Shown: positions 1 through 17,563 of the stretch, piece after piece
Numbering within the stretch: the first letter of the stretch is position 1
How the letters are laid out: each line of letters begins with the position of its first letter
Source: Pseudomonadota bacterium
Lineage (GTDB): Bacteria > Bdellovibrionota > Bacteriovoracia > Bacteriovoracales > Bacteriovoracaceae
NCBI GenBank assembly: GCA_027486525.1
Contig: JAIXOY010000112.1
Location: 1-17,563, forward strand
Length of the DNA stretch: 17,563 bases
Direction of reading: 5' to 3'
The notes under the pieces: generated by a model
Databases searched by the model: none
The model's input: only the letters and a program-made list of their open reading frames with translations
Told to the model about the DNA's origin: nothing
Made by a program: the position numbers and the translations under genes

Positions 1-468
1 AAAAACGGCGGCGGTAGCACCCGTGAGTTGTATCGGCTCCCCCATCCGGTGGACTCCGAACGCTTCCTGCTACGACTCTCCATGGCACAAGTGGCGTCTG
101 ATGGGCCCTTCTCAATGTTCCCAGGCATAGATCGCACACTCCTGCTGCTGACGGGCGAAGGGTTTCGCTTAACGTTTCCAGAGCAGCTCGAAGTTGTGCT
201 GGATCAACCCCTCGTGCCGCTCTACTTCTCCGGTGAAGACACCGTTCAGTGCCAACTGCTCGAAGGCGCCTGCCAAGACTTCAATGTGATGATCGATCGC
301 GAGTGGGGTCAAGCGAAGACCCAACTTTCTCAAGCCAAAGAGTTCACAGCGACACGCCTAAGTTTGGTCTTTGATTACCAGCAAGAAATTTTGGTTGTTC
401 TGGGTGTTGGCGAGAGTTGGTCGAGGCATGAGTCCACCACAGTGATTGTGGTGGACGTCGATTATTAG
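1..468 (+). CDS. hutD: HutD family protein (cupin-like, Ves/HutD), 5'-truncated at window edge
   Basis: Frame 1 is open from nt 1 and translates to KNGGGSTRELYRLPHPVDSERF...PFSMFPGIDRTLLLLTGEG. I recognise this as the conserved HutD core (WKNGGG.T.E and PFS.FPG.DR.L.L.G.G). Stop TAG at 466-468. Only the C-terminal ~155 aa are in the window. Confidence 0.75.
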   Translation, partial: KNGGGSTRELYRLPHPVDSERFLLRLSMAQVASDGPFSMFPGIDRTLLLLTGEGFRLTFPEQLEVVLDQPLVPLYFSGEDTVQCQLLEGACQDFNVMIDREWGQAKTQLSQAKEFTATRLSLVFDYQQEILVVLGVGESWSRHESTTVIVVDVDY

Positions 469-469
469 C

Positions 470-2008
470 TTAAGCCGCTTTTCTCAAAGCAGAACAACTA
501 TCACTACCCAAGGCCTGGTGCGTTTCAGAGTAAGTCATTTTCAACTCGAGCGATTTTTCTTTCGCGAGGGCTTTCAACTCGACCAACTGATCCATCACGT
601 TGTGATCGATGTAAGGACAAGATTCCAACTCTAGACTCACCGAGTGGCCTTTCGTGAGTGAGTCCGTGATCTTTAACTTTAACTGCTCAAAGTTGCAGAA
701 GGTTAAAGCGCTCGTCACAGCAAAATGCGTCACGTGGTTTTGGTCTTCGTCAGTCTTAAAGGCTGGGCTGAAGGTGTCCTTAGGACGAAGCCCTAGATAC
801 ACTTCCACGAAGTACTGAACCGCAGCGCCGGCGATGATACCGACCAAGAGATCCACTGCGAGAGTCACCGCCATGGTGACCACGAAGCCGCTCAAATGGT
901 CCAGGCCGATTTTCTTGGCGTGAAGGAAGTGCGCTGGGCTTCCGAGACGGCTGCCGACCATGACGAGAATGGCGGCGAGAGATGCCAGGGGAATCAAGGA
1001 GAGGGCCTGCGGCATCAACAAGACCGCAGCGAGAATGATGAAACCGTGAGTGAAGTTGGCGCGCCAAGATTTGGCGCCGTAAGAAACGTTCGCGGAACTC
1101 CGGACGATCTCGGCGATCATCGGTAATCCGCCCAGAGCTGCACTCACCATGTTGCAGACACCCTTCGAGAGAAGATCGCGGTCGAGGTCACTGTGGCGAT
1201 GCTGCGGATCCATTTTATCAATGGCCGCCGCACTCAACGTTGTTTCCAGTGATGCCACCAGAGCCAAGGTCATGGCCACGCGCCAGCCATCGAAGGTTGC
1301 CATGATCGAGAAGTCCGGAAACACCAGCCAGCTCGACATGTCTTGTGGCACTTGCAGCAACTTCTTCGCATCGAAGCCAAAGACGGCGGCGACCACCACA
1401 CCCAGGAGAACGGCGAGCAACGGAGCTGGAACTTTTTTCGTCCAGCCCCATTTCATTTTTGGCCAAGCCAACAAGAGCGCAAGGGATAAACCTCCGGCCA
1501 TGAAACTGAGCGGCTGCATGTTCATGATCGCACGGGGAAGTTCGGCGAAGAGCATCACAGGATTTTTTGCAATCGGTGTGTAGCCGAACATCACGTGAAT
1601 CTGCTTCGCGATGATGATGAGTCCGATGGCCGCCATCATGCCGTGAATCACCGACGAGGGGCACATGAGTCCTTTGCGCGCTAACTTCAGCGCACCGAAG
1701 ACGACTTGAATCGCACCGGCGACGACGGCCGCGGCGAGCATGGCACGGAAGCCCTGCCCCGGTGAGCCGTTACCGAGCGCTTGAATCGCTTCGAGGACGA
1801 TCACGATCAGACCGGCCGCGGGGCCATTGATGGTGAGATTCCCACCGCCCATCCACGAGCCGAGGATGCCACCGACGATGGCCGCGATGATGCCCGCGGA
1901 AGCCGGGGCACCGGAAGCCAGTGCGATGCCGATCGAAAGTGGAAGTGCGACCAGTGCGACGGAGAAACCTGCACTAAAATCGGGCCGCCATGTGGATGAC
2001 TGTTGCAT
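470..2008 (-). CDS. SulP family inorganic anion (sulfate/bicarbonate-type) transporter with C-terminal STAS domain
   Basis: 512-aa ORF, ATG 2006-2008 with a GAGG Shine-Dalgarno 6 nt upstream. The body is polytopic, Gly/Ala-rich and hydrophobic, with SulP-type segments (GPAAGLIVIVLEAIQALG, MMAAIGLIIIAKQ). The C-terminal ~110 aa has STAS character (HVTHFAVTSALTFCNFEQLKL...SLELESCPYIDHNVMDQLVELKA). Stop TAA at 470-472 lies 1 nt from the convergent hutD stop. Confidence 0.9.
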   Translation of the reverse strand: MQQSSTWRPDFSAGFSVALVALPLSIGIALASGAPASAGIIAAIVGGILGSWMGGGNLTINGPAAGLIVIVLEAIQALGNGSPGQGFRAMLAAAVVAGAIQVVFGALKLARKGLMCPSSVIHGMMAAIGLIIIAKQIHVMFGYTPIAKNPVMLFAELPRAIMNMQPLSFMAGGLSLALLLAWPKMKWGWTKKVPAPLLAVLLGVVVAAVFGFDAKKLLQVPQDMSSWLVFPDFSIMATFDGWRVAMTLALVASLETTLSAAAIDKMDPQHRHSDLDRDLLSKGVCNMVSAALGGLPMIAEIVRSSANVSYGAKSWRANFTHGFIILAAVLLMPQALSLIPLASLAAILVMVGSRLGSPAHFLHAKKIGLDHLSGFVVTMAVTLAVDLLVGIIAGAAVQYFVEVYLGLRPKDTFSPAFKTDEDQNHVTHFAVTSALTFCNFEQLKLKITDSLTKGHSVSLELESCPYIDHNVMDQLVELKALAKEKSLELKMTYSETHQALGSDSCSALRKAA

Positions 2009-2026
2009 AAAAACCTCAGTGGGAAA

Positions 2027-2170
2027 TTAGTGACCCGCGCTCATCGCCATCTGCTGCAACTCAGAGACTGCTTCCACAGACTGCGGCGTGCGAGAGGTAT
2101 CAAAATTCGGTTGGGTAAAGTATGCGCCGGTGAGGACCCAGCTGAGTGTGATGAAGAAGCGCCAGTTCAT
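2027..2170 (-). CDS. hypothetical small exported protein (47 aa), possible leader/partner ORF of the SulP gene
   Basis: Internal ATG at 2168-2170 of the 2027..2248 ORF, with an AAGGA Shine-Dalgarno 9 nt upstream. The product MNWRFFITLSWVLTGAYFTQPNFDTSRTPQSVEAVSELQQMAMSAGH has a signal-peptide-like N-terminus. Its stop lies 18 nt before the SulP start. No recognisable family, and it is short, so this is speculative. Confidence 0.3.
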   Translation of the reverse strand: MNWRFFITLSWVLTGAYFTQPNFDTSRTPQSVEAVSELQQMAMSAGH

Positions 2171-2244
2171 AGTGTTGTCCTTGCAGGGACCAGATTCATT
2201 TCTGGTGTGACCCAGTATCGGACTAGACCTAGCAAGCACTTGAA

Positions 2245-2273
2245 GCATTATTGTCTGTTAATAAGAGACGCAA
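2245..2273 (-). promoter_or_regulatory. candidate sigma70-type promoter for the micro-ORF/SulP transcript (-35 TTGCGT, 17-nt spacer, -10 TAATGC on minus strand)
   Basis: The minus strand reads ttgcgt-ctcttattaacagacaa-taatgc about 70 nt upstream of ATG 2170. Hexamer match is by eye only. Confidence 0.2.
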
Positions 2274-2311
2274 ATCCCTGAATCCGGATCAACGGGATGG
2301 CCCAATGGAAT

Positions 2312-2332
2312 AAAAAAATCCTTAACTGGATG
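2312..2332 (-). terminator. weak candidate intrinsic terminator downstream of the 5'-nucleotidase gene (4-bp AUCC/GGAU stem, then U7)
   Basis: On the minus strand, atccagttaaggat is followed directly by ttttttt (plus-strand A-run 2312-2318), ~30 nt after stop TAG 2359-2361. The stem is short, so this is a weak call. Confidence 0.25.
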
Positions 2333-2358
2333 AGGGAAACTTAGCGGGTGCCTCGAAT

Positions 2359-3807
2359 CTATGGCAGGCAAACCAAGGGAGAATAGTCCCGAACGTGGCT
2401 CTCCATGCTCTCCCAATAACTGATGCCCGTGTCACGCGTATGACGGGCCAGGAGACCTTTCAGCATGGGGACTGTCTGCTCAATCCCGTACGCAATTTCC
2501 GTGGGAAAAGCCACCAGCCAACCTCGCCCTTCGATGGCGGTCTTCGGCATGGCGATGTCGAGACCAAGATCCAGGCGATTCACGAACGCCGCCACACTCT
2601 TCACCACCGTTGGCGCAAGCCTCACGGTGCCGATGGTCCAACCCCGATCACCGAACGTGCGGAAGTGCGGAAAATTATCGATCAAATCACCGAAGGTGAT
2701 CACGCCGGGATTGATGGTTTCGCCGGTAAAACCGGAGGCGTGAATCCCGACATCAGCGCCAGCACGATCGCGCAGCATGACGGCAAGGTGTTTCCCCCAG
2801 CAGCTGCGCTTCATCGCCGTGCGGCCGTCGACGTGGCCAGTGAGTGCGATCTGCGAGCGGCCAATCGGCTCATCCCAGGATCGACCGAAGTATGCTTCGC
2901 GGTCCTTCTTCGCTTGATCGACGATCACCTGAATTTTTGCGTTCACGGCCGTGGTCAGAGGAATCACATGCACCTGACTCGAAATCAGTTGATGCTTTTT
3001 CGTGACCGGATCGATGTCGACGATGACTTGACCCACCGCCATGGCATGGGCCCCGGCCTGCACCACTGGAATCCTCTGGCCTCTGCTATTTTTTGCGAGG
3101 ATCGGTTGGACTAGACGCTCGTGAGAATGAGCTCCCACCACAAGATCGATGCTGCGCGAGCGTTCCACGAGTTTCACATCCGTCTTGCTGCCAATGTGCG
3201 TGAGAACAATGAAGTAGTCCACCTTCGCATCTTTCGCCATCTGCTCGATGCGGCCGACTTCTCTCAGCGGATTCTTCACTTTCCCGGTATGGCGAATGGC
3301 GTACTGGTAGTGGAGCTCCGACGTCGTGAGGCCCGCGATGCCGATGCGCACTCCACCGATTGATTTCACCACCATGGATTTCACCAGACCGTGAGTCTCC
3401 GTGAGAAATTTATCATTCAGGTTGGCGGCCAGCACATCGGCTTTGATGTGGGCGCGCTTGAGTAGAGTGGCCAGTTCTTCGCCACCTTGCAAGAGATCGT
3501 GATTGCCGATGACCGTGACATCAACGCCGAGATCATCCAACAGCTTCAGCGCGGTGGCACCGTTCTCGGCGAAAAAGAATGAGGAACCTTCGCCGAAATC
3601 TCCCCCGTCGAGAAACAAGGTGGGAATGCCCTGCGTGGCCGCCTGCGCTTTCAGCCGATCGACCGTGGTCTTGAGTCGCGCGTAGCCGCCCTTTCCTTCG
3701 CCGCCTTCAAAATGGGAATGGAGATCATTGGAATGCAGGATCTGCACGCGAATCGCGTAGACCGGAAAAGCGACCAACAGCAGGCATGTGAGAAGGACCA
3801 AACGCAT
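2359..3807 (-). CDS. secreted bifunctional metallophosphatase / 5'-nucleotidase (UshA-like calcineurin-type phosphoesterase with C-terminal nucleotidase domain)
   Basis: 482 aa, ATG 3805-3807. N-terminal signal peptide MRLVLLTCLLLVAFPVYA. Metallophosphatase motifs ILHSNDLHSH, LDGGDF and VIGNHDLL. Length and C-terminal region fit the 5'-nucleotidase family. Confidence 0.88.
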   Translation of the reverse strand: MRLVLLTCLLLVAFPVYAIRVQILHSNDLHSHFEGGEGKGGYARLKTTVDRLKAQAATQGIPTLFLDGGDFGEGSSFFFAENGATALKLLDDLGVDVTVIGNHDLLQGGEELATLLKRAHIKADVLAANLNDKFLTETHGLVKSMVVKSIGGVRIGIAGLTTSELHYQYAIRHTGKVKNPLREVGRIEQMAKDAKVDYFIVLTHIGSKTDVKLVERSRSIDLVVGAHSHERLVQPILAKNSRGQRIPVVQAGAHAMAVGQVIVDIDPVTKKHQLISSQVHVIPLTTAVNAKIQVIVDQAKKDREAYFGRSWDEPIGRSQIALTGHVDGRTAMKRSCWGKHLAVMLRDRAGADVGIHASGFTGETINPGVITFGDLIDNFPHFRTFGDRGWTIGTVRLAPTVVKSVAAFVNRLDLGLDIAMPKTAIEGRGWLVAFPTEIAYGIEQTVPMLKGLLARHTRDTGISYWESMESHVRDYSPLVCLP

Positions 3808-3830
3808 AGGCGGAACCTAAATTTTGCAGC

Positions 3831-3849
3831 GGGAAATGTCGACTTTCCC
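3831..3849 (-). terminator. hairpin gggaaa-tgtcgac-tttccc (6-bp stem, palindromic GTCGAC loop) between the FMN-reductase gene end and the nucleotidase start; possible terminator/attenuator
   Basis: Perfect inverted repeat at 3831-3836 and 3844-3849. On the minus transcript it is followed 8-10 nt later by aaaattt. The U-tract is not immediately adjacent, hence low confidence. Confidence 0.3.
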
Positions 3850-3870
3850 TCTGTCGATTGTAGTTTTTAC

Positions 3871-4365
3871 TCAGGCCAAAAGTTGCTGGCACACATCCGC
3901 TAAGCTCGCAGGATCAAGCGGTTTATGGTTGGCGATGTTGATCTGGCGGCCCACAACAGTCATGCCAATGTAGGAAAACTGTAAGCGCATCATCACCAGG
4001 GCCTGCAAACCATCGCCCCCGGAGTGAGTGGCAATCGCCGCACGTTTTCCGTTGAAATGGACGCGCCAATCCTTGGCCGAAGTACTGCACCAAGCGATGA
4101 AGTTATTCAGCACCGGCGTAAGTCCCCCGTTGTACTCTGGAGAAACGAAGACGAAGCGATCAGCAGCGAGGGCCTCTTTGAAGGGTTCGATCGCCTGGGC
4201 GCCTGAGAGTTTGCCATGTTGCAAAGGTGAATAGAGGGGAAGATCGGCAGCGACGAGATCAAGCAAAGACACTCTGTGGCCGAGCGATTCGAGGTGCTCT
4301 TTGAAGGTCTGGGCCAACACGAGATTTTTTCCGTTACTACCGGCGACGACGCACACATGCTTCAT
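3871..4365 (-). CDS. NADPH-dependent FMN reductase family flavoprotein (flavodoxin-like fold NAD(P)H oxidoreductase)
   Basis: 164 aa, ATG 4363-4365 with an AGGAG Shine-Dalgarno (plus-strand ctcct 4372-4376) 6 nt upstream. N-terminal MKHVCVVAGSNGKN (flavodoxin-like phosphate-binding loop) and FVSPEYNGGLTPVLNNFIAW are typical of the SsuE/ArsH-like FMN-reductase family. Confidence 0.82.
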   Translation of the reverse strand: MKHVCVVAGSNGKNLVLAQTFKEHLESLGHRVSLLDLVAADLPLYSPLQHGKLSGAQAIEPFKEALAADRFVFVSPEYNGGLTPVLNNFIAWCSTSAKDWRVHFNGKRAAIATHSGGDGLQALVMMRLQFSYIGMTVVGRQINIANHKPLDPASLADVCQQLLA

Positions 4366-4552
4366 GGGGAACTCCTGGATTGAACTCTAAATTTACAGGT
4401 CCTTGACCCAAAACTGCAATGTTTTGAGGGGAGAGAGCGTCGCGCGTAATGATATGCGCAAATGTTGAGTTAAATGCCTGCGTGGAAGCTTGTTGCTGGA
4501 AATTTAACTCCCCCTTACGATATCCCTTTGTGTTTTCAACGAGGGAGAAGCC
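4366..4552. promoter_or_regulatory. divergent intergenic region carrying promoters for the FMN-reductase gene (-) and the flotillin gene (+)
   Basis: 187-nt non-coding gap between two divergent start codons. It contains TTGACC at ~4404-4409 and AT-rich stretches (gcgcgtaatgatatgcgcaaatgttgagttaaat). I cannot pin down the hexamers confidently. Confidence 0.35.
4543..4547 (+). promoter_or_regulatory. Shine-Dalgarno GGGAG for the flotillin gene
   Basis: GGGAG lies 5 nt upstream of ATG 4553. Confidence 0.6.
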
Positions 4553-6580
4553 ATGGAGTTGGGTTCGGCCATGTTAATTGGCCTTTTGTTCATCGGTCTA
4601 TTGTTAGCCGTCTTTTTACTGACCCGTTTCTTAGTCAACGTGGGCTCCGACGAAATCGCCATCATGGAACGCCAATTCCTGGGCCAAGAGTTGGATGCCG
4701 GTAACGTTTTCGCCAAGGACGGACAGGTCGGCCTGCGTGCTGCCTTCTTATCCCCGGGCCTGCACTTCGTTTTGTGGCCCTTCACTCGCGTTGTCGACAA
4801 GCCACTCTTCCTCCAGATTGCGGCCGATGAGTTAGGTATCGTTGAAGCCACCGACGGAGCTGCTTTGCCCGCAGGACGAATCTTCGCCGATGATCCGGCC
4901 GGAGAAAGCCACAACAACTTCCAAGATCCGCTGGCGTTTTTGCAAGGTGGTGGCATCCGCGGAAAGCAACTGCGCTTCATCACCAACGGTACTTTTAAAG
5001 TTCACCCGCAGCTCTTCAAGGTCACCAAGATCAAGAAGACCTTCATTCCCCAAGGGAAGATCGGTGTCGTGACCGCAGCCGACGGGGCCTCACTGGAAGT
5101 GGGTCACCTGCTCGCGGTGAGCATTCCGGATCATGATAATTTCCAGAGCGCGGAGAAGTTCCTCAAGAACGGCGGCCAGAAGGGTCCGCAGATCGACTTC
5201 TTGCGCCCGGGTACCTACAACATCAACACCGAGATTTTTAAAGTGGAAGTCCGTGACGCTGTCATCATCACCGACAATGAAATCGGCATCGTCGATGCGC
5301 GTGACGGTCAACCCATGAAAACCGCAGAAGTCGTCGTGAGCACACCCGAGGGCCACAGCAATTTCCAAGACGGGCAGAAGTTTCTTGCGAACGGTGGGAA
5401 GCGCGGCCCGCAAGAAAGCATTCTGACTCCCGGTACCTACTACATCAATCCGTACCTCTTCTCCGTGGCGAAGCGGAAGCAGACGCAAGTGAACCAGGGT
5501 GAAGTCGCCGTCTTGATCTCGAACATCGGGAAAGATCCGGGCGAGTTCGTTCCGGAGAACGTCTCAGCGGCGGATAAGCTGGCCACACGCCACGTCGTAC
5601 CCAAGGGCTACCGCGGGATCCAGAACCAAGTGTTAGGTCCTGGCTCGTACAACATCAACCCCCTCGCCTACACGCCGATCATCATTCCGACCATCACGCG
5701 GTCAGTGGACTGGAGCGCCGGTGAAGGCAACAACAGCAGCTTCGATCCGTTCCAGGTGGTTTCCCACGATGGCTTCGAGATGCAAGTTGAGGTTCGCTGC
5801 CAGTATCGCATTCAGCCGGAGAACGCACCTTACGTTGTCCAGAAGATCAGCTCGATCGCCGAGCTCGAGAAGAACGTCATTCATCCGCAGATCGACGGTA
5901 TCTTTCGTGCCCAAGTGGCCCGCTCACCAGCGATTGCGTATCAGCAGAACCGCGCCGAAGAGCAGAAATCGGCCGAGGAAGCCGTTCGCGATGACTTGAC
6001 GAAATACCGCGTGGAAGTGGTCTCGGTCATGATCACCAACATCCATCTGCCGGAAGCGTTGATGAAAACCACGCAGCAAAAAAACTTGGCCGAGCAAGAG
6101 AAGTCGATGTTCGATGCGAAGAAAGATGCCGAGCAACGCCGGATCGAGTATGAAAAAACCAAAGCAGAAGCCGATTCGCAGTTGAGAATCATCACGGCGG
6201 AAGCGGGGATTAAGGTCGCACAACACGAATCACGGCAGATGGAAGAGCGCGCGAAAGGTGACTCGGCCCGGGTGCGGATGCTGGCCGAAGCGGATGCCAG
6301 CCGTACTAAACAGATGGGTGACGCTGAAGCCGGTGTGGTTCGGGCCATCGGGGAAGCGCAAGCCAAAGCCTACCGCGATCAAGTGGATGCCCTCACGGCG
6401 CAAGGTGTGACGACTGTTGAAGTCGTGAAAGCTATTTCAGCCGCCGGGCTTAAAATCACACCGGACATTCAGGTGGGTGGCAATGGGGGCGCAATGGACG
6501 GTGGTCTGGTGCAAGTTCTCCTTGGCAAGATGCTCATGGATAAACCAGCCGTCGTGCTTCCTCCACCGACAAATAGTTAG
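4553..6580 (+). CDS. flotillin / SPFH (band-7) family protein, YqiK-like, with an expanded N-terminal domain
   Basis: 675 aa. N-terminal TM helix (MLIGLLFIGLLLAVFLL). SPFH core (FEMQVEVRCQYRIQPENAPYVVQKI...VEVVSVMITNIHLPEAL). Long Ala/Glu/Gln/Lys-rich coiled-coil flotillin tail (AEQEKSMFDAKKDAEQRRIEYEKTKAEADSQLRIITAEAG...). Stop TAG 6578-6580. Confidence 0.85.
   Translation: MELGSAMLIGLLFIGLLLAVFLLTRFLVNVGSDEIAIMERQFLGQELDAGNVFAKDGQVGLRAAFLSPGLHFVLWPFTRVVDKPLFLQIAADELGIVEATDGAALPAGRIFADDPAGESHNNFQDPLAFLQGGGIRGKQLRFITNGTFKVHPQLFKVTKIKKTFIPQGKIGVVTAADGASLEVGHLLAVSIPDHDNFQSAEKFLKNGGQKGPQIDFLRPGTYNINTEIFKVEVRDAVIITDNEIGIVDARDGQPMKTAEVVVSTPEGHSNFQDGQKFLANGGKRGPQESILTPGTYYINPYLFSVAKRKQTQVNQGEVAVLISNIGKDPGEFVPENVSAADKLATRHVVPKGYRGIQNQVLGPGSYNINPLAYTPIIIPTITRSVDWSAGEGNNSSFDPFQVVSHDGFEMQVEVRCQYRIQPENAPYVVQKISSIAELEKNVIHPQIDGIFRAQVARSPAIAYQQNRAEEQKSAEEAVRDDLTKYRVEVVSVMITNIHLPEALMKTTQQKNLAEQEKSMFDAKKDAEQRRIEYEKTKAEADSQLRIITAEAGIKVAQHESRQMEERAKGDSARVRMLAEADASRTKQMGDAEAGVVRAIGEAQAKAYRDQVDALTAQGVTTVEVVKAISAAGLKITPDIQVGGNGGAMDGGLVQVLLGKMLMDKPAVVLPPPTNS
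4829..5707 (+). repeat. intragenic tandem amino-acid repeats (~75 aa x ~3.5) inside the flotillin gene
   Basis: Copies at about aa 93-175, 176-250, 251-325 and a partial copy at 326-385. They share the pattern DG..L..G....(10)H.NFQ....FL..GG..G.Q...L.PGTY.IN...F.V. Each resembles the genuine first SPFH segment at aa 40-90 (GGQK...INxNTxxxEV-like). Confidence 0.6.
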
Positions 6581-6588
6581 GCGTACGA

Positions 6589-6618
6589 GGCTCGGGTCAA
6601 GGTGAGAAGACCCGAGCC
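6589..6618. terminator. intrinsic terminator hairpin between convergent flotillin (+) and VTC (-) genes
   Basis: Perfect 10-bp inverted repeat ggctcgggtc / gacccgagcc (6589-6598, 6609-6618) with a 10-nt loop, followed on the + strand by attcttaaa. It sits 9 nt after the flotillin stop. The minus-side U-tract is poor, so it mainly serves the + strand. Confidence 0.6.
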
Positions 6619-6622
6619 ATTC

Positions 6623-7234
6623 TTAAACTGTCTCAAGAAGTTGCAAGCCGCGAACGTATTTCGAGAAGCGACCCAAACGCCAAGGAAGGCAGCGGATGAA
6701 CTCGTCACCGAGCTTGGCCGCTTCGAGCTTATATTTTATCTCCAACACGGCGACGTAGTCGAAGTCCTGCCGCCAAAGATTTCTTCCGGCCGGGGAAAAT
6801 TCTATTCGTGTATCGAGTGTTACTCGTAAACCCCAAGCAGGTGCGTGGTAGTACCGGCGTTCATACCGATTTTCCAGCACGGGATACATGAGACATTCAC
6901 CCAATAAAACACCGTGGCCTTCGCGCAAAGAAGCAATCGCTGCAGCAGGATCGTAGAAGCGCTTGTCCCCATGATCCCCTAACTTTCGTTTCTCCTCGAG
7001 TTGCTTCCAGGCTCCCCCATCGTAGGAGCGCAGACGCCACTTCACGCGCGCCTCGTGGCCCGCGGTGTGGGCATGAAAACAGGCGAGATCCGGCGAATCA
7101 AAATACGCGTTATGCACTCGACGTGCTGGATACGCCGTCACAAGGCCCATGGGATGAGCGAGGAGAATGTTCTCAATCTGCTGGAGATCGCCAGATCCGA
7201 GAGGAATCTTCTTTTCGAAACGCCAGTCACTCAT
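6623..7234 (-). CDS. VTC domain protein (polyphosphate-polymerase-type CYTH-like domain, PF09359-like), cytoplasmic
   Basis: 203 aa from ATG 7232-7234; I reject the longer 7303 start. Motifs match what I recall of bacterial VTC-domain proteins: RFEKKIPL (R.E.K), YFDSPD, ARVKWRLRSY, LEEKRK, GLRVTLDTRIEF, LEIKYK, and C-terminal RFSKYVRGL. The start overlaps the stop of the upstream gene (ATGA at 7231-7234). Confidence 0.8.
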   Translation of the reverse strand: MSDWRFEKKIPLGSGDLQQIENILLAHPMGLVTAYPARRVHNAYFDSPDLACFHAHTAGHEARVKWRLRSYDGGAWKQLEEKRKLGDHGDKRFYDPAAAIASLREGHGVLLGECLMYPVLENRYERRYYHAPAWGLRVTLDTRIEFSPAGRNLWRQDFDYVAVLEIKYKLEAAKLGDEFIRCLPWRLGRFSKYVRGLQLLETV

Positions 7235-7887
7235 AGCGACCACCCTTCTGGCCAGTGGCCCCAGATGCGCCACTCGTTTGTCTTGGGATTCCAAACCGCC
7301 CACGCCGTCTCGTCGAGAGGGGGCAGTTCTTTTTCATGCATCTGCGCAAGTGCTACGAGCAGAGGCAACCGCCGCGACTGCCGAGACACCTCGATGCCAG
7401 CTGCACCTTTCCGTGCGAGCGGCCCTTCTCCATTTTGCAGAGTCAGAGTGAAGGGATGAGCAAACAGTGCGTAGTCTCCGACACTCTTCCCATTCACGAT
7501 CAGCGCACCCTGCGCGAGCGGTGCTGGCGAAGGGGTACGCAGCAGGACAGCGGCCTCTAGGCTTTGCGTATCAACGAGGATCATTTCTCGCTGTTCAAAG
7601 CCCTGGTCCTCATCAACCTCTATCGCAACCGCTTTAAGCCCGGGCTGGCCCTGCGTCGGAAGTGTGCGCATTAAGACCCGCAGGCGGTTCCCTGCAAACT
7701 CGAGTTCACCCTTCACCTCTTGACTGCGCCACTGAGAGTTTGTCCGAAGCTTGATATCGTCAAAGAGCAAACGCTGAAGCGAACGATGCCCTAGAGAAAG
7801 CGCGAATGAGGGAGCCGACTTTCCTATCAAGAAAATTCCCAACCCCATCAGCACAACACAAAAGACCGCAGCGAAGAAAAAGCGCAT
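7231..7887 (-). CDS. hypothetical membrane-anchored protein (N-terminal TM/signal anchor, extracytoplasmic domain), unknown function
   Basis: 218 aa, ATG 7885-7887. MRFFFAAVFCVVLMGLGIFLIG is the hydrophobic anchor. No motif I recognise. The start overlaps the DUF4956 stop (TGATG) and the stop overlaps the VTC start (ATGA). Confidence 0.6.
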   Translation of the reverse strand: MRFFFAAVFCVVLMGLGIFLIGKSAPSFALSLGHRSLQRLLFDDIKLRTNSQWRSQEVKGELEFAGNRLRVLMRTLPTQGQPGLKAVAIEVDEDQGFEQREMILVDTQSLEAAVLLRTPSPAPLAQGALIVNGKSVGDYALFAHPFTLTLQNGEGPLARKGAAGIEVSRQSRRLPLLVALAQMHEKELPPLDETAWAVWNPKTNEWRIWGHWPEGWSL

Positions 7888-8555
7888 CAGGCCAAGTCTT
7901 GATATTCGGTGATGAGCATTTGAACTCCCGGCAACTTCTCTTTGAGTCCTTGGCGCATCTTCTCGAGATTTTCTGTCGAGGAGGTTTCTACCAAGAAGAC
8001 AGCTTCCCCCTCGGAGATGCGTTTGATTTTTACCCGCCGGGAATGGGTCGCAAGAACGGCCTCAAGTTCCGGCACGGAGAACTGAGCGAGCTTACTCAGA
8101 TGAACGTAGAGAGCTCCGGGACGACTTGCCCCGCCGCCACGCACTTTGAGGAGCGCATACACAAGAAGAATCACCACAAGACCGATGACGGTCACGGGCC
8201 GCTGATCGGCGCCCAGACCAAGGCCCACGGCGATGGAGAGAAACAGGAATGAAAGTTCTTCGGGGTCTTTGATCGCCGTTCGGAAACGGACGACGGAGAG
8301 CGCACCGACGAGACCCAGGGAAAGGGCGAGGGAGGACTTCACCACACTAATGACGAGCATGGTGGTCATGGTCAGAAGAAAAAAGTTTCCGGCGAAGAGT
8401 GTGCGATGAGACTGGCCTCGGCCCCAGCGGGAATAGAGCAGCGCCATCAGCCCGGCCAGCACGCCAGCGGTTCCCAAGTTGAGGACAAACTGCCCGACAT
8501 CGATCTGCGGGGCCTGGTTGGCGAGAAAATCTTCAAACGTGTTAACAGCACTCAT
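7887..8555 (-). CDS. DUF4956 domain-containing integral membrane protein
   Basis: 222 aa, ATG 8553-8555 with a GAGGAG Shine-Dalgarno 6 nt upstream. Contains the DUF4956 hallmark LSLGLVGALSVVRFRTAIKDPEELSFLFLSIAVGLGLG and several TM segments. Confidence 0.8.
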   Translation of the reverse strand: MSAVNTFEDFLANQAPQIDVGQFVLNLGTAGVLAGLMALLYSRWGRGQSHRTLFAGNFFLLTMTTMLVISVVKSSLALSLGLVGALSVVRFRTAIKDPEELSFLFLSIAVGLGLGADQRPVTVIGLVVILLVYALLKVRGGGASRPGALYVHLSKLAQFSVPELEAVLATHSRRVKIKRISEGEAVFLVETSSTENLEKMRQGLKEKLPGVQMLITEYQDLA

Positions 8556-8561
8556 GGATCA

Positions 8562-8567
8562 CTCCTC
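8562..8567 (-). promoter_or_regulatory. Shine-Dalgarno GAGGAG for the DUF4956 gene
   Basis: Plus-strand ctcctc, 6 nt upstream of ATG 8553-8555 on the minus strand. The only junction in the cluster with a spacer (24 nt) also has the strongest SD. Confidence 0.55.
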
Positions 8568-8579
8568 GTGATTGATAAA

Positions 8580-9470
8580 TCATGGCAAACGTAACCACTC
8601 CGCGGCGATCCAAAACAGACGCGCCCCTAAGAGAGTAAAAATAACGGATTTGAACTGGGGTGTGGCATTCGTGAAAGGGGCCTTCGACCACCGCACGCAC
8701 TGAATGAGGCCCCAGAAAAACAGGAAAGAGAAGATCACATAGAGGATCGCGGGCCCGTTGGAAAAGCGATCGAGTTGGTTTTCGTTCCACAGAATAGTCG
8801 CCACTCCTACGTAACCCCAAAAGAGCATGAGCGCGCCCACTCGGAGGGCATGAGTGGCACCCAGGAGACTCGAAAAATTTCGCGCCGTCGCATAAGTGTC
8901 ATGGGGCTTCAGCTGAAAGATCTGCGTGGCGGCATAGCTCCCGCCGACGGTGAGCGTAAACAGCCAGCCCATCATCCAAGTGCGCGCACTGGGCTCGAAG
9001 CCTGAGATGGTAGCCCCGAGGATGACTCCGATCACCCCACAGCCAGTCGCATCTAAGAAAAGATCGACGCCGCCAACTTCTTTACCGCGCCACTTGAGTC
9101 CGGGGACGCGGCCTGAATACGCATACGAGAAAAGCAAGGCGACAACCGCGCAGCCGAGGGGATAGGTGCCATAGAACGCCGCCGCCACACATCCCAGCAG
9201 CATGCAAGCAACACCGAAGTGGCCCAGCCACTTCGGACGCGGCGGGGGATTGTCTAAGAAGTTCAAGGGACCGGCATCGCGGTCGACGTGCGTATTGAGC
9301 GCGCAGGTGCCACCGAAGAGAAGAACGCTATAGATCAAGAAGAGCGCCAGCAGATCCGTCGGCCAGGCCGCTTTATTCGGATTGAGCGCATAGCCCGTTA
9401 ACACAAACACAAAGCTCGGGAGAAATGTCTTTGGACGCATGTGAATGAAATAAAATTTCAAATCTTTCAT
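8580..9470 (-). CDS. polytopic membrane protein, divergent UbiA-prenyltransferase-like
   Basis: 296 aa, ATG 9468-9470 overlapping the upstream stop (ATGA). 8-9 predicted TM segments. N-terminal HMRPKTFLPSFVFVLTGY (UbiA-like RP..T start), NTHVDRDAG in the first loop (degenerate NDxxDxxxD), and a later HDTYATARNFSSLLG (degenerate second motif). Family assignment is tentative; the catalytic Asp motifs look eroded. Confidence 0.5.
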   Translation of the reverse strand: MKDLKFYFIHMRPKTFLPSFVFVLTGYALNPNKAAWPTDLLALFLIYSVLLFGGTCALNTHVDRDAGPLNFLDNPPPRPKWLGHFGVACMLLGCVAAAFYGTYPLGCAVVALLFSYAYSGRVPGLKWRGKEVGGVDLFLDATGCGVIGVILGATISGFEPSARTWMMGWLFTLTVGGSYAATQIFQLKPHDTYATARNFSSLLGATHALRVGALMLFWGYVGVATILWNENQLDRFSNGPAILYVIFSFLFFWGLIQCVRWSKAPFTNATPQFKSVIFTLLGARLFWIAAEWLRLP

Positions 9471-10354
9471 CGTTTATCCTTCAAGAAATACTGGCGAGCA
9501 CGAAAGAATTTTGATTCCTGGCCAACCTTCATACCACGCTCACTCACCAACAACGACTCGAGTTTATTCAGAAGCAACGTTCCCATCTCGCGCGGGCGGT
9601 ACTTGTTTTCGATTTCCAGCTCTTTGATGAGGAATTCTTCTTTGCCACCACTGGCTTGAATGAAACGGGCCTCATCCCACGAACCTTCCATCAGCCAAAC
9701 CCATGATGGATTTTTACGAAATACGGCAGGCACCATCAGTTCGTTCTTCTCTGAGTCTCTCAGGAGCAAGAGCGGAGAAACGCGTTCGTTACGATCAATC
9801 AGAATGTGGTAGCGCTGACGATGAGAATAGCCAAGAACGACAGGCCCTAGGCCTTTGGTTTTTAACTGACGACGACGCAATTCTTGGAACGGAGCGAGGC
9901 TCGAACTTTCTTTGCGTGTGAGCCACTGGGAAAGAAGGGCACCATCGGCGGCACTCACTCCTCTCTGAGCGACGTACCTCTCAATGATGTCGACGATGCG
10001 CACACCTGCCACACTCTGCTCTTTGAGGTTGCGTTCCTCTTCTTCGATCCGTGCAGCTCCCGGTGCTTCCATCTCCGATTTAAGCTGGATGACATAGGCC
10101 GGTGGCTGGTTCCCTTTGCGCACTCTTCGGATGCGTAATCCGAGTCCGGCCTGAGTCAGAACACCTTCAGGAGAATCGAAGTAGAGGTCTTCGGCGAGGT
10201 AAACATCGTGAGGCCAAAAACGAAAATCCCCCAAGAGAAAAGTTTCCTGAGGCAGAGGCTGATCCGCGGGGACCACATACTTACGTTGCTCTTCTACCCG
10301 ATTGGTAGCCGCCAGCACATTGAAACTCAGGAGGAGAAGAAGGATTCTTACCAT
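9467..10354 (-). CDS. secreted VTC/CYTH-like domain protein (signal peptide + divergent polyphosphate-polymerase-type tunnel domain)
   Basis: 295 aa from ATG 10352-10354; I reject the longer 10387 start, which would overlap the upstream gene by 40 nt. Signal peptide MVRILLLLLSFNVLAA/TN. Then RVEEQRKYVV, LYFDSPEG, GLGLRIRRV and YVIQLKSE parallel the RFEKK / YFDSPD / WRLRSY / LEEKRK of the VTC protein at 6623-7234. C-terminal SKFFRARQYF parallels RFSKYVRG. Confidence 0.6.
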   Translation of the reverse strand: MVRILLLLLSFNVLAATNRVEEQRKYVVPADQPLPQETFLLGDFRFWPHDVYLAEDLYFDSPEGVLTQAGLGLRIRRVRKGNQPPAYVIQLKSEMEAPGAARIEEEERNLKEQSVAGVRIVDIIERYVAQRGVSAADGALLSQWLTRKESSSLAPFQELRRRQLKTKGLGPVVLGYSHRQRYHILIDRNERVSPLLLLRDSEKNELMVPAVFRKNPSWVWLMEGSWDEARFIQASGGKEEFLIKELEIENKYRPREMGTLLLNKLESLLVSERGMKVGQESKFFRARQYFLKDKR

Positions 10355-11856
10355 CCGTACCCCCGGAACCGGCCACGCGTGTGCCACAGTCCTGCGGGAT
10401 AGAGTGTGAGATCCGGCTCGCGCACGAGCTCTCCGTTCTTCACGACGTCACCGATGTTGAGTTGGCGATTAATCTGCCACGTGTGAGGGTCTGAAACCTG
10501 AAAGGCTCTGAGAATTTGTCGACGACGCTCGGCGAGTTTGTGGAAATACAGTTCGCGCACTTCTGCGGGCCATCCGGAGTGCGAGAGAATTTCTCGCAGA
10601 TCATCCGGACCTAAACGAGCAATCTGCTTGGCCATCCACGCAAGATCGCTCCACGTCGCCTGGCGCCAGGCTTCCGGGAGATGGTTCATGCGAGCGAGGA
10701 AACGAAGCTCTTTTCCATCGTCCTCTACCAGATCCCAACCCAACTCATTCACCAGGCCACCCTTGAGGTCGCGCGGGAACTTCTCAATGCGAACTCCCAG
10801 CGAAACACCCAAGTCACTATAACTGGCCTTCATACCTTCAGCTGTGAGAGTGAGCAACGTGTTGTCGGTCTTCGTGTCCCAGTTGCCGATCCACATCTCC
10901 GCAAGGAGAGCTCCGCGCACAGAACGCCTCGATTTATTTTGTGCGAGGTCCGGCATGAAAGGCCCGAGGCGCGTCTCGGAACTCGGCCTTGGCTCCAACG
11001 CGAGTCCTGTGAAGGTGAGATAGGTCTCTCCCTCCCTTCCACGCAGCAAGGGCTCAATGGCAATCATCTCATCCGTCACGGTGCTGACCTGCTGGATGAA
11101 GGGACTCAGATTTATTTTGTAGCTGTTGTAGATAAAATTCACGAGCTGCTGAACGGTGCGCTTCTGCTTAGCTTGGCGACCCAACAGCAAACGGAGCTCG
11201 CCGGTTCCGCGATGAAAAGGAAAATCCACGTTAAAACCGAGAGAGGCAAAGATCCTCGAGGCCACGGGGTCACTATGAATCTCATCACCCCACTTGATCA
11301 GCCACCGTTCGCCATTACGAAGATCATCGGCGTGAACCTTCGCGACACTGCCCTTGCCTTCTAACTTATCAAGTCGCAGCCAAGAAAAGTCCGGATCCAC
11401 GCCAGCTGCTTTCCACTGGCGCTCAAAGGCCTCAGACAACGGAGCAACTGGGCTTTTCCAAAACGCATCGCTCTCGGCAGGCCGGCCATCATCAGGTGCG
11501 CGATTGAACTTTAAAAGATACGGAGAAAGATCGTGGGTCAACCCCATCTTGAGAATGTCGAGCAGGCCCACGCCGGCTTCCACACGATGGCGATCAATGA
11601 AGGAGTGGTAGATCAGATCGAGATTGTCCCACGCCACGGGATTGGGAAAATTGCCAGCATCGAAGGCCCGTTCTTGTTGCTCGCAGGTATCGCGAACAAA
11701 CGAGAGCATCACTGGTTTGCGCTCTTGCGTGAGCTTGCGACCTTCGGCTTCCTTCACATCCGTGTTCGTGAGCACTTCACAACGTGACCGCGATTCTTCC
11801 AGCGTGAGCGCTTGGGCGCTCAAGCTGAGAAAGAATAATGGCCACAGTCGCTTCAT
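10348..11856 (-). CDS. secreted protein with protein-kinase-like (PKL/Hanks-like) catalytic core; not CotH-like
   Basis: 502 aa, ATG 11854-11856. Signal peptide MKRLWPLFFLSLSAQA. Gly-rich loop LEGKGSVAKV (aa ~165-175), Lys in WLIKW (K188), catalytic loop WIGNWDTKTDNTLL (D327-x-K329-x-x-N332, the HRDLKPEN spacing), and DLG at 348-350. The kinase core maps to about nt 10800-11370. Confidence 0.65.
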   Translation of the reverse strand: MKRLWPLFFLSLSAQALTLEESRSRCEVLTNTDVKEAEGRKLTQERKPVMLSFVRDTCEQQERAFDAGNFPNPVAWDNLDLIYHSFIDRHRVEAGVGLLDILKMGLTHDLSPYLLKFNRAPDDGRPAESDAFWKSPVAPLSEAFERQWKAAGVDPDFSWLRLDKLEGKGSVAKVHADDLRNGERWLIKWGDEIHSDPVASRIFASLGFNVDFPFHRGTGELRLLLGRQAKQKRTVQQLVNFIYNSYKINLSPFIQQVSTVTDEMIAIEPLLRGREGETYLTFTGLALEPRPSSETRLGPFMPDLAQNKSRRSVRGALLAEMWIGNWDTKTDNTLLTLTAEGMKASYSDLGVSLGVRIEKFPRDLKGGLVNELGWDLVEDDGKELRFLARMNHLPEAWRQATWSDLAWMAKQIARLGPDDLREILSHSGWPAEVRELYFHKLAERRRQILRAFQVSDPHTWQINRQLNIGDVVKNGELVREPDLTLYPAGLWHTRGRFRGYGW

Positions 11857-12365
11857 TACGCACGGGCCCCACGGTAGTCCATGATCTCGCGGTTACCGAT
11901 GTAGCTGTACCCGATGAAGATCAGCACGAAGGCCGCATGGATGGGCCACCCGAGTTCTGCGAAACCATCGTACTGACGAAAGAAGCCCCAGGCGAAGGTC
12001 ACCGCCGTACCACCGTGGATGCAAATCCACATGATCATGTGAATGATGGTTTCTCTTTCCGTGCACCGTGGAAGGTGCCAGTGGATCTCGTCCATGAATT
12101 CGTGGAGGGTCCGTGTGACCCAGCAGCCCAAGAAGAGAAACAATGCTTGTCCAGGCCACCAGGTCATCAGCAAGAGTGAGAGCATCAGTCCGTAGCTGGT
12201 GTAAAGAATCATCCGGTGAGTGCGCAGCTCTCCGTCCGTGATGTCCTTTTTCCAAATCGCTAGATGCGTTTTGTGATCGAGGTACCAGAAGATGCCGAAG
12301 AAGAATCCGAAGAAGAGCATCCCGTAAGCGAAATGCTGTGGAGGAATTGCATCAAGCCATGACAT
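11856..12365 (-). CDS. hypothetical polytopic membrane protein with conserved His clusters
   Basis: 169 aa, ATG 12363-12365 overlapping the upstream UbiA gene by 14 nt. Stop TAA overlaps the next start (TAATG). ~5 TM segments with His motifs LDHKTH, LHEFMDEIHWH and IIHMIMWICIHGG. No family I can name. Confidence 0.55.
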   Translation of the reverse strand: MSWLDAIPPQHFAYGMLFFGFFFGIFWYLDHKTHLAIWKKDITDGELRTHRMILYTSYGLMLSLLLMTWWPGQALFLFLGCWVTRTLHEFMDEIHWHLPRCTERETIIHMIMWICIHGGTAVTFAWGFFRQYDGFAELGWPIHAAFVLIFIGYSYIGNREIMDYRGARA

Positions 12366-13161
12366 AAAACACCATCCTCGAGATAAAGATTAGCCCGCAC
12401 GTTGCGAGATTCATGTATTGAGTTGCGTAGTGGCCCGGCTCGCCCCAGCGAAGCCATTCGAGGTTCGCGGCACGCCAGACGAGAACCGCGATCCACGCGG
12501 TTCCCCACGGCACGGGGCAAAGAAGCAAAAGCAGACCGCTCAGGAGATTCAGCGTGTGAAGAAGAGCGTAGGTCGTGCGCTCACCGAACACGAGCGGCAG
12601 CGTGCGAGTCCCGCTCAACCGATCCTCTTCGAGATCATCCAAATCCCGCAGGACACTTCCGGCCATCACCTGCAGCGCCACGAAGCCTGCGACGATGTTG
12701 ATGTAGGGAGATGAGGTGTCGCCGGCACCCAAGTAGACGAGCATCGCCCAGCCCACACCGATCCAGGCACTCTTAATTCCCGTCAGAGATTTAAGACGAA
12801 AAGTTCCCGTCGCCGTGGCGAAGGGATAGGAGTAGGACAAACCTAAAAAGAGAATCGTCAGCGAACACACAAGCGTCAGCGGGCCCGGACGCAACAGGGA
12901 GAGAACGAGGCCCGAAATGAGAAGGGGGAGGAGCTTGAGTCCGGCGCGTGACTTCAGGGCATCCCACGGATGTTGCTCATCGGTGAGTGAGTCCATGCCA
13001 TAGACAAAACCCACCAGAGAAAAAGTGATCCACACCACCGACCAACTGGCGGCGAGCTCAACGCTCACGAGACTAAATCCCGTCAGCACGATGGCCACGG
13101 CCGCGGCCACGAGGATCCAGATGGACTTACGTCTCCAGAGGAGAAAATGTGATGCGAGCAT
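12352..13161 (-). CDS. UbiA superfamily prenyltransferase (MenA-like aromatic prenyltransferase fold)
   Basis: 269 aa, first gene of the minus-strand cluster. The strong second Asp-rich motif RDLDDLEEDRLSGTRTLPLVFG matches the MenA/UbiA NDxxDxxxD...G.KTL.V..G signature. 8-9 TM segments. Confidence 0.75.
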   Translation of the reverse strand: MLASHFLLWRRKSIWILVAAAVAIVLTGFSLVSVELAASWSVVWITFSLVGFVYGMDSLTDEQHPWDALKSRAGLKLLPLLISGLVLSLLRPGPLTLVCSLTILFLGLSYSYPFATATGTFRLKSLTGIKSAWIGVGWAMLVYLGAGDTSSPYINIVAGFVALQVMAGSVLRDLDDLEEDRLSGTRTLPLVFGERTTYALLHTLNLLSGLLLLLCPVPWGTAWIAVLVWRAANLEWLRWGEPGHYATQYMNLATCGLIFISRMVFYVMA

Positions 13162-13306
13162 GCTCCATTGTATCGCTGTTGGGCGGAGCGCAGGAAGAAT
13201 TTATTGCCTAAAGTGCCAGAATCATGTCCTTTTTTACACGGTTTCCTTGTGTCTCATGTCCGTTTTGGGTAGCCTCACCCGCCAGTTCCAATCCTAGGAG
13301 ATCCCC
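13162..13306. promoter_or_regulatory. divergent promoter region between the UbiA-led minus operon and the S28 peptidase gene
   Basis: 145-nt gap. An AGGAG Shine-Dalgarno at 13296-13300 lies 6 nt before ATG 13307. The minus strand has TACAAT just upstream of the UbiA ATG. A T-run plus TTTACA sits at ~13225-13235 on the + strand. Confidence 0.35.
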
Positions 13307-14698
13307 ATGTTTTTGAAGCACTTCACTCTTGCGGCCCTCGTGGCGATCGTCTCGGGCCAGGCTTTTGCCTTGAACGAAGGTCTGCGCTACCACCTCAAAT
13401 CGCTGGAGCACGGCAAGGCCGCGGCCTATCGCTTTGATGGGACCTTACGCCTCACCGAAGACGGCTTCTTCCAGCAAAAACTCAGTCACGATGATCCCGG
13501 CTCGGCTTCCTTCGGTCAGCGCTACTTCATCGACTCAAAGTACGCCACTGCGGGCGAAACAGCTCCCGTGTTCTACATCATCTGCGGCGAGTGGAACTGC
13601 GACGGCACCGGCTCTTACTCTTCTGTTGAACGTCTCGCGAAAGAAGTCGGCGCGCACTTGGTGGCGCTCGAGCACCGCTACTACGGCGAAAGTTTGCCGT
13701 TCCGGAAGTTGACCACCGAACGTCTCTCGCACTTGAATCTTGATGCCGCGATCACGGACCTGGCCGTGTTCCAAAAACACGCCATGGAGACCATGAATCT
13801 CAAAGGCAAGTGGGTCGCTTTCGGTGGATCGTACGCAGGAACTCTTGCGGCGTTCTACCGTCTCAAGCATCCGGAACTCGTGACCGGCGCCCTCGCCTCT
13901 TCAGCACCTGTCTTGGTGAAAGCTGAGTTCAACGAATACGACGCACACGTGGCATCGGTGATCAACAAGAACACCTGCGGCGACATGGTTCGCGAAGCGG
14001 TCGCGGGCATCGAAGCTCGCATGGCGACCCGCGAAGGTACCCTCGCGGTGAAGGCACTCTTCAACTCAAGCGATGTGGTGAACGACGATGATTTCTTGTA
14101 CGTCGTTGCCGACATGCTCGCGGCCGCCGTCCAATACGGAAGACATACCAAGTTCTGCAACGATCTCGCTGCAAATCCAGATCGCGTCGCAGGTTACGCT
14201 CGCGCCGGCATCAACGTCTTAAGCTCCATGGGGACAACGCCGATTGAAATTTCCATGCAGGCCGCGGAAGCGAAAGACATCACACCGGCGAGCTACTTCC
14301 GTCAGTGGATGTGGCAGAGCTGTCTTGAGTTCGGTTGGTTTCAAGTCGCCAACGGCACAGGTGTCGATACGTCACGCTCAAGCCGCATCGATCTTCCGTA
14401 CCACGACCGCGTCTGTGAACGGCTCTACGGCCAAGGCACAACCGCTGATGGTTCCTTGAATGCCACTTGGTATGCTCCGCTCTTTAGCCCAAGCACGACC
14501 AACATCATCTTCACCAACGGCTCGAACGATCCGTGGTTGCGTCTCTCCGTGATCCCGGGAGTGCAGGCACCGAATCTTGATCTCTTGATGATCGATGGAG
14601 CTGCTCACTGTAATGACTTGAACGCTCTTTCTGCACTTCCGACAGTGCAAGCGGCGCAGGTTCGTTTCGGCGAAATTATTAAGGGCTGGTTGCTGTAG
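13307..14698 (+). CDS. secreted peptidase S28 family serine carboxypeptidase (Pro-X carboxypeptidase / DPP-II-like)
   Basis: 463 aa. Signal peptide MFLKHFTLAALVAIVSGQAFA. Catalytic Ser motif GGSYAGTLAAFYRLKHPEL (the GGSY.G.L.A..R.KYP of S28). Mid-region and C-terminal His region are consistent with S28. Stop TAG 14696-14698. Confidence 0.85.
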   Translation: MFLKHFTLAALVAIVSGQAFALNEGLRYHLKSLEHGKAAAYRFDGTLRLTEDGFFQQKLSHDDPGSASFGQRYFIDSKYATAGETAPVFYIICGEWNCDGTGSYSSVERLAKEVGAHLVALEHRYYGESLPFRKLTTERLSHLNLDAAITDLAVFQKHAMETMNLKGKWVAFGGSYAGTLAAFYRLKHPELVTGALASSAPVLVKAEFNEYDAHVASVINKNTCGDMVREAVAGIEARMATREGTLAVKALFNSSDVVNDDDFLYVVADMLAAAVQYGRHTKFCNDLAANPDRVAGYARAGINVLSSMGTTPIEISMQAAEAKDITPASYFRQWMWQSCLEFGWFQVANGTGVDTSRSSRIDLPYHDRVCERLYGQGTTADGSLNATWYAPLFSPSTTNIIFTNGSNDPWLRLSVIPGVQAPNLDLLMIDGAAHCNDLNALSALPTVQAAQVRFGEIIKGWLL

Positions 14699-16232
14699 GA
14701 AGAGTTCCGAGCCAGCTCTCCGGCTGGTCGCAATAAGCCGGACGTTGCGCACACGCATTGTCGCCGAGATCGCTGATCGAGTAGTTCACGCTGAAGCGCG
14801 CACACTCATTGTATTTTTTTACGGCATCCGGCGTGCTCTCGATCTGGCAGGGCCCGTTGATGATCCGCGCGAAGTGCGCCGGATGCAGCATGCTTCGTCC
14901 CATGGGTTTGTTACGGTAGTGCACCGTCGTGCCTTCGACGCGAAACTGCCCCTTCGGCACGCGGAAATCCACGGGCGTCATTCGCTGTGTGTGGAACGGG
15001 CACGCGTAGACCTTCCGTTGCGGCGAACTGATCGCCACAGCTTCCGGGCGCAGGATGTCGAGGTAATGCCGGCACGCGAGGTCCCCTTCCGGACACGAAC
15101 AGCTGAGCGTCCTGCGGCTCACACTTGTCGTCGTGCCGTTCGGCTCAAGCACCGGTTTCAAAAAGGACTGAACCTCGATTTTGTCGACAGTGTTCACGAG
15201 CAGCGTGTTGAACGGTGCATCGACAGACGTTGGTAACGGCACGAACCCGTTGTCCTTCTCGACGCAGTAGATGTCCTTGAGAGTCAGCGGCTGCGGAGGC
15301 CCCGCGACGACGAGTGGAGGCGCCCCCGCGATCGCCGGGATGACCGGTACCGTGGGAATCACCACGGGCGAGACCTCCGGATAACGCAGCGGCAGTCCCA
15401 CGCTCAACGTCGAGATGTTGCCGATCTGGAAGTACTTCTTGCGCATGAGCATCTCGCGCACAACCGGGTTCGGGCTCCGGAGGTGTGCCGTGAAGTCCGA
15501 TTCCACGGGGATCTCGCAGCGGCCGACCTCGCCGACGGAGTCGTCGAAGGCGATATGCATGCCATCGCCCATCATCGAATCGCCGGGGCCCATCGCCCGG
15601 CACTCGCTGGCGTTCACGTCTTCGCCGTTGTCTTTGTACTCGTCACACAGACCCGCGAAGTGCAGCAGCTCGTGGACGATGGTGGCGCAGTTGAAGTCCG
15701 AAGAATACTTCTGCGCATCCCCCCGTTCTCCCGGCTTGACGATCGTGATCTCGATCTCCGGTGGCTTCACGGAACCCATGGCCTGCGCCTGAGTAGGTGA
15801 CACAGCAATGAGGTTCAGCTGCTCTCCCCCGGGTCCTCGCAGGCCAGGCCTCGCAGCGTCGAGGCAACTGCGCACTCGATCCAGCATCGCTGCCGGTGTC
15901 ACCGTCGCGTCGGGGTTAGCGGTGAACTTGAGGTTGAACACCATCTCGTACTGCTTTTCACCGAGGTACTTCAGAGTGCCCTTGTGATCGGTCGGTAACT
16001 TGTAGTTGTCCGATCGGATGTTGCTATGGCTCACGTTTTCTTGCCGATGGGCCGACCGCACCATGCTCCCGCGGGTCACGTCGAAGACGCGAGCGTCGCC
16101 CGGCTTCGTGAGCGGATTACAGCGGTTGATCTCGTCGATGTCGGCGATCCAGTCGGTGGGGCTGATGGAATAGTTCGTCGAGCACAGCGGCTGCGCGTGG
16201 GCGAGCCCGAGGAAGAAGAGGAGAAATGTCAT
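14679..16232 (-). CDS. secreted Cys-rich zinc metalloprotease, snapalysin (M7)-like HExxHxxGxxD active site (paralog 1)
   Basis: 517 aa from ATG 16230-16232, which overlaps the upstream paralog stop (ATGA); I reject the 16388 start. Signal peptide MTFLLFFLGLAHA/QP. FNCATIVHELLHFAGLCDEY (nt ~15637-15678) is followed by a DSMMGDG Met-turn. I count 19 Cys. The C-terminal domain is shared with paralog 2 (LHPAHF). The 3' end overlaps the S28 gene by 20 nt (convergent). Confidence 0.7.
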   Translation of the reverse strand: MTFLLFFLGLAHAQPLCSTNYSISPTDWIADIDEINRCNPLTKPGDARVFDVTRGSMVRSAHRQENVSHSNIRSDNYKLPTDHKGTLKYLGEKQYEMVFNLKFTANPDATVTPAAMLDRVRSCLDAARPGLRGPGGEQLNLIAVSPTQAQAMGSVKPPEIEITIVKPGERGDAQKYSSDFNCATIVHELLHFAGLCDEYKDNGEDVNASECRAMGPGDSMMGDGMHIAFDDSVGEVGRCEIPVESDFTAHLRSPNPVVREMLMRKKYFQIGNISTLSVGLPLRYPEVSPVVIPTVPVIPAIAGAPPLVVAGPPQPLTLKDIYCVEKDNGFVPLPTSVDAPFNTLLVNTVDKIEVQSFLKPVLEPNGTTTSVSRRTLSCSCPEGDLACRHYLDILRPEAVAISSPQRKVYACPFHTQRMTPVDFRVPKGQFRVEGTTVHYRNKPMGRSMLHPAHFARIINGPCQIESTPDAVKKYNECARFSVNYSISDLGDNACAQRPAYCDQPESWLGTLPTATSP

Positions 16233-17563
16233 GGCCGCACCGCCGGTGCGCCGCCGAGGAACTTCACTGGATCGCGGCACTCCGCTGGCACGTTCGAGCA
16301 GTCGACGGCCGTGTCGGCGGGCTGCGAGTGGCGGTAGGCGAACTGCGCGCAGCGGTCGTAGAGCGTGGTGCGATCGATCGCACGGCACGAACCGCGCAAC
16401 ACGCGCATGAAGTGCGCGGGATGGAGCAAGCTACGGTTGAGGCGCGGGGGATTGCGGAACTCGACGAAGCCGGCGCTCACGCGCTCGTCCCGCACGGTTC
16501 CCTGGTTCATGCCCACGTCGCTGGCGCCGGCGTCCTGCGAACTCGTGGGACAGCGGAAGCGGCGGTTGCTCGCTTGGTAGCCTTCGTTCATCTTCGCGCG
16601 CACGCCGGTGATACTCGCCTGGCACTGCGAGTTGCCCGGGGGGCACTTGCAGATCAAGCGGTACTGCGACGGCAGTGTTTGGTAGCGTGTGACGTTGCGG
16701 CCAGCGAAGTCCATCTCGAAGCCGCGAGGTATATCCACGAAGCGCGCTCCGTAGGTCTGCAGCAAAGGCCTCTGGGCCGTCGCCGCAAACGTCGTGACCG
16801 TGCACCAATTTTTCTCAAACGCGGACTTGTCCGGCAGCGTCTTGTAGATGTCGTTGGCGTCCGGCGACATCTCCGCGGCGAGGTGGCCCGCCGGAGCGTT
16901 CAGCCACTTCGAGCCGGGGTTCAGGACGCAGCGCTTGGCGAGGCCGACGGCGTCGTCGTAGGTGCCCTGCATGTCCACGCTCATGATCGAATCTTCGTGC
17001 ACGATCACGCGACAGGCCGCCGCGTTCTGGATCTCCGTGGGATTGCCCTCGGGGTACTCGTCGCAGAGGCCAGCGTGGTGGAGGAATTCGTGGATGACCG
17101 TGGCGCACGAGAAATCCATCGAGAAATTGTTCGCGTTCCCGCGGCCACTCGTCTTGACGTTGATCGCAATGAGCGGGGGCTTCGGCGACTCACCGCTGTC
17201 ACCCCGGAGCGTGAGCCGCATCTGGTGGCCGTCGGGGCCGGTCATGGCGGGCGATGCTTGCGCAAAGCACTGCTCGACCCGTGTGCGCATTTCGGCGACC
17301 TGCGCCTCGGTGGTGTCGACGGCAGTGAACTTTGCGTTGAATTCGACGTTCCAGGATTTATCACCTGTGCGCCGAAGGACGAACTGACTGTTGTTGGGGA
17401 TCTTGTTCTCCGTGTGGCCAAGCTGGTCGTGGAGCACGGCCTCGCCGACGTCGGGGATCGCGCACGCCGAGATGTCGCTAAGACTTTGTAGACTCGAACT
17501 GATGCCCGAGTTGAGCAGGCCCTGCAACGGGAGTTCTGCGTCGAGACACGTCTCGCAGTCCGC
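16229..17563 (-). CDS. secreted Cys-rich snapalysin-like zinc metalloprotease (paralog 2), 5' end beyond window
   Basis: The frame stays open to nt 17563. The codon at 17525-17527 that the ORF track prints as M is TTG, not a credible start. FSCATVIHEFLHHAGLCDEY (nt ~17055-17096). Aligns with paralog 1 throughout (NVEFNAKFTA vs MVFNLKFTA; SLLHPAHFMRV vs SMLHPAHFARI). Very high GC3. Confidence 0.7.
   Translation of the reverse strand, partial: ADCETCLDAELPLQGLLNSGISSSLQSLSDISACAIPDVGEAVLHDQLGHTENKIPNNSQFVLRRTGDKSWNVEFNAKFTAVDTTEAQVAEMRTRVEQCFAQASPAMTGPDGHQMRLTLRGDSGESPKPPLIAINVKTSGRGNANNFSMDFSCATVIHEFLHHAGLCDEYPEGNPTEIQNAAACRVIVHEDSIMSVDMQGTYDDAVGLAKRCVLNPGSKWLNAPAGHLAAEMSPDANDIYKTLPDKSAFEKNWCTVTTFAATAQRPLLQTYGARFVDIPRGFEMDFAGRNVTRYQTLPSQYRLICKCPPGNSQCQASITGVRAKMNEGYQASNRRFRCPTSSQDAGASDVGMNQGTVRDERVSAGFVEFRNPPRLNRSLLHPAHFMRVLRGSCRAIDRTTLYDRCAQFAYRHSQPADTAVDCSNVPAECRDPVKFLGGAPAVRP

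Follow-up and report, generated by a model that had tools for sequence, protein, structure and literature searches.

A predicted Sec-exported CYTH-type triphosphate tunnel protein encoded with an exported kinase-like partner in a Bdellovibrionota operon

Organization of the locus

The window (the whole stretch of DNA that was analyzed, 17,563 nucleotides) contains an operon on the minus strand in which a 295-aa ORF at 9467–10354, with its ATG at 10354 and its stop at 9467–9469, encodes the protein studied here, hereafter the CYTH protein. The genes, and the features of the CYTH protein, are as follows.

12352..13161, minus strand: UbiA-family prenyltransferase 1 (UbiA1), 269 aa, first gene of the operon; Pfam UbiA 47.8 bits
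11856..12365, minus strand: p169, small His-rich integral membrane protein, 169 aa, containing HEFMDEIHWH
10348..11856, minus strand: p502, exported atypical kinase-like protein, 502 aa, obligate partner of the CYTH protein
10307..10354, minus strand: predicted Sec-type signal peptide of the CYTH protein, residues 1–16, MVRILLLLLSFNVLAA, probably cleaved at VLA/A or LAA/T
9467..10306, minus strand: mature CYTH-type triphosphate-tunnel domain, residues 17–295 plus stop
10280..10294, minus strand: first-strand motif E21-E22-Q23-R24-K25 (E-x-Q-x-K) of the CYTH protein
9602..9622, minus strand: C-terminal acidic strand E245-L-E247-I-E249-N-K251 of the CYTH protein, probably metal-site ligands, mapped by motif
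8580..9470, minus strand: UbiA-like membrane protein 2, 296 aa; Pfam UbiA 27.6 bits, below cutoff
7887..8555, minus strand: DUF4956 membrane protein, 222 aa, with three hydrophobic segments; Pfam DUF4956 55 bits
7231..7887, minus strand: p218, 218 aa, with an N-terminal membrane anchor and outside any known family, between the DUF4956 and VTC genes
6623..7237, minus strand: cytoplasmic VTC-domain (Vtc4-like) protein; Pfam VTC 67 bits

The CYTH start codon lies within the string ATGGTAA, which also holds the stop codon of the upstream p502 gene, and the ATG of UbiA-like protein 2 overlaps the CYTH stop codon (ATGA). Translation of the CYTH gene opens with MVRILLLLLSFNVLAA followed by TNRVEEQRKY, and the motifs that had been quoted for this product in a sequence-only reading were all found in it: RVEEQRKY at residues 19–26, YFDSP at 58–62, LRIRRV at 73–78, IQLKSE at 89–94 and FFRARQYF at 283–290. 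Among the neighbors, UbiA1 gave weak NCBIfam matches to archaeal-type prenyltransferases, while no NCBIfam model was matched by the CYTH protein, p502, p169, p218, the DUF4956 protein or the VTC protein. p169, which also lacked a Pfam match and whose homologs are likewise without a Pfam domain, shows the strongest conservation in the cluster, with 58–85% identity where the CYTH protein shows 37–57%. p218 was found at 32–35% identity in four closer Bdellovibrionota loci (L005, L006, L008 and L009). Alignment of homologs of the VTC protein, in which R-x-E-x-K, RxR and SKY are invariant, places its true start probably at the ATG at 7237 (MSDWRFEKKI), giving a protein of 204 aa, and neither a signal peptide nor a transmembrane segment was detected in it. 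A scan of the operon for promoters and terminators returned nothing beyond shuffled controls.

The CYTH protein has a triphosphate tunnel fold

The CYTH protein scored 23.0 bits against Pfam CYTH (PF01928), 0.2 bits short of the gathering cutoff of 23.2, and 29 of 32 relatives matched the same model (E<=0.01, best 8.9e-7). Searches against the PDB gave 0 matches with the sequence and a single match, at E 1.3, with the family profile; since neither was usable, structure prediction was required. The resulting AlphaFold2 model (pLDDT 91.4) has the strand order of triphosphate tunnel metalloenzymes (TTMs), with an eight-stranded antiparallel tunnel and a C-terminal plug helix (282–292). When this model was compared with the PDB using Foldseek, 33 TTM chains were recovered at probability 1.00 (E 2e-8 to 1e-3), headed by ygiF, AtTTM3, PH1819, CyaB-like proteins and ThTPase, with no Vtc4 among the matches at E<=1e-3. 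Pfam, the fold search and the retained acidic patch described below thus identify the 9467–10354 product as a CYTH-type TTM. Its best structural matches are the CYTH inorganic triphosphatases ygiF, AtTTM3, PH1819 and SaTTM, with which it shares the motif order E-x-?-x-K, YFDxP, RxR, K, RxE, RxR, ExExE and SK plug helix and whose acidic patch it largely keeps. Sequence similarity to these enzymes is marginal, as the profile search indicates, and there are several differences. The triphosphatases are cytosolic and begin at the ExExK strand, whereas the window protein has a signal peptide in front of this strand; it has Gln in place of the second Glu, a metal-2 ligand; it bears approximately 90–100 residues beyond minimal CYTH proteins in conserved helical insertions (approximately 120–161 and 188–216); and it has an obligate kinase-like partner, where the triphosphatases have a CHAD domain or no partner.

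The sequence-only reading had taken the CYTH protein for an exported paralog of the operon's VTC protein. The TTM fold and the YFDSP, RxR and SKY-type motifs are indeed common to the CYTH protein, to Vtc4p (PF09359) and to the VTC protein of the window, but these belong to the triphosphate-tunnel superfamily at large and are not VTC-specific. BLASTP between the two window proteins gave E=0.19 with YFDSP alone aligned, hhalign of the CYTH family against the family of the operon's VTC protein gave a probability of 0.74%, and Pfam VTC (PF09359) scored 16 bits on the CYTH protein against a cutoff of 23, matching 4 of 32 relatives (best E 1.5e-3). Vtc4p has, in place of the acidic patch of the hydrolase TTMs, basic residues which guide the growing chain (PMC4641920), whereas the corresponding residues of the CYTH protein, in a mapping made partly by motif, are E21, E104 and E249, all kept and invariant. 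In addition, the VTC catalytic domain sits on the cytoplasmic side, with access to ATP, while the CYTH protein is predicted to be exported, as is its family. The proposed VTC paralogy was rejected on the combined basis of BLASTP, hhalign, Pfam VTC, fold matches and acidic patch. What stands of the earlier picture of two VTC paralogs on opposite sides of the membrane is that a tunnel protein with a signal peptide and a cytoplasmic VTC-domain protein share one operon.

Export signal of the CYTH protein

Export was assessed by rule-based signal-peptide analysis together with conservation across the family, the Sec/SPI rules being a positively charged n-region, a hydrophobic core of 7–15 residues, small residues at -3 and -1, and no further transmembrane segment. 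The CYTH protein has MVR as n-region, ILLLLLSFNVL as core and VLA/A or LAA/T as cleavage site, and a 19-residue hydrophobicity window revealed no transmembrane helix. In the AlphaFold model residues 2–15 form a detached helix, and the linker after it has pLDDT <50. The same pattern recurs across the family, with K/R at positions 3–5, then 13–18 uncharged residues and small residues at -3/-1, the signal peptides stopping 2–5 residues ahead of the first strand. The rules were passed by 53 of 61 full-length representatives; members failing them resemble truncated gene calls, and in two members a lipobox replaces the signal peptide. The CYTH protein is accordingly predicted to be exported behind a Sec signal, and the signal peptide which the sequence-only reading had called on this product was recovered as a rule-based pattern conserved family-wide. 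It is highly improbable that the N-terminus instead forms an uncleaved anchor which tethers an unexported CYTH domain to the cytoplasmic side of the inner membrane, as the 13–18-residue hydrophobic core offers no 19-residue transmembrane window, the N-terminal positive charge favors an N-in/C-out orientation, and both the small -3/-1 residues found throughout the family and the lipobox variants count against an anchor, as do the signal-peptidase site (AQA) and conserved Cys pair of the partner p502.

Tunnel residues and the E-to-Q change

Tunnel-facing side chains were inferred from strand periodicity and motif alignment, and roles were given to them after PMC4641920. Across 44 diverse sequences with 25–40% identity to the window CYTH protein, E21, R74, R76, K92, E94, R102, E104, R179, R181, E223, E247, E249 and K251 were invariant. 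R74/R76/K92/R102 were aligned by hhalign with AtTTM3 R52/R54/K76/R87, and motif mapping suggests that the strand carrying E247/E249 is equivalent to that of AtTTM3 E167/E169/E171. The tunnel Arg/Lys residues and the late E-x-E-strand Glu residues typical of the superfamily are therefore kept. The canonical E-x-E-x-K of strand 1 is altered: its first Glu and its Lys are present, and the second Glu is Gln. This E-x-Q-x-K motif occurs in 60 of 61 full-length representatives and its Q23 is invariant in alignment A1; the Crocinitomix homolog reads EHQLK, and the sole E-x-E-x-K member among the 61 reads ESERKF. By this mapping the CYTH protein would keep the metal-site-1 glutamates and two of the three metal-site-2 ligands, the third being the family-invariant Gln.

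In ygiF the counterpart of Q23 is Glu-6, which binds metal 2, and Ala or Asp at this Glu cripples both ygiF and AtTTM3 (PMC4641920). The CYTH protein, with E-to-Q at a site where substitution cripples its relatives, may accordingly not hydrolyze at all. It could be a non-catalytic module with a disabled metal site 2, the tunnel of which only binds tri-/polyphosphate or a phosphorylated ligand, serving the kinase-like partner as a subunit for specificity or regulation, a role to which the near-invariance of Q23 and obligate pairing with a protein retaining full catalytic motifs would be suited. We nevertheless consider it quite unlikely, as the remaining metal and phosphate ligands are invariant at 25–40% identity, beyond the usual needs of binding, metal coordination is still possible for Gln, and the existence of one canonical ESERKF member suggests that the Gln and Glu states are functionally close.

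The kinase-like partner p502

The constant partner of the CYTH protein, on which the sequence-only reading had not remarked, is an exported kinase-like protein, p502. It has a predicted signal peptide, MKRLWPLFFLSLSAQA, which has the AQA site and is followed by Leu, the conserved Cys pair is formed by Cys26 and Cys58, and further motifs are GKGSxxK, KWGDE, WDTKxDN, DLG and, at the C-terminus, GRFRGYGW. In the 35 pairs examined, the stop of the p502 gene overlaps the CYTH start in every case (35/35). The p502 motifs GxGSxxK, D..N and DxG are invariant. p502 has the elements of a kinase fold, being bilobal with a Gly-rich loop, a Lys, a catalytic D-x-x-x-x-N and a metal-binding D-x-G. No Pfam family was matched at E<=0.1, CotH (PF08757) included, and its relation to CotH is one of structural neighborhood only. 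Fold, Gly-rich loop, Lys, D..N and DxG are shared with Fam20C/Fam20B, H. pylori CtkA, actin-fragmin kinase, PI4KII-alpha and HipA, and p502 resembles Fam20 in having a signal peptide. Unlike these atypical kinases, p502 has no sequence-level family membership, and it has in addition an N-terminal helical domain bearing the disulfide-type Cys pair and an invariant GRFRxYG tail. To our knowledge none of these kinases has a TTM partner.

The closest structural neighbor of p502 is CtkA, titled a proinflammatory kinase in its PDB entry and reportedly secreted. Together with the signal peptides on both proteins, the presence of CyaB-type cyclases among the fold matches of the CYTH protein, the concentration of the family in predatory Bdellovibrionota, and the occurrence of a member in a Crocinitomix, this would fit a secreted effector pair, delivered into prey or host cells that provide NTPs, in which the CYTH protein would serve as a triphosphatase or a nucleotide cyclase of the class IV type alongside the kinase-like protein. 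Such a role appears improbable. UbiA and p169, integral enzymes of the inner membrane, are encoded in these operons together with MMPL exporters and small outer-membrane-like proteins, a composition which points to the cell's own envelope; lipobox variants would remain membrane-tethered; and nearby secretion-system genes are absent.

Family range and gene context

A cutoff of E<=1e-30 retrieves 88 of 1.84 billion representatives, marking the CYTH family as small and sharply bounded; although rare, it occurs in two phyla. Its three hallmarks are the signal peptide (or lipobox), the E-x-Q-x-K strand and an upstream gene overlapping the CYTH start. UbiA1 and p169 occur near the CYTH/p502 pair in both branches of the family, p169 in most loci, and an MMPL/HpnN-like exporter, an FAD enzyme and a small outer-membrane-protein-like ORF also recur near the pair. 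In four flank-rich second-branch loci no UbiA1 or p169 was found within reach, so even this lipid link is not universal. UbiA-like protein 2 is kept downstream of the CYTH gene only in Bdellovibrionota loci. VTC and DUF4956 genes lie beside the pair only in Bdellovibrionota, forming one overlapping operon with it in the window and in those Bdellovibrionota loci which extend far enough, and neither was present within the available flanks (<=10 kb) of the 25 loci of the larger, second branch, mostly non-Bdellovibrionota. For most family members no VTC gene was found nearby, and the VTC/DUF4956 association is lineage-specific. A comparable set is found in Gram-positive bacteria, for example beside pel loci, where DUF4956 adjoins genes for VTC ("polyphosphate polymerase") and CotH. 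The window differs from this set in that p502 fails Pfam CotH and in the addition of a second, exported CYTH-type TTM tied to the kinase, two UbiA-family proteins and p169.

These arrangements bear on the possibility that the CYTH protein is an exported paralog of the operon's VTC polymerase, binding or processing polyphosphate that is synthesized and moved across the membrane by VTC and DUF4956. The yeast VTC complex makes polyphosphate in the cytosol and translocates it across a membrane (PMC4641920), VTC and DUF4956 belong to the same overlapping operon, an arrangement kept in the Bdellovibrionota loci long enough to cover that region, and the Gram-positive set of CotH (an exported-type kinase), VTC and DUF4956 parallels that with p502. 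The unsupported paralogy, the lack of Vtc4 among the fold matches, the acidic patch and the 0 of 25 second-branch loci with VTC or DUF4956 all count against this, and taken together they make it unlikely, although it keeps some weight. Processing of exported polyphosphate by the CYTH protein is possible within the Bdellovibrionota lineage and would leave the family as a whole unexplained.

Proposed function

Neither a functional study nor an account of an exported CYTH protein turned up in the literature searched. As far as we know, all characterized triphosphate tunnel enzymes are cytosolic or nuclear and act where NTPs or polyphosphate originate. The pair described here, which would normally need ATP-like substrates, carries export signals and so appears to work outside the cytoplasm. 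The best explanation, to which we attach a probability of roughly 0.55, is that the Sec-exported CYTH-type tunnel protein is the extracytoplasmic phosphoanhydride-handling partner of the exported kinase-like protein. It would be stoichiometric with p502, whose gene lies directly upstream and is translationally coupled to its own, and the two may form a complex. Its basic tunnel residues would grip a tri-/polyphosphate moiety, the substrate being inorganic tri-/polyphosphate or a pyrophosphate-/triphosphate-linked lipid or nucleotide, and with altered metal chemistry it would cleave the phosphoanhydride or transfer from it, thereby supplying, recycling or removing a phosphoryl donor or by-product of p502. 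The pair would serve an envelope pathway around the UbiA prenyltransferase and the His-rich membrane protein, and in the Bdellovibrionota version the module would be joined to VTC-DUF4956, a unit through which polyphosphate may cross the inner membrane.

It counts against this explanation that the periplasm has no known phosphoryl donor. As a speculative extension of the preferred reading, with a small chance of being right, the pair may constitute an extracytoplasmic phosphoryl-transfer machine, the donor of which is not cytoplasmic ATP but either a lipid-linked pyro-/triphosphate produced by UbiA/p169 or, in Bdellovibrionota, polyphosphate or triphosphate that VTC-DUF4956 threads out. The Gln-for-Glu change would then suppress attack by water, such that the tunnel, rather than hydrolyzing the phosphoanhydride, passes phosphate to the substrate of the kinase, for example an envelope isoprenoid lipid.

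In this family a whole rare group of TTMs is predicted to be exported, has a changed catalytic metal ligand and is genetically locked to an exported kinase-like enzyme with intact catalytic motifs. This poses a testable question, namely which phosphoryl or energy donor serves kinase-type chemistry outside the bacterial cytoplasm, and it offers a way into both the unexplained CotH-VTC-DUF4956 sets and the question of what VTC-domain proteins do in bacteria. The family has a cultured carrier, Crocinitomix algicola strain 0182 (L017), which is usable for genetics.

Domain assignment and family

The genes listed here are all on the minus strand of the window.

9467-10354, minus: CYTH protein, 295 aa, with signal peptide and CYTH-type domain (ATG at 10354, stop at 9467-9469)
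10348-11856, minus: p502, the exported 502-aa kinase-like partner, directly upstream
11856-12365, minus: p169, a His-rich membrane protein of 169 aa
12352-13161, minus: UbiA1, a UbiA prenyltransferase
6623-7237, minus: VTC-domain protein

Comparison of the CYTH protein with Pfam gave 23.0 bits for CYTH (cutoff 23.2) and 16 bits for VTC (cutoff 23), and in a set of 32 family members 29 matched CYTH (best E 8.9e-7) and four matched VTC (best E 1.5e-3). An AlphaFold2 model generated from the family alignment was confident (pLDDT 91.4, pTM 0.84), and a Foldseek comparison with the PDB returned E. coli ygiF, Arabidopsis AtTTM3, Pyrococcus PH1819, CyaB-like proteins, SaTTM and thiamine triphosphatases at E values of 2e-8 to 1e-3, a range in which no Vtc4 chain was present. 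On these results the protein is a CYTH-type triphosphate tunnel (TTM) domain, with helical insertions of about 90-100 extra residues (roughly 120-161 and 188-216). The closest known enzymes are the ygiF/AtTTM3-type tripolyphosphatases.

The sequence-only reading described this product as an exported paralog of the VTC protein, and the N-terminus and every motif that it quoted are present in the translation. The 6623-7237 product is a real VTC-domain protein (Pfam VTC 67 bits). BLASTP between the two window proteins gave E 0.19 with YFDSP alone aligned, and hhalign of the 32-sequence CYTH-family alignment against a 10-sequence VTC-family alignment gave a probability of 0.74%; on these values paralogy is rejected, and the sub-cutoff Pfam VTC score likewise lends it no support. 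The motifs concerned (first-strand x-E-x-K, YFDxP, RxR, K-x-E and SK[YF]) are features of the TTM superfamily, and no relationship beyond fold was detectable between the two proteins by sequence comparison. The observation was real and its interpretation partly right, in that two TTM-superfamily proteins, predicted to lie on opposite sides of the membrane, are encoded in one operon.

When 1.84 billion representatives were searched exhaustively with HMMER, 134 proteins passed E<=1e-3 and 88 of them E<=1e-30, with only weak partial matches (E 1e-6 to 1e-3) outside the family and its fragments; as judged from this search, the exported CYTH family is small and discrete. The members with a named source come from Bacteriovoracaceae, Halobacteriovoraceae, Bdellovibrio, other Bdellovibrionota MAGs and the cultured Bacteroidota Crocinitomix algicola. 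Branch 1 (about 295-300 aa) contains the window protein, and branch 2 (about 310-320 aa) has signal peptides typically ending in Gln, which we infer to be a Bacteroidota trait. Some Bdellovibrionota genomes have a second pair of kinase-like and CYTH genes, belonging to the 320-aa branch and lying a few kb away from the main cluster (locus L008, 10297-11966; locus L009, 19068-20860, minus strand).

Conservation of tunnel residues

Across 44 sequences, only 25-40% identical to the window protein, residues E21, D56, Y58, R74, R76, Q90, K92, E94, R102, E104, R179, R181, E223, S225, D227, E247, E249 and K251 were invariant, and Q23, K25, H49, E245, S281 and K282 were at least 90% conserved. In an hhalign alignment to AtTTM3, with residue numbers matching those in PMC4641920, R74/R76 correspond to R52/R54, K92 to K76 and R102 to R87. 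Motif mapping equates E21-x-Q23-x-K25 with AtTTM3 E2-x-E4-x-K6 and ygiF E4-x-E6-x-K8, and E247/E249 with AtTTM3 E169/E171 and ygiF E160/E162. In ygiF, metal 1 is liganded by Glu-160 and triphosphate and metal 2, which places the attacking water, by Glu-4, Glu-6 and Glu-162; activity is strongly lowered in ygiF E6A and AtTTM3 E4A/D, and in the polymerase Vtc4p basic residues replace the acidic patch (PMC4641920). The exported CYTH protein is predicted to retain metal site 1 and the residues that bind phosphate; of the three metal-2 ligands it would keep two, with Gln as the third. With this combination it looks like a hydrolase-type TTM changed at the water-activating metal and not a Vtc4-type polymerase. 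The Gln at the metal-2 position could also suggest a purely binding, non-catalytic tunnel module, but the ligand set is otherwise complete, which argues against such a role.

E-x-Q-x-K is a family hallmark, present in 60 of 61 full-length representatives, and the distant Crocinitomix homolog has EHQLK at this first-strand motif. The sole member with the canonical E-x-E-x-K (ESERKF) is P0149, from the HMMER search, a natural 'revertant' that would be of use in comparative biochemistry.

Export signal

Export was judged by rules for n-region charge, uncharged core, small residues and a hydrophobicity window. The presequence consists of a positive n-region (MVR), a 15-residue uncharged core and a cleavage motif (VLA/A or LAA/T) 4-5 residues ahead of the first strand; in the AlphaFold2 model it is a detached helix, and the linker after it has a pLDDT below 50. 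This pattern, with unrelated sequences, recurs in nearly all full-length relatives (53 of 61 representatives), and the representatives failing the rules seem to be truncated gene calls. In two members there is a lipobox (AIGC, VAAC) and then a long linker. As the residue numbers of AtTTM3 and ygiF indicate, cytosolic TTMs have the ExExK strand at their very start, whereas the CYTH protein has a signal peptide prepended; no TM helix was found in it with a 19-residue hydrophobicity window. An uncleaved anchor carrying a cytoplasmic CYTH domain is unlikely, charge, length and lipobox all being contrary to it. Export of the CYTH protein is well supported but not proven.

Kinase-like partner and operon structure

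Wherever upstream sequence is available, a p502 homolog is encoded immediately upstream of CYTH, and in all 35 pairs examined its stop overlaps the start of the CYTH gene. p502 has a signal peptide (AQA/L) and a conserved Cys pair, gave no match to Pfam and yielded a confident model (pLDDT 86). Invariant in 27 diverse p502 sequences are a Gly-rich loop and Lys (G169, S170, K173), KWGxE, a catalytic loop (W326, D327, N332), D348-x-G350 and a C-terminal GR..G tail. These features identify the constant CYTH partner as an exported enzyme, probably an active atypical kinase. The tail, G-R-[FMKL]-R-[GN]-[YF]-G-x, forms the very C-terminus (last 8 codons, 10351-10374, minus strand), has low model confidence and persists even in the Bacteroidota, which have a different overlap with the CYTH start; it might serve for docking or as a peptide inserted into the tunnel.

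The CYTH ATG is embedded in ATGGTAA, which also contains the upstream stop codon. A GTG at 10387 is a possible alternative start that would add 11 residues; in the family alignment homologs begin at the ATG, with a near-invariant Met-Val. The CYTH stop and the downstream start share ATGA. Eight minus-strand genes run in series over 6623-13161, overlapping or nearly abutting, and from 13161 to 6623 their junctions are overlaps of 14 nt, 1 nt, 7 nt (ATGGTAA) and 4 nt (ATGA), a 24-nt gap, and overlaps of 1 nt and 7 nt; a single translationally coupled operon is therefore indicated. A promoter and terminator scan of the operon gave no signal exceeding shuffled controls. For the VTC gene the mechanical ORF (6623-7303, minus strand) opens at GTG 7303, and homolog alignment sets the start at ATG 7237 (MSDWRFEKKI), overlapping the end of the gene for a 218-aa protein by 7 nt.

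Neighbouring genes and proposed role

In both branches, most loci have UbiA1 and p169 genes near the pair, arranged in several different ways. p169 is the best-conserved product of the cluster (58-85% identity where CYTH has 37-57%) and has clustered His/Asp/Glu residues (DHKTH, HEFMDEIHWH, IIHM, IHGG). It is in no known family, an annotated domain being absent from thirty homologs, and may be a membrane metalloenzyme. Only in the Bdellovibrionota cluster is the pair followed by genes for a second UbiA-like protein, DUF4956, VTC and the 218-aa anchored protein; in the 25 loci of the other branch, none was found within the flanking sequence available (at most 10 kb). Neighbours recurring in both branches and absent from the window are an MMPL/sterol-sensing-type exporter and an FAD enzyme matching Trp_halogenase, both beside the module. 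The intervals for these and for the genes named after the list are as follows.

L001: 3715-5115 and 9772-12033
L026: 5840-7930 and 9271-13784
L030: 357-6365

Two loci have KS, ACP, KR and saccharopine-dehydrogenase-like genes beside the module; KS, ACP and KR are not in the window. These neighbours hint at a specialised pathway, for an envelope lipid or of polyketide-isoprenoid type. Also absent from the window, an ORF of about 200 aa with a signal peptide and a WR[LV]EVEP... motif adjoins the kinase-like gene in many branch-2 loci (L019, L021, L023-L027, L030, L032-L034 and L036; e.g. L033 7695-8342); it gave no match to Pfam and from its sequence is read as a putative outer-membrane beta-barrel.

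An exported CYTH tunnel, with its phosphate set intact and its metal set mostly intact, is genetically locked to an exported kinase-like enzyme, and the pair sits inside a membrane and envelope gene cluster. The two proteins would act jointly outside the cytoplasm, probably as a complex, the tunnel holding a phosphoanhydride substrate (the weakest step of the proposal) that would be hydrolysed, or serve as donor for transfer, by modified metal-2 chemistry. The pathway would be that of an isoprenoid-type envelope lipid, with the UbiA and p169 enzymes making the lipid and MMPL-type exporters, in loci that have them, moving it. By analogy with yeast VTC (PMC4641920), the attached VTC-DUF4956 unit of the Bdellovibrionota lineage might bring polyphosphate across the membrane, and the proposal of the sequence-only reading that the CYTH protein processes exported polyphosphate fits only this branch. 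A pair of secreted effectors with prey cells as their site of action would suit predators, but neither the membrane-enzyme operon nor the lipobox variants fit it. The closest gene-set analogy is the uncharacterised set of CotH, VTC and DUF4956 by Gram-positive pel loci and in Clostridium perfringens loci. No description of an exported CYTH protein or of a CYTH/kinase-like pairing was found in the literature searched. The family is a CYTH subfamily of exported E-x-Q-x-K proteins in obligate pairing with a putative exported atypical kinase, and its interest lies in which substrate such enzymes use outside the cytoplasm.

Beyond the VTC end of the operon, and convergent with the VTC gene, 4553-6580 (plus strand) encodes an SPFH/Band-7 protein of 675 aa, the N-terminal part of which has a membrane anchor and a long repetitive region; it has no evident link to the cluster. 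The window also encodes an FMN reductase (3871-4365, minus strand) and a calcineurin-like phosphoesterase (2359-3807, minus strand), the latter with a hydrophobic segment at its N-terminus; in L005, L008 and L009 the FMN reductase gene is near the VTC end of the cluster, and in L001 a Metallophos gene is near the cluster.

What the first reader, a model, noticed from the sequence alone, without database searches (positions are those of the whole stretch)
8580..13161. Two UbiA-superfamily membrane proteins (one MenA-like with intact Asp motif, one with eroded motifs) plus a His-rich membrane protein inside the VTC operon
The 12352..13161 product has a textbook second Asp-rich prenyltransferase motif (RDLDDLEEDRLSGTRTLPLVFG). 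The 8580..9470 product has UbiA-like topology and an N-terminal RP motif, but both of its Asp motifs are degenerate (NTHVDRD; HDTYATARNFSSLLG).

The intervening 169-aa protein has three His clusters (LDHKTH, HEFMDEIHWH, IHMIMWICIH) suggestive of a metal site. An active-plus-degenerate prenyltransferase pair could be a catalytic subunit and a scaffold. Their presence implies a prenylated small-molecule or lipid-carrier step in whatever this operon builds.
Basis: partly seen in the sequence, partly recalled or inferred. Interest (0 to 1): 0.55.

Follow-up and report, generated by a model that had tools for sequence, protein, structure and literature searches.

The report
Two UbiA enzymes plus new metal-site protein
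The two prenyltransferase-like genes and the small His-rich membrane gene are real. With each other they form a conserved, undescribed module in predatory and gliding bacteria that probably makes a modified isoprenoid lipid, and its link to the polyphosphate (VTC) genes holds only in one phylum.

Summary
I call the genes A (12352..13161), H (11856..12365) and B (8580..9470), all on the minus strand. They lie in a translationally coupled eight-gene operon, A-H-S-C-B-D-X-V, that ends in DUF4956 and VTC genes.

- **A** is a UbiA-superfamily protein. It keeps (D/N)xxxD, the catalytic Tyr-Ser and an invariant RDxxDxxxD. It resembles archaeal DGGGPS-type enzymes, not MenA.
- **B** has a UbiA fold. 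Its active site is a fixed variant rather than an eroded one: R12, N59, D63, Y118, S119 and K130 are kept, and the second Asp motif is replaced by an invariant QxxQ. B is more conserved than A.
- **H** founds an orphan family of only 26 clusters among 1.84 billion representatives, with no Pfam or solved-structure relative. It has five helices and four (D/E)xxxH motifs, one on each of helices 1-4, all on the predicted cytoplasmic side. That suggests a two-metal site.

A-H-B also stands alone in Myxococcota without VTC. H relatives elsewhere pair with a halogenase-like flavoprotein, with S-C, and with lipid exporters.

My best reading is a membrane module that builds and tailors a prenylated lipid. 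The substrate and the chemistry of H remain unknown.

The parts
12352..13161 (-). Gene A: 269-aa UbiA-superfamily prenyltransferase with a canonical second Asp-rich motif
   Evidence: PF01040 at 47.8 bits, above the 34.2 cut-off. Best NCBIfam hit is the archaeal prenyltransferase PRK13591, E 5.5e-11. Best PDB hit is DGGGPS 6m31. Invariant in 19 orthologues: Y54, D61, Y110, K130, R172, D173, D176, D180.
12979..12993 (-). A first motif, D57-S-L-T-D61; (D/N)xxxD across the family
   Evidence: Position 57 is D or N and D61 is invariant in 19 of 19 sequences. hhalign pairs these with B N59 and D63. Coordinates checked.
12622..12648 (-). A second motif, R172-D-L-D-D-L-E-E-D180
   Evidence: R172, D173, D176 and D180 are invariant. 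The stretch aligns to KDFEDMEGD of DGGGPS and NDFKSVEGD of chlorophyll synthase.
11856..12365 (-). Gene H: 169-aa five-helix membrane protein, founder of an orphan family with four (D/E)xxxH motifs
12264..12278 (-). H motif 1, D30-H-K-T-H34, at the end of helix 1
   Evidence: D30 in 66 of 67 and H34 in 65 of 67 sequences. Coordinates checked.
12216..12230 (-). H motif 2, E46-L-R-T-H50, at the start of helix 2
   Evidence: E46 in 65 of 67 and H50 in 65 of 67 sequences.
12063..12104 (-). H motif 3 region, H88-E-F-M-D92-E93-I-H-W-H97-L-P-R100-C101, at the end of helix 3
   Evidence: D92 66/67, E93 65/67, H97 66/67, R100 66/67, C101 63/67. H95 is variable.
12039..12053 (-). H motif 4, E105-T-I-I-H109, at the start of helix 4
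   Evidence: E105 in 66 of 67 and H109 in 66 of 67 sequences.
8580..9470 (-). Gene B: 296-aa divergent UbiA-fold protein with a fixed variant active site
   Evidence: PF01040 at 27.6 bits, below the cut-off, but 21 of 22 family members hit it. AlphaFold model pLDDT 88.7 with nine long helices. Foldseek top hits are 6m31, 4tq3, 8djk, 8j8j and 4od5. Only 34 homologues among 5.8 billion proteins.
9267..9296 (-). B first motif, N59-T-H-V-D63-R-D65-A-G-P68
   Evidence: N59, D63 and D65 are invariant in 18 of 18; G67 and P68 in 17 of 18. N59 and D63 align to the N and the middle D of NDIFDIEID in DGGGPS.
9063..9119 (-). B loop Y118-S119...R128-x-K130...D136, the counterpart of AfUbiA Y139, S140, K146 and D152
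   Evidence: Alignment to 4tq3. Y118, R128, K130 and D136 are invariant. The roles of the AfUbiA residues are taken from PMC4106721.
8877..8924 (-). B replacement of the second Asp motif: Q183-I-F-Q186-L-K-P-H-D191...N198
   Evidence: Q183 and Q186 are invariant in 18 of 18. D191 is lost in the Myxococcota orthologues. Q186 aligns to AfUbiA D198 and D191 to D202.
10348..11856 (-). Gene S: 502-aa secreted orphan protein with kinase-like motifs, lying between H and B
   Evidence: N-terminal signal-like sequence (my reading of the sequence; no signal-peptide tool was run). No Pfam or PDB sequence hit. Conserved KWGDE, NWDxKxxNTL and SDLGxSLG. Co-occurs with C and H in Bdellovibrionota, L005, L024 and L040.
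9467..10387 (-). Gene C: 306-aa CYTH/VTC-like (triphosphate-tunnel) protein with an N-terminal signal or anchor
   Evidence: CYTH at 22.8 bits and VTC at 15.9 bits, both just under their cut-offs. Invariant E32-x-Q34-R-K36 in place of ExExK, plus many invariant Arg, Lys and Glu residues.
7887..8555 (-). Gene D: DUF4956 membrane protein
   Evidence: PF16316 at 55.3 bits. Preceded by GAGGAG.
7231..7887 (-). Gene X: 218-aa orphan with an N-terminal membrane anchor
   Evidence: Only a weak T2SSI hit. Conserved in position in Bacteriovoracia loci at 32-65% identity.
6623..7303 (-). Gene V: VTC-domain protein; the likely true start is the ATG at 7234
   Evidence: PF09359 at 67.2 bits. Orthologue alignments begin near residue 24, and the ATGA overlap with the X stop codon is at 7231-7234. 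R28, E30 and K32 are invariant.

Best explanation
A, H and B are the core of a conserved, undescribed inner-membrane module that assembles and tailors a prenylated lipid on the cytoplasmic face of the membrane.

- **A** is a conventional Mg2+-dependent UbiA-type prenyltransferase. It ionises a prenyl diphosphate and transfers the chain to an acceptor.
- **B** is a second UbiA-fold enzyme. It still has the diphosphate/Mg2+ site of motif 1 and the catalytic Tyr-Ser, but Gln-x-x-Gln replaces the second Asp motif. It probably does a second, chemically different step on the same lipid, such as a second prenyl transfer, a cyclisation, or handling of a monophosphate. It is probably not an inert scaffold.
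- **H** is a new five-helix protein. Its four (D/E)xxxH motifs are inferred to build a two-metal centre facing the cytoplasm next to the UbiA active sites. It would carry out a metal-dependent tailoring step, with oxidative hydroxylation or desaturation the most likely and phosphoester hydrolysis the main alternative.

In Bdellovibrionota the module has been merged with other genes: secreted S and C, often an MMPL exporter and a halogenase-like flavoprotein, and the DUF4956-X-VTC genes. This suggests the lipid ends up in the envelope.

**Shown here:** family and fold membership, motif conservation, and gene linkage. **Inferred:** catalysis, metal binding, the side of the membrane, and the product.
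For: **A.** PF01040 scores above its cut-off. (D/N)57-x3-D61, Y110 and R172-D-x-x-D-x3-D180 are invariant.

**B.**
- UbiA fold by Foldseek, TM 0.71-0.75 to 6m31.
- R12, N59, D63, Y118, K130, D136, Q183 and Q186 are invariant from Bdellovibrionota to Myxococcota; S119 is kept in 17 of 18.
- These align to DGGGPS and AfUbiA residues.
- In AfUbiA, R22A, N68A, D72A and K146A abolish GPP binding, whereas D198A and D202A only weaken it 45- and 21-fold (PMC4106721).
- B is as conserved as A or more so. Against L001 it is 52% against 36%, against L021 46% against 35%, and against L002 36% against 31%.

**H.**
- It is the most conserved protein of the operon, 67% identical against L001.
- Four (D/E)xxxH motifs occur in 63 of 67 members, including distant ones.
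- The motifs sit at the same ends of helices 1-4 in a model with pLDDT 92.
- The loops carrying the motifs, plus the C-terminus, hold 11 Lys/Arg against 1 on the other side (my count from the sequence).

**Linkage.**
- The order A-H-(S-C)-B is kept in every Bdellovibrionota locus long enough to show it.
- In Myxococcota, A-H-B sit together; 4-nt overlaps were checked in L003. Nothing else is shared between those loci.
- MMPL genes of HAE3/HpnN type, or ABC-2 exporters, lie next to the module or to H relatives.
Against: - No substrate, product or metal has been observed. Everything about chemistry is inferred from motifs.
- H relatives occur with the flavoprotein, S-C and exporters but without any UbiA gene nearby (L026/27, L040). 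H is therefore not strictly dependent on prenyltransferases.
- In EcMenA, mutating the equivalents of D198 and D202 causes near-total loss of function. B may therefore be unable to do classical prenyl transfer.
- The mapping of Q186 onto the first Asp of motif 2 differs by about one helical turn between the AfUbiA alignment and hhalign.
- The module is known only from metagenome-assembled genomes.
- H has no structural or sequence relative that would anchor a di-iron assignment.
Confidence: 0.4

Rival explanations
1. A is the only catalytic prenyltransferase. B is a catalytically dead paralogue that acts as a scaffold or regulatory subunit of a heteromeric UbiA complex.
For: - B lacks the second Asp-rich motif: Q186 replaces the first Asp, and D191 is not conserved in Myxococcota.
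- Mutating those Asp residues in EcMenA abolishes activity.
- A and B are always encoded together in Bdellovibrionota and Myxococcota.
- From my own knowledge, soluble prenyl-chain synthases have heteromers with one motif-less subunit.
Against: - B keeps the residues needed for GPP/Mg2+ binding and the catalytic Tyr-Ser; most are invariant, and S119 is kept in 17 of 18.
- B is more conserved than A in most comparisons.
- A and H occur without B within 12 kb in L024.
- To my knowledge no heteromeric UbiA enzyme has been described.
Confidence: 0.15
2. A pathway for a prenylated aromatic, quinone-like lipid. A prenylates an aromatic head group. The flavoprotein found in sister loci hydroxylates or halogenates the ring. 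H acts as a Coq7/AOX-like membrane di-iron hydroxylase or oxidase on the prenylated ring. B adds or cyclises a second prenyl unit.
For: - The flavoprotein linked to A or H in Bdellovibrionia, L006, L026/27 and L040 has the WxWxIP and KxGES signatures. It also hits halogenase CmlS (1e-24) and Ubi-hydroxylase models.
- H has paired carboxylate/His motifs on four helices at the membrane surface.
- From my own knowledge, the combination of a UbiA enzyme, a flavin hydroxylase and a di-iron hydroxylase mirrors ubiquinone biosynthesis.
Against: - The flavoprotein gene is absent from this window and from all Myxococcota trios.
- A and B resemble DGGGPS-type enzymes more than the aromatic prenyltransferases UbiA and MenA.
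- H shows no sequence or fold match to Coq7, AOX or ferritin-like proteins.
- No gene for making an aromatic head group lies in the loci.
Confidence: 0.2
3. A pathway for a phosphorylated lipid carrier. A and/or B make a polyprenyl-phosphate-linked or glycerol-ether-phosphate lipid. H is a two-metal phosphohydrolase or nucleotidyl-transfer-type enzyme acting on its phosphate head, analogous to the small membrane enzymes that follow UbiA enzymes in the mycobacterial DPA or archaeal archaeol pathways. In Bdellovibrionota the lipid serves the phosphate and polyphosphate machinery (C, S, D, V).
For: - In Bdellovibrionota the operon partners deal with phosphate: two triphosphate-tunnel proteins (C and V), DUF4956 and a kinase-like secreted protein.
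- Both A and B are closest to DGGGPS.
- The phosphoribosyltransferase 8j8j is among the structural matches of B.
- H is a ~170-aa five-helix protein with a charged cytoplasmic cluster. From my own knowledge, this resembles CarS or Rv3807c in size and gene position.
Against: - The trio exists without any phosphate-related partner in Myxococcota.
- H has no Pfam hit at all, so neither PAP2 nor the CarS family was detected.
- His-rich (D/E)xxxH sites are not typical of those families.
Confidence: 0.2
4. Tetrapyrrole modification, analogous to heme O and heme A synthesis. A UbiA-type enzyme prenylates a tetrapyrrole, and H, like CtaA, binds heme through His residues and oxidises it.
For: B has weak N-terminal hits to heme O synthase (15.6 bits) and chlorophyll synthase (17.1 bits). 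A-family profiles weakly hit chlorophyll a synthase structures. H is His-rich.
Against: - The scores are far below the cut-offs of 210-313 bits.
- No CtaA/Cox15 Pfam hit was found for H.
- The conserved His residues of H all lie at one membrane surface, paired with carboxylates. That pattern fits non-heme metal rather than bis-His heme.
Confidence: 0.05

Closest known systems
UbiA-superfamily intramembrane prenyltransferases with solved structures (MjDGGGPS 6M31, AfUbiA 4TQ3, ApUbiA 4OD5, UBIAD1 8DJK, Rv3806c 8J8J)
   Same: - Nine-helix fold for B.
- Pfam PF01040 for A and for the B family.
- Both keep the N-terminal Arg, the N/D-x3-D of motif 1, the catalytic Tyr-Ser and the loop Lys.
- A also keeps the DxxDxxxD of motif 2.
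   Different: - B has an invariant QxxQ where motif 2 should be, and NxxxDxD-GP instead of NDxxDxxxD.
- A lacks the third Asp of motif 1.
- Both score far below every NCBIfam equivalog cut-off, for example 42 against 238 bits. They therefore belong to no named subfamily.
- They occur as a fixed pair with H.
Heteromeric prenyl-chain synthases with a motif-less partner subunit (for example plant GPPS large/small subunits, or NgBR/DHDDS). This comparison is recalled from my own knowledge, not tested here.
   Same: An enzyme with intact Asp motifs is encoded together with a paralogue that lacks one of them.
   Different: - Those enzymes are soluble or peripheral trans- and cis-prenyltransferases, not UbiA-fold proteins.
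- B retains the substrate-binding residues and is under stronger constraint than A in most comparisons.
- A occurs without B in L024.
Membrane-surface di-iron carboxylate enzymes of prenyl-quinone metabolism (Coq7, AOX/PTOX) and hemerythrin-like HxxxE sites. This comparison is recalled from my own knowledge.
   Same: A helical bundle in which each helix supplies a carboxylate and/or a His at i and i+3 or i+4. The site is at the membrane surface, and the genes sit with UbiA-type and flavin enzymes.
   Different: - H has four (D/E)xxxH motifs rather than E...ExxH...E...ExxH.
- H is fully membrane-embedded with five helices.
- No sequence or fold similarity was detected.
- Metal content is unknown.
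Bacterial VTC-domain plus DUF4956 gene pairs (Pfam PF09359 and PF16316)
   Same: V and D are clear members and sit next to each other at the 3' end of the operon.
   Different: Here they are fused into one operon with two UbiA genes, H, S, C and X. This fusion is seen only in Bdellovibrionota. I found no paper describing such an arrangement.
The ebo operon prenyltransferase EboC (bioRxiv 10.64898/2026.05.21.724671)
   Same: A UbiA-like prenyltransferase inside a conserved multi-gene operon spread over several phyla.
   Different: None of the other ebo gene types (TatD-like, sugar-phosphate cyclase, xylose-isomerase-like, alkaline phosphatase) is present here.

Membership tests
UbiA superfamily (PF01040): gene A | Pfam score above the gathering cut-off | tested here: met
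   47.8 bits against 34.2. The orthologue in L024 scores 61.3 bits over profile positions 6-238.
UbiA superfamily: gene A | Mg2+-ligand positions of motif 1 (AfUbiA N68 and D72) | tested here: met
   (D/N)57 and the invariant D61. The third Asp of NDxxDxxxD is absent, but in AfUbiA that residue does not touch Mg2+.
UbiA superfamily: gene A | Second Asp-rich motif (DxxxD) | tested here: met
   R172-D173-x-x-D176-x-x-x-D180 is invariant in 19 of 19. It aligns to the motif of DGGGPS and chlorophyll synthase.
UbiA superfamily: gene A | Near-universal catalytic Tyr (AfUbiA Y139) | tested here: met
   Y110 is invariant; S111 follows it in the window sequence.
UbiA superfamily: gene A | Prenyltransferase activity | not testable with these tools
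   Needs a biochemical assay.
UbiA superfamily: gene B | Pfam score above the gathering cut-off | tested here: inconclusive
   The window protein scores 27.6 bits against 34.2. However, 21 of 22 family members hit PF01040, best E 1.8e-15.
UbiA superfamily: gene B | Nine-helix UbiA fold | tested here: met
   The AlphaFold model has pLDDT 88.7. The Foldseek matches at E <= 0.01 are all UbiA-superfamily structures, at TM 0.6-0.75.
UbiA superfamily: gene B | Motif 1 ligands, the diphosphate-binding Arg and Lys, and the catalytic Tyr-Ser | tested here: met
   R12, N59, D63, Y118 and K130 are invariant and S119 is kept in 17 of 18. N59 and D63 align to the DGGGPS motif and Y118, S119 and K130 to AfUbiA.
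UbiA superfamily: gene B | Second Asp-rich motif (AfUbiA D198 and D202) | tested here: not met
   Q186 is invariant at the D198 position. D191, at the D202 position, is lost in the Myxococcota orthologues.
MenA (1,4-dihydroxy-2-naphthoate polyprenyltransferase): gene A | Score above the NCBIfam equivalog cut-off | tested here: not met
   16.5 bits against 264 and 13.7 bits against 277.
DGGGP synthase: genes A and B | Score above the NCBIfam equivalog cut-off | tested here: not met
   A scores 29.2 bits against 296; B has no hit above E 0.01. This is the closest solved structure, but not family membership.
Fatty-acid desaturase/hydroxylase-type membrane di-iron enzymes: gene H | Pfam match and the His boxes HxxxH / HxxHH | tested here: not met
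   Only 1 of 30 members gives a chance-level hit (E 0.13) to FA_desaturase. I saw no HxxHH box among the conserved motifs (my reading of alignment A3).
Any described protein family or solved fold: gene H | A significant profile or structure match | tested here: not met
Two-metal-site protein: gene H | Bound metal ions | not testable with these tools
   Only the conserved ligand-like pattern is shown.
VTC/DUF4956 operon: genes V and D | Pfam PF09359 and PF16316 above their cut-offs, with the genes adjacent | tested here: met
   67.2 and 55.3 bits. They are in the same strand run, separated only by X.

The most novel reading that the evidence does not exclude
H founds a new class of fully membrane-embedded two-metal enzymes. 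Together with a canonical and a Gln-substituted UbiA enzyme, it makes a previously unknown prenylated lipid. In predatory Bdellovibrionota this lipid is exported and coupled to a VTC-type polyphosphate machine in the cell envelope, for example as a lipid anchor or carrier for polyphosphate or a phosphorylated envelope polymer.
Probability: 0.12. Interest if true: 0.8.

Novelty: new variant of a known kind. Interest (0 to 1): 0.55.

Why it matters
- **An unknown lipid pathway.** The locus points to an unknown isoprenoid lipid pathway in Bdellovibrionota and Myxococcota, two groups known for predation and unusual envelopes.
- **A natural UbiA variant.** B is a stable, naturally occurring UbiA variant in which the second Asp-rich motif is replaced by Gln-x-x-Gln. 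It could show what that second metal site really does.
- **A new membrane protein family.** H has a very clear candidate metal site and no known relative.
- **A route into bacterial VTC genes.** The locus also offers a way into bacterial VTC-domain operons; my literature searches found no paper describing them.

The main limits are that the chemistry is inferred and that the module is known only from uncultured genomes.

Tried and rejected
**Searches that gave nothing**
- An exact look-up of the window's B protein found nothing on record.
- The afdb50 fold library was unavailable.
- Scanning all 30 H-family members against Pfam at E <= 10 gave no recurrent family.
- A profile of S against the PDB, and Pfam scans of four S orthologues, gave nothing. 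The kinase-like reading of S therefore rests on motifs only.
- The promoter and terminator scan found nothing beyond chance. The operon call rests on gene overlaps and synteny.
- Literature searches for DUF4956, VTC plus CotH, UbiA plus VTC, and bacterial VTC domains found nothing on this arrangement.

**Ideas rejected**
- **MenA-like:** scores are far below the cut-off.
- **ebo operon:** the partner genes are absent.
- **Heme O/A-like pair:** scores are negligible and no CtaA signature is present.
- **Desaturase-type His boxes in H:** not present.
- **Extra shared genes around the Myxococcota trios:** an all-against-all comparison found only antisense shadow ORFs.
- **Synteny of the window's other genes:** they are shared only with close relatives and are not part of the module.

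Full report
**What is in the window.** The minus strand from 13161 to 6623 carries eight ORFs in a row:

| Gene | Coordinates | Length |
|---|---|---|
| A | 12352..13161 | 269 aa |
| H | 11856..12365 | 169 aa |
| S | 10348..11856 | 502 aa |
| C | 9467..10387 | 306 aa |
| B | 8580..9470 | 296 aa |
| D | 7887..8555 | 222 aa |
| X | 7231..7887 | 218 aa |
| V | 6623..7303 | 226 aa; likely true start at 7234 |

The junctions show translational coupling. H starts 14 nt before the stop codon of A. The junctions H/S and D/X are TAATG and TGATG, and C/B and X/V are ATGA. D follows B after 24 nt and a GAGGAG site. A consensus scan for promoters and terminators found nothing beyond chance, so the operon call rests on these overlaps and on synteny.

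**Family assignments.**
- A scores 47.8 bits on Pfam UbiA (cut-off 34.2). B scores 27.6 bits over its full length, which is below the cut-off. D is DUF4956 at 55 bits and V is a VTC domain at 67 bits. C is a borderline CYTH/VTC match. H, S and X have no significant family hit; X gives only a weak T2SSI match.
- In NCBIfam, A's best matches are the archaeal prenyltransferase PRK13591 (E 5.5e-11) and DGGGP synthases. MenA models give only 13.7-16.5 bits against cut-offs of 264-277, so 'MenA-like' is not supported.
- For both A and B, the only solved structure found by single-sequence search is M. jannaschii DGGGP synthase, 6m31.
- For B, 21 of 22 family members hit PF01040, best E 1.8e-15.
- The AlphaFold model of B (pLDDT 88.7, nine long helices) matches 6m31, AfUbiA 4tq3, UBIAD1, the Rv3806c phosphoribosyltransferase and ApUbiA at TM 0.6-0.75.
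- B therefore has a UbiA fold, even though the window protein alone misses the Pfam cut-off.

**The motifs are variant but fixed, not eroded.** All three families are rare. B has 34 homologues and A has 12 in a 5.8-billion-protein collection.

Across orthologues from Bdellovibrionota and Myxococcota:
- A keeps Y54, (D/N)57, D61, Y110, K130 and R172-D173-x-x-D176-x-x-x-D180.
- B keeps R12, N59, D63, D65, Y118, R128, K130, D136, Q183 and Q186.
- B's D191 is lost in Myxococcota.

Alignments to DGGGPS and AfUbiA map B onto AfUbiA as follows: N59 to N68, D63 to D72, Y118/S119 to Y139/S140, K130 to K146, Q186 to D198 and D191 to D202. The AfUbiA paper reports four relevant points (PMC4106721):
- N68, D72, D198 and D202 hold the two Mg2+ ions.
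- R22A, N68A, D72A and K146A abolish GPP binding.
- D198A and D202A only weaken binding, 45- and 21-fold.
- The equivalent changes in EcMenA abolish function.

B thus retains the primary diphosphate/Mg2+ site and the catalytic Tyr-Ser, but has stably replaced the second Asp motif with QxxQ. Profile-profile comparison of A and B is weak (probability 56%, E 1e-4), but it pairs their first motifs.

B is more conserved than A in most genome comparisons: 52% against 36% versus L001, 46% against 35% versus L021, and 36% against 31% versus L002. In L013 A is slightly ahead, 73% against 70%. On balance this is the opposite of what relaxed selection on a dead subunit would give.

**The His-rich protein H.**
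- H has 30 close homologues.
- A profile search of 1.84 billion representatives finds only 26 clusters and no link to a larger family.
- The AlphaFold model (pLDDT 92.3) has five long helices.
It is four (D/E)xxxH motifs: D30-H34, E46-H50, E93-H97 and E105-H109. D92, R100 and C101 are also conserved.
- All four motifs are present in 63 of 67 family members, including the most distant ones. I judged the four exceptions to be partial sequences or partial matches.
- H95 is variable. H117 is usually but not always His, by eye in alignment A3; I did not tally it.
- The motifs sit at the end of helices 1 and 3 and the start of helices 2 and 4, so all lie at one membrane surface.
- The loops carrying them, plus the C-terminus, hold 11 Lys/Arg against 1 on the other side (my count from the sequence). 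By the positive-inside rule this places the cluster in the cytoplasm, the same side as UbiA active sites.
- A two-metal site is my inference. It has not been shown.

**Gene context elsewhere.**

| Lineage and loci | Arrangement |
|---|---|
| Bdellovibrionota (Bacteriovoracia and Bdellovibrionia MAGs) | [flavoprotein]-A-H-S-C-B-[MMPL]-D-X-V-[flavoprotein]. The MMPL gene is missing in this window, L009, L013 and L028. |
| Myxococcota (Polyangiaceae L020, Sandaracinaceae L022, high-GC L003/L004 and L007) | Only A-H-B, with 4-nt overlaps and no VTC, D, S or C. Nothing else is shared between these loci. |
| L005 | A-H-B-S |
| L024 (Bacteroidota-like, with T9SS-type genes) | S-C transcribed divergently from A-H, with no B within 12 kb |
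| L026/L027 | Flavoprotein (41% identical to the Bdellovibrio one)-H, next to a divergent MMPL operon, with no UbiA gene |
| L040 | Flavoprotein-H-198 aa-S-C-ABC ATPase-ABC-2 permease, with no UbiA gene |

A-H-B is therefore a conserved core in two phyla, and H is the hub of a wider set of partners. The association with VTC is confined to Bdellovibrionota. All genome hits are metagenome-assembled genomes. The window is closest to a Halobacteriovoraceae MAG (L008) and to a 428-kb metagenome contig (L028), at roughly 78-95% protein identity.

**Interpretation.**
- *What is shown:* two UbiA-fold proteins with different, fixed active sites; an orphan five-helix protein with a four-fold carboxylate/His signature; and strong genetic linkage between them and with lipid-type exporters.
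- *Best-supported explanation:* a membrane module that builds and tailors a prenylated lipid at the cytoplasmic face. A is the classical prenyltransferase. B is a second, mechanistically altered UbiA enzyme. H is a metal-dependent tailoring enzyme.
- *What I cannot decide:* whether H is oxidative or hydrolytic, or what the acceptor is. The halogenase-like flavoprotein in sister loci (WxWxIP and KxGES signatures) hints at an aromatic head group. The closeness of A and B to DGGGPS, and the phosphate-related partners, hint at a glycerol- or phosphate-linked lipid.
- *Literature:* I found no paper describing this arrangement.

**Verdict.** The locus is a new variant built on a known enzyme superfamily, and it contains a new protein family. 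Interest is moderate to good at 0.55. It is limited by the lack of any experimental handle and by the inferred nature of the chemistry.

Noticed in passing
window 10348..11856 (-): S is a 502-aa orphan with an N-terminal signal-like sequence (my reading; no signal-peptide tool run) and invariant KWGDE, NWDxKxxNTL and SDLGxSLG stretches. These resemble the Lys, catalytic-loop and DFG-like elements of protein-kinase-like folds. It travels with C and H in three different lineages. It has no Pfam or PDB sequence match, so the kinase reading is untested.
   Followed up: partly
window 9467..10387 (-): C is a CYTH/VTC-like tunnel protein with an N-terminal signal or anchor, so it is probably outside the cytoplasm. 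It has an invariant ExQxK where triphosphate-tunnel enzymes have ExExK. Together with V, the operon therefore encodes two tunnel-family proteins. The likely true start is M12.
   Followed up: partly
L001 4705..6216; L026 8532..9998; L006 8549..10075: A ~500-aa flavoprotein flanks the module in Bdellovibrionia, and sits directly upstream of H relatives in loci that have no UbiA gene. In the two orthologues I translated (L001, L026) it carries the flavin-dependent halogenase signatures WxWxIP (GYWVWTIPL) and KxGES, plus a hydrophobic C-terminus. It is absent from this window.
   Followed up: partly
window 8556..8579 (gap between B and D): Most related loci carry a ~750-aa MMPL (HAE3/HpnN-like) transporter gene between B and D. 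This window, L009, L013 and L028 lack it, leaving only a 24-nt gap with a ribosome-binding site.
   Followed up: yes
window 7231..7887 (-): X is an orphan with an N-terminal membrane anchor and only a weak T2SS protein I hit. It is kept between D and V in Bacteroriovoracia-type loci (Bacteriovoracia) at 32-65% identity. Bdellovibrionia loci have an unrelated ~235-aa ORF in that position.
   Followed up: partly
window 14679..16388 (-) and 16229..17527 (-): Two tandem paralogous orphans (N-terminal leaders suggest secretion; not tested). The 569-aa one contains HELLH, a zinc-protease-like motif. They lie in a stretch where GC rises to 0.62-0.65. The overlapping plus-strand ORF 16226..17491 appears to be a shadow: orthologues are 70% identical on the minus frame against 42% on the plus frame.
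   Followed up: partly
L025 10001..10477: A more distant H relative (31% identity) sits alone, next to an aminotransferase, inside a cell-division/cell-wall (dcw) gene cluster with PASTA-domain PBP and Mur ligases. The H fold is therefore not restricted to the prenyltransferase context.
   Followed up: no
window 6623..7303 (-): The GTG start listed for V overlaps X by 73 nt. Orthologue alignments and an ATGA junction point to the ATG at 7234 as the real start, which would give a 203-aa product.
   Followed up: yes

Follow-up and report, generated by a model that had tools for sequence, protein, structure and literature searches.

A predicted exported kinase-fold protein encoded in a conserved envelope operon of Bdellovibrionota

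How would a bacterial protein that carries the catalytic residues of a kinase act outside the cytoplasm, and on which molecule? This question is raised by a 502-aa protein, here called KIN, encoded in the window (the whole 17,563-nucleotide stretch of DNA that we analyzed). To our knowledge, only a few exported bacterial kinases have been described, CotH and CtkA being the main examples, and the energy source for extracytoplasmic phosphorylation in Gram-negative bacteria is an open problem on which KIN touches. Literature searches on the family, the operon, DUF4956, VTC and CotH returned no description of the KIN family. KIN is a member of a large family that has no Pfam or NCBIfam match and whose catalytic set is complete and conserved; its gene is part of a conserved envelope operon. 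Its most likely function is that of an extracytoplasmic phosphotransferase.

Export signal, fold and catalytic residues

Translation yields an open reading frame that runs from an ATG at 11856 to a stop codon at 10348-10350. A sequence-only reading of the window had given exactly these limits (10348-11856, 502 aa) while leaving the minus strand unstated. By eye and by a simple heuristic, the N-terminus, MKRLWPLFFLSLSAQA followed by LT, shows the n-, h- and c-regions of a Sec-exported protein: basic residues come first, then a hydrophobic stretch and an A-x-A site with predicted cleavage after A16; residues 1-15 have a pLDDT below 50 in the AlphaFold2 (AF2) model. Equivalent N-termini occur in 20/20 orthologues, and signal-like N-termini in 141 of the 149 full-length family members, compared with 9% of internal control segments, in agreement with the cleavable signal peptide that the sequence-only reading had proposed. 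Because the signal is of the Sec type, KIN is expected in the periplasm or beyond. The only cysteines of KIN, C26 and C58, are invariant and lie within an N-terminal helical domain (model helices 19-30, 48-66, 73-94 and 98-114), where they may form a disulfide. From the signal peptide, the two invariant cysteines and the family-wide signal-like N-termini, KIN should be exported.

The AF2 model of KIN (pLDDT 86.6, pTM 0.89) has the bilobal protein-kinase-like (PKL) fold that the sequence-only reading had expected, with a beta-rich N-lobe, a helix in the alpha-C position, a helical C-lobe and the catalytic residues in their canonical structural places. As modeled, the mature chain consists of an N-terminal helical bundle and an atypical protein-kinase-like domain. 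The motifs pointed out earlier, LEGKGSVAKV, WLIKW, NWDTKTDN and DLG, were all recovered by translation where they had been placed, and they fall on the expected elements of the model (helices 192-205 and 311-323, strands 333-338 and 341-346; Table 1). The predicted counterparts of the ATP-phosphate-binding, catalytic-base and metal-binding residues are all present, in their expected places in the model: K173/K188, E192, D327-x-K329-x-x-N332 and D348-L-G. An HRDLKxxN-type loop with a lysine two residues after the aspartate is present as D327-T-K329-T-D-N332. The PKL pattern of an Asp, an Asn at +5 and a metal-binding Asp after the next hairpin corresponds to D327, N332 and D348, the last lying 16 residues past N332.

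G169, S170, K173, K188, G190, E192, D327, K329, N332, D348 and G350 are invariant in 20 orthologues (42-90% identity). Among 124 representatives of distant family members (gapped sequences excluded), the retained fractions are 110/114 for K173, 121/121 for K188, 122/122 for E192, 113/118 for D327, 116/118 for N332, 110/117 for D348 and 112/117 for G350, while position 329 is Lys in 108 and Arg in 7 (115/118). The motif residues are kept in at least 93% of these representatives when position 329 is counted as K or R, and D327, N332 and D348 in at least 94%. The wider family, sampled with 167 representatives, shows little or no variation at K173, K188, E192, D327, K329 (K or R), N332, D348 and G350. 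The motifs are therefore conserved in both near and distant homologues, as the sequence-only reading had anticipated, with one correction: its GxGxxG-like loop did not hold up, since G167 is variable and the conserved core of the phosphate loop is [GA]-[ST]-x-x-K (G169, S170, K173). The candidates for the beta-3 Lys and alpha-C Glu (K173, K188 and E192) are all conserved, which leaves two candidate lysines. The FPRDLK segment sits in a low-confidence loop (352-367) and is mostly missing from distant family members.

Table 1. Features of KIN and its operon, in positions of the window
Feature	Position	Strand	Basis or remark
KIN, gene for a 502-aa predicted exported kinase-fold protein	10348..11856	-	ORF list and translation; 20 orthologues, 42-90% identity
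Predicted signal peptide, residues 1-16 (MKRLWPLFFLSLSAQA)	11809..11856	-	sequence; predicted cleavage after A14-Q15-A16
N-terminal helical domain, residues 17-115	11512..11808	-	AF2 secondary structure, invariant columns, cysteine count
Atypical protein-kinase-like domain, residues about 155-451	10504..11394	-	AF2 model
Phosphate-loop-like segment LEGKGSVAKV, residues 165-174	11335..11364	-	between model strands 159-164 and 173-178
WLIKWGDE, residues 185-192	11281..11304	-	K188 ends third N-lobe strand; E192 opens alpha-C-position helix 192-205
Catalytic loop NWDTKTDN, residues 325-332	10861..10884	-	D327-x-K329-x-x-N332, after helix 311-323 and before strand 333-338
DLG, residues 348-350	10807..10815	-	metal-binding DFG position, directly after strand 341-346
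FPRDLK, residues 360-365	10762..10779	-	invariant in orthologues; activation or substrate loop position
Invariant C-terminal tail GRFRGYGW, residues 495-502	10351..10374	-	orthologue alignment; low model confidence
UbiA-family prenyltransferase, 269 aa, first operon gene	12352..13161	-	PF01040 E=1.5e-12; NCBIfam prenyltransferase models
169-aa five-helix membrane protein	11856..12365	-	many invariant His/Asp/Glu; stop overlaps KIN start (TAATG)
Exported CYTH/VTC-like triphosphate-tunnel protein	9467..10354	-	Pfam CYTH E=9e-5
Second UbiA-family prenyltransferase, 296 aa	8580..9470	-	PF01040 E=2.2e-6, below gathering score
DUF4956 membrane protein, 222 aa	7887..8555	-	PF16316 E=8.4e-15; downstream in 9 Bdellovibrionota contigs
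218-aa protein with N-terminal membrane anchor or signal, without family	7231..7887	-	orthologues in L001, L003, L006 and L007
VTC-domain protein (polyphosphate-polymerase-type tunnel fold), without signal peptide	6623..7234	-	PF09359 E=2.1e-18

The operon and its conserved partners

KIN is the third of eight genes, in the order UbiA, 169-aa membrane protein, KIN, exported CYTH-like protein, UbiA, DUF4956, 218-aa protein and VTC. The genes are tightly packed, with overlapping stops and starts, and the identical order is found in 9 Bdellovibrionota contigs as well as in the window. When the operon was scanned for promoters and terminators, matches were no commoner than in shuffled sequence. The first UbiA gene keeps its position in all loci, the 169-aa membrane protein is the best-conserved partner of KIN, and the CYTH-like gene directly follows KIN in every locus. 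The CYTH-like gene probably begins with the ATG at 10354 (MVRILLLLLSFNVLAA...), where it overlaps the 3' end of KIN (the open reading frame as listed reaches 10387); the L016 orthologue of its product matches Pfam CYTH above the cut-off (E=4.2e-7), and its tunnel-type charged residues (ExQxK, RxR, KxE, RxExE, RxR and ExExE) are kept in 17 orthologues. PF01040 is carried by the L001 and L002 orthologues of the second UbiA protein. The VTC protein likely starts with MSDWRFEKK at 7234 (the listed open reading frame reaches 7303), and its L001 orthologue has 203 aa.

DUF4956 and VTC lie downstream in the KIN operon in 9/9 Bdellovibrionota contigs with enough flanking sequence, with two or three genes between them and KIN. 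In the Bacteroidota loci (L016 and L023-L026), KIN keeps its CYTH-like, 169-aa and UbiA partners; these loci also hold a flavin monooxygenase/halogenase-type enzyme, and neither VTC nor DUF4956 is found near KIN within the contig stretches covered.

Relation to CotH and other kinases

The KIN family contains at least 838 representative clusters (50% identity) at E<=1e-3, and the source names of all relatives are 'hypothetical protein'. Neither Pfam nor NCBIfam assigned a kinase family to KIN, 20 orthologues or 24 distant members, and Pfam at E<=10, including Pkinase (PF00069), gave nothing for the 20 orthologues and 14 distant members. The Fam20 (PF06702) and PI3/PI4 kinase (PF00454) profiles did not match KIN, and HipA_C (PF07804) matched neither KIN nor its orthologues and distant members. 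Searches of solved-structure sequences with the single KIN protein and with an orthologue profile gave no meaningful match, and KIN has no significant similarity to the kinases among them. A distant-member profile gave low E-values for designed armadillo proteins in the same set; we rejected these as artefacts because weak per-repeat scores (each E>=16) had been summed over identical repeats.

In two independent structure comparisons, the top matches to the KIN model are all kinases. Structurally, KIN lies closest to atypical kinases (CtkA/HipA, actin-fragmin kinase, type II phosphatidylinositol 4-kinase, Fam20 and CotH), above all to the HipA/CtkA kinases, and canonical eukaryotic protein kinases appear with low Foldseek probability only. 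The sequence-only reading had called the domain eukaryotic-like. This goes too far, since the nearest structures are those of atypical kinases and the GxGxxG motif is not conserved. Its suggestion to place KIN by family alignment met with a divided outcome: by sequence KIN joins none of CotH, HipA and Fam20, and by structure it lies nearest CtkA/HipA.

The CtkA (H. pylori JHP0940)/HipA kinases (3akj, 7wcf, 4pu3, 5k98) share with KIN a small atypical N-lobe and, in HipA, a Ser-containing phosphate loop ending in Lys (GSVAK in KIN, SVAGAQEK in E. coli HipA). Residue spacings are similar: K181-D309, D309-N314 and N314-D332 are 128, 5 and 18 in HipA, and the corresponding spacings in KIN are 139, 5 and 16. 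CtkA is a secreted bacterial kinase, as KIN is predicted to be. However, there is no detectable sequence similarity between KIN and HipA; with a thin template, hhalign of the KIN profile against E. coli HipA gave a probability of 0.1%, although the non-significant alignment sets the KIN catalytic loop in register with HipA D309...N314. The KIN loop is D-x-K-x-x-N and the HipA loop D-x-H-x-K-N, and KIN has in addition a Sec signal and a helical bundle at its N-terminus. A HipB/HipS-type toxin-antitoxin partner was not found beside KIN, whose neighbours are the UbiA, membrane and CYTH-like proteins of a biosynthetic or envelope operon.

Fam20 kinases (Fam20C and the xylosylkinase Fam20B; 5xom, 5yh0, 5yh3, 4kqa) also carry a signal peptide and act outside the cytosol, and they phosphorylate proteins or sugars, so proteins are not the only substrates of this fold class. 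They are eukaryotic and use ATP in the Golgi lumen. Fam20 differs from KIN in its N-terminal domain and has no sequence similarity to it. Actin-fragmin kinase (1cja), type II phosphatidylinositol 4-kinase (4pla, 4hnd) and MavQ (7m7a) include lipid kinases that fit the lipid-related operon of KIN, and we take the IGNWDTKTDN loop of KIN to resemble the lipid-kinase GDRHxxN loop. Unlike KIN, these are cytosolic eukaryotic or effector proteins; KIN has no PF00454 match and a Lys where their loops have other residues. COQ8/UbiB (ABC1) offers a functional analogy only, as a kinase-fold protein linked genetically, in the handling of prenylated lipids, to prenyltransferases of the UbiA type and to flavin monooxygenases (PMC13418538); it is not among the top structural matches of KIN, acts on the other side of the membrane and has no sequence similarity to KIN.

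The comparison with CotH (PF08757; B. cereus CotH 5jda) bears on whether KIN forms a separate family at all, or is a CotH orthologue that has diverged past recognition while keeping a common ancestry and role. A preprint (10.1101/768473) describes a conserved set beside pel genes, made up of a secreted CotH, a polyphosphate-polymerase protein of the VTC type and a membrane protein that it annotates as DUF4956. In Streptococcus intermedius, Pel-dependent aggregation changes when the gene for the secreted CotH or that for the membrane protein is mutated (PMC12345266). Secreted CotH keeps VTC and DUF4956 in Streptococcus, Clostridium and Bifidobacterium, as KIN does in all Bdellovibrionota contigs with enough flank. 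Both proteins would be extracytoplasmic, and the invariant D228, N233 and D251 of the CotH alignment are spaced by 5 and 18 residues, compared with 5 and 16 in KIN. Several results argue against this orthology, which we consider unlikely. PF08757 at E<=10 matches none of 20 KIN orthologues and 14 distant members, while a CotH probe used as positive control scores E=4.6e-100. Profile-profile comparison by hhalign gave a probability of 0.2%, or 0.4% with a 158-sequence KIN profile, a weak test because the CotH profile is thin (3 sequences); with such thin templates, the nulls against CotH and HipA are not proof of unrelatedness. Five other kinase families are structurally nearer to KIN. The CotH motifs (D228...N233 in NFDGFxHN; PWDYD) are absent from KIN, which has NWDTKTDN and SDLG instead: CotH lacks a Lys at catalytic Asp+2 and has PWDYD where KIN has SDLG. 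The absence of a CotH motif, remarked on from the sequence alone, thus agrees with the PF08757 null in 20 members.

That reading had also assigned KIN to the CotH slot of a VTC/DUF4956 system. The assignment stands in Bdellovibrionota, where VTC and DUF4956 accompany KIN (the window and 9 contigs) as they do CotH in non-sporulating lineages, and fails in Bacteroidota, where both are absent from the stretches covered. Moreover, KIN is not adjacent to DUF4956 or VTC, and its relatives outside Bdellovibrionota lack them. A VTC protein search for the canonical VTC-DUF4956-CotH locus on plasmids gave no match; CotH-probe matches on plasmids were sporulation-type CotH genes only and were set aside.

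Proposed function and phosphoryl donor

We favor, as the probable explanation, that KIN is an exported kinase-fold protein and an active extracytoplasmic phosphotransferase acting on an envelope molecule of the operon's pathway. Judging from the neighbouring genes, the membrane enzymes of the operon would synthesize or anchor this substrate; our first guess is a prenylated lipid or glycolipid, and our second an envelope protein. Within this pathway, the CYTH-like tunnel enzyme would have a tri- or polyphosphate group as its target.

We know of no ATP in the Gram-negative periplasm, and the phosphoryl donor for KIN is therefore a real problem. Speculatively, the cytoplasmic VTC and DUF4956 proteins of Bdellovibrionota could supply a phosphoanhydride as polyphosphate across the inner membrane, a part that the CotH partners might conceivably play in Gram-positive CotH-VTC-DUF4956 triads. 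It is doubtful that the KIN family and the CotH of these triads are unrelated or barely related kinase folds recruited for one task, the phosphorylation of extracytoplasmic envelope molecules, with polyphosphate from a cytoplasmic VTC polymerase coming through DUF4956 and the exported tunnel enzyme preparing or trimming the donor. A polyphosphate donor is without precedent for a kinase fold. Nor can the idea be general, because VTC and DUF4956 are both absent from the Bacteroidota loci examined.

An intact motif set in a kinase fold does not always mean phosphotransfer, as SelO (AMPylation) and COQ8/UbiB (ATPase) show. KIN may likewise have a kinase fold that transfers no phosphate to a substrate, serving as an AMPylase or nucleotidyl transferase, a COQ8/UbiB-like ATPase or lipid chaperone, or a pseudokinase scaffold. 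With its two UbiA prenyltransferases and, in Bacteroidota, a flavin monooxygenase/halogenase-type enzyme, the operon is reminiscent of how UbiA, UbiH and UbiB group in quinone synthesis. COQ8 is reported to be an ATPase through which lipid intermediates are delivered (PMC13418538), and a classical kinase fits poorly with a periplasm that is not known to contain ATP. We nevertheless give this reading a low probability: the full Asp/Lys/Asn/Asp phosphotransfer set is strongly conserved, UbiB/COQ8 act on the cytoplasmic or matrix side while KIN is predicted to be exported, and catalytic residues, which a pseudokinase should have lost in some lineages, are lost in few.

Bacteriovoracia and Bdellovibrionaceae are a predatory group, their genomes provided KIN orthologues, and KIN has a signal peptide. 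It could accordingly be a secreted effector kinase, CtkA-like, that is delivered against prey or host where ATP is present. This is improbable, since KIN is translationally coupled within an operon of membrane and envelope enzymes, which is unusual for an effector; the module is found as well in Bacteroidota, some of them represented by marine metagenome contigs, and these bacteria are not known to be predators; and KIN carries a Sec signal only, none for secretion past the periplasm having been found in it. The notion that the motifs are a chance resemblance in an unrelated periplasmic protein can draw on the failure of every sequence-based method to find a kinase family for KIN, but it is already contradicted by kinases alone topping two independent structure comparisons, by the retention of every motif residue over hundreds of distant homologues and by the position of the motifs on the expected secondary-structure elements, and we regard it as negligible.

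An extracytoplasmic phosphotransferase of this kind would matter because its family is large, nearly always signal-bearing and equipped with the full catalytic set while having no Pfam or NCBIfam entry. Its fixed pairing with an exported tunnel enzyme, joined in Bdellovibrionota by VTC and DUF4956, raises the question of ATP or polyphosphate. If the polyphosphate-driven reading is true, the operon would encode a periplasmic kinase system and would give a function to uncharacterised VTC/DUF4956 gene sets; a positive answer on donor or substrate would also inform the CotH-VTC-DUF4956 sets near streptococcal Pel polysaccharide genes. Even as an ordinary kinase that uses ATP on a single envelope substrate, KIN would represent a new family of the kinase-like superfamily.

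Distant members from Riflebacteria are 600-1300 aa long and are solitary or lack consistent neighbours. Their solitary or unrelated contexts tell against an envelope phosphotransferase tied to the operon's pathway as the best explanation. One distant member, a single case, has a PepSY+DUF4956 protein and secreted phosphatases encoded in its vicinity.

Export signal, fold and conservation of KIN

KIN is the 502-aa product of a single long reading frame (ATG at 11856, stop at 10348-10350); it has a Sec-type export signal, a kinase fold and a conserved catalytic set, and its gene lies in a conserved operon. Translation returned the coordinates and residue numbers of the sequence-only reading, which had given no strand (minus), and placed its motifs LEGKGSVAKV at 165-174, WLIKW at 185-189, NWDTKTDN at 325-332 (D327, K329, N332) and DLG at 348-350, with D348 lying 16 residues past N332. 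By inspection, the N-terminus, MKRLWPLFFLSLSAQA followed by LT, reads as a Sec signal peptide, with its three regions (n, h and c type) and an A-x-A motif for cleavage, in keeping with the proposed export. C26 and C58 are the only cysteines in KIN and may form a disulfide.

We modelled KIN with AlphaFold2 from a 20-sequence alignment (pLDDT 86.6, pTM 0.89), and the predicted structure contains the bilobal kinase fold that had been proposed. Its N-terminal domain is helical (helices 19-30, 48-66, 73-94 and 98-114); after it come strands 159-164, 173-178 and 184-188, helix 192-205, additional strands and a C-lobe made of helices. The segment D327-N332 is flanked by helix 311-323 and strand 333-338, and D348 comes after strand 341-346, so that the model arranges them as kinases arrange their catalytic loop and DFG motif. 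The active-site geometry and the respective roles of K173 and K188 are inferred.

A search of 5.8 billion proteins yielded 20 full-length orthologues (42-90% identity), all unnamed or "hypothetical"; those with a named source belong to Bacteriovoracaceae or Bdellovibrionales. Invariant positions in their alignment include C26, C58, G169, S170, K173, W185, K188, W189, G190, E192, W326, D327, K329, N332, D348, G350, F360, P361, R362, D363, K365, D404 and W407. The wider family is large: when 1.84 billion cluster representatives were searched with a profile, 838 proteins matched at E ≤ 1e-3, of which 492 reached E ≤ 1e-10; lengths were mostly 600-1300 aa. Among 124 distant representatives, K173, K188, E192, D327, N332, D348, G350, D404 and W407 are each at least 94% kept (ungapped), and 115 of 118 have K or R at position 329. 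The motifs are conserved in orthologues and distant representatives alike, with one revision: the reading of a GxGxxG-like loop fails because G167 varies, and the conserved element is instead [GA][ST]xxK. A hydrophobic N-terminal stretch occurs in 141 of 149 full-length members, compared with 9% of random internal segments under the same heuristic, and therefore the family as a whole looks exported.

KIN would be an active extracytoplasmic phosphotransferase; one rival explanation is that its kinase fold serves another chemistry, as in SelO or COQ8/UbiB.

Two other orthologue-invariant elements, FPRDLK and the C-terminal GRFRGYGW, are modelled with low confidence, and FPRDLK is mostly absent from distant family members. 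They may serve in binding a partner or substrate, as features peculiar to the operon-linked subgroup.

Relation to atypical kinases and CotH

Structure comparison of the KIN model gave scores of 11.5 for CtkA, 11.2 for actin-fragmin kinase, 10.7 for PI4K type II alpha, 10.5 for a HipA_C protein, 10.2 for Fam20, 9.6 for HipA, 9.1-9.3 for Fam20C, 9.0 for CotH and 7.9 for MavQ. Foldseek returned the same families first, with mTOR, PI3K and MAP kinases following at lower probability. Judged by the model, the shape of KIN comes nearest to the atypical HipA/CtkA, actin-fragmin kinase, PI4K type II and Fam20 groups, so that the kinase fold stands while the label "eukaryotic-like" was overstated. CtkA also supplies a second rival explanation, in which KIN is a prey-directed effector of that type.

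Sequence comparisons returned no relative of known family. Pfam and NCBIfam had no match for KIN itself; Pfam placed no domain on any of the 20 orthologues, even at E ≤ 10, nor on distant members. Orthologue queries had no match among solved-structure sequences, and the one match of a distant-member profile was a repeat artefact. Comparison by hhalign of the KIN family with a thin profile of Escherichia coli HipA gave a probability of 0.1%; the best, non-significant alignment has the catalytic loops in register (D327 with D309, N332 with N314). KIN is a member of the kinase-like fold superfamily, and cannot be placed in the HipA/CtkA, actin-fragmin kinase, PI4K type II or Fam20 families. Neither Pfam, NCBIfam nor the literature searched yielded a description of its family, which is new, within a class already known, the exported atypical kinases.

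The remaining rival is that KIN is a diverged CotH. Comparison by hhalign of the KIN family with a thin profile of three real CotH genes from annotated records gave a probability of 0.2% (0.4% with a 158-sequence family profile); another CotH sequence served purely as a probe (E = 4.6e-100 on PF08757). The three CotH genes have D228...N233 and PWDYD, whereas KIN has D327-x-K-x-x-N332 and SDLG, in agreement with the earlier remark that the CotH motif is missing.

The operon and its distant counterparts

The gene for KIN comes third among eight on the minus strand (6623-13161); their stops and starts overlap or almost touch, as in the TAATG between the 169-aa gene and KIN. Gene order is kept in nine further Bdellovibrionota contigs, those with enough flank, some of which have an MMPL transporter inserted ahead of DUF4956.

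Location of the genes, elements and related stretches
Feature	Position	Strand	Description
Gene 1	12352-13161	-	UbiA prenyltransferase
Gene 2	11856-12365	-	169-aa membrane protein
Gene 3	10348-11856	-	KIN
Gene 4	9467-10354	-	exported CYTH/VTC-like tunnel protein
Gene 5	8580-9470	-	second UbiA
Gene 6	7887-8555	-	DUF4956
Gene 7	7231-7887	-	218-aa anchored protein
Gene 8	6623-7234	-	VTC-domain protein without signal peptide
FPRDLK	10762-10779	-	element of KIN
GRFRGYGW	10351-10374	-	element of KIN
Carboxypeptidase	13307-14698	+	secreted, S28 family (PF05577, E = 2.7e-72)
Paralogue 1	14679-16388	-	
Paralogue 2	16229-17527	-	
Metallophosphoesterase	2359-3807	-	signal peptide (PF00149)
SPFH/band-7 protein	4553-6580	+	675 aa
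Cluster in L016	5945-16704		Bacteroidota
Cluster in L023	3996-10650		Bacteroidota
Stretch of L027	2118-10595		distant KIN-family member

The 169-aa protein is the best-conserved operon product (58-93% identity across loci), with D30, H31, H34, D44, E46, H50, H88, E89, D92, E93, H97, E103, E105 and H109 invariant. Its AlphaFold2 model (pLDDT 92) has five long helices, and searches gave no family match and no informative fold match; the protein is a candidate membrane metalloenzyme. For the tunnel protein, listed as 9467-10387, the probable start is an internal ATG, at 10354 (MVRILLLLLSFNVLAA), and not GTG 10387; this gives it a signal peptide and an overlap with the 3' end of KIN. In 17 orthologues it retains the pattern of alternating charges known from triphosphate tunnel enzymes; its first signature is ExQxK, not ExExK. 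Export appears unusual for a triphosphate-tunnel enzyme. The VTC frame, listed as 6623-7303, is probably over-extended; with the likely start, MSDWRFEKK at 7234, the protein has 203 aa, like the orthologue from related locus L001, and its gene overlaps the 218-aa gene by 4 nt.

Streptococci, clostridia and bifidobacteria have a documented conserved set beside pel genes that comprises a secreted CotH, a protein of the VTC polyphosphate-polymerase kind and a membrane protein annotated as DUF4956 (10.1101/768473), and Pel-dependent aggregation is affected in mutants of the CotH and membrane-protein genes (PMC12345266). The sequence-only reading had KIN occupy the CotH slot of such a system. The analogy is fair for Bdellovibrionota because one operon holds VTC, DUF4956 and an exported kinase fold, and the fold may have been recruited to this system independently. 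It does not extend to the five Bacteroidota loci (L016, L023 and L024-L026, the last three from marine metagenomes), where neither VTC nor DUF4956 occurs within the stretches examined. There, a CYTH-like gene directly follows the kinase-fold gene, and a 169-aa homologue and UbiA lie nearby. KIN is linked more tightly and more widely with the tunnel enzyme, the 169-aa protein and UbiA than with VTC/DUF4956. A tryptophan-halogenase-type flavoenzyme (flavin halogenase/monooxygenase) accompanies the pair in four of the five loci, an alpha/beta hydrolase gene is present in L016 and L024-L026, and L016 adds genes for a ketoacyl synthase and FabA; such a cluster looks suited to making a specialised lipid or natural product.

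More distant family members have no consistent gene context. In locus L027, a 671-aa member adjoins a purple-acid-phosphatase-like protein, with PhoD-like and PepSY+DUF4956 proteins near, a single case of a second, independent link to DUF4956 or extracytoplasmic phosphate enzymes.

Proposed pathway and neighbouring genes

The substrate of KIN would be the product of the operon's membrane enzymes, or an envelope protein, and the tunnel enzyme would act in that pathway on a tri- or polyphosphate group. More speculatively, VTC and DUF4956 could deliver polyphosphate across the membrane as phosphoryl donor, which would answer the problem that the periplasm is not known to hold ATP. We know of no precedent for it with a kinase-like fold such as KIN's, and the scheme cannot hold for the Bacteroidota loci. 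Which donor is used can be tested directly. Overall, the observations of the sequence-only reading are confirmed and its interpretation is largely right.

Downstream of the operon lie the metallophosphoesterase and SPFH/band-7 genes. Comparison with the related loci brought up neither of them, with queries that did not include the metallophosphoesterase, and both are therefore probably unrelated to the operon. The carboxypeptidase gene, divergent to the operon, keeps its position in related loci L001/L004 and L005; the S28 family is mostly eukaryotic. Beyond it, two paralogues (38% identity over 177 aa, E = 9e-34) lie in a stretch of 62.8% G+C (56.6% for the window). The start of the first is probably over-extended because the listed frames overlap by 160 nt. 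Pfam matched neither. They have an HExxH...GLCDEY motif and numerous cysteines in common. A signal-like segment (MTFLLFFLGLAHA) is present in at least the first, and the pair are candidate secreted zinc metalloproteases, from a family not yet described.

Follow-up and report, generated by a model that had tools for sequence, protein, structure and literature searches.

A tandem pair of putative zinc peptidases with an Asp-ligand metzincin motif, from an uncharacterised family of Bacteriovoracia

The window, by which we mean the whole analysed stretch of 17,563 nt, ends with two overlapping genes on the reverse strand, to which all of their features described below likewise belong. The gene of paralog 1 (14679..16232) comprises 517 codons plus the stop codon, and its product, which starts with MTFLLFFLGLAHA followed by QPLC, is identical to P0001 and matches the family HMM with E 3.2e-108. 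Its start codon is backed by comparison with orthologs. A longer version of paralog 1, a GTG-initiated ORF of 569 aa with an Arg-rich, Tat-like leader, was rejected because of stops in the upstream frame, which is unconserved in the orthologous loci L001 and L003. The gene of paralog 2 (16229..17563; family HMM match with E 1.5e-101) is cut at its 5' end by the window edge, so that 444 of about 461 codons are inside; its orthologs P0016-P0025 have 455-461 aa, P0016 being 94% identical. The first-pass annotation, made from the sequence without database searches, had correctly stated that paralog 2 runs past the window, but only 17 codons are outside, and they code for a signal peptide, MKLFTILLLFAPLAWGA in the ortholog P0016. 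The further copies that it had thought possible upstream were rejected, since orthologous contigs carry exactly two family genes, with TrmO or a DLH hydrolase before them.

The overlap of the two genes by ATGA (16229..16232), formed by the stop codon of paralog 2 and the start codon of paralog 1, had been recognised from the outset and can be read directly in the sequence (...CGG CCA TGA / ATG ACA...). It is also present in L001 and L003 and suggests translational coupling of paralogs 2 and 1. Conservation of the 4-nt overlap in orthologs makes co-transcription of the pair, initially taken as given, plausible. Scans for promoters and terminators between 14300 and 17563 yielded no sites, and an Rfam scan of the window gave no match. 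In BLASTP comparisons, the two proteins share 38% identity in the N-terminal 175 aa (E 9e-34) and 32% in the C-terminal 147 aa (E 2e-17); judged from these alignments, their paralogy is far above chance. The description of the pair as GC-rich also holds, with a GC content of 0.61/0.65 and a GC3 of 0.79/0.85 compared to 0.52-0.58 and 0.54-0.71, respectively, in 13 other window genes. The convergent neighbour (13307..14698, forward strand), assigned by Pfam (PF05577, E 2.7e-72) and synteny, codes for a secreted serine peptidase of the S28 family and overlaps paralog 1 by 20 nt at its 3' end. An S28 gene is conserved beside a family gene in 8 loci; the S28 peptidase is context and outside the operon.

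Residues 1-13 of paralog 1 (MTFLLFFLGLAHA, 16194..16232) constitute a putative signal peptide with an AxA motif before Q14, where cleavage would be expected. It is unusually short (13 aa) and has no charged or basic n-region; short hydrophobic N-termini with AxA recur across the family. With 16 Cys in paralog 1 and 17 in paralog 2, of which 13-16 are conserved, the proteins are indeed as Cys-rich as had been remarked, and from these features of the sequences we infer Sec export and disulfide bonds for both. Covariation in presence and absence of Cys columns was confined to 241-247 and the group 239/323/378/411, and picked out no partner for C196, which is Cys in 71%. Neither a prodomain nor an element that would confer latency was identified.

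Both proteins contain a predicted zinc-binding motif, HELLHFAGLCDEY in paralog 1 (15636..15674; residues 187-199, H187-E188-L-L-H191-F-A-G194-L-C-D197-E198-Y199) and HEFLHHAGLCDEY in paralog 2 (17054..17092; residues 158-170 of the window translation). The sequence check agrees with the HExxHxxGxxD followed by EY noted earlier in both paralogs, and HELLHFAGLCD (paralog 1) and HEFLHHAGLCD (paralog 2) conform to the metzincin motif, defined as HExxHxxG/NxxH/D (PMC12237041). The putative Met-turn of paralog 1 is S219-M220-M221 (15570..15578) within the DSMMGDG element (residues 218-224), and that of paralog 2 is DSIMS (16979..16993; residues 191-195). We counted conservation over 142 diverse family representatives that are about 25% identical: H187, E188, H191, L195, D197, E198, C211, R212 and M221 were unchanged in all 142, G194 and Y199 were kept in 141, and position 219 was S, T or N. 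The resemblance of DSMMGDG to a Met-turn, first seen in paralog 1 only, is thereby strengthened by an invariant Met, and the turn itself stays putative. D197 and the Met are separated by 23 residues in paralog 1 and typically by 19-32 in the family. A weak alignment with the metzincin EcxA pairs HExxHxxGL, CR and SIM, so that the putative Met-turn aligns with SIM.

In the confident AF2 model of paralog 1 (pLDDT 86.7, pTM 0.85), a metzincin-like catalytic core is formed by about residues 38-240 (15513..16121), with the predicted order of strands, a backing helix (113-130), further strands, the active-site helix (182-191) with HELLH at its end, the Met-turn and a helix at 225-233. The prediction thus comprises the upper sheet with backing and active-site helices and the lower subdomain closed by a C-terminal helix that define the metzincin fold, of which a Met-turn, the C-terminal helix and a Tyr switch two residues past the ligand are described as features (PMC12237041). 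The original proposal of a metzincin-type site with Asp as third ligand is consistent both with the invariance of the motif in 142 homologs and with the helical position of HELLH; absence of the fold, a non-helical HExxH and homologs devoid of the motif, which the first-pass annotation had named as grounds for abandoning it, were not what we found.

The region after the core was initially regarded as a single fused domain of ~200 aa, shared by both copies. Its presence in both is evident from LHPAHF, which marks the start of the C-terminal tail of paralog 2 at 16409..16426 and occurs in paralog 1 as well, and from CARF in paralog 1 and CAQF in paralog 2, but a single domain is contradicted by minimal homologs (P0033, P0032), in which only 11-19 residues separate the Met-turn from a SLLxPxHF...C...C...C...C tail. 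This indicates that the tail goes with the catalytic core and that the ~180-aa stretch between them is an inserted module. In paralog 1, the Cys-stapled helical tail (SMLHPAHFARIINGPC...YNEC...C...C...WLG) spans residues 446-517 (14682..14897). No homolog lacked it, even among the minimal ones; C462, C477, C494 and C501 were kept in at least 97%, and L449, P451, F454, G460 and Y474 were conserved as well. LHPAHF is specific to a subfamily, and its interpretation as a second (HxxH) metal site was rejected on the poor conservation of its His residues (H450 is His in 46 of 142; H453 is His in 108 of 142 and Gln in 31). The main part of the family-specific module (residues 317-445; 14898..15284) is predicted to consist of a four-stranded antiparallel sheet, a long helix (385-402) and a beta-hairpin. 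It is preceded by a Pro/Val-rich linker (residues 280-316; 15285..15395) with a pLDDT of 62-69, which is confined to the closest orthologs and replaced by gaps in most aligned homologs.

When both proteins and 80 family members were scanned against Pfam and NCBIfam, all matches stayed below threshold; sequence and profile searches of the PDB returned nothing beyond EcxA at E 0.19, and a Foldseek search of the PDB with the full model found nothing at E<=0.001. The novelty claimed at first is upheld in the sense that these resources contain no curated family and no solved structure that matches either the family or its C-terminal parts. The weak signals (astacin, M64, M6 and EcxA) all fall on the stretch from the zinc motif to the Met-turn. 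Astacin (PF01400) was matched by 3 of the 80 members over profile positions 79-162 of 189 (best E 3.5e-4), with a best score of 20.7 bits that is below the cut-off of 22.5 and does not place the family among the astacins. In astacins (M12A; motif HExxHxxGFxHExxRxDRD), as in ulilysin and pappalysins (M43) and in adamalysins and ADAMTS (M12B), the third ligand is His instead of the Asp of the pair; their N- and C-terminal elaborations are also unlike those of the pair, and no match to them was above threshold. Among enzymes with Asp, those of M6 also have D-E-Y past the Gly (HExxHxxGLPDEY). The M6 models left only traces near the motif that do not establish membership, TIGR03296 of NCBIfam at residues 170-205 (E 0.12; 12.3 bits, with the cut-off at 110.8) and PF05547 of Pfam, with a single hit among the 80 members (E 0.01). 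M6 enzymes are large, multidomain and secreted, and thuringilysins and immune inhibitor A (PDB 4YU5) share the Asp as third ligand with the pair (PMC12237041). PF09471 (M64) was matched by 2 of 80 members with a best E of 0.0063, which likewise does not assign the family to M64, and igalysins have an extra residue (HExxHxxxGxxD), whereas the pair is spaced HExxHxxGxxD. In the M64 IgAse of Thomasclavelia ramosa (PDB 9QA6/9QDH), D550-E551-Y552 parallels D197-E198-Y199, and a long 'connecting segment' ahead of the Met-turn and Cys in the lower subdomain are further points of likeness (PMC12237041). Taken as a whole, the pair is a family-level variant inside the known metzincin clan, a new branch and no new kind of system.

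The zinc site had originally been called snapalysin-type (M7). That the paralogs are true snapalysins that gained a C-terminal domain by fusion is extremely improbable, since Peptidase_M7 (PF02031) matched neither paralog at E<=1 nor any of the 80 members at E<=0.1, and the PDB sequence and profile searches missed snapalysin although its structures (1KUH/4HX3) are in the PDB. The Streptomyces small neutral protease has ~130 aa in one domain and no Cys, compared to 461-517 aa and 16-17 Cys in the pair. In snapalysin, a single helix follows the third ligand and the Met is roughly 10 residues on (PMC3890501), whereas the pair has the longer ligand-to-Met segment of 19-32 residues seen across its family, about 300 residues after the Met, and, as additions, the ~180-aa inserted module and the Cys-stapled tail. 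The hosts also belong to different phyla, Bacteriovoracia, which include the predatory host of the pair, taking the place of Streptomyces. The lack of any match to a curated family could instead be read as a sign of zincin-fold proteins devoid of catalysis (binding proteins or adhesins, for instance) or of an incidental HExxH. We consider this very unlikely, because the H, E, H, D and M are absolutely invariant in 142 sequences at about 25% identity; such invariance points to selection on catalysis, as pseudo-enzymes normally lose these residues.

Whether the two proteins act separately is a different matter. The gene order is strictly kept in orthologs, with the 461-aa type followed by the 488-521-aa type, which together with the 4-nt overlap implies stoichiometric co-expression. 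The syntenic relative L008 has one family copy between TrmO and S28, indicating that the duplicates have been retained as a pair ever since the duplication. In a sister subfamily, a dedicated secreted partner of ~195 aa is encoded after each protease gene, so accessory proteins exist in the family; a homolog of this partner gene was not found in the window. These observations would suit a pair that works as one unit, either as heterodimer or as an enzyme with a regulatory or chaperoning paralog. All catalytic residues are kept in both paralogs, however, which is consistent with two active enzymes that differ in specificity, and 3-copy tandem arrays elsewhere resemble simple gene amplification, leaving the single unit a rather unlikely explanation.

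We consider it probable that the two genes are translationally coupled and code for zinc endopeptidases that are exported by Sec, stabilised by disulfides and members of a family, so far uncharacterised, within the metzincin clan. The conservation of the motif, the predicted fold, the distribution among taxa and the organisation of the genes are results of the analysis; the metal binding, catalysis, export route, disulfides and biological role that we infer from them can be outlined in the numbering of paralog 1. His187, His191 and Asp197 of HExxHxxGLxD would bind the catalytic zinc, Glu188, as general base, would activate the water bound to the zinc, and Tyr199, whose position two residues past the Asp is shared by snapalysin and IgAse, may serve as 'tyrosine switch' to stabilise the transition state. 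Met221 would form the Met-turn below the metal site, and the helical tail of ~55-70 residues, pinned by its four conserved Cys, may complete the lower subdomain. The inserted module of ~180 residues, between the Met-turn region and the tail, probably shapes substrate access or binding.

At a threshold of E<=1e-3, the family comprises 1037 representative clusters at 50% identity, and its named members are all "hypothetical". When the clusters of 20 representatives were looked up, the labels were confined to 'hypothetical protein', one Halobacteriovoraceae MAG and some from Tara Oceans. All 17 genome loci, collected by scanning with a single narrow peptide pattern, belong to Bacteriovoracaceae, Halobacteriovoraceae or Bdellovibrionota MAGs. 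A word-index homolog search with an 80-sequence alignment detected no relatives beyond the known close ones and so added no taxonomic names, and literature searches on metzincins in Bdellovibrio and metalloproteases in Halobacteriovorax turned up nothing on the family, which appears to be lineage-specific to Bacteriovoracia. Bacteriovoracia are obligate predators of Gram-negative bacteria. The expansion of the family in these predators, often in tandem (arrays of 2-3 copies in 7 further loci), makes a role in protein degradation likely, either extracellularly or in the prey periplasm.

Metzincins are among the best-studied protease clans, and the family overturns no concept; new structural families of metzincins are still described one by one, the igalysin IgAse, for instance, reportedly in 2025. 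As a wider and tentative proposal, possible but on balance doubtful, an unrecognised family of Asp-ligand metzincins, confined to Bacteriovoracia and with ~1000 clusters (50% identity), would have its core interrupted by a module whose fold is novel and completed by a four-Cys tail, with co-translated pairs acting heteromerically or regulating each other on prey envelope proteins, and likewise the cassettes of protease and 195-aa partner in the sister subfamily. If true, it would join the few metzincins with Asp ligands, known from snapalysins, thuringilysins and igalysins (PMC12237041). The family of ~1000 clusters combines this rare version of the site with two unmatched structural add-ons and has neither a Pfam or NCBIfam model nor a solved structure. 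The secreted hydrolases of Bacteriovoracia are of interest because they bear on how prey is killed and because antibacterial enzymes could be drawn from them, and definition of the family would improve the annotation of Bacteriovoracia genomes and provide testable candidates for predation factors.

Two minus-strand genes for putative metzincin-like proteases fill the final 2.9 kb of the window, paralog 1 (14679-16232, 517 aa, N-terminus MTFLLFFLGLAHA followed by QPLC) and paralog 2 (16229-17563, 444 codons within the window and open at its end), with the stop codon of paralog 2 and the start codon of paralog 1 overlapping as ATGA at 16229-16232 on the minus strand. In BLASTP, the two proteins aligned in an N-terminal stretch of 175 residues (38% identity, E 9e-34) and in a second stretch made up of the C-terminal 147 residues (32% identity, E 2e-17); they contain 16 and 17 Cys, respectively. 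Together with a re-reading of the sequence, these alignments confirmed the tandem, overlapping, Cys-rich and GC-rich genes with shared motifs described in the first-pass annotation. A 569-aa ORF with GTG start was rejected as the paralog 1 gene because the upstream frame contains stop codons in orthologs and is not conserved, unlike the ATG start and the ATGA overlap. GC content (0.61/0.65) and GC3 (0.79/0.85) of the protease pair exceed those of the 13 other window genes (0.52-0.58 and 0.54-0.71, respectively), a possible sign of codon bias in highly expressed genes, or of a recent transfer or conversion event. The GC contrast recurs in the homologous locus L001 (8619-11554, 0.623 versus 0.531) and is absent in L003 (0.585 versus 0.577). 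The antisense strand of both genes contains long ORFs, the largest of 421 aa (16226-17491, 14745-15236 and 15415-15792, plus strand). They are Arg/Ala-rich and recur opposite orthologs, as GC-rich codon usage would predict, and we judge them to be non-coding artefacts.

Both proteins carry an extended zinc motif, HELLHFAGLCDEY at residues 187-199 of paralog 1 (numbering used throughout) and HEFLHHAGLCDEY in paralog 2, with DSMMGDG (residues 218-224) and DSIMS, respectively, downstream, and LHPAHF and CA(R/Q)F towards the C-terminal end. When conservation was scored over an alignment of 142 diverse representatives, which are ~25% identical to paralog 1, H187, E188, H191, L195, D197, E198, C211, R212 and M221 were invariant, G194 and Y199 were present in 141, and position 219 was S, T or N. 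D197-E198-Y199 are canonically spaced, and the invariant Met follows 19-32 residues downstream across the family. Defining features of metzincins are the motif HExxHxxG/NxxH/D, a Met-turn and a C-terminal helix (PMC12237041). Asp is a rare third ligand, known from snapalysins, thuringilysins and igalysins (PMC12237041). According to the same source, the position next to this ligand is 'family-specific', and a Tyr at ligand +2 can serve as a tyrosine switch, as in snapalysins, astacins and IgAse (D550-E551-Y552). Judged by homology and conservation, zinc would be bound by H187, H191 and D197, with E188 as putative general base, Y199 assisting catalysis and M221 underlying the site, and the active site may work like that of Asp-ligand metzincins. 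C196, just before the Asp ligand (GLCDEY; window 15645-15647), is Cys in only 71% of the aligned members and Val, Ala, Gly or Ser in the remainder; no other Cys column of the alignment co-varies with it. This Cys may pair in a disulfide or act as a free thiol beside the zinc site.

Neither paralog matched a Pfam model, the sole NCBIfam trace was the M6 domain TIGR03296 (E 0.12, residues 170-205), and PDB sequence and profile searches returned nothing except EcxA (E 0.19). A word-indexed homolog search found only 15-22 relatives. When a profile built from 34 sequences was run exhaustively with HMMER against 1.84 billion cluster representatives, 1037 proteins scored E ≤ 1e-3, of which 604 reached E ≤ 1e-30; many of these hits are 700-850 aa long and carry a ~400-aa N-terminal extension. 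The AF2 model of paralog 1 on the family alignment was confident (pLDDT 86.7, pTM 0.85). In it, helix 182-191 ends with HELLH and follows strands, a long helix (113-130) and further strands. This predicted order is as expected of a metzincin upper subdomain and supports a metzincin fold; Foldseek with the model against PDB gave nothing significant. In a Pfam scan of 80 members, all matches were subthreshold and sporadic (Astacin 3, M64 2, M6 1, M7 0), and the best Astacin match (E 3.5e-4) spanned profile positions 79-162, from zinc motif to Met-turn. Each weak alone, these signals and the invariant extended motif agree in placing the family in the metzincin clan and in none of its described families; membership of M7, M6, M64 and M12A was tested for each and rejected. 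Of the snapalysin-type site proposed initially, the invariant Asp-ligand motif with HELLH in a helix was retained, but the M7 profile matched none of the 80 members.

The C-terminal region of ~200 aa, initially described as one shared novel domain, is indeed conserved between the paralogs and family-wide, but it resolves into two parts. From the Met-turn to the motif SLLxPxHFxRIxxGxC, 140 of the 142 representatives have 167-257 residues (median 180); two homologs, P0033 (260 aa) and P0032, span this interval with just 11 and 19 residues, respectively. Every member has the terminal ~55-70 residues, including four conserved Cys (462, 477, 494 and 501). Given these minimal proteins and the universal tail, we infer that the tail belongs to the catalytic lower subdomain and that the intervening piece is an inserted module. 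Modelling residues 317-517 alone lowered pTM to 0.58 at pLDDT 88, which is consistent with this reading. Residues 280-316 of the paralog 1 insert form a Pro-rich linker that is limited to close orthologs. A metal-binding role of LHPAHF was rejected, since just 46 of the 142 representatives have His at position 450; at position 453, 108 have His and 31 have Gln.

Orthologs of paralog 2 have 455-461 aa, and the closest, P0016, is 94% identical and starts with MKLFTILLLFAPLAWGAADCETCLD; therefore only 17 codons, encoding the signal peptide, lie beyond the window. The suggestion of more copies upstream found no support, as the longer orthologous contigs L001, L003 and L004 each carry two family genes and no more, again overlapping by 4 nt. 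TrmO or a DLH hydrolase precedes this pair, and a convergent S28 serine peptidase follows it, along with the same UbiA/DUF4956/VTC genes that the window has. In the more distant syntenic relative L008, a single family gene lies between TrmO and S28, indicating that the pair arose by local duplication and was kept since. The secreted S28-family peptidase of the window (13307-14698, plus strand) overlaps the 3' end of paralog 1 by 20 nt, and this adjacency is kept in eight loci, including L008 with its single-copy, ~31% identical family gene. A same-strand run at 6623-13161 (minus strand), conserved in L001, L003 and L008 too, encodes two UbiA-like proteins, one of them a prenyltransferase, a VTC-domain protein, DUF4956, a protein with a weak CYTH-domain match, a 218-aa protein, and proteins of 169 and 502 aa for which Pfam had no match. 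VTC, CYTH and DUF4956 in combination would tentatively point to chemistry involving polyphosphate.

In loci of the long subfamily (proteases of about 510-810 aa), one or two copies of a conserved ~195-aa secreted ORF lie downstream of most protease genes, often overlapping the end of the protease gene (L013 7230-7844; L018 7287-7880; L011 1939-2556; L015 8863-9468, 9537-10148 and 11742-12350; L012 11440-12024 and 12080-12697; L014 2716-3309; L019 7095-7679). Its product has the motifs SxPEG..Q.F, SNFFD and GSSFN and a C-terminal part with two Cys that ends in G.I[YF]VE; it lacks a Pfam or PDB match and is possibly a cognate inhibitor or chaperone; the ORF is absent from the window and L001-L008. 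These loci also contain a separate, conventional metzincin-like ORF (HELGHLLGLSH ... SMFY; L013 152-1873, plus strand) three genes upstream from the family gene and beside a Lon protease, probably by plain synteny.

A short hydrophobic leader stands at the N-terminus of every family member, and that of paralog 1 has A-H-A before Q14 and no lipobox; leaders and 13-16 conserved Cys suggest Sec export and oxidative folding. A genome-collection scan with one narrow pattern, [LM]H[HFY][AL]GLCDE, gave 17 confirmed loci, all from MAGs with the labels Bacteriovoracaceae, Halobacteriovoraceae, Bacteriovorax, Bdellovibrionota or, in two cases, 'Proteobacteria'. The only named family protein is from a Halobacteriovoraceae MAG, every source label reads 'hypothetical protein', and a literature search found no paper on the family. 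With the family HMM, tandem arrays were also detected among the ORFs of other loci from this set (three copies in L012 and L015; two in L005, L006, L009, L013 and L018). The two paralogs may act as two enzymes or as a complex. Although not conceptually surprising, the family should interest structural biologists working on metallopeptidases and researchers of predatory bacteria, for which, considering their lifestyle, it most likely represents a diversified set of secreted proteases.
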